Under the pieces are notes generated by a model. The model did no database searches. It was not told where the DNA came from and saw only the letters and a list, made by a program, of their open reading frames with translations. Positions 1 to 64,000 of a stretch of DNA of 64,000 bases are shown piece by piece; positions within the stretch are counted from its first letter, which is position 1; every line of letters begins with the position of its first letter. Source of the DNA: Verrucomicrobiota bacterium (GTDB lineage: Bacteria > Verrucomicrobiota > Verrucomicrobiia > Limisphaerales > UBA8199); NCBI GenBank assembly GCA_050011195.1, contig JBEKJO010000001.1, forward strand, positions 6,640 through 70,639, written 5' to 3'. Made by a program: the position numbers and the translations under genes.

Positions 1-249
1 CGGCTTGGGCTGGTCGGGATGCACCACAACGGTCAGCCCGCGCGAATCCAGCTTCTTCAACGCCGCCACCAGCGGCGCCTCATTCTCGCCGGGGACCTCG
101 ACGCGCAGGATTCCGGCAAACTGGCCGCCCAAACGCGACATGCGGCTCTCCAGCCAATTTCCGCCGTGCTCCGCCACCAGGGCGGCGACGGAGCCCACCA
201 GGCCGGGCCGGTCCGGGCCGATCACGGTCATTACGAGCAAGCGTTGCAT
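1..249 (-). CDS. ACT-domain protein (GcvR-like), partial; runs off the left edge
   Basis: Reverse translation from ATG at 249 gives MQRLLVMTVIGPDRPGLVGSVAALVAEHGGNWLESRMSRLGGQFAGILRVEVPGENEAPLVAALKKL..., open to position 1. It is absent from the ORF track because there is no stop in the window. ACT-type VxGxDRPGLV signature. Confidence 0.6.
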   Translation of the reverse strand, partial: MQRLLVMTVIGPDRPGLVGSVAALVAEHGGNWLESRMSRLGGQFAGILRVEVPGENEAPLVAALKKLDSRGLTVVVHPDQPKP

Positions 250-267
250 AGATTACCCTGCTGCCGC

Positions 268-492
268 TCAGTCGCCGACCTTGTGAGCTTTGCGGCGTGT
301 GCCTGGGCGAATCGAAACCACGTGGAGCGGATCGATAATGTCGAGCAGCCCTTTCTGGTCCTCGACGACAATGTTGCGCCGACCCACTAATACAAACTCG
401 GGATGGGGCACAGTGAATTGCTTGCCGTCCGAGGTACGGATGGTGAACGGTCCACGCCCCACCAATTGCTGTCGAATCAAGTCTCGATTCAT
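268..492 (-). CDS. small hypothetical protein (start 492 or 540)
   Basis: ORF 268..540. The internal ATG at 492 gives MNRDLIRQQLVGRGPFTIRTSDGKQFTVPHPEFVLVGRRNIVVEDQKG.... It ends 18 nt upstream of the ACT gene on the same strand. No family recognised. Confidence 0.45.
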   Translation of the reverse strand: MNRDLIRQQLVGRGPFTIRTSDGKQFTVPHPEFVLVGRRNIVVEDQKGLLDIIDPLHVVSIRPGTRRKAHKVGD

Positions 493-616
493 GACAAATA
501 TATGGCCCGGGGCAACATACTCGTCAAGCACTCCGCCCAAAACCAGTTGTCGGCGTTCTCATTTGGCTTCATACAGAGGAGTCCGTAGCAGTGGGCTACA
601 CTCAGCACGTATGGCA

Positions 617-661
617 GCTCTCCCTCTCCCCATCTGATGGGGAGAGGGCCGGGGTGAGGGG
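617..661. repeat. short hairpin element family G, copy 1 (inverted orientation)
   Basis: ccctctccccatctgatggggagagggccggggtgagggg. Confidence 0.8.
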
Positions 662-675
662 CCGCCGTGCATAGT

Positions 676-1428
676 CTATTCTCCAGTCTGCCCTGTAAGC
701 GCATGGAGTGTGCGTTTGAAGATCTCTTCCGGTGAGCCTTCGGCCGGGATTGAAAGCAGCAGCTTCCGTCGCCGATAGAAATCAGCCAGCGGCGCGGTGC
801 TCCGTTCATAGGCTTCCATGCGCACACGAATTGATTCCGGCCGGTCGTCTTCCCGTTGGTACAAATTGCCGCCGCAGTGATCGCAAACACCCGCGACCCT
901 GGGTGGCCGGGCTTCGATATGGAACACCGCCTTGCAATTTGGGCACGTGCGCCGCCCGCTCAAACGAGACACCACTTGCTCCAGCGGCAGGTCATAGCTT
1001 AACACCGCGTCGAGCTTGAGCTTCTCGCCGGCCAATAGCTTTTCGAGCGCCTCGGCCTGGGCGACCGTGCGGGGAAAGCCGTCCAGCAGAAAGCCGCCCT
1101 CGCAACGGAGGCAGCCCACTCGTTCGGCCACCAGCGCCAGCACCGTCTCATCCGGCACCAGGTCGCCGCGGCGCATATACTCCAGCGCCGCCGTCAACGC
1201 CGGGGTGCGTTCGCTGGCATCCAGCGCCTTGGCCGCCCGGAAGATGTCGCCCGTGGAAAGATGGCAGGCACCGAGGTTCGCGCAGAGCAACTCCGCCTGG
1301 GTGCCTTTGCCGACGCCCGGCGCGCCCAGCAACACCAGCCGGCGCGGAAACTCCTGTCGTTTGGGCGGCGGCTCACACTGCGCGCTTCCGCCTCTCAGCC
1401 AAGCCTTTCGCTCTCGTGTTATTTCCAT
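676..1428 (-). CDS. adk: adenylate kinase
   Basis: P-loop LVLLGAPGVGKGTQAELL and a zinc lid (CPNC...CDHCG). N-terminal ~28 aa extension, so the true start is uncertain. Confidence 0.9.
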   Translation of the reverse strand: MEITRERKAWLRGGSAQCEPPPKRQEFPRRLVLLGAPGVGKGTQAELLCANLGACHLSTGDIFRAAKALDASERTPALTAALEYMRRGDLVPDETVLALVAERVGCLRCEGGFLLDGFPRTVAQAEALEKLLAGEKLKLDAVLSYDLPLEQVVSRLSGRRTCPNCKAVFHIEARPPRVAGVCDHCGGNLYQREDDRPESIRVRMEAYERSTAPLADFYRRRKLLLSIPAEGSPEEIFKRTLHALTGQTGE

Positions 1429-1575
1429 GCTTGTGATCAGGTTTTTCCAAGTGTAGCCACCGCCGGGCTGCGCGCCAGATTATTCAACAGCACACCTCTC
1501 GCGGGGGCGCATCCGAGCACTGCCCCCGAGAGTGGTCCGATCTAGTGGAATCTCGCCCCTGCTTCGACCCAAAGG

Positions 1576-1621
1576 CCCCTCCTCTCCCCAGCCCTCTCCT
1601 CCATTTCATGGAGGAGAGGGA
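1576..1621. repeat. short hairpin element family G, copy 2
   Basis: cccctcctctccccagccctctcctccatttcatggaggagaggg. Confidence 0.75.
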
Positions 1622-1759
1622 GTTCTGTCACGGGTATCCCGGGGGCAGTGTCAAAGTGCGCCCCTCTCGCGGTCCCGTATACACCACGGGCTGCTGAGGA
1701 TGAAGATCAAGTTCTACCGGAAGCCGAGGCTGGAACTTCGACGCGAGCGCAGGACGCAA

Positions 1760-2476
1760 TTAGCGGTGTCCGCCGAAATGCCCACCACCGCGAAACCCGC
1801 CGCCATACCCGCCGCGATACCCGCCGTAGTACCTGCCACCGCCAAAGCCGAAACCGAACACGACCGAAGGGCCGTAATAGTAAGGATAGCCGTAGTAGTA
1901 AGGATAGCCCCCGTAGTAGTAAGGGTAGTAGCTTGGGGACGAATAATAGACGGTGGAGGCCGGAGCGTAAGTGGCTTCAGGCTGAACGTAAACCGGCGCC
2001 GATTGAGCATACGCCGCGGCATTTTGGGCTGCGGCCTGCTGTGCTGCTGCCTGCGCGGCGGCAGCGGCGTTGGCGTCCGGATAGACGGGCACCGGCGGCG
2101 CAGCGGGCGCGCTGGGCGGAGCGGTTTGAGCGGCCATTTCCGCTGGCACGTTCCTGCGCTGGTCCAGCATGGCGGTAATCACGCGGTCAGAGACCCCTTG
2201 GTCGCGCAGATACAGGATGTCTTTGGGTGCGAGGTTATAGATCGTCCCCGAGTTGTGTACAAAAGTCAGCATCACATCTTCGCTGACTTGTGCGCGACTG
2301 AGCTTGAGGATGTCCTCAACGCCGTACGGCAGTGTGACCGGTGCGGAAGCCGTTTGGGCCGGGGTTAAGGTTGTCGTTGTGGTTGGCGCTGGAGTTTGTG
2401 CCGTGGCGCTTAAGGCCACGAGGGAAGCTGCGCCGAGGCTTGCAAACAGGCACATTCGAGAAGTCCGCGTTTTCAT
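1760..2476 (-). CDS. secreted protein with Ala/Pro/Gln linker and extreme Gly/Tyr-rich C-terminus
   Basis: Signal-peptide-like N-terminus MKTRTSRMCLFASLGAASLVALSATAQ. C-terminus is YYSSPSYYPYYYGGYPYYYGYPYYYGPSVVFGFGFGGGRYYGGYRGGYGGGFRGGGHFGGHR. Confidence 0.6.
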   Translation of the reverse strand: MKTRTSRMCLFASLGAASLVALSATAQTPAPTTTTTLTPAQTASAPVTLPYGVEDILKLSRAQVSEDVMLTFVHNSGTIYNLAPKDILYLRDQGVSDRVITAMLDQRRNVPAEMAAQTAPPSAPAAPPVPVYPDANAAAAAQAAAQQAAAQNAAAYAQSAPVYVQPEATYAPASTVYYSSPSYYPYYYGGYPYYYGYPYYYGPSVVFGFGFGGGRYYGGYRGGYGGGFRGGGHFGGHR

Positions 2477-2748
2477 AAAACGATAGTTATTCAGTTCTAA
2501 ACCAAGTTCGCCTGGAAAGGCCGGGCAGTCAAGCCCTCCGAAGCCGCTCCGGGCACAGAGCCCTAATCCCTGCTCATAATACCGTTAGTACTTTGACGCG
2601 ACTGCTGCGCTTTGTATTCGAGGTTTCCTGGTTTGTATTGTCAGAGGTCAACCCATTCGTTATTCATCAGCGGCGTTCCGACCACCGGAGAGGTGGGACA
2701 TGCTGCGGTTGGGGACAGCCGCACGCCGACTGTGACGCTGCTTTGAAC

Positions 2749-3741
2749 ATGAAGATTAAAATTGCGCAATTCGGCCTGGGCCCCATCGGGCTGGAAACCT
2801 TGAAACTCGCCGCCGGGAAGCCCTGGGCGGAAATCGTTGGCGGCGTCGATATCGACCCGGCGAAGATTGGCCAGGATTTGGGCGCGCTCACGCGGATGAA
2901 AAGCCTGTGTGGCCGCCAGGTCTGGGGTTCGCTGGAGGAGTTAGTCCATTGCGCCCGGCCGGATGTCATCTTTCACACCGCCGTGTCCAGGTTCAAAGAC
3001 GCGTTCGCGCAGATTGAGCCTATGGCCCGCCAGGGCATCAGCGTGGTTTCTTCGTGCGAGGAACTGCTCTTTCCCCGGCTCCGCGAACCCAGGCTGGCCG
3101 CGAAACTCGATGAGGTTTGCCGGAAAAGCGGCGCGCGCGTCGTTGGCACCGGTGTGAATCCCGGGTTCGTTATGGACCTCCTGCCCGTTTGTCTGACGGG
3201 CGTCAGCCGGGAAGTCCGGGCCGTTCATGTCCAACGCGTGGTAAACGCCTCCACCCGCCGCGCCCCGCTGCAGAAGAAGATCGGCAGCGGTCTGCCGCCT
3301 GAAGAATTCCGACGCCTGTTTAAGCAAGGCAAAGCCGGCCACGCTGGCTTGAAAGAGTCCCTCGCGCTCATCGCTCACTGTCTGGGCTGGAAAACAAACA
3401 ACATCGTCGAGACCGGCGACGCAGTCGTGGCGGACCACCATATCAGCACGCAGTACCTGGAAGTGAAGAAAGGCCAGACCTGTGGACTCCACCAGCGCGC
3501 TGAGGCCACCGTGAACGGCAGGGTTTGTATCACGCTGGACCTGAAGATGTATCTCGACGCCAAGAATCCGCACGACGCAGTCCAGATCGAGGGCGAACCG
3601 CCGCTGGACGTCCTCATCAACGGCGGCGTGGCGGGCGACCAGGCCACTGTCGCCGCCCTGGTGAACACCGCGCCGCGGTTGCTCAAGGCCCCGGCAGGGT
3701 TGCTGCTGATGACCGATTTGCCGGTGCCGCGGATTGCCTGA
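2749..3741 (+). CDS. NAD(P)-binding oxidoreductase, DapB-like / amine dehydrogenase family (tentative)
   Basis: ATG at 2749 gives MKIKIAQFGLGPIGLETLKLAAGKPWAEIVGGVDIDPAKIG (Rossmann GxGxxG). The track ORF starts at 2593, but that extension looks non-coding. Confidence 0.55.
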   Translation: MKIKIAQFGLGPIGLETLKLAAGKPWAEIVGGVDIDPAKIGQDLGALTRMKSLCGRQVWGSLEELVHCARPDVIFHTAVSRFKDAFAQIEPMARQGISVVSSCEELLFPRLREPRLAAKLDEVCRKSGARVVGTGVNPGFVMDLLPVCLTGVSREVRAVHVQRVVNASTRRAPLQKKIGSGLPPEEFRRLFKQGKAGHAGLKESLALIAHCLGWKTNNIVETGDAVVADHHISTQYLEVKKGQTCGLHQRAEATVNGRVCITLDLKMYLDAKNPHDAVQIEGEPPLDVLINGGVAGDQATVAALVNTAPRLLKAPAGLLLMTDLPVPRIA

Positions 3742-3926
3742 CGGGCCGGTCCGGGGCAGACAGAACTCTGCTTTCAGCGCTCATCGTTTCCGCGCTGGAG
3801 GCGTCACCGCAATCAGGCTGCCGAGCCGCAAGGCTTTGTTCCCGGTGAATCCCCGAGGCGATTATCCGTATTCTCCTGAATTGCCTCGGCGCGCCGGGCG
3901 GGCGAAGTTTGTGGCAGGCACAGCTT

Positions 3927-4160
3927 ATGAAAATGTTGTTCTCCGCATCTGACCGCGAACAGGTTCAAGTGGTCAGGAAGAAACTGTTCGAGGCGGGCAT
4001 TCGTTGCGAAGTCCGCCAGAACCCCGTCGCCCAGGGCGTCTTTGGAATCCCTTCTTATCCGGAATTATGGGTCAACGAGGACGGCGATATTCTCAAGGCC
4101 TTGAAGTTGTTGGGAAATCGGCGCCTGAGCCAAATGACGGTGATTTTCTCCGGGAGTTAA
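3927..4160 (+). CDS. small protein, DUF2007-like (tentative)
   Basis: MKMLFSASDREQVQVVRKKLFEAGIRCEVRQNP...WVNEDGDILKALKLL. The pattern resembles the small 'putative signal transducing protein' fold; weak call. Confidence 0.4.
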   Translation: MKMLFSASDREQVQVVRKKLFEAGIRCEVRQNPVAQGVFGIPSYPELWVNEDGDILKALKLLGNRRLSQMTVIFSGS

Positions 4161-4201
4161 GGCCCTTTGCCGTTTGGATTCCTCGGGCGGGGCGTAACCG
4201 A

Positions 4202-4362
4202 GCACTGCCCCCGAGGAGTGCCAACACTCTGCGGTAACGGACCGCGAGCCGTCCCCGGCTCGCAGCGCGTTCGACCGTGCGGGGAACGGGCAGGAGGTTT
4301 GATCGCCGTTTCGCATATGTAGCCGCTGCGAGCCGGGGACGGCTCGCGGTCCGGGGGCAGTG
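4202..4362. repeat. palindromic element family A, copy 1
   Basis: Arms cggaccgcgagccgtccccggctcgcagcgcgtt (4238..) and gctgcgagccggggacggctcgcggtccg (..4352), with outer gcactgccccc/ggggcagtgc. Intergenic. Confidence 0.85.
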
Positions 4363-4477
4363 CCCGAACGCGCCCAGTCGGCCTGGGGTCGGGGGAATCC
4401 CCTCGGCCGGAAAGTTCCTCATTGTTAAGCTTGCCAAACGCCCTGGCATCCCTAGATTTAGCCGCTCATTCAAGTAT

Positions 4478-4822
4478 ATGACCTTAATTAGTCCGTACGC
4501 GTTCTTGGCGTTGGCGCCCCCGGCGCAGCCGGGGCAGCAAGCGCCGCCGGCGTGGGTGAACATGGTGCCGCTGGCCCTGCTCGTCGCGGTTTTTTACTTC
4601 GCCCTCATCCGTCCTCAGCAGAAGAAAACCAAGGAACACGCTGCTCTCCTGAAGGCGGTGCGCGCGGGCGATAAGATCGTGACCAGCAGCGGCATTGTCG
4701 CCGTCGTCGTGACCGTCAAAGAGAAAACCCTCACCGTCCGCTCCGCGGACGCCAAACTTGAAATCACCAAATCCGCCATTGCCGAAATCACCGAGCGCAG
4801 CGGCGAACCCAGCGAATCCTGA
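4478..4822 (+). CDS. yajC: preprotein translocase subunit YajC
   Basis: VPLALLVAVFYFALIRPQQKKTKEHAALLKAVRAGDKIVTSSGIVAVVVTV, immediately upstream of secDF. The track start 4277 lies in a palindromic repeat, so I trimmed to the ATG at 4478. Confidence 0.85.
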   Translation: MTLISPYAFLALAPPAQPGQQAPPAWVNMVPLALLVAVFYFALIRPQQKKTKEHAALLKAVRAGDKIVTSSGIVAVVVTVKEKTLTVRSADAKLEITKSAIAEITERSGEPSES

Positions 4823-4831
4823 TTTACTCTC

Positions 4832-7324
4832 ATGAACCGCAACAACTTCTGGAGATTCATTCTTGTTCTCCTTGTCATCCTCTGGTCCCTCTATGAGCTC
4901 TATCCGCCCGAGGGGCGCGACCTCCTGCTGTTCTTTCGTGAGAAGGCCGTAGGCCGGGACCCGGCCTTTACCGCCATTTTCCAGAAAGCCCAGGCCCTCC
5001 AAAAGGCCATGCCGGAGAAACCCTACGACAATCTGGTCGAGGCCATCGGCACCAATGACATCACGCGCTATTTCCCCTCCTTCGGAGCGAAGGAAGAGCT
5101 GCACCCGACGGCTTTCATCCTCAACCGCTTGCAGCGCGAAGCCGCCGGCCGCATCCGGCTGGGCCTCGACCTGCAAGGCGGCACTTCATTCCTCGTGGAA
5201 ATGGACACCAACCGGCTGGCCCAGGCCTCCGATGCCAGCACCGCCCTCTCTCATGCGGTCGAAGTCCTGCGCAAGCGCGTTGACAAATTCGGCGTCGCCG
5301 AGCCGCTCATCCAGCCGGAGGGCAACAATCGCATTCTCGTCCAACTGCCCGGTTTGTCTGCTGCCGTCCAGGAAAGCGCCAAAGTGGCCATTCAAAAGGC
5401 CGCCTTCCTCGAATTCCGCCTGGTCAGCCCGACCAGCGATCAGGACATCAAAGACGGCATCGTCCAACCGGGCTACGAAGTCCTCCGACGCAAGGAAACG
5501 ATGCGCAATGGCCGTGAACGTGTGGAAGAGGTTGAGGTCCGGAAGCGGGCTGAAATGACCGGCAGCGGCATCAAGAGCGCGATGGTCGTGCGCGGCAACC
5601 TGGGCGAGCCGGAAATCCACTTCACGCTGGATTCCAAGGGAGCCGAGCGCTTTGCCGACATCACCCGCGATAATGTCCACCAACGCCTGGCCATCGTTCT
5701 GGACGGCGAACTCTATTCTGCGCCGGTAATCCAAACGCCCATTGAAACGGGCAGTGGCCAGATCACCGGCCAGTTCGACAACCGGGAGGCCTTCGAGTTG
5801 GCCAACGTCCTGGAGAATCCGCTCCGCGCGCCGCTGCACATTGTCCAGTCGCGGGAAGTCAACCCGACCCTCGGCAAGGATTCCATCCGCAGCGGCATCA
5901 AAGCCGCCATCTACGGAACGCTGGCCGTCTCGGCCTTCATGCTCGTTTATTACCTCATCTCCGGCATGGTGGCCAACGTGGCCCTCATCGCCAACATCAT
6001 CATCCTGCTGGGCGTCATGTGCTCGGTCGGCACCACCCTGACCCTGCCCGGTATCGCCGGCGTCGTCCTGACCGTCGGCATGGCCGTGGACGCCAACGTC
6101 CTCATCTACGAACGTATTCGCGAGGAGACGGCCAAGGGTAAATCCCTGCGCGGCGCGATCGCCGCCGGTTACGCCCGCGCCTTCGGCACCATTTTCGACT
6201 CCCACGTCACGACGCTCATCTCCTCGGTCATTCTCATGTATATGGGCACCGGTTCCATCAAGGGCTTCGGTGTCGCGCTCACCATCGGTGTCCTCGCCAG
6301 CTTGTTCACCGCGCTGGTCGTCACGCGCATGATCTTCGACTGGCTGCTGGACCGCGGCTGGCTCAAGGCGCTGCCGATGTTTCACCTTATCCGGGCGACC
6401 AAGCTCGATTTCATGAGGCTCGCCAAACCGGCCTTCGTGATGTCGTGGATCCTCATCGCCATCGGCGTGGGCTGGGGTTGGCATCGCGGCAAAACCGCCT
6501 TCGGCGTGGATTTCCTCGGCGGTGATACCGCCATCTTTGCCTTCGCGCAGAAGTCCGATGAAGCCGTCGTGCGCTCCGCCCTCACCGAGGCCGGCATCAA
6601 AGACCCCCTGATTCAATATCAAAAGGACCTGAGCAGCGGACGTGAGACGCTCCGCGTGGACTCCACCACCGGGACGGGTGACAAAGTCAAGGCCGTGCTG
6701 TCCGAGGTTCCTGCCGCTAAATTCCGCCTGCTGAGCCAAGACCACATCGGCGCCACCGTCGGCCAGGAAATCCAGAAGTCCGCCGTGGTCGCGGGCTTGC
6801 TTTCCTTGTTCGGCATCTTGATCTACGTCGCTGTTCGCTACGAGTTCTCGTTTGCCGTGGGCGCGGTGTTGGCCGTAATCCATGACGTGCTCATGACTAT
6901 CGGCTGGTACTGCCTCTCGGGCCGCGAGTTCAACGCCACCACCGTGGCGGCTATCCTGACCATTATCGGCTTCTCCACCAACGACACCATCGTCATCTTT
7001 GACCGTATCCGCGAGAACCTGAAGCTGGGCCTCCGCGGCACCTTCCGCGAAGTGATGAACCAGGCGCTCAATCAAACCCTGAGCCGCACCATCATCACCT
7101 CCGGCACCGTCTTTCTGGCCACCACCTCGCTGTTCATCTTCGGCGGCGGCGCGATCAACGACTTCGCTTTTACCTTCCTTATCGGCATCATCACCGGCAC
7201 CTACTCCAGCATCTACATCGCCAGCGCCCTGGTCCTCTGGTGGCATAAAGGTCAGCGCCCGCACATTGGGGCCGGGCCGCAGGCCGCCGTGGACCTCAAG
7301 GTGCCGGTTCCCGCGCGAGGGTAG
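4832..7324 (+). CDS. secDF: protein translocase subunit SecDF (fused)
   Basis: 830 aa. SecD-like N-terminus with periplasmic domain, two 6-TM blocks, and a SecF-like GVDFLGGD segment. Confidence 0.92.
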   Translation: MNRNNFWRFILVLLVILWSLYELYPPEGRDLLLFFREKAVGRDPAFTAIFQKAQALQKAMPEKPYDNLVEAIGTNDITRYFPSFGAKEELHPTAFILNRLQREAAGRIRLGLDLQGGTSFLVEMDTNRLAQASDASTALSHAVEVLRKRVDKFGVAEPLIQPEGNNRILVQLPGLSAAVQESAKVAIQKAAFLEFRLVSPTSDQDIKDGIVQPGYEVLRRKETMRNGRERVEEVEVRKRAEMTGSGIKSAMVVRGNLGEPEIHFTLDSKGAERFADITRDNVHQRLAIVLDGELYSAPVIQTPIETGSGQITGQFDNREAFELANVLENPLRAPLHIVQSREVNPTLGKDSIRSGIKAAIYGTLAVSAFMLVYYLISGMVANVALIANIIILLGVMCSVGTTLTLPGIAGVVLTVGMAVDANVLIYERIREETAKGKSLRGAIAAGYARAFGTIFDSHVTTLISSVILMYMGTGSIKGFGVALTIGVLASLFTALVVTRMIFDWLLDRGWLKALPMFHLIRATKLDFMRLAKPAFVMSWILIAIGVGWGWHRGKTAFGVDFLGGDTAIFAFAQKSDEAVVRSALTEAGIKDPLIQYQKDLSSGRETLRVDSTTGTGDKVKAVLSEVPAAKFRLLSQDHIGATVGQEIQKSAVVAGLLSLFGILIYVAVRYEFSFAVGAVLAVIHDVLMTIGWYCLSGREFNATTVAAILTIIGFSTNDTIVIFDRIRENLKLGLRGTFREVMNQALNQTLSRTIITSGTVFLATTSLFIFGGGAINDFAFTFLIGIITGTYSSIYIASALVLWWHKGQRPHIGAGPQAAVDLKVPVPARG

Positions 7325-7340
7325 CTGCTTTCCCGGTGAC

Positions 7341-8321
7341 ATGTTCGCCGTGGTTGAAATCACCGGCTGGCACTGGGTTGGTTTCATCGCCTGCGTCCTG
7401 ATCTTTCTGGCGCTCGACCTCGGCCTCTTCCATCGCCACGCCCACACCGTCACGTTCAAGGAAGCGCTCGTCTGGAGCGTCGTCTGGTTCTCCCTGGCGA
7501 TGCTCTTCGCCTCCGCCCTCAAACCCTTGCGCGGAAAGCAGGAGACCCTCCAATTCGTCACCGGCTATCTGATCGAGCTGTCACTCTCGATGGACAACCT
7601 CTTTGTCATCGCCCTCGTCTTCGCCTACTTCCGCATCCCCCGGGAACACCAGCATCGCGTCCTCTACTGGGGCATTCTGGGTGCGCTGATCATGCGTGGC
7701 CTGATGATCGGCCTGAGCCTCGCCCTCATCGCCCTGCTGGATTGGGTCCTCTACCTCTTCGGCGCCTTCCTCCTCTACAGCGGCTTCAGGATGCTCTTCG
7801 TCCACACCGAAGTGCATCCGGAGAACAATCGCGTGGTCCAGTGGGCGCGAAAACTCTATCCCGTCACGCCGGATCTCCACGGGCAGAGATTCGTGACTCG
7901 CTGGGAAGGCCGGAAAGCGCTCACTCCCCTGGCGCTGGTTCTCCTGATGGTCGAAACCACCGACCTGCTCTTCGCCGTGGATTCCATCCCGGCGGTCTTC
8001 GCGGTCACGCGCAAGCCCTTCATCGTGTTCACCTCGAACGTCTTTGCCATTCTCGGCCTGCGTTCCCTTTACTTCCTCCTGGCAGGCGCCATCGGCTATT
8101 TCCGCTCCTTGAAATACGCCCTGCCCATCGTTTTGGTGTTTATGGGCGTCGAAATGTTGCTTGACCCGCACGACCGTCCGCCGCGCGGGATTCAGGTCGA
8201 GATTCCCACCTCTGTTTCGTTGCTCGTCGTCGCGGGCATCCTGCTGACTTCCATCGTCCTGTCCCTCACCGCCGCCTGGCGCGAAAAAGGGCACACTGCC
8301 AAAACTCCACCACCCAGATGA
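7341..8321 (+). CDS. TerC-family integral membrane protein
   Basis: Multi-TM protein with the LELSLSMDNLFVIALVF motif. ATG at 7341 (MFAVVEITGW). Confidence 0.85.
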   Translation: MFAVVEITGWHWVGFIACVLIFLALDLGLFHRHAHTVTFKEALVWSVVWFSLAMLFASALKPLRGKQETLQFVTGYLIELSLSMDNLFVIALVFAYFRIPREHQHRVLYWGILGALIMRGLMIGLSLALIALLDWVLYLFGAFLLYSGFRMLFVHTEVHPENNRVVQWARKLYPVTPDLHGQRFVTRWEGRKALTPLALVLLMVETTDLLFAVDSIPAVFAVTRKPFIVFTSNVFAILGLRSLYFLLAGAIGYFRSLKYALPIVLVFMGVEMLLDPHDRPPRGIQVEIPTSVSLLVVAGILLTSIVLSLTAAWREKGHTAKTPPPR

Positions 8322-8415
8322 TTTCCTTGCGCCGCCCCGGATTCGGGTTCCATGAACCTTCCACCCCGCTACTGAGGGTTCCCCCTGTCCCCTTCGGAAG
8401 GGGTGTCCGTTTAGC

Positions 8416-8526
8416 GCGGCGCGCGGACATTCTTGTCCGCAGCCTGCCCCGAAGAGGAATAAGGACCGGACTTGTAACCCGTGTTGGCGAAACATGTGGC
8501 TGCGGACAAGAATGTCCGCGCGCCGC
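8416..8526. repeat. palindromic element family B, copy 1
   Basis: Arms gcggcgcgcggacattcttgtccgcagcc and ggctgcggacaagaatgtccgcgcgccgc, just upstream of the recJ start. Confidence 0.85.
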
Positions 8527-8532
8527 CAGGAA

Positions 8533-10377
8533 ATGAAATTCCGCTGGTTACTCGCGCCGCCCCAGCCCCTCCTCGCCGCGCAGTTGGCGACTTCCCTGCG
8601 CATCCCGCCGCTGCTCGCCCAATGCCTGCTGAACCGCGGCCTGAGCGAGCCGGCCTGCATCACCGGCTTCCTCCAGCCCCAACTCAAGCAATTGGCCGAT
8701 CCGTTCCTCCTGCCGAACATGGCTGCCGCCGTCGAGCGCCTCCTCCAGGCCCGCCAACGCAACGAATCCCTCGTCATCTTCGGCGATTACGACGTGGACG
8801 GTGTCACCTCGACCGCCCTGCTGCTGGAAGTGCTCCGCCCCCTCGGCTGGAACGTCCATTACTACCTGCCCAATCGCATGGATGAAGGCTACGGTCTCAG
8901 TCAGGACGGCGTGGAGAATTGCCTGGCGAGATTCCCCGCCACCCTCCTCCTCGCCGTGGACTGTGGCTCCACCGCCGTCGCCTCCATCGCCTCGCTGCGA
9001 CAGCGCGGCATTGATGTGATCGTCCTGGACCATCATCAGGTTTCCTCCCCCGCCCCTGCCGCCACCGCCCTGGTCAACCCGCAACTCAGATTCGGACCGC
9101 GAGCCGTCCCGGCTCGCAGCGCGCAGGAACAAGCCGAGGTGCTCGGAGAACCCGAAGGTCCGGAAGCCGTGGGGGCCGCTGCGAGCCGGGACGGCTCGCG
9201 GTCCGGTGAGCTGAATGCAGCCCTGCCTCCGCCCTTCACCGAACTCTGTTCCGCCGGCCTCGCCTTCAAACTCGCCCACGCCCTCCTCAAACGCGGACGC
9301 GAAACCAGCCTGCCCGGCGCAGCCGAGTTTGACCTGCGCCCCCTGCTTGACCTCGTCGCCCTCGCCACCATCGCCGACATCGTGCCTCTCACGGGCGAAA
9401 ACCGTATCCTGGTCACCGCTGGCCTGGAGCGCCTCAACGCCACCCAACGCCCCGGCCTGGTCGCCTTGAAAAGAGTCGCTCAGTCCCCAGCCCTCCTCGG
9501 CGCCTACGAAGTCGGCTTCCAGCTCGCGCCCCGTCTCAACGCCGCGGGCCGCCTCGAAACCGCCGAAGACGCCCTGCGCCTCCTTCTGGCCGCCGACTTG
9601 GCGGAGGCGCTGCCCATCGCCCAACAGCTCGACGCCCACAACCGCGAGCGCCAGAAGATCGAACGCGCCATTGCCGACGAAGTCATCGCCGCCCTGCGCG
9701 CCCGGTTCAACCCGGAAACCGACTTCGTCATTGTCGAAGGCCAATTGCCCTGGCACATCGGCGTTGTGGGCATTGTGGCGGCGCGTGTCCTCCAGCAGTT
9801 CTACCGCCCGACCATCATCCTCGGCGGCGATGCCGGGCAATTCCGCGGGTCCGGCCGCAGCATTGCCGGGTTCGACCTCGCCGCCGCGCTGCGCCAGTGC
9901 GGCGACCTTTTGCTCCGCCACGGCGGCCACGCGATGGCCGCGGGCGTCAGCCTGCACGCCGCCAAGCTGGACCCCTTCCGCGCCCGCCTCAACGAACTCG
10001 CCCGCCGCGCCCTCCAACCCGAACAACTGCAAGCCCCCCTGCGCCTCGACGCCGAGGTCCCCATCGACGCCATCACCCTCGAATCCCTCGCCACCCTTGG
10101 CCAGTTGCGACCGACAGGGCAGGGGAACCCTCCCGTCCAATTCTTCACCCGCAACCTCGCCCAGCAACGCCCGCCCCAACGCATGGGCGCCGACAAACAG
10201 CACGTCAAAATGTGGGTCACCGACGGCGCGGCCACCCACGAAGCCGTCTGGTGGAACGTCGGCAATGAACCCCTGCCCGACCCCCGCTTCGACCTCGCCT
10301 TCGCCCCCCAGGTCAACGACTACAACGGTCGCCGCACCGTCCAGTTGAAAGTCCTCGACTGGCGGCCAGCCCAATAA
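8533..10377 (+). CDS. recJ: single-stranded-DNA-specific exonuclease RecJ, carrying a ~45-aa repeat-derived insertion
   Basis: DHH motifs (IFGDYDVDGVTS, LLLAVDCGS, VIVLDHHQ) and DHHA1 (GGHAMAAG). The track start 8494 lies in a repeat, so the ATG at 8533 (MKFRWLL) is preferred. Confidence 0.88.
   Translation: MKFRWLLAPPQPLLAAQLATSLRIPPLLAQCLLNRGLSEPACITGFLQPQLKQLADPFLLPNMAAAVERLLQARQRNESLVIFGDYDVDGVTSTALLLEVLRPLGWNVHYYLPNRMDEGYGLSQDGVENCLARFPATLLLAVDCGSTAVASIASLRQRGIDVIVLDHHQVSSPAPAATALVNPQLRFGPRAVPARSAQEQAEVLGEPEGPEAVGAAASRDGSRSGELNAALPPPFTELCSAGLAFKLAHALLKRGRETSLPGAAEFDLRPLLDLVALATIADIVPLTGENRILVTAGLERLNATQRPGLVALKRVAQSPALLGAYEVGFQLAPRLNAAGRLETAEDALRLLLAADLAEALPIAQQLDAHNRERQKIERAIADEVIAALRARFNPETDFVIVEGQLPWHIGVVGIVAARVLQQFYRPTIILGGDAGQFRGSGRSIAGFDLAAALRQCGDLLLRHGGHAMAAGVSLHAAKLDPFRARLNELARRALQPEQLQAPLRLDAEVPIDAITLESLATLGQLRPTGQGNPPVQFFTRNLAQQRPPQRMGADKQHVKMWVTDGAATHEAVWWNVGNEPLPDPRFDLAFAPQVNDYNGRRTVQLKVLDWRPAQ
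9093..9205. repeat. palindromic element family A, copy 2 (inside recJ CDS, in frame)
   Basis: Arms cggaccgcgagccgtcccggctcgcagcgcg and gccgctgcgagccgggacggctcgcggtccg. Confidence 0.85.
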
Positions 10378-10390
10378 CCCTCGCCACGTT

Positions 10391-10490
10391 GGAGCGCCGG
10401 TTTCCAAACCGGCTTAGTCCAAGCTCACAGCAGAAAGACGCACAAAAGATGAGAGCGGACACCATAATCCGGTTTGGAAACCGGCGCTCC
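10391..10490. repeat. palindromic element family C
   Basis: Arms ggagcgccggtttccaaaccgg and ccggtttggaaaccggcgctcc, 14 nt downstream of the recJ stop. Confidence 0.85.
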
Positions 10491-10560
10491 GACCCGCAGA
10501 CGGGCTTGCCCGCGCGCTACTGGCGATTCAACGCGGCGACCAGGCCGTTGAACTGGGGCG

Positions 10561-10702
10561 TTCGGCGGACACGATAGGCGCGTTGGTTTGGGGTAAGGTT
10601 GGGTCGAGGGCCATAAGTAGTTAATGCTTGGTTAATGTTTCCCGTTCACCCCGGTTCTACGCCCCCCCGCCCGCCAGCACAAGCCGCGAACCGGCCCACC
10701 TC
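10561..10702. repeat. imperfect direct repeat, copy 1 (flanks R-M module)
   Basis: Aligns at roughly 75-80% by eye with 12445..12579. Shared blocks are ttcggcggac, gttggtttggggtaa, ggccataag and gttctacgccc(c/g)cccgcccgccagcacaagccg. Confidence 0.8.
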
Positions 10703-10761
10703 GACGGCTTCGTCCCGCATTGGCTTCGTAGGCTTTTCGAGTGTGATGAAAGTGCCCGCCG

Positions 10762-11481
10762 TTATTTCAGTACTTTTGCGAGAATATCCTTAACAAACTG
10801 AGGAATTTCCAAACCCGATTTTGCGGCGTCCGCTTTCAACCGGTCATATTGCGCAACTTCCTCGCCCTGCCACACAAGATCAATTCTCCGGATTTGGCGC
10901 ATCGCCACATGATTATACTTTTCGGGGTAAGCCCAATAGCACGACAGGCAAATGTTTTTGTCTCTAATGCTTTTCCAATTCTCGCAGTGTTCGCACGACC
11001 AGGATTTCGCGCGATTCGCCGAACCGCAGAGCAGCATAAAGTCGTCTATCTTGAGTTCGTCGCTTTCTCCGGCCACCTCGTAGGGGACACGATGGTCAAT
11101 CTGCAAGTTTGGCTCATCCATTTTTTCCAGGTAGATAAAGCACTGGCATCCATATTCCTCGATGAGTTGTTCTTTGATTTTCTTGGAGAGGCCTGTGCGG
11201 CCGCTAAACCGCCGGAATTGTTTCTTGGTCGGGTCGGCAAACCGGTAGGCGGCGATCTTGCGACCATTGGCGGCGGCGACGCGAAAAGTTTCGAGCTGAA
11301 TGCCGAGCTCCCTGACATCCCGTGCCGCCCGTGGTGGATGATCGTAGCCGTATTTGGTCTTCAACTCTTCCGTTGTGACGTGGCCGTGCTTGAGAATGTG
11401 ATCAATCACCGTCTTCGGGCGCTTGCCGGTGACGGAGGCGCACAGTTCAAGAAACTCTTTTGGGTGTTTTGGCTTTGCCAT
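10762..11481 (-). CDS. HNH (beta-beta-alpha-Me) nuclease, probable type II restriction endonuclease
   Basis: CQC...IDHRVPYEVAGE...LLCGSANRAKSWSCEHCENW...CLSC gives an HNH core with flanking Cys pairs. It overlaps the methylase gene by 35 nt and its GC is visibly lower than the flanks. Confidence 0.65.
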   Translation of the reverse strand: MAKPKHPKEFLELCASVTGKRPKTVIDHILKHGHVTTEELKTKYGYDHPPRAARDVRELGIQLETFRVAAANGRKIAAYRFADPTKKQFRRFSGRTGLSKKIKEQLIEEYGCQCFIYLEKMDEPNLQIDHRVPYEVAGESDELKIDDFMLLCGSANRAKSWSCEHCENWKSIRDKNICLSCYWAYPEKYNHVAMRQIRRIDLVWQGEEVAQYDRLKADAAKSGLEIPQFVKDILAKVLK

Positions 11482-12397
11482 AAGGAACGGGTTTTTCCAT
11501 CAATTGCATCTGCTCGTCCCGCCGGTGGCGGTGCACCGTTGGCAGAACTTCCAACTCCTCCGCCAGCGCCGGCGAAAGATATAAAGATTCCACTGTCATT
11601 TCGTCCCGACCCAGCAAGGTGGCCTGCGAAGAACGCCCAGCCTCGATTTCCACCAGCGTCAAATGCAGCTTCGCCGGCAACGGTCTGCCGTAGCTGCGAT
11701 TTCCCAGACGCCCGTCGTAACTCACAAGGTATCGGACATTTTTCAAATTCAGCACCGCGAGTTGCGCCACGAAGTCGTCGAACGCGATCCCGGAGAAATA
11801 CCGCGAGTCGCGTTCCCCGCAAACCCCTTGATACGGCGGGTCCATATAGACCACATCATCCTCGCGCACATTCGCCAGCACATTTTCGTAGCTCAACGAG
11901 GTGATGATGGTTTTCCCGCGCAACAATGCTGAAATGGCGTTGAGGTTTGCCTGCATTGTTTCCGGCTGCGTTCCCAGACGGCGCTTATCGGGACTTTGAT
12001 TGAACAACCCTTCCCCGTTGTAGCGCACCGCGCCCTTCACGCAGCGGGCCAGCAGATACAAAAGCAACTGCGCATCCTGCGTGCGATTGAACGACTCGCG
12101 CACCTGATAATAATGCTCCAGCGCATCCTCGTGGTCGGCGCGCCAGAGTTCTTTGTAAAACTTCCCAAGCTCTTTCGGGCTGTTGACGATCAAAGATAAC
12201 AACTTTGCCAGCGGCGCGTTAACATCGTTCAGCCAGAATTCCTTCGCCCGCCCGCGCGCCGCCGCGGCGATGGACAGGGCGGCGGAACCGCAGAACGGCT
12301 CGACCAGCCGAATGGTGCTCGCGGGAAGATATTGCAGAATCAACGAAGCCAGCGCCCGCTTGCTGCCTTGATATTGGAATGGCTGGGGAACGGTCAT
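11447..12397 (-). CDS. Dam-family (D12 class) N6-adenine DNA methyltransferase
   Basis: FQYQGSKRAL N-terminal motif, VEPFCGSAAL (motif I) and VVYMDPPYQGV (DPPY, motif IV). Confidence 0.85.
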   Translation of the reverse strand: MTVPQPFQYQGSKRALASLILQYLPASTIRLVEPFCGSAALSIAAAARGRAKEFWLNDVNAPLAKLLSLIVNSPKELGKFYKELWRADHEDALEHYYQVRESFNRTQDAQLLLYLLARCVKGAVRYNGEGLFNQSPDKRRLGTQPETMQANLNAISALLRGKTIITSLSYENVLANVREDDVVYMDPPYQGVCGERDSRYFSGIAFDDFVAQLAVLNLKNVRYLVSYDGRLGNRSYGRPLPAKLHLTLVEIEAGRSSQATLLGRDEMTVESLYLSPALAEELEVLPTVHRHRRDEQMQLMEKPVPYGKAKTPKRVS

Positions 12398-12444
12398 GGG
12401 CGGAGGTCAACGCTAGCGTCGGGAAATTCCTTGGGGGCGCGCAT

Positions 12445-12579
12445 TTCGGCGGACGACAAGGGGGTGTTGGTTTGGGGTAACGCTGGATTGAAGGCCATAA
12501 GCAATGTTTGGTTTGTTTTCTATCGCCCCAGTTCTACGCCCGCCCGCCCGCCAGCACAAGCCGAGAAACGGACCGCCTC
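12445..12579. repeat. imperfect direct repeat, copy 2 (flanks R-M module)
   Basis: See copy 1. It lies between attC-like site 12586..12676 and the methylase start. Confidence 0.8.
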
Positions 12580-12585
12580 AGCCTG

Positions 12586-12676
12586 TCTTAACGCCCAGGC
12601 ACGCGGGGTGATGACGTCGTCCGCGATCGCGGAACTGGAGACGCCATCCCACGTTACCTGCAACGATTTGTTAGGC
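12586..12676 (-). repeat. attC-like site (91 nt), weaker
   Basis: Minus strand reads GCCTAAC...GTTAAGA with the apex palindrome ccgcgatcgcgg. L-box pairing is imperfect, with an asymmetric internal loop. Confidence 0.35.
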
Positions 12677-13054
12677 AGCATGTGCATCCTTTCTCAGCAT
12701 CTGAAACCATGCAAACCCAAATGCTACGAACGTCACCAAGTCAATGGCTACAAAAGCCGGGACATCGTGGAGACCAGCAAACGCAAAGGTAATAAATGGA
12801 GCTAAATGAGCAACGACGGCAGCAATGATCCGAATCCAGCGCTTCGCTGAACACGCCGCGACGAGTCCGCACGCAAAGTATGCTGAATATGGTAACACGA
12901 GCCCCTCTGCCGGTGGACTATCAAAATGACCAGCACCGTCACCCCATCCTGCAAATGGTCCCTTGGCAGTCATCAGAAACATGAGACCATAGGTCATCAA
13001 TAAGCCGACAAGAAGGAATATCCCTGCATATTTGGCATGAGGCGAACTCGTCAT
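12671..13054 (-). CDS. small multi-TM protein (putative cassette ORF 2)
   Basis: 127 aa with 3-4 hydrophobic helices and lower GC. It starts 10 nt after GTTAGGC, and its stop lies inside GCC-TAA-C. Confidence 0.5.
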   Translation of the reverse strand: MTSSPHAKYAGIFLLVGLLMTYGLMFLMTAKGPFAGWGDGAGHFDSPPAEGLVLPYSAYFACGLVAACSAKRWIRIIAAVVAHLAPFITFAFAGLHDVPAFVAIDLVTFVAFGFAWFQMLRKDAHAA

Positions 13055-13064
13055 AGGTGATGCT

Positions 13065-13157
13065 GCCTAACGCTCGCACTCAGGCACGGCGCGCCTGAGA
13101 CGTTCGGCAAGAAATAAGAGCGTGACCGCGCCGTTGCCTGGAGTGCGCTCGTTAGGC
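13065..13157 (-). repeat. attC-like site (93 nt)
   Basis: The + strand reads gcctaacgctcgcactcaggc...gcctgGagtgcgctcgttaggc. There is an 8-bp R-box pairing, a 2x2 internal loop, 7 bp, a single bulged G, then further pairing ggcacggcgcg/cgcgccgttgcc. Confidence 0.5.
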
Positions 13158-13493
13158 ATCAGGACTACTCTTCTTGCTGCGGCAGAACGCTAACATGGCC
13201 CAGCCCACAACGGTAATTATGGAAATCACAATGGTCGGGTAAGAAACCAAAAGCAGCGCCAAACCTGCGGACGGCCTACCGTCTCCACACTGGATGGCTA
13301 GAGTAAACCCCACTCTGGAAACGAATGCGAGAATAGCTGCTGCCGACAGAATCCACATACCTGCCAACCTGTACCGCCGAGCAGCCAAAATCACACACAC
13401 CGCGATAATCAATTGGGGCACCCCCCAAGACAGCGGCTTTTCCAACAAATAGCATAGCCCCATCAGCCACGTTTCTGCAGAGTGCGCGTCCAT
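13152..13493 (-). CDS. small multi-TM protein (putative cassette ORF 1)
   Basis: 113 aa with 3-4 hydrophobic helices and lower GC. It starts 10 nt after GTTAGGC, and its stop lies inside GCC-TAA-C. Confidence 0.5.
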   Translation of the reverse strand: MDAHSAETWLMGLCYLLEKPLSWGVPQLIIAVCVILAARRYRLAGMWILSAAAILAFVSRVGFTLAIQCGDGRPSAGLALLLVSYPTIVISIITVVGWAMLAFCRSKKSSPDA

Positions 13494-13680
13494 AATACCG
13501 AATGCCTAACAGATAATGGGCATCATATTGGACGTCTTGAAATACGTCATGGGGCGATGGTATTTTTCGGTTTATCGCGCGTCAACAGGAAATTGCGGCG
13601 AGGCGAGAGCGTGATGTTGAAACGGGAAAGGCGTCGCGGGGTGCCGGGCTCGCCTGCGGATGGGGCGGACGAATTGCGCG

Positions 13681-13770
13681 CCAGCGTTTGGAATGCGGGC
13701 AGCTTGCTGCCGCTGTCGAACGCCCGGCCCCGACCCAAGCGGCAGCAAGCTGCACGCAAAACGCTTGCGA
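13681..13770. repeat. palindromic element family E
   Basis: gcagcttgctgccgct (13699..13714) and agcggcagcaagctgc (13738..13753), with outer agcgttt/aaacgct pairing. Confidence 0.7.
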
Positions 13771-13946
13771 CTGCGCCATTGGCAGCCACATCGCCCCTCC
13801 CTCCATCGCTTGGGGTAAGAGCTTGTTCCAGGGATTCGTGTATCGCCGGAATCGTCCGCCTTCAAGGCGCAGTTGCCATTAGCAGATCAAAACTTATCCG
13901 CCTCGAATGCCCGCCAACAAACCCGCTTTTAGTAGAAATACGAATC

Positions 13947-13963
13947 TGTCCAGTTTTTGGACA
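13947..13963. promoter_or_regulatory. 17-bp palindrome TGTCCA-N5-TGGACA, copy 1
   Basis: tgtccagtttttggaca. Confidence 0.3.
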
Positions 13964-14075
13964 CGACCACCCCAGTAAGGAGCAAGCAGGCATGGATACC
14001 CATAGGGGGGGCGGTATGAGTACAGTGAGGGCCCCAGGTGCATCACTTGTTGGACCTGCTCCCAGACCTTGTTTT

Positions 14076-14092
14076 TGTCCAATTTCTGGACA
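14076..14092. promoter_or_regulatory. 17-bp palindrome TGTCCA-N5-TGGACA, copy 2
   Basis: tgtccaatttctggaca, 129 bp from copy 1. Confidence 0.3.
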
Positions 14093-14368
14093 CTACTGTC
14101 CCATTTTGTCAATATTGAGAAGCCAGAGGCCCAGGGATGCTGGCTCATGGGCATAACAGCCTGCCGGGCATATCAATTAGATTTCCTTCAACATCTGATG
14201 CCCACTGCAGCTGGCGACCGCGCTTTTGGCTGGCCAACCACAAAGAGCACAAAGACCGCAAAGAAGGGAACGTAGGGGGCCTCACCCGCCAGATGATCGC
14301 GCCAATTTGCCTATCCGTCCGTCTCTCTTTGGGTTCTCTGCGTTCTTTGTGGTTAAAGTGCTCCGTTT

Positions 14369-14422
14369 AGGTTGAATTGCCTTTGCCTTTGCGTGAGATT
14401 CAACTGCGGAATCCAGGTTGAA
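14369..14422 (+). promoter_or_regulatory. ispD leader with mutually exclusive hairpins; contains a conserved 24-nt motif
   Basis: gttgaat (14371..14377) and gttgaa (14417..14422) can both pair with attcaac (14398..14404). The motif ttcaactgcggaatccaggttgaa recurs at 41674. Confidence 0.3.
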
Positions 14423-14457
14423 ACGGCGTCGGCGAACCGGCAATCTTCTGCCGATTT

Positions 14458-15150
14458 ATGATCTCCGCCATCATTGTCGCCGCCGGCCAGGGCACCCGCA
14501 TGGGACCGCAAGTGGCTAAGCTCTTCCTCGAACTCAATGGCTGCCCCATCGTGGCGCACACGTGGCGGCGGTTCGACCAGGCCGAGTGCATTGACGAAAT
14601 CCGCATGGTCGTACGCGATGGCACGCAAGCCGCCTTTGCCGCGTTGGCGGAAGCATACAAGTTCAAGAAGCGCTTTCAGTTGGTCGCTGGCGGCAAGGAG
14701 CGGCAGGACTCGGTCTGGAACGGACTGGAATCGCTGTCGCCAGGCACCGAGCTGGTAGCCATTCAGGATGCGGCACGGCCCTGCACCAGCCCGGCGCTGA
14801 TCGCGGCAACCGTGGCCGCCGCGCGGGAAATCGGCGCCGCCGTCGCCGCGCAGCCCGTCACCGATACCATCAAGGAATCGAGCGACGGCAAACTGATCGA
14901 GCGCACCCTGGACCGCTCGCGGCTCTGGGCGGTCCAAACCCCGCAGACGTTCCGCGTGGAAATCATCCGGCGAGCTTTGTCGGTCGTTCGGCAAAAGGGC
15001 CTGCTCGTGACCGACGACACCGCGGCGTGCGAACTCATCGGCCAGCCGGTCCGGCTGGTGGTGAGCGCCACGCTCAACCCGAAGGTCACCCGCCCGGAGG
15101 ACCTGCCCTGCGTCGAGGCCCTCCTCCGCGGCCTGGCGTCTCACACCTGA
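14458..15150 (+). CDS. ispD: 2-C-methyl-D-erythritol 4-phosphate cytidylyltransferase
   Basis: MISAIIVAAGQGTRMG N-terminal signature, followed by ...AIQDAARPC...WAVQTPQTF. Confidence 0.9.
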   Translation: MISAIIVAAGQGTRMGPQVAKLFLELNGCPIVAHTWRRFDQAECIDEIRMVVRDGTQAAFAALAEAYKFKKRFQLVAGGKERQDSVWNGLESLSPGTELVAIQDAARPCTSPALIAATVAAAREIGAAVAAQPVTDTIKESSDGKLIERTLDRSRLWAVQTPQTFRVEIIRRALSVVRQKGLLVTDDTAACELIGQPVRLVVSATLNPKVTRPEDLPCVEALLRGLASHT

Positions 15151-15166
15151 TCTCCGGTGGCGGCAT

Positions 15167-15274
15167 CACTGCCCCCGGACCGCGAGCCGTCCCCGGCTCG
15201 CAGCGCGTTGGAGGGTGCTGGAGTTTTGATCGTCGTTTCGTGGCTGCTGCGAGCCGGGGACGGCTCGCGGTCCG
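15167..15274. repeat. palindromic element family A, copy 3
   Basis: cactgcccccggaccgcgagccgtccccggctcgcagcgcgtt...gctgcgagccggggacggctcgcggtccg, lying between ispD and ctpA. Confidence 0.85.
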
Positions 15275-15403
15275 TCACCACTGGGCGTTCTCACTCCTTG
15301 GAGGCAGTTTCAAGATACGCCCCTGCGCCTGATGCCAAAGGGCGCGGCCTTGCCAACTGGCCTGGCACCCACTATGGTCTGGCAGAACGATTTTTCGAGC
15401 ATT

Positions 15404-16735
15404 ATGAAACGACGTCTGCTTTACGCGATGCTGATCACTGCGCTGGCCGTTAACTTGCTGATCGGCGCCCGCGTCTATCTAACCTCCGCTCAGGCGGCGG
15501 AGAAGGATTCGGCCTATCCCAGCCTCGAACTCTTTTCCTACGTGATGGAGAAGGTGCGCAAGGATTACGTGGATGGCCAGAACCTCAAATACCAGGAGCT
15601 GGTCTATGCCGGCCTCAAGGGCATGCTCAATGCCCTCGACCCGCACAGCGAGTTCCTCGAGCCCGAGAAATACAAAGAGCTGCAGAACGACACCCAGGGC
15701 GCGTTCGGCGGCCTCGGCATCGTGATCTCCATGAAGGACAATTTCATTACGGTGATCGCCCCCATGGAAGACAGCCCCGGCTTCAAAGCCGGCATTCTGT
15801 CCGGCGACCGCATCATTAAGATTGACGGCAAGAGCACCGAGAAAATGAGCCTGCAGGACGCGGTCAAGGACCTGCGCGGCGAGCCGGGCACCGACGTGAA
15901 GATTACCGTCCTGCGCCCGTCCTCAAACCAGATGAAGGATTACAAGCTCACCCGCGCCGTCATCAACATTGATATGGTCAAAGACATTGACGGCAAGAAG
16001 GAGTTCCCGCTCGGCGACAACAAGATCGGCTACATCCGCCTGGTGCAGTTTGGCGAGAAAACCAGCGCGGACCTGGAAGCTGGCCTCAGGAAGTTGAAGG
16101 CCCAAGGCATGCAAGGGCTGGTCCTGGATTTGCGCTGGAACCCGGGCGGCCTGCTCGAGCAAGCCGTGGATGTCTGCGAGAAGTTCCTGCCGCGCGGCGA
16201 CCTGGTAGTCACCACCGAAGGCCGCAACCCCAGCCAGAACTCCGTGCGCAAAGCCATGGGACGGGGGGACGAGCTGCATAACCTGCCGATGGTCGTGCTC
16301 GTCAACCTGGGCAGCGCCAGCGCCTCGGAAATCGTCGCCGGCTGCTTGCAGGATTCCAAGCGCGCCATCATTCTTGGCGAGAAGACCTTTGGCAAAGGCT
16401 CCGTCCAGAGCATCCTGCCGCTGGCTGACGGCTCAGCCTTGCGCCTCACCACCGCCAAGTATTACACCCCGAGCCACAAAGTCATTCACGAGGAAGGCAT
16501 CACCCCCGACATCGTCGTGCCGTTGACCGAGGAGCAGGAGCGCGATATTCAACTCAAGCACACGCCGGGGGGCATTCAAAGCCTCGAGGACACGGAGCGC
16601 GAGCGAGTGCTGAACGCCCGTGACCCGCAACTCGAGCGCGCCCTGGACCTGCTCAAAGGCATCACCCTCTTCACCCAACGCGCCCCGGCGCCGGAGAAGA
16701 GGGTCGCCAAGGGCGAAAAGATGGCCGCCAAGTGA
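15404..16735 (+). CDS. ctpA: carboxyl-terminal processing protease (S41)
   Basis: Signal anchor MKRRLLYAMLITALAVNLL, a PDZ region, then GLVLDLRWNPGGLL and LVNLGSASASEIVAG motifs. Confidence 0.88.
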   Translation: MKRRLLYAMLITALAVNLLIGARVYLTSAQAAEKDSAYPSLELFSYVMEKVRKDYVDGQNLKYQELVYAGLKGMLNALDPHSEFLEPEKYKELQNDTQGAFGGLGIVISMKDNFITVIAPMEDSPGFKAGILSGDRIIKIDGKSTEKMSLQDAVKDLRGEPGTDVKITVLRPSSNQMKDYKLTRAVINIDMVKDIDGKKEFPLGDNKIGYIRLVQFGEKTSADLEAGLRKLKAQGMQGLVLDLRWNPGGLLEQAVDVCEKFLPRGDLVVTTEGRNPSQNSVRKAMGRGDELHNLPMVVLVNLGSASASEIVAGCLQDSKRAIILGEKTFGKGSVQSILPLADGSALRLTTAKYYTPSHKVIHEEGITPDIVVPLTEEQERDIQLKHTPGGIQSLEDTERERVLNARDPQLERALDLLKGITLFTQRAPAPEKRVAKGEKMAAK

Positions 16736-16747
16736 TCCGCTTGGCCT

Positions 16748-16780
16748 ATTAACCCATTTAACCTTTTAACTCATTTAACT
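16748..16780. repeat. phased TTAAC array (8-9 bp spacing), copy 1
   Basis: attaacccatttaaccttttaactcatttaact, between ctpA and tsaD. Confidence 0.75.
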
Positions 16781-16843
16781 GCTTCGGTTACGGCTTTGCC
16801 GCGCTGGGAAAGATCCGGGTTAACCCCTTCGCCCCTCTTCGCC

Positions 16844-17869
16844 ATGCCTCTCCTTGCCGTCGAAACCTCGTGTGACGACACCAGTGTGGCGGTCGTTCAC
16901 CAGGGCCGCGTGTTGGCGAATGTCGTCTCGTCGCAGATCGGGTTGCACGCCGAATACGGGGGCGTCGTGCCGGAATTGGCGGCGCGCGAGCATCTCCGGA
17001 ATCTGATTCCGGTCGCCCGGCTCGCCTTGCGCGAAGCGTCCGTTGCCGCCGGCCAACTGGACGCCGTGGCTGCCACCCGTGGCCCCGGCTTGCCCAGCGC
17101 GCTGATGATCGGCTTCAAAGCCGCGCAGGCGGTGGCCTTTGTGCTGGGGCGGCCCTTTCTCGGCATCCATCACCACGAAGCTCACCTCTATTCGCCTTGG
17201 ATCAAAGGCCAGCCGCCGGTCGCTGATTTCTCCCGGTTCCAACCCAATCTTTCCCTCGTCGTCAGCGGCGGTCACACCCTTCTCGTCCAGGTCCGGGCGG
17301 AAATGGACCACCAACTGCTCGGCTCGACCGTTGATGACGCCGCCGGCGAGTGCTTCGATAAAGTCGGCAAACTGATCGGCTTGCCCTATCCGGCCGGACC
17401 GGAGATTGACCGGCTGGCGGAGCGAGGAGACCCCAAAGCCTTTGATTTCCCCCGGCCCATGATGGACGACCCCAGCGATGACTTCAGCTTCAGCGGGTTG
17501 AAAACCTCCGTGCGCTATTTCCTGCGCGACCATCCCAGCCTGCTGGATGAGCCGCCACGCTTGTGCGATTTGTGCGCCAGCGTGCAAGCCGCCATTGTGG
17601 ACGTGCTCGTGGCCAAAACCATCCGTGCCGCCCAGCGTCTCCGCGTTCATTGTGTCACCGCTTCAGGCGGTGTCACTTGCAATCGCGCCCTCCGCCAGAA
17701 ACTCACCGCCGCCTGCCAGCGCGAGGGGCTCGCCCTGTTGCTGGCCGAGAAACACCTTTGCACCGACAACGCCGCGATGATCGGCATTCTGGCCGAGCGC
17801 AAGCTTGCGCGCCGAGCGCAGGCCACCTCCTCCACCGCGGATATCCTCCCAAACTGGGCGCTGGGGTAA
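16844..17869 (+). CDS. tsaD: tRNA N6-adenosine threonylcarbamoyltransferase TsaD
   Basis: MPLLAVETSCDDTSVAVV plus HHHEAHL and VVSGGHT motifs. Confidence 0.9.
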   Translation: MPLLAVETSCDDTSVAVVHQGRVLANVVSSQIGLHAEYGGVVPELAAREHLRNLIPVARLALREASVAAGQLDAVAATRGPGLPSALMIGFKAAQAVAFVLGRPFLGIHHHEAHLYSPWIKGQPPVADFSRFQPNLSLVVSGGHTLLVQVRAEMDHQLLGSTVDDAAGECFDKVGKLIGLPYPAGPEIDRLAERGDPKAFDFPRPMMDDPSDDFSFSGLKTSVRYFLRDHPSLLDEPPRLCDLCASVQAAIVDVLVAKTIRAAQRLRVHCVTASGGVTCNRALRQKLTAACQREGLALLLAEKHLCTDNAAMIGILAERKLARRAQATSSTADILPNWALG

Positions 17870-18225
17870 AGCCAACGTGCCCGTGCTTTCAAAAGCGCGG
17901 TCGCGCTAACGGGTGCAGCATCCACCAGGGTCTTCTCCAGCGGAAAAATTTCCCTGTGGCCAGTTCGCGGGCGTGAGCCTGACCACAGGGAGCGGTGGGT
18001 CGCCGCTAAACTCTCTACTCTCTACCGCTGCAGGCTGGCTAAACCTTTGTTCGACCCAAACTCTGGCCACCAGTTCCTGCTGCAGGCTTCCCTCCACGCG
18101 CTCCCAGCGCGCCTGGCGAAGCCTCTGTCTCTTAGCCAATCTCGTGCCAAGCCCCCTCAAGACCACATTTGGCCCGTTTCCCGCAGCTTCCCATGTTCTC
18201 GCCCCGGCGCAGCCTCCCGCTACAT

Positions 18226-18264
18226 GCTAACTTGCTTAGCAGTACAGCTAACTCGTTTAGCAGT
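18226..18264. repeat. two tandem 18-bp palindrome-containing units (period 21)
   Basis: gctaacttgcttagcagt and gctaactcgtttagcagt. Each contains GCTAA-N5-TTAGC. Confidence 0.8.
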
Positions 18265-18291
18265 TTGCAGCCACCCGTTGTAATCCGGATG

Positions 18292-18783
18292 TTACAACTT
18301 GTAACCAATCTGGCGGAGGAATTTCCTGCGCCATTCGATGTCGGCTTCGGCTTCGAGGCCCCGGGGCGGGAGACCGTCCACGACGCCGACGATGCCACGG
18401 CCTTGTGCGGTCTCGGCCATGAGCACTTGAGTTGGGTTGGCCGTGGCGCAGAAGACCCGGCAGACCTCGGGCACCATTTTGACGGCGTTGAGCACGTTGA
18501 CCGGATAAAACCCTTCGCCGAGGAAGAGGATGAAGCTGTGCCCGGCGCCGATGGTCAGGGCATTCTTTTTGGCCAGCTCAATCATGGCCGGGTCTGTGCC
18601 GGTCCAACGCACGAGGCATTTGCCGGACGCCTCGCAAAAGGCCAGTCCGAACTTGATGCCGGGCACGGCGCCGACCAGCGCCTCATGGATGTCCTCGACC
18701 GACTTGATGAAATGGGTCTGGCCGAGGATGAAGTTCACGGGTTCAGGCTTCTCGATCTGGATCGCGGTGAGTTTGATTTCCAT
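18292..18783 (-). CDS. adenosine-specific kinase family protein (PF04008-like, tentative)
   Basis: 163 aa. MEIKLTAIQIEKPEPVNFILGQTHFIKSVEDIHEAL...GIKFGLAFCEASG matches my memory of this small family. Not verified by search. Confidence 0.55.
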   Translation of the reverse strand: MEIKLTAIQIEKPEPVNFILGQTHFIKSVEDIHEALVGAVPGIKFGLAFCEASGKCLVRWTGTDPAMIELAKKNALTIGAGHSFILFLGEGFYPVNVLNAVKMVPEVCRVFCATANPTQVLMAETAQGRGIVGVVDGLPPRGLEAEADIEWRRKFLRQIGYKL

Positions 18784-18836
18784 AGCAGTCAGATGGTTGC
18801 GCAGTACAGGCGTTCGGTCAAGAGGCGAACTGGCTC

Positions 18837-21365
18837 TTAACGCCCAGCCGAAGGTTGCCAGAATTTGGCAAGGGCGTCTCGAATTTCAGCCGTGTTCCTG
18901 GCGCGCGCGGCCTGCCAACAGGCGGGGAACAGGCGGCGATAGCGCGCCTCGGCGAACCGAGCGTCGATGAGGAGAATGACCCCACGGTCGGTCTCGGAGC
19001 GGATGACGCGACCGGTGGCCTGCAGGACGCGGTTCATGCCGGGAAAGGTATAGGCGTAGTCGAAACCTGCGCCGGTCTGTTGCTGGAAGTAGTCGCGGAT
19101 CAGGTCGCGTTCGACACAGAGCTGGGGCAGCCCAACGCCGACCACGATCGCGCCGATTAACCGCTCGCCCACCAGGTCGATGCCTTCGCCGAACACCCCT
19201 CCCATCACCGCAAATCCGACCAGTGTCTCGCCATGCCCCACGGCGAACGCGGCCAGAAAGGCTTCGCGTTCGGGTTCGCTCAGGCCGGGACGCTGGACGA
19301 GGATTGGAACCGCAGGGTGGAGGGCATGGAACTGTTCCTGCACGGCCGCCAAATACTGGTATGAGGGGAGATAGACGAGATAGTTGCCGGGGCGTCCTTC
19401 CACCAGTGAGGCGATGGCTTGCACCACGTCGGGCAGGGTGTCGGCGCGGGCCTTGAGCTGGGTGCGGATGCGGTCCTGCACGAGCACGGCGAGGTGCTCG
19501 GGCGGGAAGGGCGACGGCAATTGCAATAAAGGGTCCTCGGGACTGCCGCCCAGGAGTGCGCGGTAGTAGTCGATCGGCGTAAGCGTGGCGGAGAAGAAGA
19601 CCGCCGCCTTGCCCCGTGCCAGCGCCTGCCGGAGGAGGAAGGAAGGGTCGAGGCAAAATAGTCGGACTCGGACGGAGCGGCCCGGCTCGGTGATGGTGAC
19701 GAAGCGTTCGTCGTAGAGTTCGGCGGTGCGCCGGAAGGAGTGCAGGCGGAAATAGAGTTCGAGGAGGCTGTCGCGGAAGTCCGCGGGCTGATTTCGGGCG
19801 AGCCAGGTTTCGGCTTGCGCGAGGGCGTCATCGAGCGGAGGCAATAGGTCCGCGGGGAAGGACCGGCTGGTGTGGGGTGGGCTTATAGAGGAAGCGGTGG
19901 GGTAGGCTACGCTCGCAGGTAGGGCGACGCTGTCCTCAGCGCGCCGTTCGGTGGTTTGGGGCAGCCCATGGCGCGCTGAGGACAGACGCGCCCTACCTTC
20001 GCCAGCGGGGAAGAGATTGAGTTCGCTGGATGGATCGGAGGGGGCGACTGGTTCGGAGGGCAGGGGGGCCGGGCCGGCGAGTCGGCGCAGGGCGGAAGCT
20101 AGGCGGGTGAGGGCTTTGGCGCAACGGGGCACAGCTTGCTTGAGGGCGCGGCGGACGTCCTGTATTTCCCCGGTGTCGAGGTCGGCGGAGAACATGTCGC
20201 GGGCGCGGTCCACCAGGTTGTGGGCTTCGTCCACGAGGAAGGCGTAATCGCCCGACTCTTCGGCGAAGTGGCGGCGCAGATACACCTTGGGGTCAAACAG
20301 GTAGTTGTAGTCGCACACAATGACATCAACCCAGGTGGAGAGATCGAGGGAAAGCTCGAAGGGACAGACCCGGTGTTCGCGGCTGACGGCTTCAAGGACC
20401 GGGCGGGTGATTTCCTCGCGGGCCAGGACGGCGCGCATGGCTGGTTTGCAGCGGTCGTAGTAGCCGCGAGCGAAGGGGCAGGTGAGCGGGTCGCAGGGTT
20501 GGCCTTCCTGGACACAGATTTTCTCTTTGGCGGTGAGTGTCAGTGTGCGCAAGCGGAGGCCGGCCTGGCGCAGGTCGGCGAATGCCTTCTCGGCCACCGC
20601 GCGTCCCACGGTGCGCGCAGTGAGGTAGAAGATGCGCTCGAGCTTGCCTTCCCCCAGGGCTTTGACTGCCGGGAAGAGCACGGAGATGGTCTTGCCGATG
20701 CCGGTGGGGGCTTCGAGAAAGAGCCGCCCGCCGCGGGCGAGCACGCGATAGGCAGCGACAGCCAGTTGCCGCTGGCCGGGGCGGTAGCGCGCAAAGGGGA
20801 AGGTCAGCGAGCGGATGGACTTGTCCCGCTGCCGGCGCCAATGGTGATGGGCGCGGAGCCAGTCGAGATAAATTGCGGTTGTCTGCTCGAAGAAAACCGA
20901 CAGCTCCGTCAGGTTCAAGCGGTTGCGAAACTCAGTCAGCTCACCGGTGTCGAGGTCCAGATAGCTCAACTGGATGGCGATGTGTTCCAAGGCGTGTTCG
21001 TGAGCGTAAATAAAGGCGTAGATCCTGGCTTGGGCCCAATGAAGCGGGTCGGCGGTATGGTCCCATCCGCCCTGGACAGTCTTGATCTCTTCCAACAGCA
21101 CCTCTTGCGCGGTCGTCAGCAGACCGTCAATCCGCCCCTGGATTCGCAGGATGAACTCGGCGGTCTCGACCTCATGGCAGAGGCGGACCTCCTTCTGATA
21201 CCCTGCGGGGCGGGAACGCTGGAGCCGTTGATGGCCACGCGTTCCCGCCAGGGCGCGGTGCGGTCCGACGAAGTCGCGCTCGCCGCCGAGGTCGCCCTGC
21301 CGCAAAGCGAACTCGACCAACTCGCGCACCTGGACCGAGAGGACTGGTTTGGGTGCCGATGCCAC
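18837..21365 (-). CDS. RecB-type nuclease / DinG(XPD)-family Fe-S helicase fusion
   Basis: The N-terminus has GHQRLQ, QGRIDGL, LLEEIKT and QARIYAFIY (PD-(D/E)XK with QxxxY). The helicase part has APTGIGKT, DEAH (FLVDEAHNL) and a 4-Cys cluster CVQEGQPCDPLTCPFARGYYDRC. Confidence 0.8.
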   Translation of the reverse strand: MASAPKPVLSVQVRELVEFALRQGDLGGERDFVGPHRALAGTRGHQRLQRSRPAGYQKEVRLCHEVETAEFILRIQGRIDGLLTTAQEVLLEEIKTVQGGWDHTADPLHWAQARIYAFIYAHEHALEHIAIQLSYLDLDTGELTEFRNRLNLTELSVFFEQTTAIYLDWLRAHHHWRRQRDKSIRSLTFPFARYRPGQRQLAVAAYRVLARGGRLFLEAPTGIGKTISVLFPAVKALGEGKLERIFYLTARTVGRAVAEKAFADLRQAGLRLRTLTLTAKEKICVQEGQPCDPLTCPFARGYYDRCKPAMRAVLAREEITRPVLEAVSREHRVCPFELSLDLSTWVDVIVCDYNYLFDPKVYLRRHFAEESGDYAFLVDEAHNLVDRARDMFSADLDTGEIQDVRRALKQAVPRCAKALTRLASALRRLAGPAPLPSEPVAPSDPSSELNLFPAGEGRARLSSARHGLPQTTERRAEDSVALPASVAYPTASSISPPHTSRSFPADLLPPLDDALAQAETWLARNQPADFRDSLLELYFRLHSFRRTAELYDERFVTITEPGRSVRVRLFCLDPSFLLRQALARGKAAVFFSATLTPIDYYRALLGGSPEDPLLQLPSPFPPEHLAVLVQDRIRTQLKARADTLPDVVQAIASLVEGRPGNYLVYLPSYQYLAAVQEQFHALHPAVPILVQRPGLSEPEREAFLAAFAVGHGETLVGFAVMGGVFGEGIDLVGERLIGAIVVGVGLPQLCVERDLIRDYFQQQTGAGFDYAYTFPGMNRVLQATGRVIRSETDRGVILLIDARFAEARYRRLFPACWQAARARNTAEIRDALAKFWQPSAGR
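19917..19999. repeat. palindromic element family D (inside helicase CDS, in frame)
   Basis: Arms aggtagggcgacgctgtcctcagcgcgcc and ggcgcgctgaggacagacgcgccctacct. Confidence 0.85.
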
Positions 21366-21419
21366 CGGTCAAGTTTCGGGGGATGGCGTGGGCGCGGCAA
21401 TAGAATTATCGGGCCTGGC

Positions 21420-22586
21420 TCAGAAGCGGTGAACAAGCTTCTCGACGAGGAAGGTGCTTTCGCGCATGGCCTGTTCGCTGAAGGGGCCAAACCACTCGGC
21501 GACCTTGCGAAAGCGGGCGACGAACTCCGCCTTGTCGCCGCGTTCGACCAGGCCGAGGTTTTGCTGGAGGGACTGGAGGTAGTCCTTCAAGAGGGCGATG
21601 CGCTCGGGCGTGGCGAACACGATCTCGGCGTAGAGCGCGGGGTCCTGGGCAAAGAGACGACCCACCATAGCCAGTTCGAGGCGGTAGATCGGGCTGGAAA
21701 GCTCGAGCGTGCGGGCAATGGGGACGCCGCGGGAATGCAGGAATTGGCCAAAGGTAAAGGTGGCGAAGTGGCGCAGGGCCTGCACAATCCCCATGATCTC
21801 GTCGTGCTCCGCCGCCGAGGTTTCGACCAGGACGTTGCCCCAGACGGTGAGTTGGTCGAGCAGCCATTGACATTGCTCGCTCTGGCGCCCGGGGCTGACG
21901 ACGACGATTTGCTTGTCCATGGTGGTGGTCGCCGGGCCGAAAAGCGGGTGCAAGCCGACGACCGGTCCGGCGTGGCTCTGGAGCATCGCTTCGAGCGGTT
22001 TGAGCTTGAGGCTCGTGATGTCAGCCAGCACGCAAGCGGGCGGCAGATGCGGAGCGATTTGGGCCGCCACGGACGGGGTAATGTCAATGGGCACCGCCAG
22101 CAAACACAATTCAACTCCCGGGGTGAGGGACCGGACCCGGGGCCAATCGTCGCGATCCAAGATGCGGACGTCGTAGTCCGATTGCCGGAACCAGTTCGAG
22201 AGAAAGCGGCCCATATTGCCGAGGCCGCCCACGATGAGCACCTTCGCCCCGGGCCGGACACCGCGGCGGCCGAGCGTGCTCAGTTGCCCGACGCGCGAAT
22301 GCCGGAGGACGGTGCGGAACAGGTCCTCGATGTAGTCAGGGTCCAGCCCTGCCTGGGTGGCCTGGGCGCGGCGGGCGGAGATGAGGTTCTCCTCGCGCGC
22401 GGGGTGGAAGGTCGGGAGGTCGTGCTGTTGTTTGACCTCGGTGACTTGTTGGACGACGCGGCCGCGTTGGGCGAGCAGCTCCACCAGTTGTTTGTCGAGG
22501 CGGTCGATCTGGTCGCGCAGGTGGTCGAGGCTGGGTTTGTGCGGGGCAGGTGCGCCGGAGCCTGGGGACTGGGTTGGATTTGTCAT
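21420..22586 (-). CDS. tyrA: bifunctional chorismate mutase / prephenate dehydrogenase
   Basis: CM domain (LRDQIDRLDKQLVELLAQR...) followed by a Rossmann VLIVGGLGNMG prephenate dehydrogenase domain. ATG at 22586 preferred over 22688. Confidence 0.8.
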   Translation of the reverse strand: MTNPTQSPGSGAPAPHKPSLDHLRDQIDRLDKQLVELLAQRGRVVQQVTEVKQQHDLPTFHPAREENLISARRAQATQAGLDPDYIEDLFRTVLRHSRVGQLSTLGRRGVRPGAKVLIVGGLGNMGRFLSNWFRQSDYDVRILDRDDWPRVRSLTPGVELCLLAVPIDITPSVAAQIAPHLPPACVLADITSLKLKPLEAMLQSHAGPVVGLHPLFGPATTTMDKQIVVVSPGRQSEQCQWLLDQLTVWGNVLVETSAAEHDEIMGIVQALRHFATFTFGQFLHSRGVPIARTLELSSPIYRLELAMVGRLFAQDPALYAEIVFATPERIALLKDYLQSLQQNLGLVERGDKAEFVARFRKVAEWFGPFSEQAMRESTFLVEKLVHRF

Positions 22587-22928
22587 CCCCGGCAGAGTAG
22601 TGAGAGGGTGGGGCAAAAGCAAGGAGCGCAGGGGCAGACGCGAAGCGAGGATGGTATGGCCGTGGAAGACAGTTGTCTGAGGAAACACCGGCTGCGTGAC
22701 GATTCCTGGGCTGGGCGGTCTAAACGGATGATGAGCATCATGCGGCGCAATCGAAGATGTGTTTCAGGTCCACTTCATGCTGCGGCTTTCACCCTGAGAC
22801 TTGGGCTCCAATCGCCCAGTGGGCTGTGCCGCAGTGAGCACTTCGTCATTATTCTCGGTGGAGCGAGGGGGCAGGGGAGGGGAGCAGTTTCTCGTGGCGA
22901 AACGCGGGTGCGGCGCTAAACTCGGCGT

Positions 22929-23555
22929 ATGTTGAGTCAACGTTGGCGCCCAGTGGTCTTTTCCGCGCTTGCCGTGTGCGGGATTTGGCTGGTGGCTTTG
23001 GCGGGATACCGAATTGCCCGGAACGCCAAGATGACCGCTGAGAAGGTGAAGGCGTATGCCGAGTCGGTGGATATCAGCAAGTTATCGGGTGCCGCGCGGG
23101 CGAAGGCGATTCAGGAACTGGCGGACAAGCTCAACGCGTTATCCCTGGAGGAACGGCGGAAGGCGCGGCTGGACCGCGAGGCGTGGAGCTGGTTTGACCG
23201 GATGACAGAGGAGGAGAAAGCCGCGTTCATTGACGCGACGATGCCGACCGGTTTTAAGCAGATGCTGACGGCGTTCGAGCAGTTGCCGGAGGAGAAGCGG
23301 CGCAAATCAATTGATGACGCGCTGCGGCGGCTCAGGGAGGGGCGCGACCAAATGGCCGGCGGCGCGGGCGGCGGGAATCAGGGCGGGACAAACTCCCCGC
23401 CGGTCCTGAGTGACGAATTGGAGGCGAAGGTGAGGACTATCGGGCTGAAGACCTTCTACAGCCAGAGCTCGGCGCAGACCAAAGCGGAGCTGGCGCCGGT
23501 CCTGGAGGAGCTGCAACGTGTGATGGAAAGCGGCCGGCCGTTCCGCGGGCAATGA
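22929..23555 (+). CDS. membrane-anchored helical protein, unknown function
   Basis: N-terminal TM segment ([19 protein letters not shown]) followed by charged helical regions. The stop overlaps the next ATG (ATGA). Confidence 0.5.
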
Positions 23556-24277
23556 GGCCAGCACGTCAGATCATCCGCGCTGGTGACGGCGCGCGGACAT
23601 TCCTGTCCGCAGCAAGCCCGGGTGGGAAGGAGGGTGCCGAAGATTCGGAGGCCGAGGGAGGTTCTGTCGTGGCTGCGGACAGGACTGTCCGCGCGCCGGG
23701 GGCCACGAGCGCCTTCACGCTGATTGAACTGCTGGTGGTGATTTCGATCATCGCCATCCTGGCCGCGCTGGTGCTGCCGGCGTTGAGCGGGGCGAAGGAG
23801 CAGGGGCGGGCGACGGTGTGCCTGAGCAACCTGCGTCAAATCGGCATCGCGCTGCAGGTCTATGTTGGAGACAACAACAACAAACTGCCCTGGATGTCGG
23901 ACATCCTTCCGGGCGTCGCCAACCTGTACCCCGGCCCGGACCAGGTGCTTTCCAACCAACTCGGCAATCTGAACGTGCTGGCGTGCCCGTCTGACAAATG
24001 GACGTCGGACACGCCACTGCCCTTTCCGCAAAAGGCGCCAACTTATTTCGCACAAACCGGCTCCAGCTTCTCGTGGAACAACCTGCTCAACGGTGAGGAT
24101 GCCGACCATTTGAGCGCGCTCGGCATGAATTTCCCTCCGCAGGCAATGCCGCTGATGTACGATAAGGAGAAGTTCCACATCGCCCGCGGGGCGAACAAGG
24201 CGCAGAACTTCCTGTACGCCGATGGCCACATCAAGAACCTCCTCGTCATTGCGGGGACGATCCAATCGAGCCAGTGA
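23552..24277 (+). CDS. prepilin-type N-terminal cleavage/methylation protein, H-X9-DG (DUF1559-like) family
   Basis: [25 protein letters not shown] and a C-terminal [11 protein letters not shown]. The first ~45 codons are a palindromic repeat, so the start is uncertain. Confidence 0.7.
23588..23697. repeat. palindromic element family B, copy 2
   Basis: Arms ggcgcgcggacattcctgtccgcagc and gctgcggacaggactgtccgcgcgcc, inside the 5' end of ORF 23552..24277. Confidence 0.85.
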
Positions 24278-25179
24278 TCCAGCTCAAGAACCTCTGCAAG
24301 AAGTTCGGCCAGCAACTGGCCGTGGACGACCTGACCTTGCAGGTGCCGGCGGGGGAAATCTACGGTTTGCTGGGGCACAACGGCGCGGGCAAGAGCACCG
24401 CCATCGGCATAATGCTGGGCCAAGTCTGGCCGACGAGCGGCGACGTGCGAATCTGCGGCCACGATGTGACGGCCCACCGCCGGCTGGCGCTGCAAAAGGT
24501 CGGGGCGATTTTTGAAACTCCGGCCTTCTATGATTATCTTAGCGGCTGGCGGAACCTGGAAATCCTGAGTTCCTACACCGCTCCAACCTCCCGCCAGCGG
24601 ATTCAAGAGGTCATCGAATGGGTCGGCCTGAGCGGGCGGGAACATTCCAAGGTGCGGACCTACTCGCACGGCATGAGGGCGCGGCTGGCGCTGGCCCAGG
24701 CGCTGTTGCCCCAGCCGGAGCTGCTCATCCTCGACGAGCCGAGCGACGGGCTCGACCCCGAGGGCATTCACGAGATGCGGCAGACGATTCTGCGGCTGCA
24801 TCGCGAGCTGCGGCTGACGATTCTGCTTTCCTCGCATTTCCTAAATGAGGTGGAACAGCTCTGCACGCGCATCGCAGTGCTGAACCGGGGCTGCATGGTG
24901 TTTGAAGGCACGCTGGCCGCGACGAAGCAACGCGGGTGGATAAGGCTCAAGGCGGGCGATTTCGGGCTGGCGGTAAAGCAGCTTCGGCAGGCGCAACTCA
25001 TCACGGAGGAGCGGGATGGCCATCTGATCGCGCTGGGACCGGGCATCGGGACAGACCAGGTCGTGCGCCTGCTCGTGGAGCGCGGAATGCCGGTCTATGA
25101 GATTGCCCCGGTGGAAGACACGCTGGAGGACTTCTACCTGTCACTGATGAATGGGCAGAAGGAGGTGGAAGTCAAGTGA
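24274..25179 (+). CDS. ABC transporter ATP-binding protein
   Basis: Walker [13 protein letters not shown], signature YSHGMRARL, Walker B LLILDEP. The GTG start overlaps the upstream stop (GTGA). Confidence 0.88.
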
Positions 25180-26018
25180 CCATGTTCTACCGTCATCTGC
25201 GCAACGAACTCTGGAAGCTCTTCGGCAAGAAGCGCACGTATATCGGCTTCGGCGCGTTTCTCCTGGCGCAGAATGCGATGCTGCTCACCTTCCGCTTCAC
25301 CCGCTGGCAGGCCGACCTGGAGCGCATGCTGGCCGGCAATGGCTATCTGGCAAAGGAGTATGTGTCGGCGCTCACAGTGGCGGTGATCATGCTGATCCCA
25401 CAAATCGTGCTGCTGATGCCCTTGTATGTGGCGCTGGTGGGAGGCGACCTGGTGGCCAAGGAGGTGGAGGACGGGACGCTGCGGATGATCCTGTCGCGGC
25501 CCATCTCCCGGTTCCGGCTGCTGTTCGTGAAGTGGGTGGCCGGGGTGATTTTTGCGGCCATGCTGGTGGCCGTATTGGGCGGGACAGCGCTTGGCTTTGC
25601 CCGGCTGTGGTTTCCGTGGAAGAGCATGTTTGTCTTCGTGCCGGGGACGGTGTTCAGCCTGTTAAGCCCGGACGAGGGTTTCCGGCTCTATCTTTGGTCC
25701 CACCTGTTTATGACGCTGAATGCGAGCGTGGTGCTGGGGATCGCGTTCATGTTCTCGTGCTTCAACATGAAGCCTGCGGCAGCGACGATTCTGGCGTTGT
25801 CGTTGCTGTTCGTGAACCTGGTGATGGAAGGCATCCCGTTCTTCGAGCGCTACCACGAGTACTTGCTGACCTACCACTTTCGCTCCTGGCACAACGTTTA
25901 TGCCCAGCCGATACCCTGGGCGCAGATGGGCCAATCGCTGTGCGTCTTGCTGGCTGCTAACCTCACCGCCTTCCTCATCGGGACCGCGGCATTCCAGGCC
26001 CGCGACATCAAGTCTTAA
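25176..26018 (+). CDS. ABC-2 type transporter permease
   Basis: 280 aa with ~6 TM segments. The GTG start overlaps the ATPase stop (GTGA). Confidence 0.7.
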   Translation: MTMFYRHLRNELWKLFGKKRTYIGFGAFLLAQNAMLLTFRFTRWQADLERMLAGNGYLAKEYVSALTVAVIMLIPQIVLLMPLYVALVGGDLVAKEVEDGTLRMILSRPISRFRLLFVKWVAGVIFAAMLVAVLGGTALGFARLWFPWKSMFVFVPGTVFSLLSPDEGFRLYLWSHLFMTLNASVVLGIAFMFSCFNMKPAAATILALSLLFVNLVMEGIPFFERYHEYLLTYHFRSWHNVYAQPIPWAQMGQSLCVLLAANLTAFLIGTAAFQARDIKS

Positions 26019-26118
26019 GTTGCTTTTCGGGCTTCGGGATCGTAAGCTGATCTGCTGAGAAAGGCATTCTCCAACAGCCCAATATATTGGCTGTCGTGGC
26101 CGGCGGCGCCACAACTAA

Positions 26119-28737
<2,619 letters not shown>

Positions 28738-28816
28738 AAGCCAAGTTGCCCAACTGTAAGCCCAGGCCGCGCAACCTCTTTCGCTGAACGAGCGACCGGA
28801 GAAGCAACCAAGTTTT

Positions 28817-31483
28817 ATGCCCGAACCGACCGAACCGAACAACAAGAACGAGGCGCCAGTGAGCGGCACGCCTTTGTTCGCCGCCAACGAGAAGATCACG
28901 AAGATCAACGTCGCCGAGGAGATCAAGAACTCGTTTCTCGATTACTCAATGTCGGTGATTATCTCCCGCGCGCTGCCCGACGTGCGCGACGGTTTGAAGC
29001 CGTCGCAACGGCGCATCCTCTACGCCATGAACGACCTGGGCGTGATGCCGAACCGCAAGCACCTCAAGTGCGCCAAGATCGTCGGCGAGACGATGGGCAA
29101 CTACCATCCGCACGGGGACCAGGCGATTTATCCGACGCTGGTGCACATGGCGCAGCCGTGGGCCATGCGCGAGCGGTTGGTGGACGGGCAGGGGAACTTC
29201 GGCTCCGTCGAAGGCGATCCCCCGGCGTCCATGCGGTACACCGAAGCGCGGCTGGCTCCGCTCGGGGCGGTGCTGATGGAAGACATGGAAAAGGAAACGG
29301 TGGACTTCGTCCCCAATTACGACGAGACCCGCACCGAGCCGACTGTCTTTCCCGCCGCGTTCCCGAACCTGCTGGTCAACGGCGGCACCGGCATAGCCGT
29401 CGGCATGGCCACCAACATGCCGCCGCACAATCTGGGCGAGATCATCGACGGCGTCTGCGCGCAGATCGACCATCCGGAGATCACGCTCAAAGAGCTGATG
29501 CAGCTTGTCAAAGGTCCGGACTTTCCGACCGGCTGCATGGTCTGCGGGCTGGAGGGAGTGAAGGAGTACTTCAAGAGCGGGCGCGGCAGCGTGAAAGTGC
29601 GCGGGAAGGTCGGCCTCGAGGAGCTTAAGGGCGGCCGCGAGCAGATTATTGTCACCGAAATCCCGTTTAACGTGAACCGCGCCGTGCTGGTCGAGCGGAT
29701 TGCCGAGCTGGTGAACGAGAAGATCATCACGGACATCACCGCCGTGCGCGACGAGTCGGATGAGAACACGCGCGTCGTCATTGAAATCAAGCGGGATGCG
29801 GTGCCGAAGGTGGTCATCAACAACCTGTATCAGCACACGGCGCTCGAAACGAGTTTCGCGGTGAATGCGCTGGCCATCGACCATGGCCGGCCCAAGACGC
29901 TGGGGCTCAAGGAGCTGATCAACTGCTACATCGAGCACCGCCGGGAAGTGGTGATTCGCCGGACGAAGTTTGAACTCCGCAAGGCGGAAGAACGGGCGGA
30001 ACTGCTGGAAGGCTACCTGATCGCCCTCTCCAACCTGGACGAGTTCATCCGCATTATTCGCCACTCCGCCACTCGCGAAGAGGCCAAAATCAAGCTGCTG
30101 GCTTTCGACTTCACACGCGCCCAAGTGGAAAAGATCGGCGTTCTGATTCGCAGCGAGGCGCGGCTGACCAGCGGGCGCTATTCGTTCAGCGAGGCGCAGG
30201 CCAACGCGATCCTGGAATTGCGCCTCTACCAGTTGACCGGCCTGGAAATCGATAAGGTTAGGGCTGAATACCGCGACCTGATAGTGCGCATCAAAGACCT
30301 GCTCGATATTCTGGCGAAGGAGGCGCGGGTATTGGCGATTATCAAGGCTGAGCTGCTCGCGATCAAAGAGAAGTACGCCACGCCGCGCATGACGGACCTC
30401 GTGCCCGACGAAGGCGAAATCGCCATTGAAGACCTCATTGCGAACGAGGGGGTTATCATCACCCTCACGCACACCGGGTTGATCAAGCGGACGAACATCA
30501 GTTCCTATCGTGCCCAGCGCCGGGGCGGCAAAGGGGTGATTGGCATGGCCACCCGCGAGGGCGCCACGGAAGAAGACAAGGATTTTATCGAGCACCTCTT
30601 CAGCGCCGGCACCCACGATTACCTGATGTTCTTTACGAGCACGGGGCGCGTGTATGTCGAGCGCGTGCATGAAATTCCCGATATGGGCCGCGCCGCCAAA
30701 GGCCGCAGCATCGCCAACCTGCTGGAACTGAAGCAGGCTGAGGCCATCGCCGCCCTGATTCGCATCGAAGCCAAAACCGGGCCGAACAAGGAAGACATGA
30801 CCTGGCAGCAGCCGGGTTACCTCTTCTTCGCAACCCAGCAGGGCACCGTGAAGAAGACCCCGCTCGAAGATTTTGCCAACGTCCGCCAGGGCGGGATCAT
30901 CGCGATTGGCATTGAGCCGGGCGACACGCTGATTGAGGTCAAGTTGACTTCAGGACAGGACCAAGTGGTCTTGATCACGCGCGACGGCATGAGCATCCGC
31001 TTCTCCGAGGAGGATGTGCGGCCCATGGGCCGGCCCGCTGCGGGCGTGCGGGGCATCAACCTGGAAAAGGGGGACGCGGTGGTCGCGCTCGCGGTCGTGG
31101 AGCGGGACGCGACGTTGCTCGTCGCCGGCGAAAACGGCATCGGCAAGCGGACGCCTTTCGATATGGTGCTGGAGGACGGGACAGTGGAGCCGGTCTATCG
31201 CCTCCAGTCACGCGGCGGCAAAGGCATCATCACCATGAAGGCCAATGAAAAGACCGGGGCGGTCGTTGGCGCGCTGACCGTGCGCGACGCCGACGAGATC
31301 ATGCTTATGACGACCGGCGGGCAAATGGTGCGCATCTTCGTGAAAGACATCCGGGAAGCAGGGCGCAACACACAGGGCGTAAAGCTGATTAACCTTGGCG
31401 AAGGCGATAAGCTGCAGGCCATTGCTCCGGTGATCAGCGAACAGCAGGAAGACGCCGCGGCGGGGCAGGAAGAAGCCAAGTAA
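28817..31483 (+). CDS. gyrA: DNA gyrase subunit A
   Basis: YSMSVIISRALPDVRDGLKPSQRRILY, HPHGD, and C-terminal beta-pinwheel repeats. Confidence 0.95.
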   Translation: MPEPTEPNNKNEAPVSGTPLFAANEKITKINVAEEIKNSFLDYSMSVIISRALPDVRDGLKPSQRRILYAMNDLGVMPNRKHLKCAKIVGETMGNYHPHGDQAIYPTLVHMAQPWAMRERLVDGQGNFGSVEGDPPASMRYTEARLAPLGAVLMEDMEKETVDFVPNYDETRTEPTVFPAAFPNLLVNGGTGIAVGMATNMPPHNLGEIIDGVCAQIDHPEITLKELMQLVKGPDFPTGCMVCGLEGVKEYFKSGRGSVKVRGKVGLEELKGGREQIIVTEIPFNVNRAVLVERIAELVNEKIITDITAVRDESDENTRVVIEIKRDAVPKVVINNLYQHTALETSFAVNALAIDHGRPKTLGLKELINCYIEHRREVVIRRTKFELRKAEERAELLEGYLIALSNLDEFIRIIRHSATREEAKIKLLAFDFTRAQVEKIGVLIRSEARLTSGRYSFSEAQANAILELRLYQLTGLEIDKVRAEYRDLIVRIKDLLDILAKEARVLAIIKAELLAIKEKYATPRMTDLVPDEGEIAIEDLIANEGVIITLTHTGLIKRTNISSYRAQRRGGKGVIGMATREGATEEDKDFIEHLFSAGTHDYLMFFTSTGRVYVERVHEIPDMGRAAKGRSIANLLELKQAEAIAALIRIEAKTGPNKEDMTWQQPGYLFFATQQGTVKKTPLEDFANVRQGGIIAIGIEPGDTLIEVKLTSGQDQVVLITRDGMSIRFSEEDVRPMGRPAAGVRGINLEKGDAVVALAVVERDATLLVAGENGIGKRTPFDMVLEDGTVEPVYRLQSRGGKGIITMKANEKTGAVVGALTVRDADEIMLMTTGGQMVRIFVKDIREAGRNTQGVKLINLGEGDKLQAIAPVISEQQEDAAAGQEEAK

Positions 31484-31495
31484 GGGAACCAAACC

Positions 31496-32059
31496 TCAGG
31501 GCAATAGATGCGGCGGTGGGGGTTGCTGGTGCAGGATGTCGTCCAGCAGGCTGGTAACCTGATCCGCCCGTTCCGTGTATGAATCGAGCGAATCGGGGAT
31601 CGAGCGGGCAATGTTTTGCGGTACTTGCGTCAGGTAATCCATCGCCCCCTGATGGGCAGCGTTGCGGAGACAATGATGCTTCTCTCCTTCCCCGACCCCT
31701 GGGCTCCCCCCGCTTTCCATCAGGCCGACCAGCAGGCCCTCCCGGTCGCCCCGCTGGCCGAGCCAGGTCTCCATCCACGCTTTCACCGACGCAGGAAAGT
31801 CGCCTTCCGGAGTCGCGCAGAAAACTATCAGGTCCGCTCGCGCGGCCCTGTCCGCCGCTTCTTTAGCTGCGGCAGTCTCCGCGAGCAACGCAAACGACCA
31901 CCAGCTCACGTCGAATTCAAACTGCGCCCAGAACCGCCCGACCAGTTGGTCACAGAAACCGACACCCCGTTCACGCGCTGCGGGATCCTCGTACACCACC
32001 ACGACTGACCACGCTGCTTTCGTTTCCAACCGCGCACCGTTTTCGTCTGCTCGCGTCAT
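31496..32059 (-). CDS. hypothetical protein
   Basis: 187-aa ORF with coding-like composition. No motif recognised. Confidence 0.45.
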   Translation of the reverse strand: MTRADENGARLETKAAWSVVVVYEDPAARERGVGFCDQLVGRFWAQFEFDVSWWSFALLAETAAAKEAADRAARADLIVFCATPEGDFPASVKAWMETWLGQRGDREGLLVGLMESGGSPGVGEGEKHHCLRNAAHQGAMDYLTQVPQNIARSIPDSLDSYTERADQVTSLLDDILHQQPPPPHLLP

Positions 32060-32164
32060 GGTTGCGGTGGGGAAAGCTCTCTTTGCCGTCGGCCTTTCCC
32101 GCCGACAATTGCTCTCCCAACCACTTCAATTCTGCTCCCCGGCGACAGGAAATCAAGAAAAAAC

Positions 32165-32872
32165 TTAAGGCGACAGGCGTTCAATCCGCCAGGTCTTGTC
32201 CGCCTGCCGGGTGTAGCGGAAACGATCGTGGAGCCGGTTGGGCCGTCCCTGCCAGAATTCAATGCGGGCTGGTGACAGCACGTACCCGCCCCAGAAAGCC
32301 GGCCGCGGCACTTCCTGCCCCGCGTATTGGGCTTCCATTTGTTTCCACCTCTCTTCCAGCGCCGCCCGGTCGCGAATGACCGCGCTTTGCTGCGAGGCCC
32401 AAGCCGCGAGCTGGCTCCCGCGCGGCCGCGACTTGAAATACGCTTCCGACTCTGCCGGCGGCAACTGGCTGACTTCCCCGGCGACGCAAACCTGCCGTTC
32501 CTGTTCCGACCAATAAAAAACCAGCGCCGCTTGCGGGTTTCCCGCCAGTTCCTGTCCCTTGCGGCTGTCGTAATTCGTGTAAAAGATGAACCCCCGCTGG
32601 TCCACGCCCTTGAGCAAGACCGCGCGTGCCGAAGGCCGGCCCTGCTTGTCCGCGGTCGCCAGCGTCATCGCCGTCAAATCCATCGGTTCAGCCCCGGATG
32701 CCAGCAGCAGCGCTTTGTAGAGCTTAATGCAGAACTTCCGCACCCGCCCGCTGGCCCGCGCCCCCGTCGCCTGGTCGAACCACTTCTTGAACTGGGCAAT
32801 CGGGTCGGCTTCCAGGTCGCTCCGCCGCAAGCCGGTCAGATTGTATTCTCTTCGTAAATCGGCGAAGGACAT
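32165..32872 (-). CDS. pdxH: pyridoxamine 5'-phosphate oxidase
   Basis: DPIAQFKKWFDQA... and the C-terminal IEFWQGRPNRLHDRFRY signature. Confidence 0.9.
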   Translation of the reverse strand: MSFADLRREYNLTGLRRSDLEADPIAQFKKWFDQATGARASGRVRKFCIKLYKALLLASGAEPMDLTAMTLATADKQGRPSARAVLLKGVDQRGFIFYTNYDSRKGQELAGNPQAALVFYWSEQERQVCVAGEVSQLPPAESEAYFKSRPRGSQLAAWASQQSAVIRDRAALEERWKQMEAQYAGQEVPRPAFWGGYVLSPARIEFWQGRPNRLHDRFRYTRQADKTWRIERLSP

Positions 32873-32876
32873 GCCC

Positions 32877-33425
32877 TCAGCTCGGTATCATCCCCGTCTT
32901 GCGCGCGTAATTGAACAGCCCGCCCGCATCCACCACCGGCCGCACATCACCCAGGGGCTTTAACTTATAGACTTTGCCCGTGCTCTTGGCGGTCACCGTG
33001 CCCGCGTCCAGGTCCACCGTCGCCACCTCGCCCGTCTTCAACACCTCGCACAGCCGGTCCGCCGATTCACAGGGATAAAGCTCGCCCGTCGCCACGGAGT
33101 TGCGAAAGAAGATGCGCGCGAAGCTCTCCGCCAGCACCACTTCGCAGCCCGCCGAGCCTAACGCAATCGGCGCGTGCTCGCGCGAGCTGCCGCAGCCGAA
33201 GTTGCGCCCAGCGACCACGATCGGATACTCGCTGTCGAGTTGGCCTTCCTTCACGTAGCGCGTGGCGTAGGCCGATTCCGGCAGGCCGGCGAAGGCGTAA
33301 GCGCCCAGCTTCTCGTACTCCTCGGGAATCGTCGGCACGAGAGTCAAGTATTGCGCCGGGATAATCTGGTCGGTGTCGATATTGTCCCGCACCACAAAGA
33401 CCGGTCCTGTGAAAACAGATTGCAT
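32877..33425 (-). CDS. leuD: 3-isopropylmalate dehydratase small subunit (aconitase-swivel, LeuD-type)
   Basis: [14 protein letters not shown] and [14 protein letters not shown]. No large-subunit gene is adjacent. Confidence 0.8.
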
Positions 33426-33519
33426 GGCGGGAGATTGGAGTCAGCCGCGCCAATATTCAATCAGATTTACAGCCCCTCAATCAGAGCGGATTCAAGCATG
33501 GGACTGTGTAGCCGCCGTA

Positions 33520-33543
33520 CAGTTCGATTTGCAGTTCGATTTG
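33520..33543. repeat. perfect 12-bp tandem duplication
   Basis: cagttcgatttg cagttcgatttg, in the divergent leuD / 33584 intergenic region. Confidence 0.9.
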
Positions 33544-33583
33544 CCTTGCCCTCCTTGCTCTGCTCTGACACCCTTGCCCTCGA

Positions 33584-33805
33584 ATGCTGATCAAGCAGAA
33601 AAGTCGAATCCCTCTCAAGCCCCTGCAAACCGGCCAAGTCTGGCAAATGGAGGATTCGCATCTCCACGTTGACCTCGTGGGCAAACACCTGGTGCACTAT
33701 AAGCTCATCAAACGCGAGGCCAAGCGCACCCCAATGTCGCTCTCCAACATCAAGGCCGTGGAGAAATATCTCAAAGACAACAAGGCCGTTCTGGTCCAGG
33801 GGTAG
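33584..33805 (+). CDS. small hypothetical protein
   Basis: 73 aa (MLIKQKSRIPLKPLQTGQVWQMEDSHLHVDLVGKHLVHYKLIK...) with coding-like, lower-GC composition. Confidence 0.4.
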   Translation: MLIKQKSRIPLKPLQTGQVWQMEDSHLHVDLVGKHLVHYKLIKREAKRTPMSLSNIKAVEKYLKDNKAVLVQG

Positions 33806-33957
33806 CGGAGGCGGAGCGCTCTGCCGCCGGCCACTGGCTCGGAGACCGCCGTGGTCCGCTTGGGAGTGGGGGGCGTGCGGGAGGCGGACGAAGGGCTGAG
33901 CCTGTGGGGCAAGGGGGGCTGGCAAAAATCTCAGGCGCGAGGTCGAGGATCTTCATA

Positions 33958-34632
33958 CTAATGGTCGTGATTCCAGCGGATGGCCAATTGCAGGAGTTCG
34001 CTCGTGCTCTGAAGGTTTAGCTTTTCCTTGATGCGCGTGCGGTAGGTATCAACCGTCTTCATGTCAATGCGCAGTTGCTCGGCGATCTCGCGCGTGCTCA
34101 AGCCGCGGCCGGTCATCTCGAACACCTGCAGCTCACGGTCCCCCAGAAGCTCGGCGATCGAGTCGCTCACGGCCTGGGGTTTTGAAGTCAGGCGCGCGAG
34201 CACCGTGGAGGCCGTCTTCTCGCTGAGATAAATGCCGCCGCCCAACACCCGGCGGATAGCCAGCAGGATGTCGCGGGTGGCCTGCTGTTTGGTAATGTAG
34301 CCTTGCGCGCCGGCGCGGAGGACACGCTCGGCGTAGAGGGTCTCGTCGTGCATGGAGACCACCAGAATGAGCAGCTTGGGCCAGCGCGCGTGGATGTCCT
34401 TGATCAGCTCCAGGCCGCTGGAGCTTTTCAGCATCAGGTCAATGACCGCCAGATCGGGTTTGGTAGTCTCGACCGCCTCTAAGGCCCCTTGCCGGTCTTC
34501 GGCTGCCGCACACACCGTCAAGTCTGGTTCAAGGTTGATGGCCTCGGCCAGCCCGTCGCGGACGATCGGGTGATCATCCACGAGAATAATGCGGGTAGGC
34601 TTGGTGTTGCGAGGTTCGGGAGAATGGGTCAT
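33958..34632 (-). CDS. response regulator, NarL/FixJ (LuxR HTH) family
   Basis: ATG at 34632 gives MTHSPEPRNTKPTRIILVDDHPIVRDG. Receiver domain plus LSTREIAEQLRIDMKTVDTYRTRI. The track ORF extends further upstream into the kinase gene. Confidence 0.88.
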   Translation of the reverse strand: MTHSPEPRNTKPTRIILVDDHPIVRDGLAEAINLEPDLTVCAAAEDRQGALEAVETTKPDLAVIDLMLKSSSGLELIKDIHARWPKLLILVVSMHDETLYAERVLRAGAQGYITKQQATRDILLAIRRVLGGGIYLSEKTASTVLARLTSKPQAVSDSIAELLGDRELQVFEMTGRGLSTREIAEQLRIDMKTVDTYRTRIKEKLNLQSTSELLQLAIRWNHDH

Positions 34633-34640
34633 AAATACGT

Positions 34641-36980
34641 TCAACGGATATTCTGCGGAACGCGACACGAAACGATGGTCCCGTTCTTGTCGCTCTGGAT
34701 TTGGAGGCTGCCGCCGATGAGGCGCGCGCGGTAATCCATAATGTGAAGTCCCATGCCCGAGCTGCGCCGTGGCGCCGGGTCGAGGCCTTTGCCATCGTCT
34801 TTGATCTGCAAGACGATTGCGCCTTCGGACTCCGTCAGTTGGATGGAGAGGTTGCGCGCACCGCTGTGTTTCAGGGCATTGTTCAACGCTTCCTGCGCGA
34901 TCCGGTAAAGATGCGTGGCGGTCGTCACATTGCAATGCGGCCCCTGACGGTCCGCTTCACACCGGCATTGCACCGGATGCCGTTCGCTGGTGGTGCCGGC
35001 CAGTTCCTCGAGCGCGGGCACCAGCCCTTCGGTGCGGAGCCGGATCGGATAAAGTCCACGGCAGACGCGGCGAGATTCAGTGATGGCTTCGTCCAGGAGC
35101 CCGCAGATTTTGCGCGCGACCGCCGCCTCCGGACGCTGTTGCGCGTTGAGTGATTGTTCCAGCGAATTGGCTTTGAGCGTCACGCCAATGAGTTGCTGGC
35201 ATAGCCCGTCGTGGACATCCTGCCCAATGCGCGCCTGTTCGCGATCGCTGATCTCCAGAATCTCCCGCTGCAGACGAAAGCGCTCGGTGACGTCGGTCGC
35301 GACGGCGATGAAGCCGGCAGGATGCCTGTCCTTGTCCCGGACCGGCGAGAAGCGGCACTCGAAGACGGTCGAGGCAAACTCCAATACCGAGCTGAATGCC
35401 TCACCGGCCAGCGCCCGGCGAACATTCTCCAGCATCAGGGGGAAGTCCTTATAGACCTCCGCTGCCGACCGTCGCAGGTGTTCGCCCGGCTTGACGCCCA
35501 TGGCGCTGAGGGCCTGTCCATCCTCGAAGGTGATCGTGCCGCGAGCGTCGGCGGCCAGCAGGGCGATGGGCGCGCTGTTGATGATCGTGCGCAAGTGCGC
35601 TTCGCTGCGGCGGGACGATTCCTCGGCCCGGATGCGCGCGATGGCCCCCGCCACCTGGGAGGCAATCAACTCGATCCCCACGCGCGTCTTGGGCGGAATC
35701 TCATCCTCCCGGTACGAGGCGAGGTTCAACAGCCCGAGCACCGCGCCCTGATGCTGCACGGGCACGACCGCCAGCGCCCGCAAGCCTTCGCCGCCCCACA
35801 GCACTTCCAGACTGCGCGGTATCTGCTCGTGGCGCGCGTAAAGGGTCTGGCCACCCTTCACCAGACGGGCCTCGGTCGCGTCCGCCTTATAGTGTGAGAT
35901 GCGGGCGGCGAACGCGTCGGATAATCCTCGATGCGCCTCCAGGTGGAGGTCGCCGGTCTCCGGGTTCAGCAGATAGACTCCGCCACAATCGATGCCCTCC
36001 AGTTGCACGGCGATCTCCAGCAGCCGATCCAGCGCGAACTTCAGATCGCTGGTGGAACTGAGTGCCACGGCGACATTCCGCTGGGCTTGCAGCAGGTGTT
36101 CGTTCCGCTTGCGCTCCGTAATGTCCGCCGCAATGCCCACGAGGCGATACACCGCTCCGGCCTCGTTCTTCACCGGGAACGCCCGGTCATGCACCCAGCG
36201 CAGCGACCCGTCCGGCCGCACGACGCGGTACTCCTCGTCGTACTCACCCGTGATTTGCTTCGCAAAGGTGGCGCGCGTCACGCGCTCGCGGTCTTCGGGA
36301 TGAACTCCCTCCAGCCACGTGGCTGGCGACCCGTAAAGGGTTTTGCAGGACTCGCCCCACAGCGTCTCGAAGGCGGGGCTGACGTACTCCACCTGGCCTT
36401 TGGAAGGGGCGGTTACCCAGAAGACATCGGTGATGTTTCCCGTGACCTGCTTGAAGAGTTGCACCGTTTCGCGCAACAGCTCGACGGTCTGCTTGTGCTC
36501 CTCGACTTCACTCTCCAGCCGCGCGGTGCGTTGCTCGACTGTGCGCTCCAGCTCGCGGGTTAAGCGCCCGACTTCCGCCGCCAGCCAGCCCATCGCGGCA
36601 AACGCCAGCAAGCGCACCAGTGAGTTCGCGGCAAAAATCCAGCCCAGCCGGGCCGCGCCCGCGCCCGCGGTCTCGGCCAGATACAGGCAAACTCCCGATG
36701 CCAGCGCGCACACGAGCGCGCCGCGCGCTCCCGCAACCCAACCCACTAAAGCGCAGGCCAGCAAGTAGAAGAACTCGAAATTCAATCCGCGGACGGCCTG
36801 GAGGTTGATCCAGCCAAGCACGACAATCAGAACAACACCAACCGCCGTTAGGATCGTGCCGGGCGCCAGGCCGATAGCCTGGCCGCAATGGAGGAGGCGG
36901 GCCGCCTTGGGACCGAACAGTCCGACCCCCACGGCTCTGTCCTTGGAGAGGCCGCCGATGAAATGTGTGAGCTTTGGCAT
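34641..36980 (-). CDS. membrane sensor histidine kinase with PAS/GAF/PAS and HisKA_3 + HATPase
   Basis: N-terminal TM block, PAS-like and GAF-like segments, H-box IGQDVHDGLCQQL, then the ATPase region NALKHSGA...DDGKG...GMGL. Confidence 0.85.
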   Translation of the reverse strand: MPKLTHFIGGLSKDRAVGVGLFGPKAARLLHCGQAIGLAPGTILTAVGVVLIVVLGWINLQAVRGLNFEFFYLLACALVGWVAGARGALVCALASGVCLYLAETAGAGAARLGWIFAANSLVRLLAFAAMGWLAAEVGRLTRELERTVEQRTARLESEVEEHKQTVELLRETVQLFKQVTGNITDVFWVTAPSKGQVEYVSPAFETLWGESCKTLYGSPATWLEGVHPEDRERVTRATFAKQITGEYDEEYRVVRPDGSLRWVHDRAFPVKNEAGAVYRLVGIAADITERKRNEHLLQAQRNVAVALSSTSDLKFALDRLLEIAVQLEGIDCGGVYLLNPETGDLHLEAHRGLSDAFAARISHYKADATEARLVKGGQTLYARHEQIPRSLEVLWGGEGLRALAVVPVQHQGAVLGLLNLASYREDEIPPKTRVGIELIASQVAGAIARIRAEESSRRSEAHLRTIINSAPIALLAADARGTITFEDGQALSAMGVKPGEHLRRSAAEVYKDFPLMLENVRRALAGEAFSSVLEFASTVFECRFSPVRDKDRHPAGFIAVATDVTERFRLQREILEISDREQARIGQDVHDGLCQQLIGVTLKANSLEQSLNAQQRPEAAVARKICGLLDEAITESRRVCRGLYPIRLRTEGLVPALEELAGTTSERHPVQCRCEADRQGPHCNVTTATHLYRIAQEALNNALKHSGARNLSIQLTESEGAIVLQIKDDGKGLDPAPRRSSGMGLHIMDYRARLIGGSLQIQSDKNGTIVSCRVPQNIR

Positions 36981-37095
36981 AAGCGTTCGAAGAAGCCGGG
37001 AATTCCAACAGACGTTTCCCGGCTTCCTCGAAAGCCAATACTATCAAATGCCCGGTCGATTGTGAAACGGGATTGTGTGCGGGGGTGCCCCTTTT

Positions 37096-37138
37096 TGTAA
37101 GCTTAAATCTTACATGCTTTTCAGAGCTTTTCTTACAT
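37096..37138. promoter_or_regulatory. candidate operator: TGTAAG-N7-CTTACA plus a third TCTTACAT
   Basis: tgtaagcttaaatcttacat (37096..37115) and tcttacat (37131..37138), in the 217-bp divergent region between the kinase gene and the PEP-CTERM gene. Confidence 0.3.
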
Positions 37139-37197
37139 CACTTTCCGGGTTCTCCCGACAGACAGGATTCGGGGGATATGGTGTACAATCGTAGCAA

Positions 37198-37545
37198 ATG
37201 AGAACAAAGCTATCTTCACTTGTAGTGGCTGGCCTGCCGATTTGCGCCGCGCTTTGGGCCATGCCTCAAGCTGTTAGCGGGCAAATCTATGTCGCGAACT
37301 ACGGCAGCGGCACGATTGGCGAATACACCACCGCTGGGGCGACGGTCAACGCCTCGCTGGTCTCAGGGTTGAATGAGCCGGAATACCTCGACGTTGAAAC
37401 CGTGCCCGAACCTTCCACGCTGGCCTTGGCCGGTTTGGGCGGGTTGGCTTTGCTGCGGCTCCGTCGCCAGCGGCACTTTCGGTTTTCGTTGTGTGAGGAG
37501 GCCTTAGCCTGTACAGTAATGAATCAGTGGCGGACATACAGATAA
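37198..37545 (+). CDS. small PEP-CTERM sorting-domain protein
   Basis: Signal peptide, one YVANYGSGTIGEY beta-propeller-like repeat, then VPEPSTLALAGLGGLALLRLRRQR. An unusual 23-aa tail follows the basic cluster. Confidence 0.7.
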   Translation: MRTKLSSLVVAGLPICAALWAMPQAVSGQIYVANYGSGTIGEYTTAGATVNASLVSGLNEPEYLDVETVPEPSTLALAGLGGLALLRLRRQRHFRFSLCEEALACTVMNQWRTYR

Positions 37546-37549
37546 ACGT

Positions 37550-40500
37550 ATGAAAGCAAATCCAGTCCAGAGAGTGGAGAGGCTGGCGGGAACATGTTTG
37601 AGGAGTTGGCGGCGGGCAGCACTGCTCACCCTCATCGCCGGGATCAGCGTGCCGGCGATCGGCCAGCCGCTCCAATTGGTATCGGTTCTTGATCCCTCGC
37701 AGGCACCGCCGTCGGGCGGCAGCGGCGACTCGTGGGCGCCGGTCATCAGCCCCGACGGACGCTATGTCCTCTTTGCCAGCACCGCGAACAACCTGGTGCT
37801 GACCAGCACGACGAACCCGATCCCGGCCCTGTTTCCCCCGAAACTCAATGTCTTCCTGCGCGACCGCACGAACGGCACGACGACGCTGGTCAGCGTCAAC
37901 CTCAGCGGGACAGGGGGCGGCAACGGGGATTCAACGCCTTCAACCCTCTCGACCAATGGCCGCTATGCCGTGTTTGAAAGCAGCGCCAGCGACCTGGTCC
38001 CCGGCGACACGAATAACGTCGCCGACGTGTTTGTCCGCGACCTGGTCGCCGGCACGACCCTGCTGGTCAGCGTCAGCACCAACGGCGGAAGTGCCAATGG
38101 CGCGTCCCGCAGTTCGGTCATGACCCCGGACGGGCGTTACGTGGCGTTCGTGAGCGAAGCCAGTAATCTGGTGCCCAATGACACAAACGGCATTCCTGAC
38201 GTGTTTGTGCGCGACTTGCAGACGGGCACGACCACGCTCGTCAGCGTGGGCGCAACCTTCAGCAGCGGCAGCCTGGGGGAAGGCGGCTCGGAATCGCCGG
38301 AGATTACTCCCAACGGTCGCTACGTTGCTTTCTACAGCCTGGCCACCAATCTCGTGCCGGGAGTCACGACTGGGGGCGACATATACGTCCGTGATCTGGT
38401 TGGCGGAACCACCACTTGGGTGAGCAGCTACGCGCGTACGGCCTTGCAGTCCATCATGGGAACAACGAATGCCATCTGCTACGGTCAGGTCCTCAGCGAC
38501 GATGGGCAATTCGTTGCCTATCAAACCAGCCCGCTCCCCGGTTCAGGTTCGGTGTGGTCGGCAGGGGTTGTTCTCCGGTACAGCCTGCAAACCGGCCTGA
38601 CCGACGTGGTGAACACCAATGCGAATGTCCGCACGGGGGCGCCCGAAGATGTGCGGAGCCTCGATATGACCCCGGACGGCCAGTTCATCGCTTTCATCGC
38701 CAATGTGAACGACACTTCGGGGACGAACACCTGCGTTGAGGTCTGGGATGCGCAAACCGGCGCGACGACGCTGGCGAGCGGAGACCTCAGTAACAACGTG
38801 CCGGCCAATGCGACGTGTGACTGGCCTGGCCTGGACCCCAGCGGACGGTTCGTCGTTTTCCTGAGCAGCGCCACGAATCTGGTCACCAATTCACTGGCGG
38901 GGGCTTATCACGTGTACGTGCGGGACACGCTGGCTGGCACCACGACGCTGGTGGACGCGGACACCAACGGGGTCGGTTCGATGATCAGCCCGGTAACCAT
39001 TCCACAGATGACCTCTAATGGGCAATACGTGGCGTTCGAGTGCCCCGATGCCAGCCTGGTGCCCAATGATCGCAACCACGACTATGATGTGTTTGTGCGT
39101 GAATTGGTTGCCGGGACTAATGAACTGATTTCCGCCAGAGACCCGACACTGCCAACGCTCACTCCGAACGGCCCGAGCTTGCTCTCCACCTTGTCCGTCA
39201 GCACGAATGGCCGTTATATCGCATTCGCCAGCGAAGCCGACAACCTCGTGCCCGGGGACACGAACGGCTACCGGGACGTTTTTGTCCGCGACCTGCTGCT
39301 CGGCACCAATACCCTGGTGAGCGTGGCCACCAACGGGGCGGTCGGGAATAGCCTCTCGACGGACCCGGCCATCAGCGGGGATGGCCGCTATGTGGCGTTT
39401 ACCAGCAGCGCCGACAACCTTGTGCCGGGTGATACCAACAATGCTCAGGACGTTTTTGTGCGCGATTTGCAGGCTGGAACGACCGTCCTCGTGAGCGTGA
39501 ACACCGCAGGCACCGGTTCGGGAAATGGCGCGTCCTATTCCCCCGCACTCAGTTCCAACGGAAGATATGTTCTGTTCCGAAGTTTGGCGGCGAACCTTGC
39601 GTCCGGGTCGTTCACCGCAGGCTATGAAAACCTGTTCCTGCGTGATTTACAGACAGGCACCAATTATGCGCTGACCCATACGACTTCGGGCAGTCCGGTA
39701 AGCTCGATGACTCCCGATGGCCGGTTCGTTGCGTTTTCTGGAGTCGTTTCAGGGAGTGCCGCGAAACTGTACGTTTGGGATTCGCAGTTAGCCGGGCTGG
39801 TTTATACCAATGCGGTCAGCGGGATTGTGAACCTGGTTGTGAGTTCCAACGGGAATCGCATCGCCTATACCACAGGCGTCACGTTGTATGCCGTGGATCG
39901 GGCGGCAAAGACCAACTGGACGATTGGCCCTCTGGCCTCCACTTCGCACCCGGGACTGCGCTTCAGCGGGGACGGACGTTATCTGGCCTACGTGACACCG
40001 GTGAGCGGCACAAATCAGGTCTGCCTTTACGATCTTCAAAACCGGACCAATCTTCTGGTCAGCCGGAGCGACAACTCGTCTGCCGCGGCCAATGGCGCTT
40101 CCGATTGGCCGGATATCAGCGTTGATGGGCGTTTCGTGGCTTATCGCAGCATGGCCAGCAACATCGTTCCCGGCGACACGAACGGCCTGCCCGATGTGTT
40201 CCTTTACGACACACAGAATAACACTACAACGCTCTTGAGCGCGGACCGGTTCGGAGGTTCAGCAGGCGACAACCGGTCCTTGGCGCCCGTGTTCAGCGGC
40301 GACGGACAAACCCTGGTGTTCCAGAGCTGGGCTTCGGACCTGGTGGCCCAGGATTTCAATCACAGCAGCGATGTGTTTGCCTACAGCCTTTCTTCCTCCG
40401 GCCAAATACCTCTGTTCTCTGCGACGATTATCGGCGGGACCGGCGCGGGGTCGGCTCCCTGGGTGAGCTGGCCGGTGGTGCCCGGGAGAACCTACCAAGT

Positions 40501-40636
40501 GCAATTCAAGAATTCCCTGAATGACGCGGTGTGGCAGGACCTGAACCAGGAGGTCACCATCATTGGCAACCAGGGTTACGTGAACGACATCTCGGCCGGC
40601 AGTGGCCCCAGGTTTTATCGCATTGTAGCTTATTAA
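37550..40636 (+). CDS. large secreted protein with ~16 PD40/TolB-type beta-propeller repeats and a C-terminal beta-sandwich-like domain
   Basis: Recurrent DGR(Y/F)VAFxSxAxNLVPGDTNxxxDVFVRDLxxGTTxLVS units, about 16 by eye. The C-terminus is ...GRTYQVQFKNSLNDAVWQDL...GPRFYRIVAY. Confidence 0.8.
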   Translation: MKANPVQRVERLAGTCLRSWRRAALLTLIAGISVPAIGQPLQLVSVLDPSQAPPSGGSGDSWAPVISPDGRYVLFASTANNLVLTSTTNPIPALFPPKLNVFLRDRTNGTTTLVSVNLSGTGGGNGDSTPSTLSTNGRYAVFESSASDLVPGDTNNVADVFVRDLVAGTTLLVSVSTNGGSANGASRSSVMTPDGRYVAFVSEASNLVPNDTNGIPDVFVRDLQTGTTTLVSVGATFSSGSLGEGGSESPEITPNGRYVAFYSLATNLVPGVTTGGDIYVRDLVGGTTTWVSSYARTALQSIMGTTNAICYGQVLSDDGQFVAYQTSPLPGSGSVWSAGVVLRYSLQTGLTDVVNTNANVRTGAPEDVRSLDMTPDGQFIAFIANVNDTSGTNTCVEVWDAQTGATTLASGDLSNNVPANATCDWPGLDPSGRFVVFLSSATNLVTNSLAGAYHVYVRDTLAGTTTLVDADTNGVGSMISPVTIPQMTSNGQYVAFECPDASLVPNDRNHDYDVFVRELVAGTNELISARDPTLPTLTPNGPSLLSTLSVSTNGRYIAFASEADNLVPGDTNGYRDVFVRDLLLGTNTLVSVATNGAVGNSLSTDPAISGDGRYVAFTSSADNLVPGDTNNAQDVFVRDLQAGTTVLVSVNTAGTGSGNGASYSPALSSNGRYVLFRSLAANLASGSFTAGYENLFLRDLQTGTNYALTHTTSGSPVSSMTPDGRFVAFSGVVSGSAAKLYVWDSQLAGLVYTNAVSGIVNLVVSSNGNRIAYTTGVTLYAVDRAAKTNWTIGPLASTSHPGLRFSGDGRYLAYVTPVSGTNQVCLYDLQNRTNLLVSRSDNSSAAANGASDWPDISVDGRFVAYRSMASNIVPGDTNGLPDVFLYDTQNNTTTLLSADRFGGSAGDNRSLAPVFSGDGQTLVFQSWASDLVAQDFNHSSDVFAYSLSSSGQIPLFSATIIGGTGAGSAPWVSWPVVPGRTYQVQFKNSLNDAVWQDLNQEVTIIGNQGYVNDISAGSGPRFYRIVAY

Positions 40637-40757
40637 AAGGAGATCGCTTATGAACGCATTCCAGTGCTTGGCTCTTGAAGACCGGCTTTCAAAGCCGGTG
40701 GTGAAAAACAGGGTGGGGAACGTGGCGCAGGGATGCCCCGCGCACCCGCCGCCACGG

Positions 40758-41573
40758 ATGGCCGCCCTACGCAGTCACGGGTTTACGCTGATCGAACTGG
40801 TGGTGGTGCTCGCCCTGATCGCACTTGGGGCCGCCATGCTGACGCCTGGTCTGGCCCATACCCGGCCCAATGTTCGCGCCATACAGTGTCTGAGCAACCT
40901 CAGTCAAATGCAGGCCGGCTGGCGGATGTATGCGTCTGATTTCAATGACGTGATGCTCCCAAACGCCCCTTTAGGAATGGTGAACGCCGATACTTGGTGC
41001 GGCAGCCAGTCCGAGGATTGGAAGAACTCGAATGCGAATACCAATCCTGCGCCTTATCTCGCCGCCCTGCTGGCTTCATACGTCGGGAACCAGATTGGGC
41101 TTTACAAATGTCCCGGCGACACGATTCCGTCGAGCAACGGGCCGCGTATCCGCAGCTATTCGATGAACGGCCAGATGGGCAACTTCTACTGCGAATCGCT
41201 CGCGCAGTCTTACAACCCCGGCTACAACGCCTACGTAAAAGTCACTGAGCTGGTCGGCGCACTTCCGCCGGCGATGGCTCTTGTGTTCTGTGAAGAGAAC
41301 ATGTGCAGTTTGGACGACGGTTACTTGCAGGTGGACGATTACAACGACAGTGGCTGGCCGGACGTGCCAGGGTCCTACCATAATGGTGGCATGGGCGTTT
41401 CTTTTGCTGACGGCCACGTCGAGCTGCATCAATGGGTCACTGGCGCTCTGCTGATACCCGTTAGATTCGGCTTTGGCTATCCTTCGGGGAACTACCCCGC
41501 GTTTACGGGTGGCCACACCAATGCTGATCTGGTGTGGTGGAAGGCCCACACGGCGGCCCCGCTGGGCCAGTGA
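40758..41573 (+). CDS. prepilin-type N-terminal cleavage/methylation protein, H-X9-DG family
   Basis: MAALRSHGFTLIELVVVLALIALGAAML and a C-terminal SFADGHVELH. ATG at 40758 preferred to the track start 40650. Confidence 0.75.
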   Translation: MAALRSHGFTLIELVVVLALIALGAAMLTPGLAHTRPNVRAIQCLSNLSQMQAGWRMYASDFNDVMLPNAPLGMVNADTWCGSQSEDWKNSNANTNPAPYLAALLASYVGNQIGLYKCPGDTIPSSNGPRIRSYSMNGQMGNFYCESLAQSYNPGYNAYVKVTELVGALPPAMALVFCEENMCSLDDGYLQVDDYNDSGWPDVPGSYHNGGMGVSFADGHVELHQWVTGALLIPVRFGFGYPSGNYPAFTGGHTNADLVWWKAHTAAPLGQ

Positions 41574-41673
41574 AAGAGAGGTGTGTCTTTGGATTGAACT
41601 GGTATGATACCCCAAGTCGCCTTCTCGCGAACATTTCAAAGGTCGAGACTCCAAGACAAGCATCTCCTCAGAC

Positions 41674-41697
41674 TTCAACTGCGGCTTCCAGGTTGAA
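41674..41697 (+). promoter_or_regulatory. second copy of the 24-nt hairpin motif, upstream of the oxidoreductase gene
   Basis: ttcaactgcggcttccaggttgaa, 59 nt upstream of the ATG at 41757. It differs at 2 loop positions from 14399..14422. Confidence 0.3.
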
Positions 41698-41756
41698 AGG
41701 AAGGATTCCGGTGATCCTGACTTGTCTTCCGGCACGCCCCGGCTTAAAAGGGAGCC

Positions 41757-43103
41757 ATGAACCGCCGGAAATTCATCCAAATCGGTGCGGCAGGGTTGGC
41801 GTTGTCGGCCTTCGGCAACTATGCCGCCGAATTCGCAGACCAGAAAAAGCGCGTCGGCCTGATCGGCTGCGGCTGGTACGGCAAGTGTGATTTGCTCCGG
41901 TTGATCCAGGTTGCGCCGGTCGAAGTCGTCTCGCTCTGCGACGTGGACAAGCAGATGCTGGCCGGGGCGGCGGAGATCGTTGCCACGCGCCAGGCCTCGA
42001 AGAAGAAGCCGCGCACCTACCATGACTATCGGGACATGCTCCGGGAGAAAGACCTCGAGGTGGTGCTCATCGCCACGCCCGACCATTGGCATGCCCTGCC
42101 GATGATCGCCGCGGTCGAAGCGGGCGCGGACGTTTATGTCCAGAAGCCGATCAGCGTGGATGTGATCGAGGGCCAGGCCATGCTCGCGGCGGCGCGGGAG
42201 CACAGGCGCGTCGTGCAGGTGGGCACCCAGCGCCGCAGCACCCCCCATTTCATTGAAGCCCGCGACACCATCCTCCGCGAAGGCAAGCTGGGCAAAGTTG
42301 GCTTGGTGGAGGTCTATAGCTATTACGGCATGGGCTCCGGGCCGGACCCGGAGGACAGCGCGCCGCCCGATTATCTCGATTGGGAGATGTGGACCGGCCC
42401 GGCCCCGATGCGGCCTTACAACCCGATGAAACATCCAATGGGTTGGCGCTCGTTCATGGAATACAGCAACGGCACCCTCGGTGACCTTTGCATCCACATG
42501 CTGGACGCCGCCCGCTGGATGCTCGATCTAGGTTCACCCAGGAGCGTCAGTTCCGCCGGGGGCATCATCATGAGCAAGGGCCGCAAGGGAAACATCTCCG
42601 ACACCCAGACCGCCATCTTTGATTTCGGCGACCTGCAAGTCGTCTGGCAGCACCGCCGTTGGGGCCAGTCGCCCGACCCGCGCTATCCGTGGGGCATCAC
42701 GTTCTGGGGGGACAAGGGCAACCTGAAGGCCAGCATCAACAGTTACGACTTCACGCCGATGGGCGGCGGGCAGCCCATCCACCGCGAGGTCACGATGGAG
42801 TTTGACCAATACCCGGAAGACCGGACCGAGGAGCGACTTGAGAAGCAAGTGGCGCCTGCGATTCGCGGCCACATGAAGGATTTCCTGTCCGCCATCGCCA
42901 GCCGGGGCAAGCCGGTCGCGGATATCGAGCAAGGCTACATTTCAACCACCGCCTGCATCCTGGCGAACATGTCCATGAAGTTGGGCCGCAGCCTGGCCTG
43001 GGATGCCGCCGCGGGCCGGATTGTGGGCGATGAAGAGGCCACCCGTCTGTTGCAACGGCCTTACCGCGCGCCGTGGATTCACCCCGAGCCGGCGAAGGTC
43101 TAA
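41757..43103 (+). CDS. Gfo/Idh/MocA-family oxidoreductase with Tat signal
   Basis: MNRRKFIQIGAAGLALSAFG, then the Rossmann segment VGLIGCGWYG. Confidence 0.85.
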   Translation: MNRRKFIQIGAAGLALSAFGNYAAEFADQKKRVGLIGCGWYGKCDLLRLIQVAPVEVVSLCDVDKQMLAGAAEIVATRQASKKKPRTYHDYRDMLREKDLEVVLIATPDHWHALPMIAAVEAGADVYVQKPISVDVIEGQAMLAAAREHRRVVQVGTQRRSTPHFIEARDTILREGKLGKVGLVEVYSYYGMGSGPDPEDSAPPDYLDWEMWTGPAPMRPYNPMKHPMGWRSFMEYSNGTLGDLCIHMLDAARWMLDLGSPRSVSSAGGIIMSKGRKGNISDTQTAIFDFGDLQVVWQHRRWGQSPDPRYPWGITFWGDKGNLKASINSYDFTPMGGGQPIHREVTMEFDQYPEDRTEERLEKQVAPAIRGHMKDFLSAIASRGKPVADIEQGYISTTACILANMSMKLGRSLAWDAAAGRIVGDEEATRLLQRPYRAPWIHPEPAKV

Positions 43104-43272
43104 GCCGGCCCACTCACACCCTTTTCAACGGGGAGGGCGAGCGTCCTCGCGAGCCCTGATTCCCGGAAACGTTTGGGCTTGCGGGGACGCTCGCCCTCCC
43201 GAACAGGCCGTAAAAGGCAGGGCGGGCAGAGGACTGCCCGCCGCTGCCGAGTTTCTTCTGATTTGCCTCTAC

Positions 43273-44607
43273 TCAAATCCCCCCATCCACCTGCCAGCGA
43301 TGCGCCGGATTGTCCTTCCGCACCGCCAGGTTGTGCTTCTTCACTTCGCCGCCCTTGAACTTGATCTCGTAAGGCACGAACTGGCCTCCGTAGGACTTGG
43401 AGCTGAAGGCCTTGCCCAGGCTGACAATCTCTATGCCGCCGAGGTAATCTTTCAATTGCTGCGTGACCGGTGAGTAGAACTTCTCCACCTCGTTCCAATC
43501 CTCTTTGGCGCAGGCCTCGAAGAACGCGCGGGCGGCTTCATCCGGTGTCATCGAAGCGTACTTCTCGTTGTCAGGTAGTTTCTGCGGCTCGTGATACCAG
43601 CTCACATCCGCCGGCAGATTAAGCTGCCAGACGCTGGGATCAATCGGCTGGTCGTAGTCAATTTGGCTGAGGTCGAAGATTTGCACTTCGTTGGTGCCGC
43701 CCGCCAGATAGATCTGCACGGCTTCCAGCCGTTCGCTTTGCGCATCGAAGCGATAGACGCGGCGGGTATCCGCGTCGTGCAAGAACTTGTTCTTGCAGTA
43801 GTCATCGTCAGGCAGGCCGCATTTGGCCATAACGCTGACAACGGATTTGAGGCGGCCATCCGTGCCCGTTTCCTCGGTGAGGGCCAGCTTCCAGCCCTGG
43901 GCCTGGGCGTGGCGCAGTTCGTTGCTGATGGTATTGCTGAGGTTGGCAATCCGGTGCAGCCAGTCCGTGTCGAAGGCGCTGGTGGTGCGCTGGGCCACCT
44001 TGACGGCCTCGTTGATCGGCGGCTTGAGGTAAAGGATGGTCTGCTGGCCGTCCATCACCGCCACGCGGCCCGTCTTTTCGACCCGCCACTTCAATTCGGG
44101 CTGGAACTGCTTCCACAATTCGATGGGGGAAAAGTCACTGTCGGCGTCAATGTTGCTGAAGTTGTCCCTGGGCAGCGTGCGCAGTTGGCCTTTCAAGTGG
44201 ACGCTGGTGAGGTTGGCGATGGCCCGAGCGCCCTTGGCCAGCACGTCGGCGGCCTTGGCCTGCGCCTTTGGCGCCGCCAGCGCGATAATTAGAATAACAG
44301 CCGCCGCAGTTGCGGCAGCGCCTAACCCGAAGCCCCAGCGGCTCTTGAAGAATAAACTCATAATTGTGATCCTTTCCGGTTTGATTTGTTTTTGGTGAAC
44401 GATGCGCATCACCGGTTCAACCAGCGACACCCCCGCTGCCACGCGGCCACGGGCCGCCAGCCGCTCTTGCAAGCGGCTGATGGCCCCGTATTCCGCCCGG
44501 CAGGCGGCACAGCTTTCGAGGTGTGCCTGGCATTCGCGGGATTGCTCGGCTTCGAGCAGCCCTTCCAGGCAGGCGACCAGGTTGTCCCGGCATTCAGCGC
44601 AGTTCAT
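43273..44607 (-). CDS. anti-sigma factor (zf-HC2) with large extracytoplasmic domain
   Basis: ATG at 44607 gives MNCAECRDNLVACLEGLLEAEQSRECQAHLESCAACRAEY, followed by a TM segment. It lies 4 nt downstream of the ECF sigma gene. Confidence 0.7.
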   Translation of the reverse strand: MNCAECRDNLVACLEGLLEAEQSRECQAHLESCAACRAEYGAISRLQERLAARGRVAAGVSLVEPVMRIVHQKQIKPERITIMSLFFKSRWGFGLGAAATAAAVILIIALAAPKAQAKAADVLAKGARAIANLTSVHLKGQLRTLPRDNFSNIDADSDFSPIELWKQFQPELKWRVEKTGRVAVMDGQQTILYLKPPINEAVKVAQRTTSAFDTDWLHRIANLSNTISNELRHAQAQGWKLALTEETGTDGRLKSVVSVMAKCGLPDDDYCKNKFLHDADTRRVYRFDAQSERLEAVQIYLAGGTNEVQIFDLSQIDYDQPIDPSVWQLNLPADVSWYHEPQKLPDNEKYASMTPDEAARAFFEACAKEDWNEVEKFYSPVTQQLKDYLGGIEIVSLGKAFSSKSYGGQFVPYEIKFKGGEVKKHNLAVRKDNPAHRWQVDGGI

Positions 44608-44611
44608 AATG

Positions 44612-45184
44612 TTACGTTTGTTCGACTGTTGGTTCTTTGCCTTCACGAGCCTTGAGCTCCTGGCGCAGCAGGGCATAGGCCCGTGAGAGCGTTTTGGTGA
44701 CGGTTCCCAGCGGCATCCCGAGGCGTGTGGCCACATCCTGACAGGAGAGCCCCTCGTAATACCGCATGAGTATCACCTGACGATAGGATTCGGGCAGGAC
44801 GGTGATGGCTTCCTCCAACGGATACTCCGGCGCGTCGCCGGGATTCTCCGCCAGCAAGGTTTCCGCGACCGCGCGGTCCTTTTGGCGGCGCTCCGTGGCC
44901 CGGAACTGCTCCTTGAGCACCCTTCCGGCAATGCCCATCAGCCAGGCATAGAACGACTCGGGCTTGCGCAGCTTCTTGAGCGACAAAAAGGCCCGCACGA
45001 ACGATTCCTGCGCGGCTTCCTCCGCCTCCAGATGGTTCCCCAGCCGGCTGGACAAATACGCAAAGAGCGGCCGCTGATAGCGTTGCACCAGCAGCCGGAA
45101 GTGGTCTGGACAGCCGTTGCGGCTGCTCACGACGTATTGCCCGTCGGTCAGTTCCGCGCCCTCATCTTGCGCTAATGAGTTCAT
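44612..45184 (-). CDS. RNA polymerase sigma-70 factor, ECF subfamily
   Basis: Region 2 (LFAYLSSRLGNHLEAEEAAQESFVRAF) and region 4 (ILMRYYEGLSCQDVATRLGMPLGTVKT-like). Confidence 0.85.
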   Translation of the reverse strand: MNSLAQDEGAELTDGQYVVSSRNGCPDHFRLLVQRYQRPLFAYLSSRLGNHLEAEEAAQESFVRAFLSLKKLRKPESFYAWLMGIAGRVLKEQFRATERRQKDRAVAETLLAENPGDAPEYPLEEAITVLPESYRQVILMRYYEGLSCQDVATRLGMPLGTVTKTLSRAYALLRQELKAREGKEPTVEQT

Positions 45185-45573
45185 ATCGTCATGCTATAGT
45201 GAAGCCGGAGGCGCTTTTGCGACAAAAATCTTTGCGGCCTTGCCCGCCGGAAGCCTTCTTGATTCGGCCTTGGGCGCGGGAGCAAAACCTGATTCCTGCG
45301 TCGGCCAGGTCGAAGCCCGCCTCGCCGAATCCCATTCCGCGCGGAAGAGCGCTCTGCTGCGTCTGCCCAGGATGGACAACGTCTTTACCGGCGTCTTGAA
45401 GCAAGGGCAGGGCAGGGGACGGCGATTTTCCTTTCCTTCGAGAGGAATGTCGTTATCTTTCTGCGACTTAATGCTCGCCATTCCGGCGAGCAAAGACAGG
45501 CATTTGACCGCGAAAGGTGCAGTTTGTCCTTCCCGGCTGGAACTGGCCGGGCGTGGTCTGTAGCTTTTAGAAG

Positions 45574-47364
45574 ATGGACGCAGCGCACATTAGAAATTTC
45601 AGCATCATCGCCCATATCGATCATGGGAAGACGACGCTTTCTGACCGGCTGCTGCACCGGACCGGCACCATCACGACGCGCGAGATGGAGGACCAACTGC
45701 TCGATTCGATGGACCTGGAGAAAGAGCGCGGTATCACGATCAAGGCGCACCCGGTGACGATGCTTTACCAGGCCAAGAGTGGCCAGACCTACGAACTGAA
45801 CCTCATCGATACGCCCGGCCATGTGGACTTTTCCTATGAGGTGTCGCGCAGCCTAAGTGCCTGCGAAGGCGCGCTGCTGGTCGTGGATGCCGCCCAGGGC
45901 GTCGAAGCCCAAACCGTCGCCAATGTGCACCTGGCAATGAAGCAGAACCTCACTATCATCCCCATCATCAATAAAATCGACTTGCCGCACGCCGACGTCG
46001 CGCAGGCCAAACAGCAGTTGGAGGACATTCTCGCCATTCCGGGCGATTCGGCCATTTTGGCCAGCGCCAAGGAGGGCATCGGCATAGACGAGATTCTTGA
46101 AGCGATCGTGGAACGGATTCCAGCGCCAAAGCCGACCGGCGCGCCTTCGGTGCAGGCGCTTGGGTTCGATTCCTATTTCGATACTTACAAAGGCGTGGTG
46201 ACCCACGTGCGCGTCTTTAACGGGGAGTTGAAGCCGGGGATGCAAGTCAAACTGCTCCATTCCGGCAAAAATGTGGAAGTCAAAGAAGTTGGCAGCTTCA
46301 ATCCCAAGCCCTATGTGCGCGAGCGGCTCGAGGTCGGCGAGACCGGCTACCTGACGGCCAACATCAAGAGCCCCCAGGAAGTGAAGATGGGTGACACAAT
46401 CACCGACGCGCGGCATCCGTCGCCCGCGCTGCCAGGCTTTAAGGAGATTCATCCGATGGTGTTTAGTGGGATCTACCCGATTAACACCGGAGACTACGAG
46501 CACCTCAAAGCCAACCTCGCGAAGCTGCAATTGAACGACTCAGCCTTCGCGTACCAGCCCGAAACCTCGGTGGCACTGGGCTTTGGCTTCCGCTGCGGAT
46601 TCCTCGGTCTGCTGCATTTGGAGATTGTCCAGGAGCGCTTGCGACGCGAATACGGCATGGACATTATCGCCACCTACCCCAGCGTCATCTATCGCGTAAC
46701 CCTCACCGACGGCACGGTGAAGGAGATCGATAACCCCGCCTATCTGCCCGAGCCAACCTTCATCGACGCGATCGCCGAGCCGATGGTTAAAACCTTTGTC
46801 ATTTGCCCAAATGAGTATATCGGCGACATGATGGCGCTGATTACCGAAAAACGCGGCGCGGTGGACCACACTGAGACGCTGGATTCGCGCCGCGTCATGC
46901 TGACCGGCCTGTTGCCGCTGAATGAAATCCTCATTGATTTCCATGACCGCATCAAGAGCATCACCCGGGGCTATGGCTCGATGGATTACGAACGCGCCGG
47001 CTATCGGGAATCGGACATGGTCAAGCTCGACATGCTCGTGAACGGCGAGGCCGTGGACGCGTTTTCCTGCATTGTGCATCGCGACAAAGCGGAGGGCAGG
47101 GGACGCGCCCTCGCCGCGAAGCTCAAAGAAGTCATCCCTCGCCAGCAATACGCGGTTGCCATCCAAGCCGCCATCGGCGGCAAAGTCATCGCTCGCGAGA
47201 CCGTCGGCGCGTTGCGCAAAGATGTCACCGCCAAGTGTTATGGCGGCGACATCACCCGCAAGCGCAAGCTTCTGGAGAAGCAGAAGGAAGGCAAGAAGCG
47301 CATGAAGTCCTTTGGCTCCGTGAACATCCCCCAGGAAGCCTTTATCGAAGTGCTCAAAGCATGA
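45574..47364 (+). CDS. lepA: elongation factor 4 (LepA)
   Basis: [35 protein letters not shown] and the LepA C-terminal domain. Confidence 0.95.
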
Positions 47365-47395
47365 GTTCAGCTTCCTTATGTTACTCATGCAACCC

Positions 47396-47448
47396 GCCTA
47401 ACCGATCTAGCTCATCTAACACTTTTAACTCGTTTAACTTAATTAACC
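47396..47448. repeat. phased (T/C)TAAC array (9 bp spacing), copy 2
   Basis: cctaaccgatctagctcatctaacacttttaactcgtttaacttaattaaccc, between lepA and lepB. Confidence 0.75.
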
Positions 47449-47461
47449 CGCCACGCGCTTC

Positions 47462-48628
47462 ATGATTCTGCAATGGTTTCTTTCCAAGACGGTTCGTCAG
47501 GCCACCGCCATGCGCAAACACGTCCTAAAAATCCTCAACCACCAGCGCGACATTCTCTCACCGCAGGCTATCGCGGCTGTCCAGTTGGCTATGGCAAATT
47601 GCCAACAGGCCGTGGCCGAGCATGCGGACAAGCCGGCCCTGGAAAAGCAGATGGAGAACCTGGAGAAAGCCGCTAACAAATGGCTCAAACCCTATCCCAG
47701 CGCCGCGTGGCGCGAGAACGTGGAAGTCTTGCTGGTGGCGCTCGCCGTGGCCATGGGTATCCGCACCTTCTTTCTCCAGCCGTTCAAGATCCCAACAGGG
47801 TCGATGCAGCCGACCCTTTATGGCGTCACCTCAGAGAATCTGATCAACGAACCGAATTTCAAGATCCCCACCGGCTTGACCCGGGCCCGCCAGTGGTTCG
47901 AGGGGATTTCCTACATCCATCTGGCAGCAGAAAACGACGGCCCGCTGGAATTGGTCGAGCGCCCATTCCGCATTCTAATCTTCAACATTTGGCAGAAGCT
48001 TGTAGCCGGCGGGAAGACATTCATCATCTGGTTTCCGCCCGACTATGGCGCACCGCCCGCCGGATCGCTGGAGGCGCGGGCTGGGCTGCGCTTCGACCAG
48101 TCCTTCCGCAAGGGCGAGGACATTGTGAAACTCCGGGTTAGCGCCGGAGATCATCTCTTCGTTGACCGGATGACATACAACTTTCGCCCGCCGAAGCGCG
48201 GTGAAATTATCGTGTTCGAAACCAAAGGCATTGACAACCTGCCGCAGGACCAATTCTACATTAAACGCATGGTGGCCCGCGGTGGGGACCGGGTTCAACT
48301 CGGTGATGACCGGCACTTGATCATCAACGGAAACCGTCTCGACGCCTCGACACCGCATTTTGAGAATGTCTATTCCTTCAATCCCAAGGAGCTTCCCCGC
48401 GACAGCCACTATTCAGGGCACGTAAACTACCCGTATCTTGCGCCATACTTCCAGGGAAAGCCCGAAGGTGTTGTCGTCGCGCCGGATCATTACATGGTGA
48501 TGGGGGATAACACGATGAACAGCGCGGACTCGCGGGCTTGGGGAGATTTCCCGGCGTCCAACGTCATCGGCAAGTCATTCTTCGTTTATTGGCCGATAAC
48601 CGACCGCTTCGGCTGGGGCAATCGCTAG
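47462..48628 (+). CDS. lepB: signal peptidase I
   Basis: PTGSMQPTL (Ser box), GDHLFVDR, IKRMVARGGD and GDNTMNSADSRAWG. Confidence 0.85.
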   Translation: MILQWFLSKTVRQATAMRKHVLKILNHQRDILSPQAIAAVQLAMANCQQAVAEHADKPALEKQMENLEKAANKWLKPYPSAAWRENVEVLLVALAVAMGIRTFFLQPFKIPTGSMQPTLYGVTSENLINEPNFKIPTGLTRARQWFEGISYIHLAAENDGPLELVERPFRILIFNIWQKLVAGGKTFIIWFPPDYGAPPAGSLEARAGLRFDQSFRKGEDIVKLRVSAGDHLFVDRMTYNFRPPKRGEIIVFETKGIDNLPQDQFYIKRMVARGGDRVQLGDDRHLIINGNRLDASTPHFENVYSFNPKELPRDSHYSGHVNYPYLAPYFQGKPEGVVVAPDHYMVMGDNTMNSADSRAWGDFPASNVIGKSFFVYWPITDRFGWGNR

Positions 48629-48863
48629 CTCTCGTGATGGGTGCAGGGTGCCAATTCTGAACACGATTGGACACCCCAGGCCGAGCTATGCTATCTCCGC
48701 CAACCCACATCACTGGAGCAGCCTACAAATCGCACAATGTTTGTTATGTTTAGTTAAGTCCTGGCTGATTGGGCTGTTGTATGCGCGGTTTTGGCCGGAT
48801 TCCCAGGGGGATGATTCACCGCTCCAGACAGGCTGCATCTCGGGATCGCCCCAGCCGAGGCGG

Positions 48864-50321
48864 TCATTTGGCGTTCTCCAGGCGTGCCCGCTGGTACGTC
48901 TGGAGGTACTGCACTACTGTCCGGTCCCAGGAGAAGTCGGCGGCCATGGCGTTCAGGCGGAAATGCTTTAGTAGTTCCGGCTGGTCGAACAACACCAGGG
49001 CCTTGCGGATGCCTTTGGCTAGCGCCGTGGCGGAGTAGTCGATGAATTTAATGCCGTTGGCCTTTCCGGCATCTTCTCTAACATCGATCACCGTATCGTC
49101 CAGCCCGCCGGTGGTGCGAACGATGGGAATGGTTCCGTAGCGCAGTCCATACATTTGGTTGAGGCCGCACGGCTCAAAGCGGGACGGCATGAGGAAGAAA
49201 TCGCAGCCGGCTTCGATGCGGTGCGACAACCCCTCGTCGAAGCCAATCCGCACGGCGACCTGGGATGGGTATCGCCGCGCGAGGGCCTGGTAGGCCCGCT
49301 GGAACGCCGGCGCGCCGCTGCCTACCGCGACAAACTGCATGTTCGTCCTCAGCATTTCCTCGAGTGCGCCGAGCATGATTTCGACGCCTTTCTGCTCGGC
49401 CAGCCGCCCGATGCCGCCAAACAGCGGGCGGCTGGCGTCTGCCGGCAAGCCAAATTCCCTTTGCAGGTCAAGTTTGTTGGCAGCCTTGCCGCTCAAGTCC
49501 GCCGGGGAATATGGATGGTTAAGATAAGGATCGTTGGTAGTGTTCCATTCCTCGTAATCAACGCCGTTGAGGATGCCGACCAGCGAGCTGTTGCGCCGGC
49601 GCAGCAGGCCGTCCAGGCCGCAGCCCAGTTCTTCGGTCGTGATCTCGCGGGCATACCGCGGGCTGACGGTCGTGATGACATTGGCATAAACGATCCCGGC
49701 CTTCAAACAGCCCATTTGGCCGTAGAATTCCACGCCACTTGGAGTGAAATAGTCCCAGGGCAGGTTGGTGAGCGCGTATTGGGCGGCGGGGAAAAGCCCC
49801 TGGTAAGCCAAGTTATGGATTGTCAGGCAAATTCCGGGTGCGGTCCCCTGCCCTGCCTGCTTGCGCTGATGCCGAATGAGCAGCGCGGCGGGACTGGTTT
49901 GCCAATCGTGGAGGTGCAGCAGCTCCGGTTGCCAGTCCAGACGCAGCGCGAAGTGCGCGGCGGCCTTGGAAAGGAAGATGAAGCGCTCCGCATTGTCCGG
50001 GTAATCAACGCCCTCTTCTTGATACAGGTCGGCGCGGTGATAGAACGCCGGCTGGTCCACGAAATACACGGTCAGCCCCGGGATCGGCTCCAGGCTCCAG
50101 GTCTCGCCGCAAACGCGGCGCCGGCCGAGCGGGAATTCCAAGGGCAAAGCGAGCTGCCTGAGTCCGGGAAATCGCTCCCGAATCCCCGCATACAGCGGCG
50201 TGACCACTCCCACCCGGTGTCCGGCGCGGGCCAGGGTCTTGGCCAGCGCGCCGACCATGTCGGCCAGGCCGCCGGTCTTGGAGTAGGGATAGACTTCGCT
50301 GCTGGCGAGCAGAATTCTCAT
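48864..50321 (-). CDS. glgA: glycogen synthase
   Basis: ATG at 50321 gives MRILLASSEVYPYSKTGGLADMVGAL. The track extension to 50474 overlaps the serS 3' end. Confidence 0.9.
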   Translation of the reverse strand: MRILLASSEVYPYSKTGGLADMVGALAKTLARAGHRVGVVTPLYAGIRERFPGLRQLALPLEFPLGRRRVCGETWSLEPIPGLTVYFVDQPAFYHRADLYQEEGVDYPDNAERFIFLSKAAAHFALRLDWQPELLHLHDWQTSPAALLIRHQRKQAGQGTAPGICLTIHNLAYQGLFPAAQYALTNLPWDYFTPSGVEFYGQMGCLKAGIVYANVITTVSPRYAREITTEELGCGLDGLLRRRNSSLVGILNGVDYEEWNTTNDPYLNHPYSPADLSGKAANKLDLQREFGLPADASRPLFGGIGRLAEQKGVEIMLGALEEMLRTNMQFVAVGSGAPAFQRAYQALARRYPSQVAVRIGFDEGLSHRIEAGCDFFLMPSRFEPCGLNQMYGLRYGTIPIVRTTGGLDDTVIDVREDAGKANGIKFIDYSATALAKGIRKALVLFDQPELLKHFRLNAMAADFSWDRTVVQYLQTYQRARLENAK

Positions 50322-50364
50322 GCCAATAATAATCGCGCTGGTTGCCGGCCTGCCGTTATGCCCC

Positions 50365-51666
50365 TCACACCTGAATCCGCTCGGTCTTGAGGTAGGGCCG
50401 GAGGGCGGGTGGAACCACCAGGCTTCCGTCCGCCTGCTGATACGTTTCGACCAGCGCCACAAAGAGGCGAGCAAGCGCCGTGCCGCTCCCGTTCAATATG
50501 TGCGGGAATCGGTTCTCGCCTGTCTCCGACTTGAAGCGCAGGTTCATCCGGCGCGACTGGAAGTCTTCGCAGTTCGAGACGCTCGAAACTTCGAGGTAGC
50601 TCCCCTGCCCTGGCGCCCAGACTTCCAGGTCGTAGGTCTTCGCGCTGGCGAAGCCCATGTCGCCGGTGCAGAGCAGGACCACCCGATAGTGCAGGCCCAG
50701 CGATTGGAGCACGCGCTCGGCGTGCGCGACCATCTTCTCCTGCTCCGCGTAGCCGTTCTCGGGCTTCACGATCTTGATTAGCTCGACCTTGTCGAACTGA
50801 TGGACGCGGATCATGCCGCGGGTGCCGACGCCCGCCGCGCCGGCCTCGCCGCGGAAACAGGGCGTGTAAGCGCAGTAGGAAATCGGCAGTTGGCGCTCGG
50901 CCAGCAGTTCCTCACGATGGATGTTGGCGACGGGCGTTTCGGCGGTCGGGATGAGATACAATTTGCCCAGCGTGGTCGAATCCAGCCCTTCCTGCACGGC
51001 GTAATACTGGTCGGCGAACTTGGGGAACTGGCCGACGCCTTCGAGGCATTGCGGCCCGACCATGAACGGCGGCGACACCTCGGTGTAGCCGTGCTCGGTC
51101 GTGTGCAAATCGAGCATGAACTGAATCAACGCCCGCTCGAGCTTCGCGCCCCAATTCGTGTAGAGCAGGAACCCGCTGCCGGCGAGTTTGGCCGCCCGTG
51201 TGAAATCCACCAACCCGAGCTTCTCGCACAGCTCGACGTGCGACTTGGGCTTGAACGCGAACACTGGTTTCTCGCCCGACACGCGGACGACCGGATTATC
51301 CGCCGCGCTTTTCCCGACCGGCACCGACTCGTGCGGCAAATTGGGCAGCCGCAGCATCAATTGGTTCCGGGCCGACTCCGCCTCCGCCGCTTGTTTGTCG
51401 AGTTCCGCGATGCGGTCGCCCATCTCACGTGTCTCCAGTTTCTTCACTCCGGCGTCCACGACCCTTTTCTGGCCCAGCAAAGTACCGATTTCCTTGGAAA
51501 CGCGGTTGCGCTGGGCCTTGAGGGCCTCGACCTCGGCCAAGAGCTTGCGTCGTTGCTCGTCGCACTTGAGCACCTCGTCAATGCGGGTCTCATCCCCTGC
51601 CCCGCGTGTCGCCAGCCGCAGGCGCACGAAATCCGGGCGTTCGCGAATCAGTTTAATATCGAGCAT
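50365..51666 (-). CDS. serS: seryl-tRNA synthetase
   Basis: ATG at 51666 gives MLDIKLIRERPDFV. Coiled-coil arm plus class II motifs (FRGEAGAAG..., GSGTALARL). Confidence 0.93.
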   Translation of the reverse strand: MLDIKLIRERPDFVRLRLATRGAGDETRIDEVLKCDEQRRKLLAEVEALKAQRNRVSKEIGTLLGQKRVVDAGVKKLETREMGDRIAELDKQAAEAESARNQLMLRLPNLPHESVPVGKSAADNPVVRVSGEKPVFAFKPKSHVELCEKLGLVDFTRAAKLAGSGFLLYTNWGAKLERALIQFMLDLHTTEHGYTEVSPPFMVGPQCLEGVGQFPKFADQYYAVQEGLDSTTLGKLYLIPTAETPVANIHREELLAERQLPISYCAYTPCFRGEAGAAGVGTRGMIRVHQFDKVELIKIVKPENGYAEQEKMVAHAERVLQSLGLHYRVVLLCTGDMGFASAKTYDLEVWAPGQGSYLEVSSVSNCEDFQSRRMNLRFKSETGENRFPHILNGSGTALARLFVALVETYQQADGSLVVPPALRPYLKTERIQV

Positions 51667-51803
51667 CGTTTCAATCCGCACCCCTGGATGGGGGTGAGCG
51701 CTTTCTATTATAGGCGCGCGCATCTTCGGGGCAAGGCGGAAGGGCGCGCCTGCCCGCTTGTCACGGGCTTGCGCTGGTGGCACGGCACCGGTATGTTAAT
51801 CGC

Positions 51804-51989
51804 ATGACTCAAGCGGTTGCCCAGATTCTCAGCGAGGTGGAGCGGCTCTCCCGCGCTGAGCAGAGGGAATTGCGCCAGCGCCTCTGTGAGCGCGTGCCGA
51901 TGTCCGAGGATCTGACCGACGAGGACTTTGCGGCGTTGGCCGCGGCTTCCTTCCGCGCACTGGACCAGGAGGAGGCCGCTGGTGCCTGA
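51804..51989 (+). CDS. putative antitoxin (addiction-module component-like)
   Basis: MTQAVAQILSEVERLSRAEQRELRQRLCE.... The stop TGA (51987..51989) overlaps the GTG start of the MazF-like gene. Confidence 0.5.
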   Translation: MTQAVAQILSEVERLSRAEQRELRQRLCERVPMSEDLTDEDFAALAAASFRALDQEEAAGA

Positions 51990-52299
51990 GCGGGGCGAGG
52001 TGTGGCAGGTGGACTTTGGCGTCACACAGAAGGTTCGCCCGGCATTGGTCATCAGCGCGCCCTACGAGGACACGGACCGTGCGTTGATCGGGGTCATTCC
52101 GCACACGACCGCCGTGCGCGGTTCACAGTTCGAGGTTTCCATTCCCGTCCCCTGGCTTTCCCGAGGCGCGTTCCTGGTTCAGGGGATGCAGGCCGTTCCT
52201 CCCCATTATTTTTTGCGGCGTCTCGGCAAACTCACCGCGGAGCAACTGCAATTGGTGGAACAGGCGCTGCTCCGCTGGGTGGCGATCGCCCCCAAGTAG
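51982..52299 (+). CDS. MazF/PemK-family toxin (mRNA interferase)
   Basis: PERGEVWQVDFGVTQKVRPALVISAP...VIPHTTAVRGSQFEV shows the typical PemK pattern. The GTG at 51982 is in frame with track ORF 51928. Confidence 0.7.
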   Translation: MPERGEVWQVDFGVTQKVRPALVISAPYEDTDRALIGVIPHTTAVRGSQFEVSIPVPWLSRGAFLVQGMQAVPPHYFLRRLGKLTAEQLQLVEQALLRWVAIAPK

Positions 52300-52365
52300 T
52301 GCCGGTGCCCAAGCCGGCGAATGCCGCACCCCGCCTCGCGGCAAGACGGAAGGGCATTGCAGAAC

Positions 52366-52392
52366 CACGAAATACACGAAACACACGAAACA
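52366..52392. repeat. 9-bp unit CACGAAAYA x3
   Basis: cacgaaatacacgaaacacacgaaaca, downstream of the MazF-like gene. Confidence 0.8.
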
Positions 52393-52645
52393 CCGGCCGA
52401 ACCGCGGGTAAAAGTGCGGACAAAAGTTGTAATCCTGCATTGACGCGTTTGGATTCCCTCCCTAAGCTTCAAGCGAGTGAAAATGAAACCCGGAATGAAT
52501 TCCACGGTTGCCGGTTATAGTCCGGTTTCCACGGGGTTTTTCCGGTGTAAATAGTAGTTTGGCCCTTGACTGCCTGTTCCAAAAATGTCGAGGATTTGTA
52601 GTGGAGACGAAGCGCACCACGCCATAGTTTACGTGAATTACTTGC

Positions 52646-53683
52646 ATGAACCAAAATCGATACAGAAGCTTCTTCCACGACGTCTCGGAGATCGTCACTC
52701 TTTACGTGGGGCTGTTGGCCCTGATAGGGCTTCTTGCTTCGGTTGGATTTTTTAAGCTCCGCGTTGAGCCAACCCTAAAAATGTTAGACCCTGTGTACAT
52801 CTTCGACATGCCGCAGCTCATCAGAGCCTTCAACAGCTACGCGCAAGGCTCACCATTGCCGCAGGAGTGGCGCGCGGTATCAAACGGATTTGCAGTGTTC
52901 CGTAAGCCGTATGGCAAGGACTTGGCTGGCGGAAGGCTCGTCTCGTCTGCGATGGTACCATTTCAAGACGTAACTGGCCCCGGACCAACCAACTTTCCAA
53001 GCTGGGCTCACCCATCCGACCCGCAAACCCTTTTTTACCACTTAGGTTTGACGAACGCTCCTGCTACGTATAGCGCAACCCATCCAAACTTTTCGGTACG
53101 GCGCACCGATGATGAGAAGCGATACGGAGTAGACATGGGGATCATCATGGACTACGTCCGCCTGGCTGTCGCAAAAGGCGGCACGCCGCCGGATCATGTC
53201 AATGAGAATCCACTCGACAGATTGCAGGCAGTTGTTCCTCACAAAGACGCTCCCCAGGTGGGAGATATGTTCCAGATGGACCCCATAAGCGAAGCGACTC
53301 TACCTTACTCCATCGCCTCGATCGGAAACCTCTCCTCAGAACCCATCGAGAATGTCAGAGTGAGCGTTGCCAGTTCCATTTGGTCTGCCCCGGTCGAACT
53401 GGTCGGCTGGAGCGATTTACCACAACTTGCGGACGCCACACAGAAGGGCCACAATCATCATATAACAATCGAGCGGCTGGAACCGGGACAGAGCATCGAA
53501 ATCGTCTTTCGTGGGCATAAGCTGCTGCGCGCGAACGAAGTGTCCGTTGTCTGCTCCTGGATTTTTGATAAGACAAAAATCGCAGTGTTGATGGCCCTTA
53601 TACTCGTCTTGACCATTGCGGTCTATTACGGAGACATTCTTTCTCTGAAGTTTTCCCGCTTAGTGGGTTCTCGAAAGGACTAG
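52646..53683 (+). CDS. orphan protein with N- and C-terminal TM helices, unknown function
   Basis: 345 aa in a distinctly lower-GC stretch. TM helices at ~aa 17-36 and ~310-330. No motif recognised. Confidence 0.5.
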   Translation: MNQNRYRSFFHDVSEIVTLYVGLLALIGLLASVGFFKLRVEPTLKMLDPVYIFDMPQLIRAFNSYAQGSPLPQEWRAVSNGFAVFRKPYGKDLAGGRLVSSAMVPFQDVTGPGPTNFPSWAHPSDPQTLFYHLGLTNAPATYSATHPNFSVRRTDDEKRYGVDMGIIMDYVRLAVAKGGTPPDHVNENPLDRLQAVVPHKDAPQVGDMFQMDPISEATLPYSIASIGNLSSEPIENVRVSVASSIWSAPVELVGWSDLPQLADATQKGHNHHITIERLEPGQSIEIVFRGHKLLRANEVSVVCSWIFDKTKIAVLMALILVLTIAVYYGDILSLKFSRLVGSRKD

Positions 53684-53989
53684 AAGTTGTCTGGACATCT
53701 GAACTATCGCGCTGCACTGGATGCTGGGTGTCCATCCCTGATTGCGGTCGGGAGCCTTTGGCTCAGCGCGAGCGAACGCCTGCCTTGGCTTCGAGATCGT
53801 CATGGGCAACCGCCGATTCAACGCGCTTAAGGGCTTCGACCTCGGTCAAGGGCTTGGGTTGTTGCTCGGCGAACTTCTGCAGTTCGTCGAGGCAGGCCCC
53901 ATCCCCTACCCTGCGCGTCGGTTGACGGTGGCGCACAGAATCCGGCTTTTCGCGAGTCAGATTTGCGGATGGCGAGTGCGGGGGCCGTA

Positions 53990-54014
53990 AGCCGGTTTGG
54001 AAACCGGCGCTCCG
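53990..54014. repeat. family C solo arm
   Basis: gccggtttggaaaccggcgctccgg. No partner arm seen nearby. Confidence 0.7.
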
Positions 54015-54134
54015 GCCCGCGGGTGTGAAATATACGGGTTGGGTCGTCGGCGGGCAGGCGGAGGGGGCGGAGGAACGCGGTGGTGGCTCCAGGGCGGCAC
54101 CGGAGCAATCCCGGAGCCCCTCTGTAGCCATACC

Positions 54135-54309
54135 GTCGTTTCAGGCATCTTTGAGGCACGTTTCAAGCTTGTTTCAGGCATGTTTGACGCATGTTTCAAG
54201 CTTGTTTCAGGCATGTTTGACGCATGTTTCAAGCTTGTTTCAGGCATGTTTGAGGCATGTCTCAGGCATGCTTCAGGCACGTTTGAGGCATGTTCCAGGG
54301 ATGTTTGAG
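54135..54309. repeat. 11-bp tandem array, ~16 units (33-bp higher-order unit)
   Basis: Units follow GCATGTTTSAG. The 33-mer gcatgtttgacgcatgtttcaagcttgtttcag is repeated perfectly twice (54178..54243), with diverged copies on both sides. Confidence 0.9.
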
Positions 54310-54505
54310 GTTTCCCCCAATCCTTTCTGCCTCAATGTCCCCAAGCCAAGCACCCGACGGTCGCGGGGACGCTCCCCCTGGCGTTCGGTCCCCGGGCCGG
54401 GCACCGGTAGCGTCCAGCCATCGAGCGGCGGGGGCGCTCCCGAATTGTCCGCGCATACTGTACAGATTCCGAGAGATTTGTCAAGGAGTAAGTTGAGCGA
54501 AGGAA

Positions 54506-54527
54506 GAATGCAGAATGCAGAATGCAG
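54506..54527. repeat. heptamer GAATGCA x3
   Basis: gaatgcagaatgcagaatgcag. Confidence 0.85.
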
Positions 54528-54592
54528 AAAGTAAAGGCGACAAGGGCGCCTGGAACGACCCGGGGGCGATGATCGTGCCGTGAGTGAGGGAT

Positions 54593-54726
54593 AAATCCGA
54601 AAACCGAAATCCGAAATCCGAAGGAAACCCGAAGTCCGAAATCCGAAATCAAGACCGTCTCGGGATTGCAATGGCCCGTCAGAAGCGGTCGGTTTCGGAT
54701 TTCGGCATTCGGGCTTCGGATTTCCG
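54593..54726. repeat. inverted arrays of ~8-bp TCCGAAAT-type units forming a long hairpin
   Basis: Left arm aaatccgaaaaccgaaatccgaaatccgaaggaaacccgaagtccgaaatccgaaatc. Right arm ggtttcggatttcggcattcgggcttcggatttccg. Confidence 0.85.
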
Positions 54727-54783
54727 CAGCACCCCTCATTTTCTTCTCGCCTTGCGGGGCGGGTTGTGGCGTCATACAGGGCC

Positions 54784-56184
54784 ATGAACAAATCTGCTCT
54801 CGATTCAGGAATCAGCCGACGCCATTTTCTCGCCACCGCCGGGTTGGCGTTGGCCGCTCCAACCATCATCCCCGCCAGCGCTTTGGGCCGGGAAGACAAG
54901 CCCGCGCCCTCGGAGCGCATCACGTTGGGGGTGGTCGGCTGGGGCATGCAAGGCCCCGGGAACACGGAGGCGTTTCTGGGGATGAAGGATTGCCAGGTGG
55001 TCGCCGCCTGCGATTTGGACCAGCACCACCTCCAGCAGGCGCTGGACAAGATCAACGGCCATTACGAGAACCGGGACTGCAAGTCCTGCCACGATTACCG
55101 GGAGATAATGGCGCGCAAGGACATTGATGCCGTGATGCTGGCGGTGCCGGATCATTGGCATGAGCTGACCGCCGTCGAGGCGGCCAGGAACAAGAAGGAC
55201 ATTTACGCCGAGAAACCGCTCGCCCGCACGATTGCCGAACAGCAGGCCATCGTCAAAGCCGTCCAGAAGAACAAGCGCATCTGGCAGACCGGGTCGTGGC
55301 AGCGGTCGGAGGGGTCGTTCCGCAAGGCGGCGGAGATTGTGCGCAACGGGCTGATCGGGAAAGTCACGCGCGTTGAGGTGGGTTTGCCGGGCTACCACCA
55401 TGACTTCGCCGGGACCGCCCCTGCCCTGCTGGCGAAGTTGCCGAATTCGCCAAAGAATTCCGAGTATCTGGCCAAGGTCGTGCCCGGCAGCCCGGAATGG
55501 AAGATAGCAGTTACGCCTCCCGCGCCTGAGCTGGATTACGAGATGTGGCTTGGTCCTTCGCAAAAGGAGCCTTACATCCAGGCCCGGGTGCACATGAACT
55601 GGCGTTGGAATTACAACACCGGCGGCGGCCAGTTGCTGGACTGGATTGGCCATCACGGCGACATCGCCCACTGGGGGCTGGGATTCGACAACGCCGGCCC
55701 GTCGGAGATCGAAGGGCAGGGCGAGTTTCCGCCCGCCGATGCCGTGTGGAACACCTGCACCAAGTACCGCATCACCCTGAAGTACCCCGAGGACATCACC
55801 ATGATCATCGCGGGCGGACATGGGGACATTCGCAGCGGCACGAAATGGATCGGCACCGAGGGCTGGGTGTGGGTGGACCGGGGCGGGTATGATGCCTCGA
55901 ATATTGACTGGTTTGCGCAAATCCCCGCCGACAAGTACAAGGTGAAGCTTTACAGATCGCCGGGCCACCAGCGCGACTTCCTCGACTGTGTGAAGTCCCG
56001 CCAGCCGACGATTACGCCGGTGGAGACGGCGCACCATTCGGCGATTCCCGGGCACCTCGGCCTCATCTCGATGCTGGTCGGGCGGAAGATCAAATGGGAC
56101 GCGACCAAGGAAGTCATTGTGGGCGATGCCGACGCGAGCAAACTGCTGACGCGCCCATACCGCGCGCCGTGGAAGCTGGCGTGA
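54784..56184 (+). CDS. Gfo/Idh/MocA-family oxidoreductase with Tat signal
   Basis: MNKSALDSGISRRHFLATAGLALAAP, then the Rossmann segment LGVVGWGMQG. Confidence 0.85.
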   Translation: MNKSALDSGISRRHFLATAGLALAAPTIIPASALGREDKPAPSERITLGVVGWGMQGPGNTEAFLGMKDCQVVAACDLDQHHLQQALDKINGHYENRDCKSCHDYREIMARKDIDAVMLAVPDHWHELTAVEAARNKKDIYAEKPLARTIAEQQAIVKAVQKNKRIWQTGSWQRSEGSFRKAAEIVRNGLIGKVTRVEVGLPGYHHDFAGTAPALLAKLPNSPKNSEYLAKVVPGSPEWKIAVTPPAPELDYEMWLGPSQKEPYIQARVHMNWRWNYNTGGGQLLDWIGHHGDIAHWGLGFDNAGPSEIEGQGEFPPADAVWNTCTKYRITLKYPEDITMIIAGGHGDIRSGTKWIGTEGWVWVDRGGYDASNIDWFAQIPADKYKVKLYRSPGHQRDFLDCVKSRQPTITPVETAHHSAIPGHLGLISMLVGRKIKWDATKEVIVGDADASKLLTRPYRAPWKLA

Positions 56185-56279
56185 TCGGCGGAGCAAACTT
56201 TGCTCTTTACATTTGGCCCCAGAGCCGATGCTATAAGCGAAAATTGGATTCGACAGACCAAACTCAACCAAATTCGACT

Positions 56280-57890
56280 ATGAAAAGACTCTACTCGCTC
56301 AGTTCTGCGCTCGCGCTCGCCCTGTTCACCCTCCTCGCCGTCACGGGTTGCAAGAAGGAGGAAGCGCCGCCGGGCAAACCCGAGAAGGCCGCGCCGGCTG
56401 TGGCTGTGTCCGCCGAACGAACCAGCTTCGCGCAGGTCACCTCGAAGCTCGACCCGGGCGGCAGCCTTTACGTGTACCTCAGCACCGAGCAATGCCTGGA
56501 AGGCCTGTCCGGCAAGGTTTCCGCCTGGCGGGGAGTGCTGGCCGCCATTCCCGACCTCAAGTCTGAGAACCGCGAGAACCTCGGCAAGGCGTTCGACATC
56601 GTGACGAACCTGATCCAAAAGAGCGGCATCGAAGACATCAGCGGGTTCGGCATGAGCGCGATTGCGCGGGAGACCAACTTCTACCACTCGAAAATGCTTC
56701 TGCATCATTACCCGGGCAAGGGATCGGGCTTTCTGTGGACCATGTTCGGCCAAAAGCCCCATGCGCTCGAGGGCCTGAGCCTGCTGCCCGCCAGCACGGC
56801 CCTGGCGACATTCACCGATCTCGATGTCCCGCTGCTCTGGTCGGTCATCGAGAAGCAGGTGGCCGAGTCCGGCTTCCCGCAGGCCGAAGAATTGCTCAAC
56901 AAGCTGCCCGATAACTTCGAGAAGGCCACCGGCCTCAAGTGGGATCAGGTCCTCGCCTCGCTCGGGGGCGAGTTCGGCTTTGCGGTCACCCTCGATGACA
57001 CGAAGATGATCCCCATTCCCCTGCCGTCGGGCGGTGACCCGCTCCAAATCCCCGAGCCGGCGTTGCTGCTGGTGGCGAAAGTCAAAGACGACACCATTTT
57101 CAACCGCATTGAGCAAGCGCTCCAACAGAACGGCGGGCAACAGATCGTCAAGGCCGACAAACCGGGGCTGAAAATGCGCACCTGGCCTTTGACGCTGCCG
57201 TTGCCCATTCAACTGCGCCCCACCGTCGCTGCCGCCGACGGATACCTGTTCATCGCCACCACTGACGCCGTCATCCAGGAAGTGCTCGCGGTCAAAGCCG
57301 GCCAGCACGCCGGGCTGAAATCAACGCAGGAATTCCAGCGCTTGTCCAAAGATGTGCCGGTCCAAGGCAACAGTTTCAGTTTCGTGAGCCAGCGCTTCGG
57401 CCAGACCGTGATGAGAATCCAGCAGCAGGCCGCGCAGATGACGGCGAACGCGCAGGGGTCCCAAACGGCATGGCTGCAATCTTTCCTCGGCTCGGGCAAA
57501 GGGACCGTCTCCTACACGGTGGCGGCGAACACCGACGAAGGGTGGCTGGCCGTCGCCAACGGCAATCAACATCCGGCGAAGCTGCTGGCCGTTTCCGCGG
57601 TCGTTCCGATAGGCATGCTGTCGGCGATTGCGATTCCCAACTTCGTCAAGGCGCGTCAGACCTCGCAAAAGAACGCCTGCATCTTCAACCTTCGCCAGAT
57701 TGACAGTGCCAAACAGCAGTGGGCCTTGGACAACAAGAAGACGGACGCCGACACACCCACGCCCGAGGACCTGAAACCCTATCTCAACAAGAAACAATTC
57801 CCCGTCTGCCCTGCCGGCGGCACCTACAGCATCAACCCCGTCTCCAGCCGGCCCGAATGCAGCCACGCGGGGCACAGATTGTCGGATTAG
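56280..57890 (+). CDS. lipoprotein with C-terminal pilin-like (pseudopilin) module
   Basis: Lipobox MKRLYSLSSALALALFTLLAVTGC. The C-terminus is LSAIAIPNFVKARQTSQKNACIFNLRQIDSAKQQWALDNKK...CPAGGTYSINP...C. Confidence 0.65.
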   Translation: MKRLYSLSSALALALFTLLAVTGCKKEEAPPGKPEKAAPAVAVSAERTSFAQVTSKLDPGGSLYVYLSTEQCLEGLSGKVSAWRGVLAAIPDLKSENRENLGKAFDIVTNLIQKSGIEDISGFGMSAIARETNFYHSKMLLHHYPGKGSGFLWTMFGQKPHALEGLSLLPASTALATFTDLDVPLLWSVIEKQVAESGFPQAEELLNKLPDNFEKATGLKWDQVLASLGGEFGFAVTLDDTKMIPIPLPSGGDPLQIPEPALLLVAKVKDDTIFNRIEQALQQNGGQQIVKADKPGLKMRTWPLTLPLPIQLRPTVAAADGYLFIATTDAVIQEVLAVKAGQHAGLKSTQEFQRLSKDVPVQGNSFSFVSQRFGQTVMRIQQQAAQMTANAQGSQTAWLQSFLGSGKGTVSYTVAANTDEGWLAVANGNQHPAKLLAVSAVVPIGMLSAIAIPNFVKARQTSQKNACIFNLRQIDSAKQQWALDNKKTDADTPTPEDLKPYLNKKQFPVCPAGGTYSINPVSSRPECSHAGHRLSD

Positions 57891-60676
57891 AGAACAAGGC
57901 TCACCGGCGCAAAGGCCCCAACCTGGACCTTGAAGCTGCCATTCCTGACAACGATGGGCTGGCCGGCGGGGCGGCCACGGAGGTCCACCGGCTGCACCTG
58001 TTTGACGTTCATCCCCTCGGGCAGCCGGACTCTGACCGTGCCGGATTGGCCGGCCTGTTCCCAGAGGCGCAAGACGGTGCCAGGGCCGTCGGGATTGGAA
58101 CCGCAGGCGGTGACGAGAATGCTTTTGCGTGAGAGCTCGAGGCCGCGCCGGGTCGGCGGCAATGAGCCGGGCGGTCCGTCGGAGACCGCCGCGAGAAGGG
58201 GATAGCGGACTTCGAGGGAGGGGGTGATGAGGGAAGGTTCGGCGGCGTAATGCTGGATGGCCCACAATCGCACCCGGGAGGTCCAGGTGCCCTGGTTCCA
58301 GAGGCGGAAGTTGGTATCCCATTGGTTATTGAACAGGTTCACGTAGGCCACGGGCTTCTTAGGCACAAAGTCCAGCGAATACCGCCAGCAACCGGGCGTA
58401 TCGAGGCTGACCAGGGGATAGTCGATCGGGCAGAAGCCGACGCCGCGACCGCCGGCATCAGTGAGGCTCACGCCAGTGTTGATGCCGAAGATGTGCCGGT
58501 TGGCACCGGTGACGATGTCGTGGGCGGGGTCAATGATGGAACAGAGGCGGCCCAGACGGAATTGCGGGGCATGGACGTTGAGCGGGAGGCAGAGCCAGCC
58601 GGCTTCCGGCCACGGGTCGAAGGGCTTGTCGTGGAGCGTGATTTCCAGGTCGGCACAGGGCTGGTCGCGGTAGAGTATGAGGCGGGTGGTGACGGCGGGC
58701 AGACTGGCGGTGGCGGTGGCTTCCATGATGGCAGCGACCGAGGCGGCGGCTTCCTCAAAGCGCAGCTTGAAGTTCCCGGGGGAAGCGGCCTGATATTGGC
58801 TGGCTGGCGGCAGGCCGGGCTTAAAGAAGTCGGCGTGCATGTGGCCCTGTTTAAGGTAGGCGCGGCAGTATTGGGTGACCTGGTTGCCATCGAACCGTTC
58901 GTACAGGTATTGGCCCAAGCCAACCGGGGCGCTGGTGTCAGCCAGTTCGCGACCGGAGCGTTTGTCCACCAGGGAAAGGACGATGCCGCGGGAAGCGTCG
59001 AGGGTGGCAGAGAAGAAGGGGCTTTCCAGCGAGGCGGCAGGGGGCGTGTTGCGTGTTGCGTGTTGCGTGGCGGGCGCTTTGGCGGCGGTGTAAGTCCGAT
59101 AGCCCATCGGCGGGATGTCGCGGGCGAAGAAGTTGAACTGCCCAGCCGTGGTCTGGACGGGTGAAACTTCGCCGCCGTCAACGGGCTTGAGCGCGGTGAA
59201 GGCGGAGTCGCTGGAGTCGAGGGTGACTATGCCGCTGCGTGTCCAGGGGAGCGGGTTGTAAACGACGACGCGCCGGCCCTCGGTGTTCACGCTTTGGGCC
59301 AGGGCCTGCAAGTTCCTCGCCAGCGCCGGGGTGATAATCTCATGGGCCTTCTTGATGTAAGCAGTGTGCTCATCCCAAGAGCTTTCGATGCGGTCAAATC
59401 GGCCCGTGGCGCGGTCTTTCTGGAAGGCCTCGCCGAAGCTGAGCATGTTATGAATCCAGCCGACGGAGCCGCCCCAAGTGTGTTCACCGTAGAGAAGGCT
59501 CTGCTCGTAGGCTGCGGCGATGGCCGGCGCTTCGTTGGGCAGAGGCAGGCCCCAGCCGCGTAGTTGGGTGTTGAGAGTCTCGGTAGCGGCGATGAGCGGG
59601 CGGGTGTTGCGGGCGAGCTTCGCGCCGGCGGGATCGGACATGGGGCCGTGAATCCAGGTGTCCGGGGTGTCGCTGCGCACCACGGGCAGGTTGGGCTTCT
59701 CGGCGAGGATGGCGTCACCGAAGTCGGAGAGCCTGCCGATGCGGACCTTGACGCCCGGGAACTGTTGGGCGGCCTGGTCGAGCAGCTTCCTGACTTCGTC
59801 GGGGCGCGGGGGGCCGTGGTTATCGCCGGTGTGGATGCAGGCCAGCCAGGTGCGATAGGGCCAGTCGGCGGGCGGGGCAAGCTGGGTCCCGTAGTAGGGA
59901 GAATACATGGTGAGGACGCGGGAACCGTCGGGGCCCTGCCACCAGTAAAGCAAGGGGACTTTCAAGGGTCCGCTGGACCCGTTGCAGCCGATCATCATGA
60001 AGTCAATGCCGGCGTGCTTCAGCAACGTGGCCATCATCCAGGTGTGTTCCGGCACATCGGTCATCTTGCCATCGCGCGGCAGTTCCAGCCCGAGGCGGCG
60101 GGTCAGTCGCGAAGAGTACCCAAGGCCGCGCACGAGGTCTTCGGCTTCGAGCAGCTCGGTGTGGGTGGAAAAAGGCAGGCCGTGGACTACGAACCGTCCG
60201 TCCCGGAGCGCCTGTTCCACGCGCTCTTTGCGTTGTGGCGATTGCCCGGGCCAGTCCTGGAGAATCTTGTGCATCGGCCAGCCGGAGAGGGTCCAGGTGA
60301 ACTGCTGTTGGGGCGGCAGGTCGCGGTTCTGGTCCACGACCTCGAGCGCCTGGTCAATCATCGTGGTGCGGTAGCGCTGGACGATGTTGGTGGCCAAGTC
60401 GGTGTAGCCGATGTCGAAGTGGGTCTTGAAGACCACGATGATCTCCCGGAGGGTGTTTGTCTCCGCCGCCGGACTGGTCAGGGCGGCGAGCAGCAGCAGG
60501 GAGAGAACCCCCCGGACCTTTGACGTGCGTTGCGCCTGTGAACCCCAAGGCGGAGACGGACCCCTCACCCCGGCCCTCTCCCCTTCGGAAGGGGAGAGGG
60601 GGAATCGTCGGCAGCTCTCTGGCGAATCGAGGTTAATGGAAAGGAGTCTCAGCCGGGAGGTGGTGCGTGTTGTCAT
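57887..60676 (-). CDS. large secreted glycoside-hydrolase-like protein (GH38-like N-terminal domain, tentative)
   Basis: Signal-like VLSLLLLAALTSPAAE, then IIVVFKTHFDIGYTD. The first ~45 codons cover a hairpin repeat, so the true start is probably internal. Family call not verified. Confidence 0.5.
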   Translation of the reverse strand: MTTRTTSRLRLLSINLDSPESCRRFPLSPSEGERAGVRGPSPPWGSQAQRTSKVRGVLSLLLLAALTSPAAETNTLREIIVVFKTHFDIGYTDLATNIVQRYRTTMIDQALEVVDQNRDLPPQQQFTWTLSGWPMHKILQDWPGQSPQRKERVEQALRDGRFVVHGLPFSTHTELLEAEDLVRGLGYSSRLTRRLGLELPRDGKMTDVPEHTWMMATLLKHAGIDFMMIGCNGSSGPLKVPLLYWWQGPDGSRVLTMYSPYYGTQLAPPADWPYRTWLACIHTGDNHGPPRPDEVRKLLDQAAQQFPGVKVRIGRLSDFGDAILAEKPNLPVVRSDTPDTWIHGPMSDPAGAKLARNTRPLIAATETLNTQLRGWGLPLPNEAPAIAAAYEQSLLYGEHTWGGSVGWIHNMLSFGEAFQKDRATGRFDRIESSWDEHTAYIKKAHEIITPALARNLQALAQSVNTEGRRVVVYNPLPWTRSGIVTLDSSDSAFTALKPVDGGEVSPVQTTAGQFNFFARDIPPMGYRTYTAAKAPATQHATRNTPPAASLESPFFSATLDASRGIVLSLVDKRSGRELADTSAPVGLGQYLYERFDGNQVTQYCRAYLKQGHMHADFFKPGLPPASQYQAASPGNFKLRFEEAAASVAAIMEATATASLPAVTTRLILYRDQPCADLEITLHDKPFDPWPEAGWLCLPLNVHAPQFRLGRLCSIIDPAHDIVTGANRHIFGINTGVSLTDAGGRGVGFCPIDYPLVSLDTPGCWRYSLDFVPKKPVAYVNLFNNQWDTNFRLWNQGTWTSRVRLWAIQHYAAEPSLITPSLEVRYPLLAAVSDGPPGSLPPTRRGLELSRKSILVTACGSNPDGPGTVLRLWEQAGQSGTVRVRLPEGMNVKQVQPVDLRGRPAGQPIVVRNGSFKVQVGAFAPVSLVL
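59044..59069. repeat. heptamer GCGTGTT x3.7 inside CDS
   Basis: gcgtgttgcgtgttgcgtgttgcgtg, which encodes ...TQHATRNTP... on the minus strand. Confidence 0.85.
60561..60600. repeat. short hairpin element family G, copy 3
   Basis: cccctcaccccggccctctccccttcggaaggggagaggg, inside the annotated 5' end of ORF 57887..60676. Confidence 0.8.
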
Positions 60677-60997
60677 AAAGCTTATCAGGGCAGCCCAGAC
60701 CGTAAGTAAACGGGTGCGCGGAGTAAATCCAAATGTTCGGTTTGCCGGGCGGGGGGGCGTATCGTGACGGTACCACCAGTCCCGGCAGCGTGGCGGGCGA
60801 ACCCAAGCTCAACGCGGCAACACGCCCCACCCTCAGGCTGTTGTCTTGGTCAGCGTCCGTCCTTGGAATCCTAACGCGGGTCGATTATCAGAGGAAGATT
60901 CTATGGATCAACGCACGACCAGAGAACTGGAAATCAGGAATAACCCTGTGAACCAACGTGTGCCCAACCAAATCGCCCGGCTTACCGCCTCCGCCGC

Positions 60998-61582
60998 TCA
61001 CTCAATCTCCGAATACCGGAAGCAATTGACCAGGTGGTCGTTGACCATCCCCACCGCTTGCATAAGGGCGTAACAGATCGTCGGCCCGACGAATTTGAAT
61101 CCGCGCCCGAGCAAATCCTTGCTCATGGAGTCGGATTGCGGCGTGCGCGCGGGAATCTGCTTTAGCGTCTGCCAGGCATTCCGAACGGGGTGCCCGGCCA
61201 CGAAGCGCCAGATGTAGGCGTCGAAGCTGCCGAATTCCCTCTGGACGGCGAGGAAGGCCTGCGCGTTCCGGATGGCGGCGGCAATCTTGAGCCGGTTGCG
61301 CACGATGCCGGCGTCGGCGAGCAGCTTCTTGACTTTGCGGGCATCGTAGCGCGCGACTTTCCGGGCGTCGAAGTGGTCGAACGCCTGGCGGTAGTGGTCG
61401 CGCTTCTCCAGGATGGTGGACCAGCTCAGCCCCGCCTGGGCGCCTTCGAGAACGAGGAACTCGAAGAGGACCCGGTCGTCATGCTGTGGCACGCCCCATT
61501 CGCGGTCATGGTATTGGATGTTCAGAGGGGTGGTGGCCCACTGGCAGCGCTGCGTGAGGGGCGAGGTGCGGGTCGAACTCAT
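60998..61582 (-). CDS. tag: DNA-3-methyladenine glycosylase I
   Basis: RCQWATTPLNIQYHDREWGVPQHDDRVLFEFLVLEGAQAGLSWSTIL. Confidence 0.9.
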   Translation of the reverse strand: MSSTRTSPLTQRCQWATTPLNIQYHDREWGVPQHDDRVLFEFLVLEGAQAGLSWSTILEKRDHYRQAFDHFDARKVARYDARKVKKLLADAGIVRNRLKIAAAIRNAQAFLAVQREFGSFDAYIWRFVAGHPVRNAWQTLKQIPARTPQSDSMSKDLLGRGFKFVGPTICYALMQAVGMVNDHLVNCFRYSEIE

Positions 61583-61659
61583 ACGGAAATGAATCTAGCC
61601 TCGCGCATTGGCAACCGCAACTTGACATGCGCCAACACCATTTCGGAGTATGAGCCGTC

Positions 61660-63372
61660 ATGCAAGCATCGTCGGATACCGGGGGCGCGGCCCAGCAAGC
61701 GGTTGTCCCCGCGTCGCCACCGGACGCTGCGGCTGAATCCATCACCCTCTATCACTGGCTCGTCGTCTTCTTCGCCTCGTGCGGGTGGCTGTTTGACTGC
61801 ATGGGACAGCGGATTTTTGTCCTCTCGCGCGAGCCGGCGCTGAGGGAATTGCTGGGGGCCACCGCTTCGGACGACGACGTGAAATACTGGGGCGGCATCG
61901 CCACACTGGTCATGATGGTCGGCTGGGCCACCGGCGGCATCCTCTTCGGCATGATGAGCGACCACTATGGCCGCGTGAAGACCATGGTCAGCACCCTGCT
62001 CGCCTACACTATTTTCTCCGGCCTGTCCGGTTTTGCGCGCACGGGCGTCGAATTCCTGAGCTTTCGTTTCCTGTTCGGCCTGGGGGTGGGCGGAATGTTC
62101 GGCGCGGCGACAACCCTGGTGGCGGAAAGCGTGCCGCGGCGTTTTCGCACCACGGCGCTCGGCTCGATGCAGGCGTTGTCGGCGTGCGGCAACATGCTGG
62201 CTTCCGGGCTTAGCCTCAGTATCACCCCCGGCATGGAGAGTTTTTGGGGCCATTATAGCGGCTGGCAGGTGCTCTCCTTCGTGAGCGTTTTTCCCGCCAT
62301 CCTCGCCGTGCCAATGCTGCTCATCTTGAAGGAACCCCAGGCGTGGATAAGAGCCAAAGCAGAGGCCGTTACCGGCGGTGCCGGTAAAGCCGTCGGCTCG
62401 ATTGCGGATTTGTTCCGCCATCCCCGCTGGCGCCGCAGCACGCTGGTCGGCATCTGCCTGGGCGTCGCCGGCATGGCCGGTTTGTGGGGGATCGCCTTCT
62501 TCTCGCCGGAGTTGATCACCACTGCCTTCAAGAATCGGCCCCTGCAAGTCGAGGAAATCCTCAAGCCGGCGCAACTTTGCGCCGCCTTGAAGTCCCCGGC
62601 CAACCCGGCCATCGCCCATCTCAAGGCCAGGCTGTCGCCCGACCTCGTCCAACAGTTGGACGCCTTCGCGCCCGACAAGCCAGCGCCGCCCGCCACCGTC
62701 CGGGCGCTGGTGCAAGACCTCAACCGCCTTATCCAGCAGGACAATCTTCATAACGAAGAAGTCTTCCAATCCGTGGACCTCAAGCAACGCACGAAGAACT
62801 TGATTCAACTGGTGCAGAAGAACGGCGAACGGCAGAATATCATCTCGCTCAACCGGCAACTGGTGGATCAACTCTTCCCGGGCGCCATCAGCGAGCTGCA
62901 GAAGACCATCGACCAGACCCGCAACTGGGGCACACTACTTCAGGACGTAGGCTCGCTGCTGGGGATGTTCGCGTTCACCTTCGCGGCCTCGTATTTCAAC
63001 CGGCGCATTGCCTTCCTCGGGGCGTTTGTCCTCTGCCTCTGCTCGGTGTCCTACGTCTTTTGTTCCCTGAAGACGGCGACCGATGTGCTCTGGATGCTGC
63101 CGCTGATGGGCTTTGCCACGCTGTCCTGTTTTGCGGGTTACTCAATCTACTTCCCGGAAATCTTTCCCACGCGCCTGCGCGGCACCGGCGTCGGCTTCTG
63201 CTATAATACCGTTCGCTACCTGGCAGCTCCCTTCCCGTTCCTGCTGGGCTGGCTGAGCACGCTGATGCCCTTCCGCACGGTGGCCGTGATCATGTCCTCG
63301 ATCTACCTCCTGGGCATCGCTGCCCTGATTTGGGCGCCGGAGACCAAGGGGCAACCGTTGCCGGAGGATTGA
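61660..63372 (+). CDS. MFS transporter with a long central loop
   Basis: 12-TM-like pattern with GMMSDHYGRVK (motif A-like). A ~150-aa hydrophilic insertion sits between the two halves. Confidence 0.85.
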   Translation: MQASSDTGGAAQQAVVPASPPDAAAESITLYHWLVVFFASCGWLFDCMGQRIFVLSREPALRELLGATASDDDVKYWGGIATLVMMVGWATGGILFGMMSDHYGRVKTMVSTLLAYTIFSGLSGFARTGVEFLSFRFLFGLGVGGMFGAATTLVAESVPRRFRTTALGSMQALSACGNMLASGLSLSITPGMESFWGHYSGWQVLSFVSVFPAILAVPMLLILKEPQAWIRAKAEAVTGGAGKAVGSIADLFRHPRWRRSTLVGICLGVAGMAGLWGIAFFSPELITTAFKNRPLQVEEILKPAQLCAALKSPANPAIAHLKARLSPDLVQQLDAFAPDKPAPPATVRALVQDLNRLIQQDNLHNEEVFQSVDLKQRTKNLIQLVQKNGERQNIISLNRQLVDQLFPGAISELQKTIDQTRNWGTLLQDVGSLLGMFAFTFAASYFNRRIAFLGAFVLCLCSVSYVFCSLKTATDVLWMLPLMGFATLSCFAGYSIYFPEIFPTRLRGTGVGFCYNTVRYLAAPFPFLLGWLSTLMPFRTVAVIMSSIYLLGIAALIWAPETKGQPLPED

Positions 63373-63380
63373 CGGGGCGA

Positions 63381-63410
63381 AAAAAGGCCCGTCCTCGGAA
63401 AAGGACGGGC
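63381..63410 (-). terminator. rho-independent terminator downstream of rplQ
   Basis: Stem gcccgtcct / aggacgggc (63387..63395, 63402..63410), followed on the minus strand by TTTTTT (63381..63386). Confidence 0.6.
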
Positions 63411-63437
63411 GGTGAGTGAATTTGATTCGGGGTTCGG

Positions 63438-63896
63438 TTACTTGGCGGCTTCGGCTTTTGCTTCCGCTTTGGCGTCTTTGGCTTCGGCCGGTTTGGTTTC
63501 CTTGGCCGGCTTCTCTTCAGCCGGAGCTTCGGCGACTATGCCAAGGTCCACCCATTCGAGAATAGCCCTTTGGGCGGCGTCACCCTGACGCTGGTTCAGC
63601 CGCACGATACGGGTATAACCACCCCGACGCTCTTTTTGCGCGGGCGCGATTTCGTCGAACAGGATTTGCACCGCGTCTTCCTGATGGAGGCGCGCGGCGG
63701 CTAGGCGGCGGTCGTGAATGGTGCCACGCTTGCCGAGCGTGACCATCTTCTCCGCCACGGACCGGGCGGCTTTGGCCTTGGCCAGAGTGGTGACGACGCG
63801 TTTGTGCTTGATCAGGCTGCAAACCAGGTTGGCGAGCATCGCATTCCGATGTTCACCCGTGCGGCCCAGCTTGGCAGTTCGCTTAAGGTGTCGCAT
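63438..63896 (-). CDS. rplQ: 50S ribosomal protein L17 with Lys/Ala/Glu-rich C-terminal tail
   Basis: ATG at 63896 gives MRHLKRTAKLGRTGEHRNAMLANLVCSLIKHKRVVTTLAKAKA.... The tail is PAEEKPAKETKPAEAKDAKAEAKAEAAK. Confidence 0.92.
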   Translation of the reverse strand: MRHLKRTAKLGRTGEHRNAMLANLVCSLIKHKRVVTTLAKAKAARSVAEKMVTLGKRGTIHDRRLAAARLHQEDAVQILFDEIAPAQKERRGGYTRIVRLNQRQGDAAQRAILEWVDLGIVAEAPAEEKPAKETKPAEAKDAKAEAKAEAAK

Positions 63897-64000
63897 AAGT
63901 AGTAACTGGTAATCGGTAATTGGTAATTGGTCATCAAGGGCAAAGCACGGCTCCCAAGGAGCCACGCTCTCCGTTATCAGGGAGCCGGCGCGGTCGCACC

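Follow-up and report, generated by a model that had tools for sequence, protein, structure and literature searches.

An integrase-less array of two integron cassettes between recJ and ispD in a peat-bog Limisphaerales genome

INTRODUCTION

Integron arrays without an integrase (CALINs) are defined by the presence of two or more attC sites separated by less than 4 kb and by the lack of a neighboring intI, and 95% of them have no recognizable intI pseudogene (2016, Nucleic Acids Res, PMC4889954). Most commonly, CALINs have two cassettes, and the integron integrase IntI also inserts cassettes into genomic sites, termed attG, with the consensus 5'-GWT-3' (Loot et al., bioRxiv 10.1101/2022.09.11.507474).

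Here, we analyze a 64-kb stretch of DNA (the window) from a member of the Limisphaerales (Verrucomicrobiota), in which a first-pass annotation had described a CALIN-like array between recJ and ispD. CALINs are already a well-described type of element, and nothing in integron knowledge is changed by this one. What the locus offers is a clean and well-supported stranded cassette pair in a phylum whose integrons are little studied, with links to an extensive attC family of peat-bog Verrucomicrobiota and to the integrases of that family. It also illustrates that attC sites can be recognized correctly from raw sequence by eye.

RESULTS

Makeup and geometry of the array

The array consists of two units on the minus strand, each containing a small membrane protein gene and an attC site (Table 1). 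Both ORFs end in GCC-TAA-C, with the stop codon of each lying within the R'' core of its own attC site, and each starts exactly 10 nt past a GTTAGGC core. The coordinates, the stop and start geometry, and the cassette sizes given in the first-pass annotation were all correct on recheck. The heptamers GCCTAAC and GTTAGGC occur 7 times in the 64 kb (4.15 expected, both strands), and 4 of these fall within positions 12670 to 13510, ordered and oriented as R' - ORF - R''...R' - ORF - R''. Tandem duplication was considered as a source of the common boundaries and rejected: the two ORFs are not paralogues (BLASTP E = 3.4), and the shared geometry therefore did not arise in that way.

Table 1. Coordinates of the array and of the neighboring features in the window
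Feature	Position	Strand	Description
ORF1	13152..13493	-	113 aa, small multi-TM protein; gene of cassette 1
ORF2	12671..13054	-	127 aa, small multi-TM protein; gene of cassette 2
Cassette 1	13071..13509	-	439 bp; ORF1 and attC1
Cassette 2	12592..13070	-	479 bp; ORF2 and attC2
attC1	13065..13157	-	93 nt; R'' GCCTAAC at 13151..13157, R' GTTAGGC at 13065..13071
attC2	12586..12676	-	91 nt; R'' GCCTAAC, R' GTTAAGA
Lone R' core GTTAGGC	13504..13510	-	Left boundary of cassette 1; inferred crossover G13510/T13509
Stretch between array and ispD	13511..14457		Noncoding or unassigned; expected intI location
Type II R-M module	10762..12397	-	Neighbor; co-oriented with the cassettes
D12-class N6-adenine methyltransferase	11447..12397	-	Pfam PF02086, E = 2.5e-33
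HNH-like endonuclease	10762..11481	-	Pfam HNH, weak, E = 0.03
142-nt direct repeats	12445..12579 and 10561..10702		78% identical; bracket the R-M module

No Pfam family was matched by ORF1 or ORF2, in keeping with the earlier description of both as belonging to no recognizable family, or by the ORFs in the stretch between the array and ispD. The cassettes had also been described as visibly lower in GC than their flanks. This is true of the cassettes themselves (0.52 to 0.55, versus 0.63 to 0.72 in recJ and ispD), but it is not a cassette-specific property, as the low GC spans the whole interval from 10.4 to 14.4 kb. Promoter-like hexamers (consensus matches only) lie on the minus strand at 13585..13557 and 13550..13522. 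Transcription of the two genes probably starts at a local promoter upstream of ORF1. The same interval contains other long imperfect palindromes, at 10388..10493, 13659..13792, and 14236..14354.

Fold and covariance-model evidence for the attC sites

Folded as single-stranded DNA, attC1 reached -35.6 kcal/mol, compared with -19.3 +/- 2.5 kcal/mol for shuffled sequences (z = -6.4), and none of 200 shuffles was as good. The R'' and R' cores are complementary at 7/7 positions, and in the predicted stem a 2x2 internal loop separates the first 8 bp from three further helices of 7, 5, and 7 bp, which are interrupted by bulges at 13140 and then at 13134. On the window plus (bottom) strand, the base at 13140 is a G and that at 13134 a T, both in the R''/L'' arm; the former, a bulged C on the ORF-sense strand, coincides in the alignment with the L'' bulge of the class 1 model. 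The hairpin had thus been described accurately with respect to its 2x2 loop and a bulge near 13140 on the expected arm; the "one bulged G," however, has a second bulge beside it, the T at 13134, which had been missed. The L box of attC1 carries compensatory changes relative to the attC family, and across 14 family sites 94% of cells are paired, versus 11 to 45% when the partners are slid, with three pairs showing compensatory changes. As judged from these folds, attC1 appears to be structurally intact.

The second site is less well preserved. The cores of attC2 are complementary at only 5/7 positions, and the last base is A rather than Y. Alone, it folds weakly (z = -1.9), with only part of the stem forming because of a 7-nt deletion relative to intact homologues. 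With the full hairpin absent from minimum-energy folds, attC2 taken alone would be weak evidence. Its sequence, however, is 82 to 92% identical to attC sites in four arrays (L221, L195, L207, and L216), and it departs from the intact copies by three C>T changes in the L'' arm, the 7-nt deletion, which lies in the L'/spacer region, and an altered R'. The poorer pairing noticed at first pass is real, but on this comparison attC2 is better described as a decayed member of a recognizable attC subfamily.

The first-pass annotation had proposed a covariance-model search as a check. We built an attC model for which clinical class 1 integrons were the sole source, with 15 sites; its E-values are rough. 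With it, we searched both strands of the window with filters off (128 kb in total). The two best matches were attC1 (24.7 bits, E = 3.9e-4) and attC2 (21.8 bits, E = 2.4e-3), both full length, with exact boundaries and on the ORF-sense strand. A third match (57135..57206, 16.1 bits) lies inside a 598-aa ORF and was treated as chance. Neither site matched a family in Rfam. A scan combining a regular expression with minimum free energy recovered attC1 alone and overlooked many genuine class 1 sites; the covariance model was used in its place. Both sites, then, have the paired cores, a palindrome in the 57- to 141-nt range, and a match to the attC model, and attC1 also has extrahelical bases, the feature that confers strand selectivity on attC sites; the L box of attC2 is damaged.

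An alternative is that the hairpins are palindromes of a generic intergenic kind (REP-like elements or terminators), resembling attC by chance and flanking ordinary chromosomal genes. Long imperfect palindromes do occur elsewhere in this interval, and a hairpin straight after a stop codon could terminate transcription. However, these other palindromes had no attC-model match, neither attC1 nor attC2 is accompanied by a T-run, and the core heptamers are clustered nonrandomly. Beyond the two sites, there was no comparable match in the rest of the window, nor any of at least 18 bits in 1.2 Mb of Limisphaerales DNA (80 relatives and the loci of ORF2 and ORF1 homologues), except in the L097 array described below. 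The homologous genes carry such sites in arrays beside integrases, and the element is missing from the 80 relatives. This reading is already contradicted, and we regard it as very improbable.

Homologous cassettes and integrases elsewhere

Both genes have homologues in other arrays. One homologue of ORF1 (P0002, 50% identity) is located between attC matches in L097, and another, in L156 (47% identical), has an attI-like end on one side and a family attC on the other. The dN/dS ratio between ORF1 and the L097 gene is 0.19, with dS saturated. ORF2 has ~25 homologues at 58 to 91% identity, among them P0005 (83% amino acid identity), whose gene forms a single cassette of a larger array, with 8 attC sites (L112/L113). 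At the DNA level, the homology of the ORF2 unit to L112 and L114 runs from 13072 to 12642: its start coincides exactly with CGTTAGGC, at the GTTAGGC core, and it fades out after the first 35 nt of attC2; the upstream DNA is unrelated. Both genes, then, are carried as cassettes in other places, and the homology stops at the G/TT crossover point. Each unit is a promoterless ORF with an attC site, bounded by G/TT and found in different contexts, as expected of a gene cassette. In the ORF2 family dN/dS is 0.06 to 0.32, which together with the intact reading frames suggests that the proteins are functional; the two membrane proteins, and the ORF2 family especially, are conserved accessory genes.

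The ORF2 family is found in a conjugative element as well. In L094, the ORF2 homologue is followed by a putative attC that keeps R'', L'', and R' and lacks L'; the covariance model did not detect it, and we counted it only as a decayed site.

The attC pattern of this family is present in at least 120 peat and bog contigs, with up to 12 sites per contig, and integron integrases adjoin family sites in L222 and L253. The L222 integrase and IntI1 share 52% identity over 321 aa, in an alignment whose only gap is one residue long and lies outside the IntI-specific domain; close relatives of the L222 protein are named integron integrase (Verrucomicrobiota). The attC sites beside intI in these Verrucomicrobial integrons score 16.6 to 24.2 bits, comparable to the window sites. 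By sequence, both window sites belong to the attC family that fills long arrays of cassettes in Verrucomicrobiota from peat bogs.

A Y1_Tnp gene is located at the end of L097, the short contig with the ORF1 homologue P0002, and Y1 enzymes act on hairpin DNA. It could therefore be argued that the hairpin-flanked units were mobilized by a single-strand Y1 transposase (IS200/IS605 or REP-associated) and not by an integron integrase. The integron-specific RYYYAAC/GTTRRRY cores, the L boxes with an extrahelical base, the match to a class 1 attC model, and the IntI genes adjoining the attC family all speak against such a mechanism. No Y1 transposase gene was found in the window. This explanation is already disfavored, and we give it almost no weight.

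Absence of an integrase

No IntI-like sequence was found in the 64-kb window, which extends 12.5 kb to one side of the array and 50 kb to the other. In tblastn searches of the whole window, nothing fell below E = 0.19 with IntI1 or E = 1.1 with the Verrucomicrobial IntI of L222, in agreement with the earlier statement that the window lacks an integrase. An intI pseudogene between the array and ispD was considered and rejected, as that stretch gave no tblastn signal with either query. This absence applies to the 64 kb, which are part of the genome, and an IntI may be encoded elsewhere in it. A complete integron has an intI gene, encoding the additional domain specific to IntI, next to attI and a Pc promoter. 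The locus is thus not a complete integron, as it has no intI and only an attI-like end of 8 to 10 nt; complete integrons of the same family are those of L222 and L253. We infer loss of the integrase, with no intI pseudogene present.

With two same-strand attC sites 388 nt apart and no intI in the 64 kb, a matching attC model, cassette-borne homologues, and an attC family found beside IntI, the evidence bears out the CALIN-like reading of the first pass. We put the probability that positions 12586 to 13510 are a two-cassette integron array without an integrase at about 0.9.

The recJ-ispD interval in relatives

Comparison of this interval in related genomes had also been suggested at first pass, and strict conservation and synteny of the ORFs and hairpins across relatives would have spoken against cassettes. 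The array is absent from 80 related species. Among the 39 relatives that keep the synteny, the recJ-ispD gap varies from ~60 bp to 7.8 kb, and none has the ORF1 or ORF2 gene in it. The interval is thus highly variable, as a cassette reading would suggest, but no attC sites were found in the intervals of relatives, and it is therefore a hotspot that is not a conserved integron locus. In ~20 contigs from its own population, we found no presence/absence polymorphism of the array and saw no mobility at the locus; the array is fixed there. Differing gene calls among these contigs were a gene-caller artifact and reflect no polymorphism of the array.

The neighboring R-M module

R-M and other defense genes are known integron cargo. 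The module next to the array had been pointed out as lying on the same strand directly downstream of the second site. It is indeed co-oriented and begins right after the R' core of attC2, but it shows no sign of being a cassette. We considered whether the segment from 10762 to 12585 could be a third, large cassette with a decayed attC, its 142-nt repeats being homologous cassette 5' ends. In addition to its cargo, orientation, and starting point, the upstream repeat starts 6 nt past the attC2 R' core, and weak similarity may extend into it (GGGCGTTAAGAC versus GGGACGAAGCC). However, there is no attC-model match or hairpin downstream of the endonuclease gene, a unit of ~1.9 to 2.0 kb with two genes is at the extreme of cassette sizes, and no homologues of the R-M proteins or of the repeat occur in 120 array contigs. 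A third cassette is accordingly quite unlikely.

The left junction and the origin of the array

The 8 nt before the left R' core, ATTATCTG (13511..13518), fit the attI-proximal consensus of related integrons. The junction pattern AWTAYCTG/TTAGGC is common to the attI ends of L222 and L253, both beside intI, and of L156. In addition, ATGCC-N12-GGCAT around the G/TT at 13510 forms an attI-like simple site. There is no attC-model match upstream of the lone R' core. The fit of these 8 nt to the attI consensus leads us to favor, tentatively, an origin of the array as the remnant of a complete integron, with the attI reading of the junction resting on 8 to 10 nt.

Alternatively, the same element might have arrived as a two-cassette circle inserted in trans into an ordinary genomic attG site, so that no integron ever stood here. 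Two cassettes are the commonest size among CALINs, insertion by IntI at GWT sites is known, and no intI remnant is present. The sequence at the right junction, G/TTAAGAC, is not that of the family R' (GTTAGGC), which would fit an origin of TTAAGAC from the target DNA, and the remaining 90 nt upstream show no significant similarity to known attI regions (z <= 1.6, last 10 nt excluded). Against this, the AWTAYCTG match would occur at a random GWT site with a chance of ~2e-4 (a post hoc comparison), and in L156 an ORF1-type cassette is likewise the first after attI. We consider an attG origin possible although rather doubtful. If it were true, the uninterrupted preinsertion site would read ...CCCATTATCTG/TTAAGACAGGC... 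(or ...CCCATTATCTG/TTAAGACAGGCTGAGG...).

DISCUSSION

Taken together, our analysis suggests the following history for the favored origin, a remnant of a complete integron. An integron integrase would have recombined the folded bottom strand of attC with attI and so inserted the cassettes. Later, the integrase gene and most of attI may have been lost or left behind, stranding the array beside ispD. Cassettes could move today only if an IntI were supplied from elsewhere in the genome, and such movement in trans would be poor because the L' box of attC2 is no longer complete and the left site consists of no more than a core. With one attC intact and the other measurably decaying, the pair illustrates how cassettes may turn into ordinary chromosomal genes.

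The attI-like simple site and the intact attC1 have been kept, and the array might instead still serve, in trans, as a satellite platform, which we think unlikely. In that event, an intI at another locus of this Limisphaerales genome could supply the enzyme for inserting or exchanging cassettes here, and the recJ-ispD interval would be a shared landing pad for integrase-dependent cassettes and an independently mobile R-M unit flanked by the 142-nt repeats.

It is also important to compare the array with known systems. Class 1 cassettes (aadA1, aac(6')-Ib, blaVIM-1, and cmlA) share with it the R''/R' cores, the spacer, the G/TT boundary, and the L box, whose bulged base occupies the identical model position, and class 1 aac(6')-Ib4 even has the same R'' (GCCTAAC) and gene end (GAT-GCC-TAA-C). 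In contrast to these, the window has no resistance genes, 5'-CS/3'-CS, or Pc promoter context, attC1 has 1 nt more between its R and L boxes, and the window sites score 22 to 25 bits, versus 43 to 53 bits for clinical sites, a shortfall that we attribute to phylogenetic distance.

The SALIN/attG route (Loot et al., bioRxiv 10.1101/2022.09.11.507474) likewise yields isolated or very short chromosomal cassette sets away from any integrase, and the right junction here could be a cassette G followed by target TT. The left junction differs in being attI-like and not an arbitrary GWT, and there are two cassettes, not one.

Like the CALINs described in 2016 (PMC4889954), the array is small and on one strand, with cassettes of unassigned function and no intI or recognizable pseudogene. 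Its host is a peat-bog member of the Limisphaerales (Verrucomicrobiota) and not a proteobacterium, and one of its sites is decayed; neither is a defining difference.

Finally, sedentary chromosomal integrons, such as the Vibrio cholerae superintegron with its VCR sites, have a lineage attC family in long arrays beside IntI, as does the family to which the window sites are assigned (its longest arrays having 12 exact family matches on a 5-kb contig and 8 model matches on L112). The window differs in having only two cassettes and no integrase, and it may be regarded as an offshoot or remnant of such a system.

Boundaries and structure of the putative cassette array

Two small multi-TM protein genes, ORF1 and ORF2, lie in series on the minus strand between recJ and ispD. 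They are unrelated to one another, and neither matched a Pfam family. The 64 kb contains seven GCCTAAC/GTTAGGC heptamers, and four of them fall within 840 bp of the array. The sequence, the heptamer count, the fold, and the unrelatedness of the ORFs all bore out the boundaries, cores, and ORF geometry described in the first-pass annotation.

Features of the recJ-ispD interval and a distant partial repeat copy
Feature	Position	Strand	Remarks
ispD	14458..15150	+	Flank of interval
Imperfect palindrome	14236..14354		119 nt; upstream of ispD
TGTCCA-N5-TGGACA, two copies	14076..14092; 13947..13963		129 nt apart; upstream of ispD
Imperfect palindrome	13659..13792		134 nt; upstream of ispD
Promoter-like hexamers	13585..13522	-	Consensus matches
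Lone GTTAGGC core	13510..13504	-	Left end of array
ORF1	13493..13152	-	113 aa; starts 10 nt past lone GTTAGGC
attC1, imperfect palindrome	13157..13065	-	93 nt; begins GCCTAAC (ORF1 stop codon inside), finishes GTTAGGC
ORF2	13054..12671	-	127 aa; starts 10 nt past attC1
attC2	12676..12586	-	91 nt; GCCTAAC...GTTAAGA
Direct repeat, upstream copy	12445..12579		Begins 6 nt past attC2's R'
R-M module	10762..12397	-	D12-class adenine methyltransferase and HNH-like endonuclease; last in minus-strand order
Direct repeat, other copy	10561..10702
Imperfect palindrome	10388..10493		106 nt; right past recJ stop codon
recJ	8494..10377	+	Other flank of interval
Partial palindrome copy	53974..54020		85% over 47 nt; 43 kb distant

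No Rfam family matched the sites. We gathered class 1 integron arrays from plasmids, using the 5'-conserved segment as the query, and took twelve annotated arrays. A covariance model specifying only the R-box and L-box pairs was built from 15 attC sites (qacG2, dfrA1, dfrA12, dfrA14, dfrA15, arr-2, cmlA, aadA1, aadA2, aadA7, blaVIM-1, aac(6')-Ib4, aac(6')-Il, gcuF, and qacL). When the entire window was searched on both strands with filters off, the two proposed sites were the top matches, attC1 at 24.7 bits (E = 3.9e-4, whole window) and attC2 at 21.8 bits (E = 2.4e-3, whole window). Both matches were full length, on the ORF-sense strand, and had exactly the boundaries first proposed, and the model's L'' bulge column aligned with the bulged C of attC1. 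The third match in the window (16.1 bits) lay within a 598-aa ORF and was rejected. In 1.2 Mb of DNA drawn from 80 related genomes plus other loci, only a true array on contig L097 reached 18 bits. With the same model, attC sites beside integrase genes in Verrucomicrobial integrons scored 16.6-24.2 bits.

As single-stranded DNA, attC1 folds strongly (z = -6.4 versus shuffled versions) into 8 bp, a 2x2 loop, 7 bp, a bulge, 5 bp, a bulge, and 7 bp. The bulged bases, G13140 and T13134 on the window's plus strand, occupy the R''/L'' arm of the bottom strand if the ORF strand is taken as the top. Both cores are present, the spacer is unpaired, and the L box has its extrahelical bases; because it scores no worse than sites in complete integrons, attC1 looks functional. 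attC2 alone folds weakly (z = -1.9), in agreement with the poorer L-box pairing noted earlier. Its counterparts in other arrays (L221, L195, L207, L216, L129, and L121) are 82-92% identical; relative to them it carries three C>T substitutions along the L'' arm (GCTGCAGGCAACGCGGG to GTTGCAGGTAACGTGGG), a 7-nt deletion of part of L' and the spacer (GTGCCTGAGCTCTGGACG to GTGCCTGGGCG), and an R' of GTTAAGA in place of GTTAGGC. These differences account for the poor pairing: attC2 belongs to a genuine attC subfamily and is in decay.

The attC family and its integrases

A common consensus, GCCTAAC-N4-CGCCGGAGCCAAC...GGTGGCTCAGC-T(n)-CGTTAGGC, describes the sites on contigs L097, L112, and L114. In the model's 16 pairs, tallied over 14 sites, 94% of cells are paired, versus 11-45% with the partners slid, and three L-box pairs stay paired through double changes, two of which come from the window's sites. 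The pattern GCCTAAC-N4-CGCCGGAGCCAAC occurs in at least 120 public metagenome contigs (L116-L235); among the matches listed, almost every contig comes from a peat, bog, or fen sample, and a single contig (5 kb) can hold as many as 12 exact matches at cassette spacing. Peat Verrucomicrobiota would accordingly carry large sedentary integrons as well as many stray sites. One 389-kb contig (L216) holds a single family site.

Verrucomicrobia are among the phyla known to encode integrons (Cury et al., PMC4889954). Contig L222 encodes a 339-aa protein 52% identical to IntI1 across 321 residues, with a single one-residue gap that falls outside the IntI-specific domain. Its close relatives (60-87% identity) are annotated as integron integrases, and those named by organism are all Verrucomicrobiota. 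Downstream of the L222 integrase gene come a GTTAGGC core, a cassette, and a family attC, and on L253, a 59-kb chromosomal contig, a relative of this integrase is followed by two attC matches. Complete integrons with this attC family thus exist in the same phylum and habitat. L185 (OBLT010082802.1) has an IntI-like gene (521..1482) from a different clade, sharing 33-39% identity with IntI1. Its reading frame breaks in two near residue 152, perhaps because the gene is a pseudogene or because the contig is misassembled there. A GTTAGGC core stands about 35 nt away, and after it come a cassette and its family-type attC.

ORF1 and ORF2 as cassettes elsewhere

The one database homologue of ORF1 (50% identity), on L097, is flanked by attC matches of 17.8 and 23.5 bits, with a third (28.1 bits) farther along; a second homologue (47%) is on L156. 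The ORF2 family comprises about 25 proteins. One, P0005, is 83% identical to ORF2 and lies on L112/L113 in a series of co-oriented small genes with eight attC matches between them. Nucleotide homology between the window and L112/L114 starts exactly at CGTTAGGC (13072), spans ORF2, and stops about 35 nt inside attC2, while the upstream DNA is unrelated in each contig. Such a pattern marks a cassette whose ends lie at the G|TT crossover. Values of dN/dS were 0.06-0.32 for ORF2 against five homologues and 0.19 for ORF1 (dS saturated), which indicates real genes under constraint.

Outside cassettes, ORF2 homologues form the final gene of a three-gene unit in an integrase/relaxase element, so that one type of small membrane protein moves by conjugative element as well as by integron cassette. 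In the conserved trio (L091-L093, genes ~3633..10372; L110/L111), a giant RCC1-repeat protein (1000-1750 aa) and a protein of 356 aa precede the ORF2 homologue, and in L091-L093 the element also encodes a tyrosine integrase of 490 aa alongside a TrwC-type relaxase. On L094/L096 (10380..10510), an ORF2 homologue (70% identity) is followed by an attC in which R'', L'' (GCCGGAGCC), and R' survive but the L' partner is gone; it went undetected by the attC model. Here a different Verrucomicrobial chromosome gives a second case of a stranded ORF2 cassette whose site is decaying.

Integrase absence and origin of the array

The first-pass annotation had seen no integrase in the window, and tblastn of the 64 kb with IntI1 (best E = 0.19) and a Verrucomicrobial IntI (best E = 1.1) likewise found none, including in the 947 unassigned bases from the array to ispD. 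A CALIN is defined by at least two attC sites less than 4 kb apart with no intI nearby (PMC4889954). With two attC sites and no intI, the array is classed as a two-cassette CALIN in a Limisphaerales chromosome, and the attC model, cassette homologues, and family integrases uphold the earlier reading of integron-like cassettes. It derives from the peatland-abundant Verrucomicrobial integron family.

We favor, at a probability of roughly 60%, a remnant of an integron that lost intI, because the 8 nt ahead of the left crossover (ATTATCTG|TTAGGC) fit an attI-proximal consensus, AWTAYCTG|TTAGGC, common to L222 and L253 (both adjoining intI) and to L156, where the upstream region shows homology to the L222 attI. 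As a second plausible origin, a two-cassette circle would have been put into a genomic GWT site (attG) by an integrase acting in trans, a route demonstrated experimentally (bioRxiv 10.1101/2022.09.11.507474) and compatible with the lack of significant attI likeness upstream of the last 10 nt before the crossover. However, the consensus would be matched at an arbitrary GWT site with a chance of only ~2e-4, albeit in a post hoc comparison, and we consider attG insertion rather unlikely.

If the array is such a remnant, an IntI would, by established integron biology, have recombined the folded attC bottom strand with attI to insert the cassettes; the ORF1 cassette, which adjoins attI, would have arrived last. 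The integrase would have been lost afterwards, leaving cassettes that are presumably immobile barring an IntI in trans, and the damage to attC2 would impair ORF2 excision. Expression might, speculatively, start from the promoter-like hexamers, which are consensus matches only.

The R-M module and other interval features

The R-M module is co-oriented with the array and starts directly past attC2, as a third cassette would. However, the attC model found no attC-like site after it in the window, and neither its proteins nor its flanking repeat appears in array contigs among the matches listed, making a third cassette very improbable. An independent insertion accompanied by duplication fits the module better: the direct repeat on either side of it (142 nt, 78% identity) may be a long target duplication from that event. 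Both repeat copies hold a short ATG-initiated frame (MAFNPALPQTN... and MALDPTLPQTN...). In one population contig, L249 (Ga0116114_1005256), a 76-mismatch block at window-equivalent 11281..11855 affects only the methyltransferase 3' part and the endonuclease 5' part, mostly at third codon positions, between flanks about 100% identical; it looks like a recombination tract in which a divergent R-M allele was swapped in.

Each arm of the palindrome past recJ contains a palindrome, CCGGTTTCCAAACCGG; its distant partial copy suggests a REP-like element, and at 10447 and 10468 the window is unlike all population contigs. The TGTCCA-N5-TGGACA copies look like operator sites; neither they nor the palindromes upstream of ispD matched the attC model or relatives.

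Host population and comparison with known systems

Judged by RecJ, the window belongs to Limisphaerales (Verrucomicrobiota); among species representatives, a palsa MAG comes closest (79% identity). ORF1 and ORF2 each have exact copies in ~23 contigs from several peat metagenomes; these contigs are ~99.95% identical over the interval, and no array variation was seen over roughly 20 of them. ispD follows recJ in 39 of 80 related species, with a gap from ~60 bp to 7.8 kb. None of these 39 encodes ORF1, ORF2, or the R-M genes, and no relative's interval has an attC model match, so that the comparison proposed in the first pass finds the array neither conserved nor syntenic. The variable gap and these absences argue that the interval is a variable insertion hotspot and the array specific to one species-level population.

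For a phylum that has been little studied, the array offers a tidy case of stranded cassettes and a decaying attC site. CALINs are already known as a kind, and this array adds one Limisphaerales case. By the same model, its attC sites (21.8-24.7 bits) score well under those of clinical class 1 integrons (43-53 bits).

Follow-up and report, generated by a model that had tools for sequence, protein, structure and literature searches.

The feature studied here lies in the window (the whole stretch of 64,000 nucleotides that was analysed) within a gap of 1100 bp between a 345-aa gene (52646-53683) and a Gfo/Idh/MocA oxidoreductase gene starting at 54784. The 345-aa gene has a GC content of 0.53-0.55 vs. 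0.61 for the genome and is without a Pfam match, and a PemK/MazF-type toxin gene (51928-52299) is situated further left of the array. The setting thus corresponds to the original prediction, which had described a 1.1-kb gene-free stretch beside a low-GC orphan gene and a toxin-antitoxin pair. No replication genes were found among the neighbours. In the congener G003, the seryl-tRNA synthetase and oxidoreductase genes are separated by 244 bp as compared to 3069 bp at the window locus, thus indicating that the toxin-antitoxin pair, the gene without a Pfam match and the repeat unit described below form a variable islet. This islet lies between the two genes (51668-54737, ~2.8 kb missing in G003) and comprises the PemK/MazF-type toxin gene with a small gene upstream, the lower-GC 345-aa gene, a minus-strand ORF and the repeat unit. 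The ORF (53763-53921, 52-57 aa) is called as a gene in JGI assemblies.

The array itself (array 1, 54138..54310) repeats the 11-bp unit GTTTSAGGCAT 15.7 times, and a 33-bp higher order is superimposed. Tandem Repeats Finder reported for 54138-54306/54310 the periods 11 (15.4 copies), 22 (7.9 copies) and 33 (4.8 copies, 91% matches), and together with a reading of the sequence this showed that the 11-bp units and the 33-bp higher-order repeat proposed originally are real. The 33-mers at 54178-54210 and 54211-54243 are identical, as had been noted, and the perfect period-33 tract is longer (54160-54253); the CATG sites in 54135-54309, counted before as at least eight, number exactly eight. The statement that all six frames stay open across the array did not hold: only + frame 2 and - frame 3 are stop-free, of the remaining four, one is interrupted by a single stop at its end and the others by 4-5 stops each. 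In the predicted RNA, which corresponds to the minus strand, each unit reads CCUSAAACAUG. Folding of the + strand of the window array gives a ~85-bp hairpin (-86 kcal/mol, z -9.7) vs. -40 kcal/mol for the - strand; we considered strand-biased folding as a general property and dropped it, since the + strand was the more stable one in just 10 of 23 loci. The strong + strand hairpin is a peculiarity of the unit variant in the window copy.

Comparison with other copies in the same genome showed that the array forms the expandable core of a dispersed, promoter-bearing unit, of which the window has a “solo” copy, i.e., one without a gene. The original prediction missed both the conserved promoter reading into the array and the gene family linked to it. 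The whole unit (family A, ~550 bp, 53956..54502, minus strand) was delimited by homology to its closest paralogue, C1:4511-5038, with which it shares 85% identity over 553 bp, and homology with all other copies begins ~20 nt upstream of the -35 hexamer. The promoter is of the sigma-70 type (54457..54484, minus strand), with TTGACA at 54484-54479, a 16-nt spacer and TACAGT at 54462-54457; it matches the consensus at 10 of 12 positions and is directed leftwards into the array, with transcription predicted to start near 54450 on the minus strand. Among 23 aligned copies the promoter is the best-conserved part and is always directed into the array. Its invariant bases comprise the TTG in the -35 hexamer and two T in the -10 hexamer. 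The same layout was found in 36 metagenome loci, and every subfamily retains the geometry, either with TTGACA-N16-TAAACT or with TTGCCA-N16-TATCTT.

The promoter is followed by ~140 nt of GC-rich hairpin modules, then by array 1, array 2 and a short conserved tail. The modules make up the 5′ domain of the predicted RNA (54311..54450, minus strand), and some of them are optional among copies. This domain includes one copy (54356-54379) of a REP-like motif, GGCTCGCGGGGACGCTCGCCCT, which occurs 191 times in the genome when up to 5 mismatches are permitted, often as inverted pairs 40-50 bp apart and sometimes in 39-40-bp tandem arrays (8 copies on C217). Array 2 (54098..54137) is a degenerate second 11-bp series, CACCGGAGCAA-like, with the family consensus AGCAnnnCCrT; one copy of the congener G004 has an expanded form of it with 7 units. 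Further on, a conserved motif GGAGGAACGCGGTGGTGG (54068..54087, minus strand), kept in the G004 copies too, would read CGCGUUCCUCC in the predicted RNA; this is similar to an anti-Shine-Dalgarno sequence and may have a function of that kind. A separate hairpin repeat (~53966-54020), of which the genome has 14-17 copies, often in inverted pairs, is centred on a palindrome, CCGGTTTGGAAACCGG (53992..54007), close to the 3′ limit of the unit.

Several short repeats adjoin the promoter on its other side. Heptamer arrays are present in the window at 54505-54529 (AGAATGC x3.6), 54593-54650 and 54689-54724, and AAATCCG x8.7 with the inverse TCGGATT x5.3 can form a long imperfect hairpin just upstream of the unit promoter. 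The same hairpin lies upstream of the orthologous oxidoreductase gene in G002 and G003, both of which lack the 11-bp unit, and it therefore predates the insertion of the unit. Short tandem repeats directly upstream of the -35 hexamer were seen in several other copies too.

We then looked for properties of known RNAs in the unit. A consensus fold computed with RNAalifold on 23 copies contained three uninformative pairs only, and a scan of 51.5-56.5 kb against Rfam 15 gave as its best hit a plant microRNA model with 30.6 bits vs. a gathering threshold of 69. Intrinsic terminators after the array were predicted in 9 of 27 copies in the sense direction vs. 10 of 27 in the antisense control, so that no consistent terminator follows the array. 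A small ORF behind a GGAGGAA motif was rejected because its start codon is not conserved. Sponge RNAs of the CsrB/RsmZ type carry many GGA motifs in hairpin loops of the transcribed strand; some copies have CAAGGAUG on the + strand, which is not the promoter-driven one, the GGA is not conserved, and CCUSAAACAUG on the promoter-driven strand is without GGA, so that the idea of a CsrA sponge was abandoned.

The assembly of the window's own genome (G000; 309 contigs, 6.47 Mb), a Limisphaerales MAG to judge by the named MAGs with the most similar seryl-tRNA synthetase genes, was searched at the DNA level, and related arrays were found on many contigs, with flanking sequence conserved on both sides. 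A profile of the right flank gave ~27 copies of the unit, each with 3-16 adjacent 11-bp units, so that an array which the original prediction had implied to be unique turned out to be one of at least 27. Tandem Repeats Finder applied to the whole genome, with overlapping rows merged, showed that period 11 is preferred: there are 41 arrays of period 11 vs. 1, 10 and 2 arrays of periods 10, 12 and 13, respectively, and the 11-bp register is thus real and selected. Period-7 arrays are commoner still (162). The units vary by copy (GTTTCAGGCAT, GTTCCAGGCAT, GTTGCAAGCCT, ATTTCAAGGAT), retaining the pattern GTTnCArGCnT with conserved positions G1, T2, T3, C5, A6 and G8; hence TTT and CATG characterise the window copy rather than the family. 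The numbers of units do not follow multiples of three, and they differ between alleles and copies by steps of 1, 4 and 5 units, which indicates that the arrays are non-coding, as predicted; the frame that an 11-aa-repeat protein would keep across the copies is not kept.

Using a sequence model of the promoter and the first 75 nt (R1), we obtained matches in 2 of 61 related genomes, 26 in G000 and 21 in its congener G004, and none in the 59 other relatives. In G004 the layout of the copies is unchanged, array 1 comprising five units and array 2 comprising 2-7. The genes beside the 27 G000 copies are unrelated and stand in either orientation, and neither a transposase nor a regulator gene linked to the copies was found among these neighbours. 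A literature search on 11-bp intergenic arrays in Verrucomicrobia returned nothing relevant.

A second dispersed family in G000 (family B) has its own 11-bp arrays, GATGGTGGTAC-like and of 4-10 units, and its own conserved flanks, which carry GTCC-N7-GGAC palindromes; it was seen on contigs C6, C21, C36, C41, C72, C79, C100, C105, C114, C165, C181 and C280. Palindromes of the form TGTCC-N7-GGACA also stand beside other small 11-bp arrays (C34, C83, C124 and C221). At locus L170 (JGI 3300041416, locus coordinates 1-543), a public gene call of 180 aa, cut at the start of the locus, spans the local copy of the 11-bp array; this call is an annotation artefact of the kind anticipated by the “shadow ORFs” of the original prediction.

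These findings bear on the functions proposed originally, namely bent DNA with phased T tracts, a unique iteron or origin-like array, and a cluster of CATG sites for a restriction-modification system. The window units do carry TTT and CATG at an 11-bp period. Iterons and origin arrays, however, occupy one or few sites per replicon beside a replication initiator gene, whereas here ~27 dispersed copies have neighbour genes unrelated to replication. A-tract bent DNA has helix-phased A/T tracts of 4-6 bp that are conserved across members, whereas the T tracts here are just 3 bases long, 43% of 206 units have a T at position 4, and a T tract is missing altogether from many arrays of the family. CATG is absent from many members as well, and its observed/expected ratio in the genome, 0.83, is no notable depletion, being similar to that of other palindromes. 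Since neither TTT nor CATG is conserved in the family, A-tract bending or a CATG cluster is not its shared function, and we regard this whole group of readings as very improbable. The original observation is partly confirmed and its interpretation partly supported. As to the putative restriction-modification genes, the methyltransferase gene (11447-12397, minus strand) encodes a D12-class N6-adenine DNA methyltransferase and adjoins a 239-aa ORF (10762-11481, minus strand) for which a Pfam search found no match. Among the palindromes, CATG and GATC (0.79) are mildly low, and CTAG (0.36) and GTAC (0.57) strongly low.

Comparison of G000 with G004 revealed orthologous sites at which just one of the two genomes carries the unit, G000 in some cases and G004 in others. 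The equivalent of the C38 site of G000 is empty in G004, G001 and G002, and two G004 copies have no counterpart at the sites on C12 and C18 of G000. One of these two G004 copies has GCCGGC..AGGG at both ends and, in addition, a possible target duplication of ~12 bp; at the other sites compared, the flanking intergenic DNA was too diverged for such a comparison, and no terminal inverted repeats or target duplications were seen in the G000 copies.

The original prediction had raised the possibility that unit number differs between strains, and variation was indeed found. Among seven independent assemblies of the window locus, the only differences over 4.4 kb are two single-base changes and a 33-bp length difference in the array. 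The array is 173 bp long in four of them (the window and three from JGI) and 140 bp in the other three (ENA), where an assembler collapse is possible. The difference corresponds to a three-unit segment (54160..54192) that is missing in the ENA assemblies. At the C17b locus, three assemblies with flanks 99-100% identical have 8.7, 12.7 and 13.7 units, and the internal unit variants differ between the alleles; the four-unit array of the C84 locus is invariant in six assemblies. The arrays are usable as strain markers, and at the same time they are a hazard for assembly and gene calling, the gene call mentioned above being a case in point.

The dispersal of the copies would be readily explained by a selfish mosaic repeat of the BOX, BIME or MITE kind, non-autonomous and modular, which spreads in intergenic DNA, drifts in length by slippage and has no function of its own. 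The optional hairpin modules with their REP-like motif, the patchy presence in 2 of 61 genomes, the occupied and empty sites with a possible target duplication, and the arbitrary neighbours all agree with it, and longer arrays vary more, as described for pneumococcal boxB (PMC3049150). A repeat of this kind accounts for the spread, but not for the near-obligate, strand-specific linkage to one gene family, nor for a five-unit array conserved above synonymous sites with its unit order kept across diverged loci, both described below. The promoter geometry conserved in every subfamily, the absence of terminal inverted repeats in the G000 copies and the failure to find a transposase among their neighbours also speak against it, and we consider this explanation quite unlikely.

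Four of the ~27 G000 copies face the 3′ end of paralogous genes for a 214-aa protein, P0001, and the same pairing occurs in one islet copy of G004 and at two loci of other organisms (L172 and L179). A scan of metagenome contigs for P0001 relatives yielded 80 loci, of which R1 matched 43, in every case (43/43) on the strand opposite to the gene and 115-400 nt past its stop codon. Among informative loci, i.e., those in which the gene end was complete and was followed by 450 nt or more of sequence, the proportion was 41 of 51. At the linked loci, arrays 2 and 1 fill the space between the stop codon and the convergent promoter. The ancestral form of the unit is apparently arranged tail-to-tail with a P0001-family gene, and its strand-specific linkage to this one gene family is near-obligate.

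Array 1 of the linked loci has five distinct units in a fixed order. Over 17 linked loci its identity is 89% (~87% without the 11-nt anchor used to locate it), as compared to 77% for third codon positions of the gene and 71% for adjacent non-coding DNA in the same loci, which argues that the five-unit array is under purifying selection. The long G000 arrays are derived expansions; each unit type found at gene-linked copies recurs in solo copies of the same genome.

The P0001 proteins are 214-222 aa long (reference gene G000 C70:1060-1704), and searches of Pfam and PHROG revealed no domain match. The AlphaFold model (pLDDT 84) combines a helical bundle and a beta-sandwich with an N-terminal arm that is poorly ordered, basic (arginine/lysine-rich) and of low confidence, and a fold search gave weak FN3-like matches only (E about 0.01). 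Genomes of this genus contain 15-42 copies each; in a sample of 201 genomes from across the order, 3 had the family, G000 among them. Other P0001 paralogues are followed by tandem arrays of period 7, 9, 10 or 11 bp. We also considered P0001 as a type II toxin, but a RelB-like gene lies upstream in one locus only, and as a serine recombinase with an invariant Ser10, for which neither the predicted fold nor Pfam gave support.

As a DNA element, the array could be bound head-to-tail at its GTTnCA units, every 11 bp and on one face of the helix, by P0001 or by a direct-repeat regulator (e.g., a response regulator of the OmpR/PhoB type), and the resulting filament would block or tune both the output of the convergent promoter and read-through coming from the gene. 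Direct repeats of the TGTT type, spaced by 11 bp, make up the PhoP and ArcA boxes, and ParR binds the 11-bp repeats of parC on plasmid R1. Such binding would fit the strict 11-bp register kept in two adjacent arrays with different units, the preference of the genome for period 11 over its neighbours, the six conserved unit positions, and the arrays of period 7, 9, 10 and 11 behind other P0001 paralogues, as if each were cognate to its protein. On the other hand, the P0001 model has no recognisable DNA-binding fold, its best matches being FN3-like; no regulator gene linked to the copies was found; and the conserved promoter reading into the array in solo copies would be left without a role. We hold protein binding to the DNA to be rather unlikely, although it explains the strict 11-bp phasing better than antisense pairing does.

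The reading that we favour, tentatively and at slightly less than even confidence, is that the window array represents an antisense-RNA unit that lacks the gene and pairs, by way of its repeats, with 3′UTRs of the P0001 gene family. The minus-strand promoter would make a C/A-rich repeat RNA of ~300-500 nt, antisense to the repeat-bearing 3′UTR of the P0001-family mRNA. At the linked loci this RNA would act in cis, like type I toxin-antitoxin systems with 3′-overlapping converging transcripts. Solo copies may act in trans on the 3′UTRs of paralogues with the same unit type, because repeats provide complementarity that is independent of register; ~21 nt (TGTTTCAGGCATGTTTGACGC) are common to the window array and the array behind the C70 P0001 gene. 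Replication slippage would alter the number of units and hence the possible length of pairing.

A number of results argue for the antisense reading: the ~27 copies, each with 3-16 units beside a conserved flank; the conserved promoter that is always directed into the array (23 copies and 36 metagenome loci); the strand-specific gene linkage (41 of 51 informative metagenome loci); the five-unit array at 89% identity vs. 77% for third codon positions; the repeat number that varies between strains with near-identical flanks; the orthologous sites of G000 and G004 occupied and empty in both directions; and the recurrence in solo copies of the unit types of gene-linked ones. Moreover, convergent RNA pairs overlapping at their 3′ ends, in one case pairing via direct repeats, are an established mechanism (PMC4147584). 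The same reading is weakened by the inconsistent terminators downstream (9 of 27 vs. 10 of 27 in the control), by the lack of conserved secondary structure and of a consistent strand bias in folding among the copies, and by P0001 itself, a soluble-looking protein of 214 aa unlike a small membrane toxin. Furthermore, most copies are solo with arbitrary neighbours, and a selfish repeat would look alike, while plain antisense pairing would not obviously require a strict 11-bp phasing.

Taken together, the results point to an undescribed antisense-RNA or repeat-binding module rather than to a replication origin or bent DNA. A broader proposal, which we put forward as doubtful, is that P0001 and the convergent 11-nt-repeat RNA form an undescribed two-component module of a selfish or defence type, present with 15-42 gene copies per genome in one Limisphaerales genus. 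The protein would be controlled by multivalent antisense pairing with its repeat-bearing 3′UTR, by direct sequestration, or by both, and the gene-less copies would be trans-acting “immunity” RNAs whose strength is tuned by repeat number. If true, this would be a new form of RNA-protein gene pair, controlled via short slipping tandem units, where the slipping unit number would serve as a simple means of tuning dosage or specificity. Some of the short repeats that are so unusually dense in these soil/peat Verrucomicrobia would thereby receive a function. The work also draws attention to a large unannotated protein family that is limited to one genus and always has tandem arrays behind its genes.

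Among known systems, the unit has much in common with type I toxin-antitoxin loci. The toxin of such loci is a small toxic peptide, usually membrane-active. As in txpA/RatA, bsrG/SR4 and par of pAD1, the gene here faces a separately promoted RNA, predicted in our case, and shares with it the DNA between the stop codon and the promoter, all 43 metagenome matches being on the opposite strand; in par, RNA I and RNA II pair through the direct repeats DRa and DRb (PMC4147584). Both the type I loci and the present unit are multi-copy and often reside in variable or mobile regions. In contrast to type I loci, the linked protein is not a small hydrophobic peptide but has 214-222 aa, with a helical bundle and a beta-sandwich in its model, the shared region consists of two expanding and contracting arrays of 11-nt tandem units, and most copies have lost the gene.

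Type III systems resemble the unit in that a tandem-repeat non-coding RNA (predicted here) of variable repeat number is tied to one protein family. Their arrays (ToxI, antiQ, CptI and TenpI) have units of 34-36 nt or more, vary in repeat number, and precede the toxin gene on its own strand, a Rho-independent terminator standing between the two (PMC5086642). By analogy, the repeat RNA could bind and neutralise P0001 directly, with one or a few units per monomer, and solo copies would add further RNA. The genetic linkage of a predicted tandem-repeat RNA to one protein family is in line with such sequestration, as are the arginine/lysine-rich N-terminal arm of P0001 and the tolerance of known type III antitoxins to changes in repeat number (PMC5086642). 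However, the units here are of 11 nt as compared to at least 34-36 nt (PMC5086642), the array lies downstream of the gene under a convergent promoter, and P0001 has no match to endoribonucleases of the ToxN/AbiQ type, nor to CptN or TenpN, the Pfam and PHROG searches being negative and the folds weakly FN3-like. Sequestration of this type thus fails in two defining features, orientation and toxin fold, and we consider it improbable.

The boxB sub-unit of the BOX elements of Streptococcus pneumoniae is 45 bp long vs. 11 bp for the sub-unit described here. Like BOX, BIME and Correia elements, our unit is dispersed, intergenic and modular, with an internal tandem sub-unit whose number differs between strains; BOX elements (boxA-boxB(n)-boxC) can affect neighbouring transcription (PMC3049150). 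Unlike them, it has a complete conserved promoter reading through the array, a strand-specific linkage to one gene family and a high GC content. With ParR-parC and the PhoP/ArcA boxes it shares direct repeats, the exact 11-bp register and a TGTT-type core; it differs from them in having 3-16 units in ~27 dispersed copies, in the position of the arrays downstream of the promoter rather than around or upstream of it, and in that no linked partition or regulator gene was found. There is no support for the iteron, bent-DNA and restriction-site readings, and the feature appears to belong to an undescribed gene-plus-repeat-RNA module.
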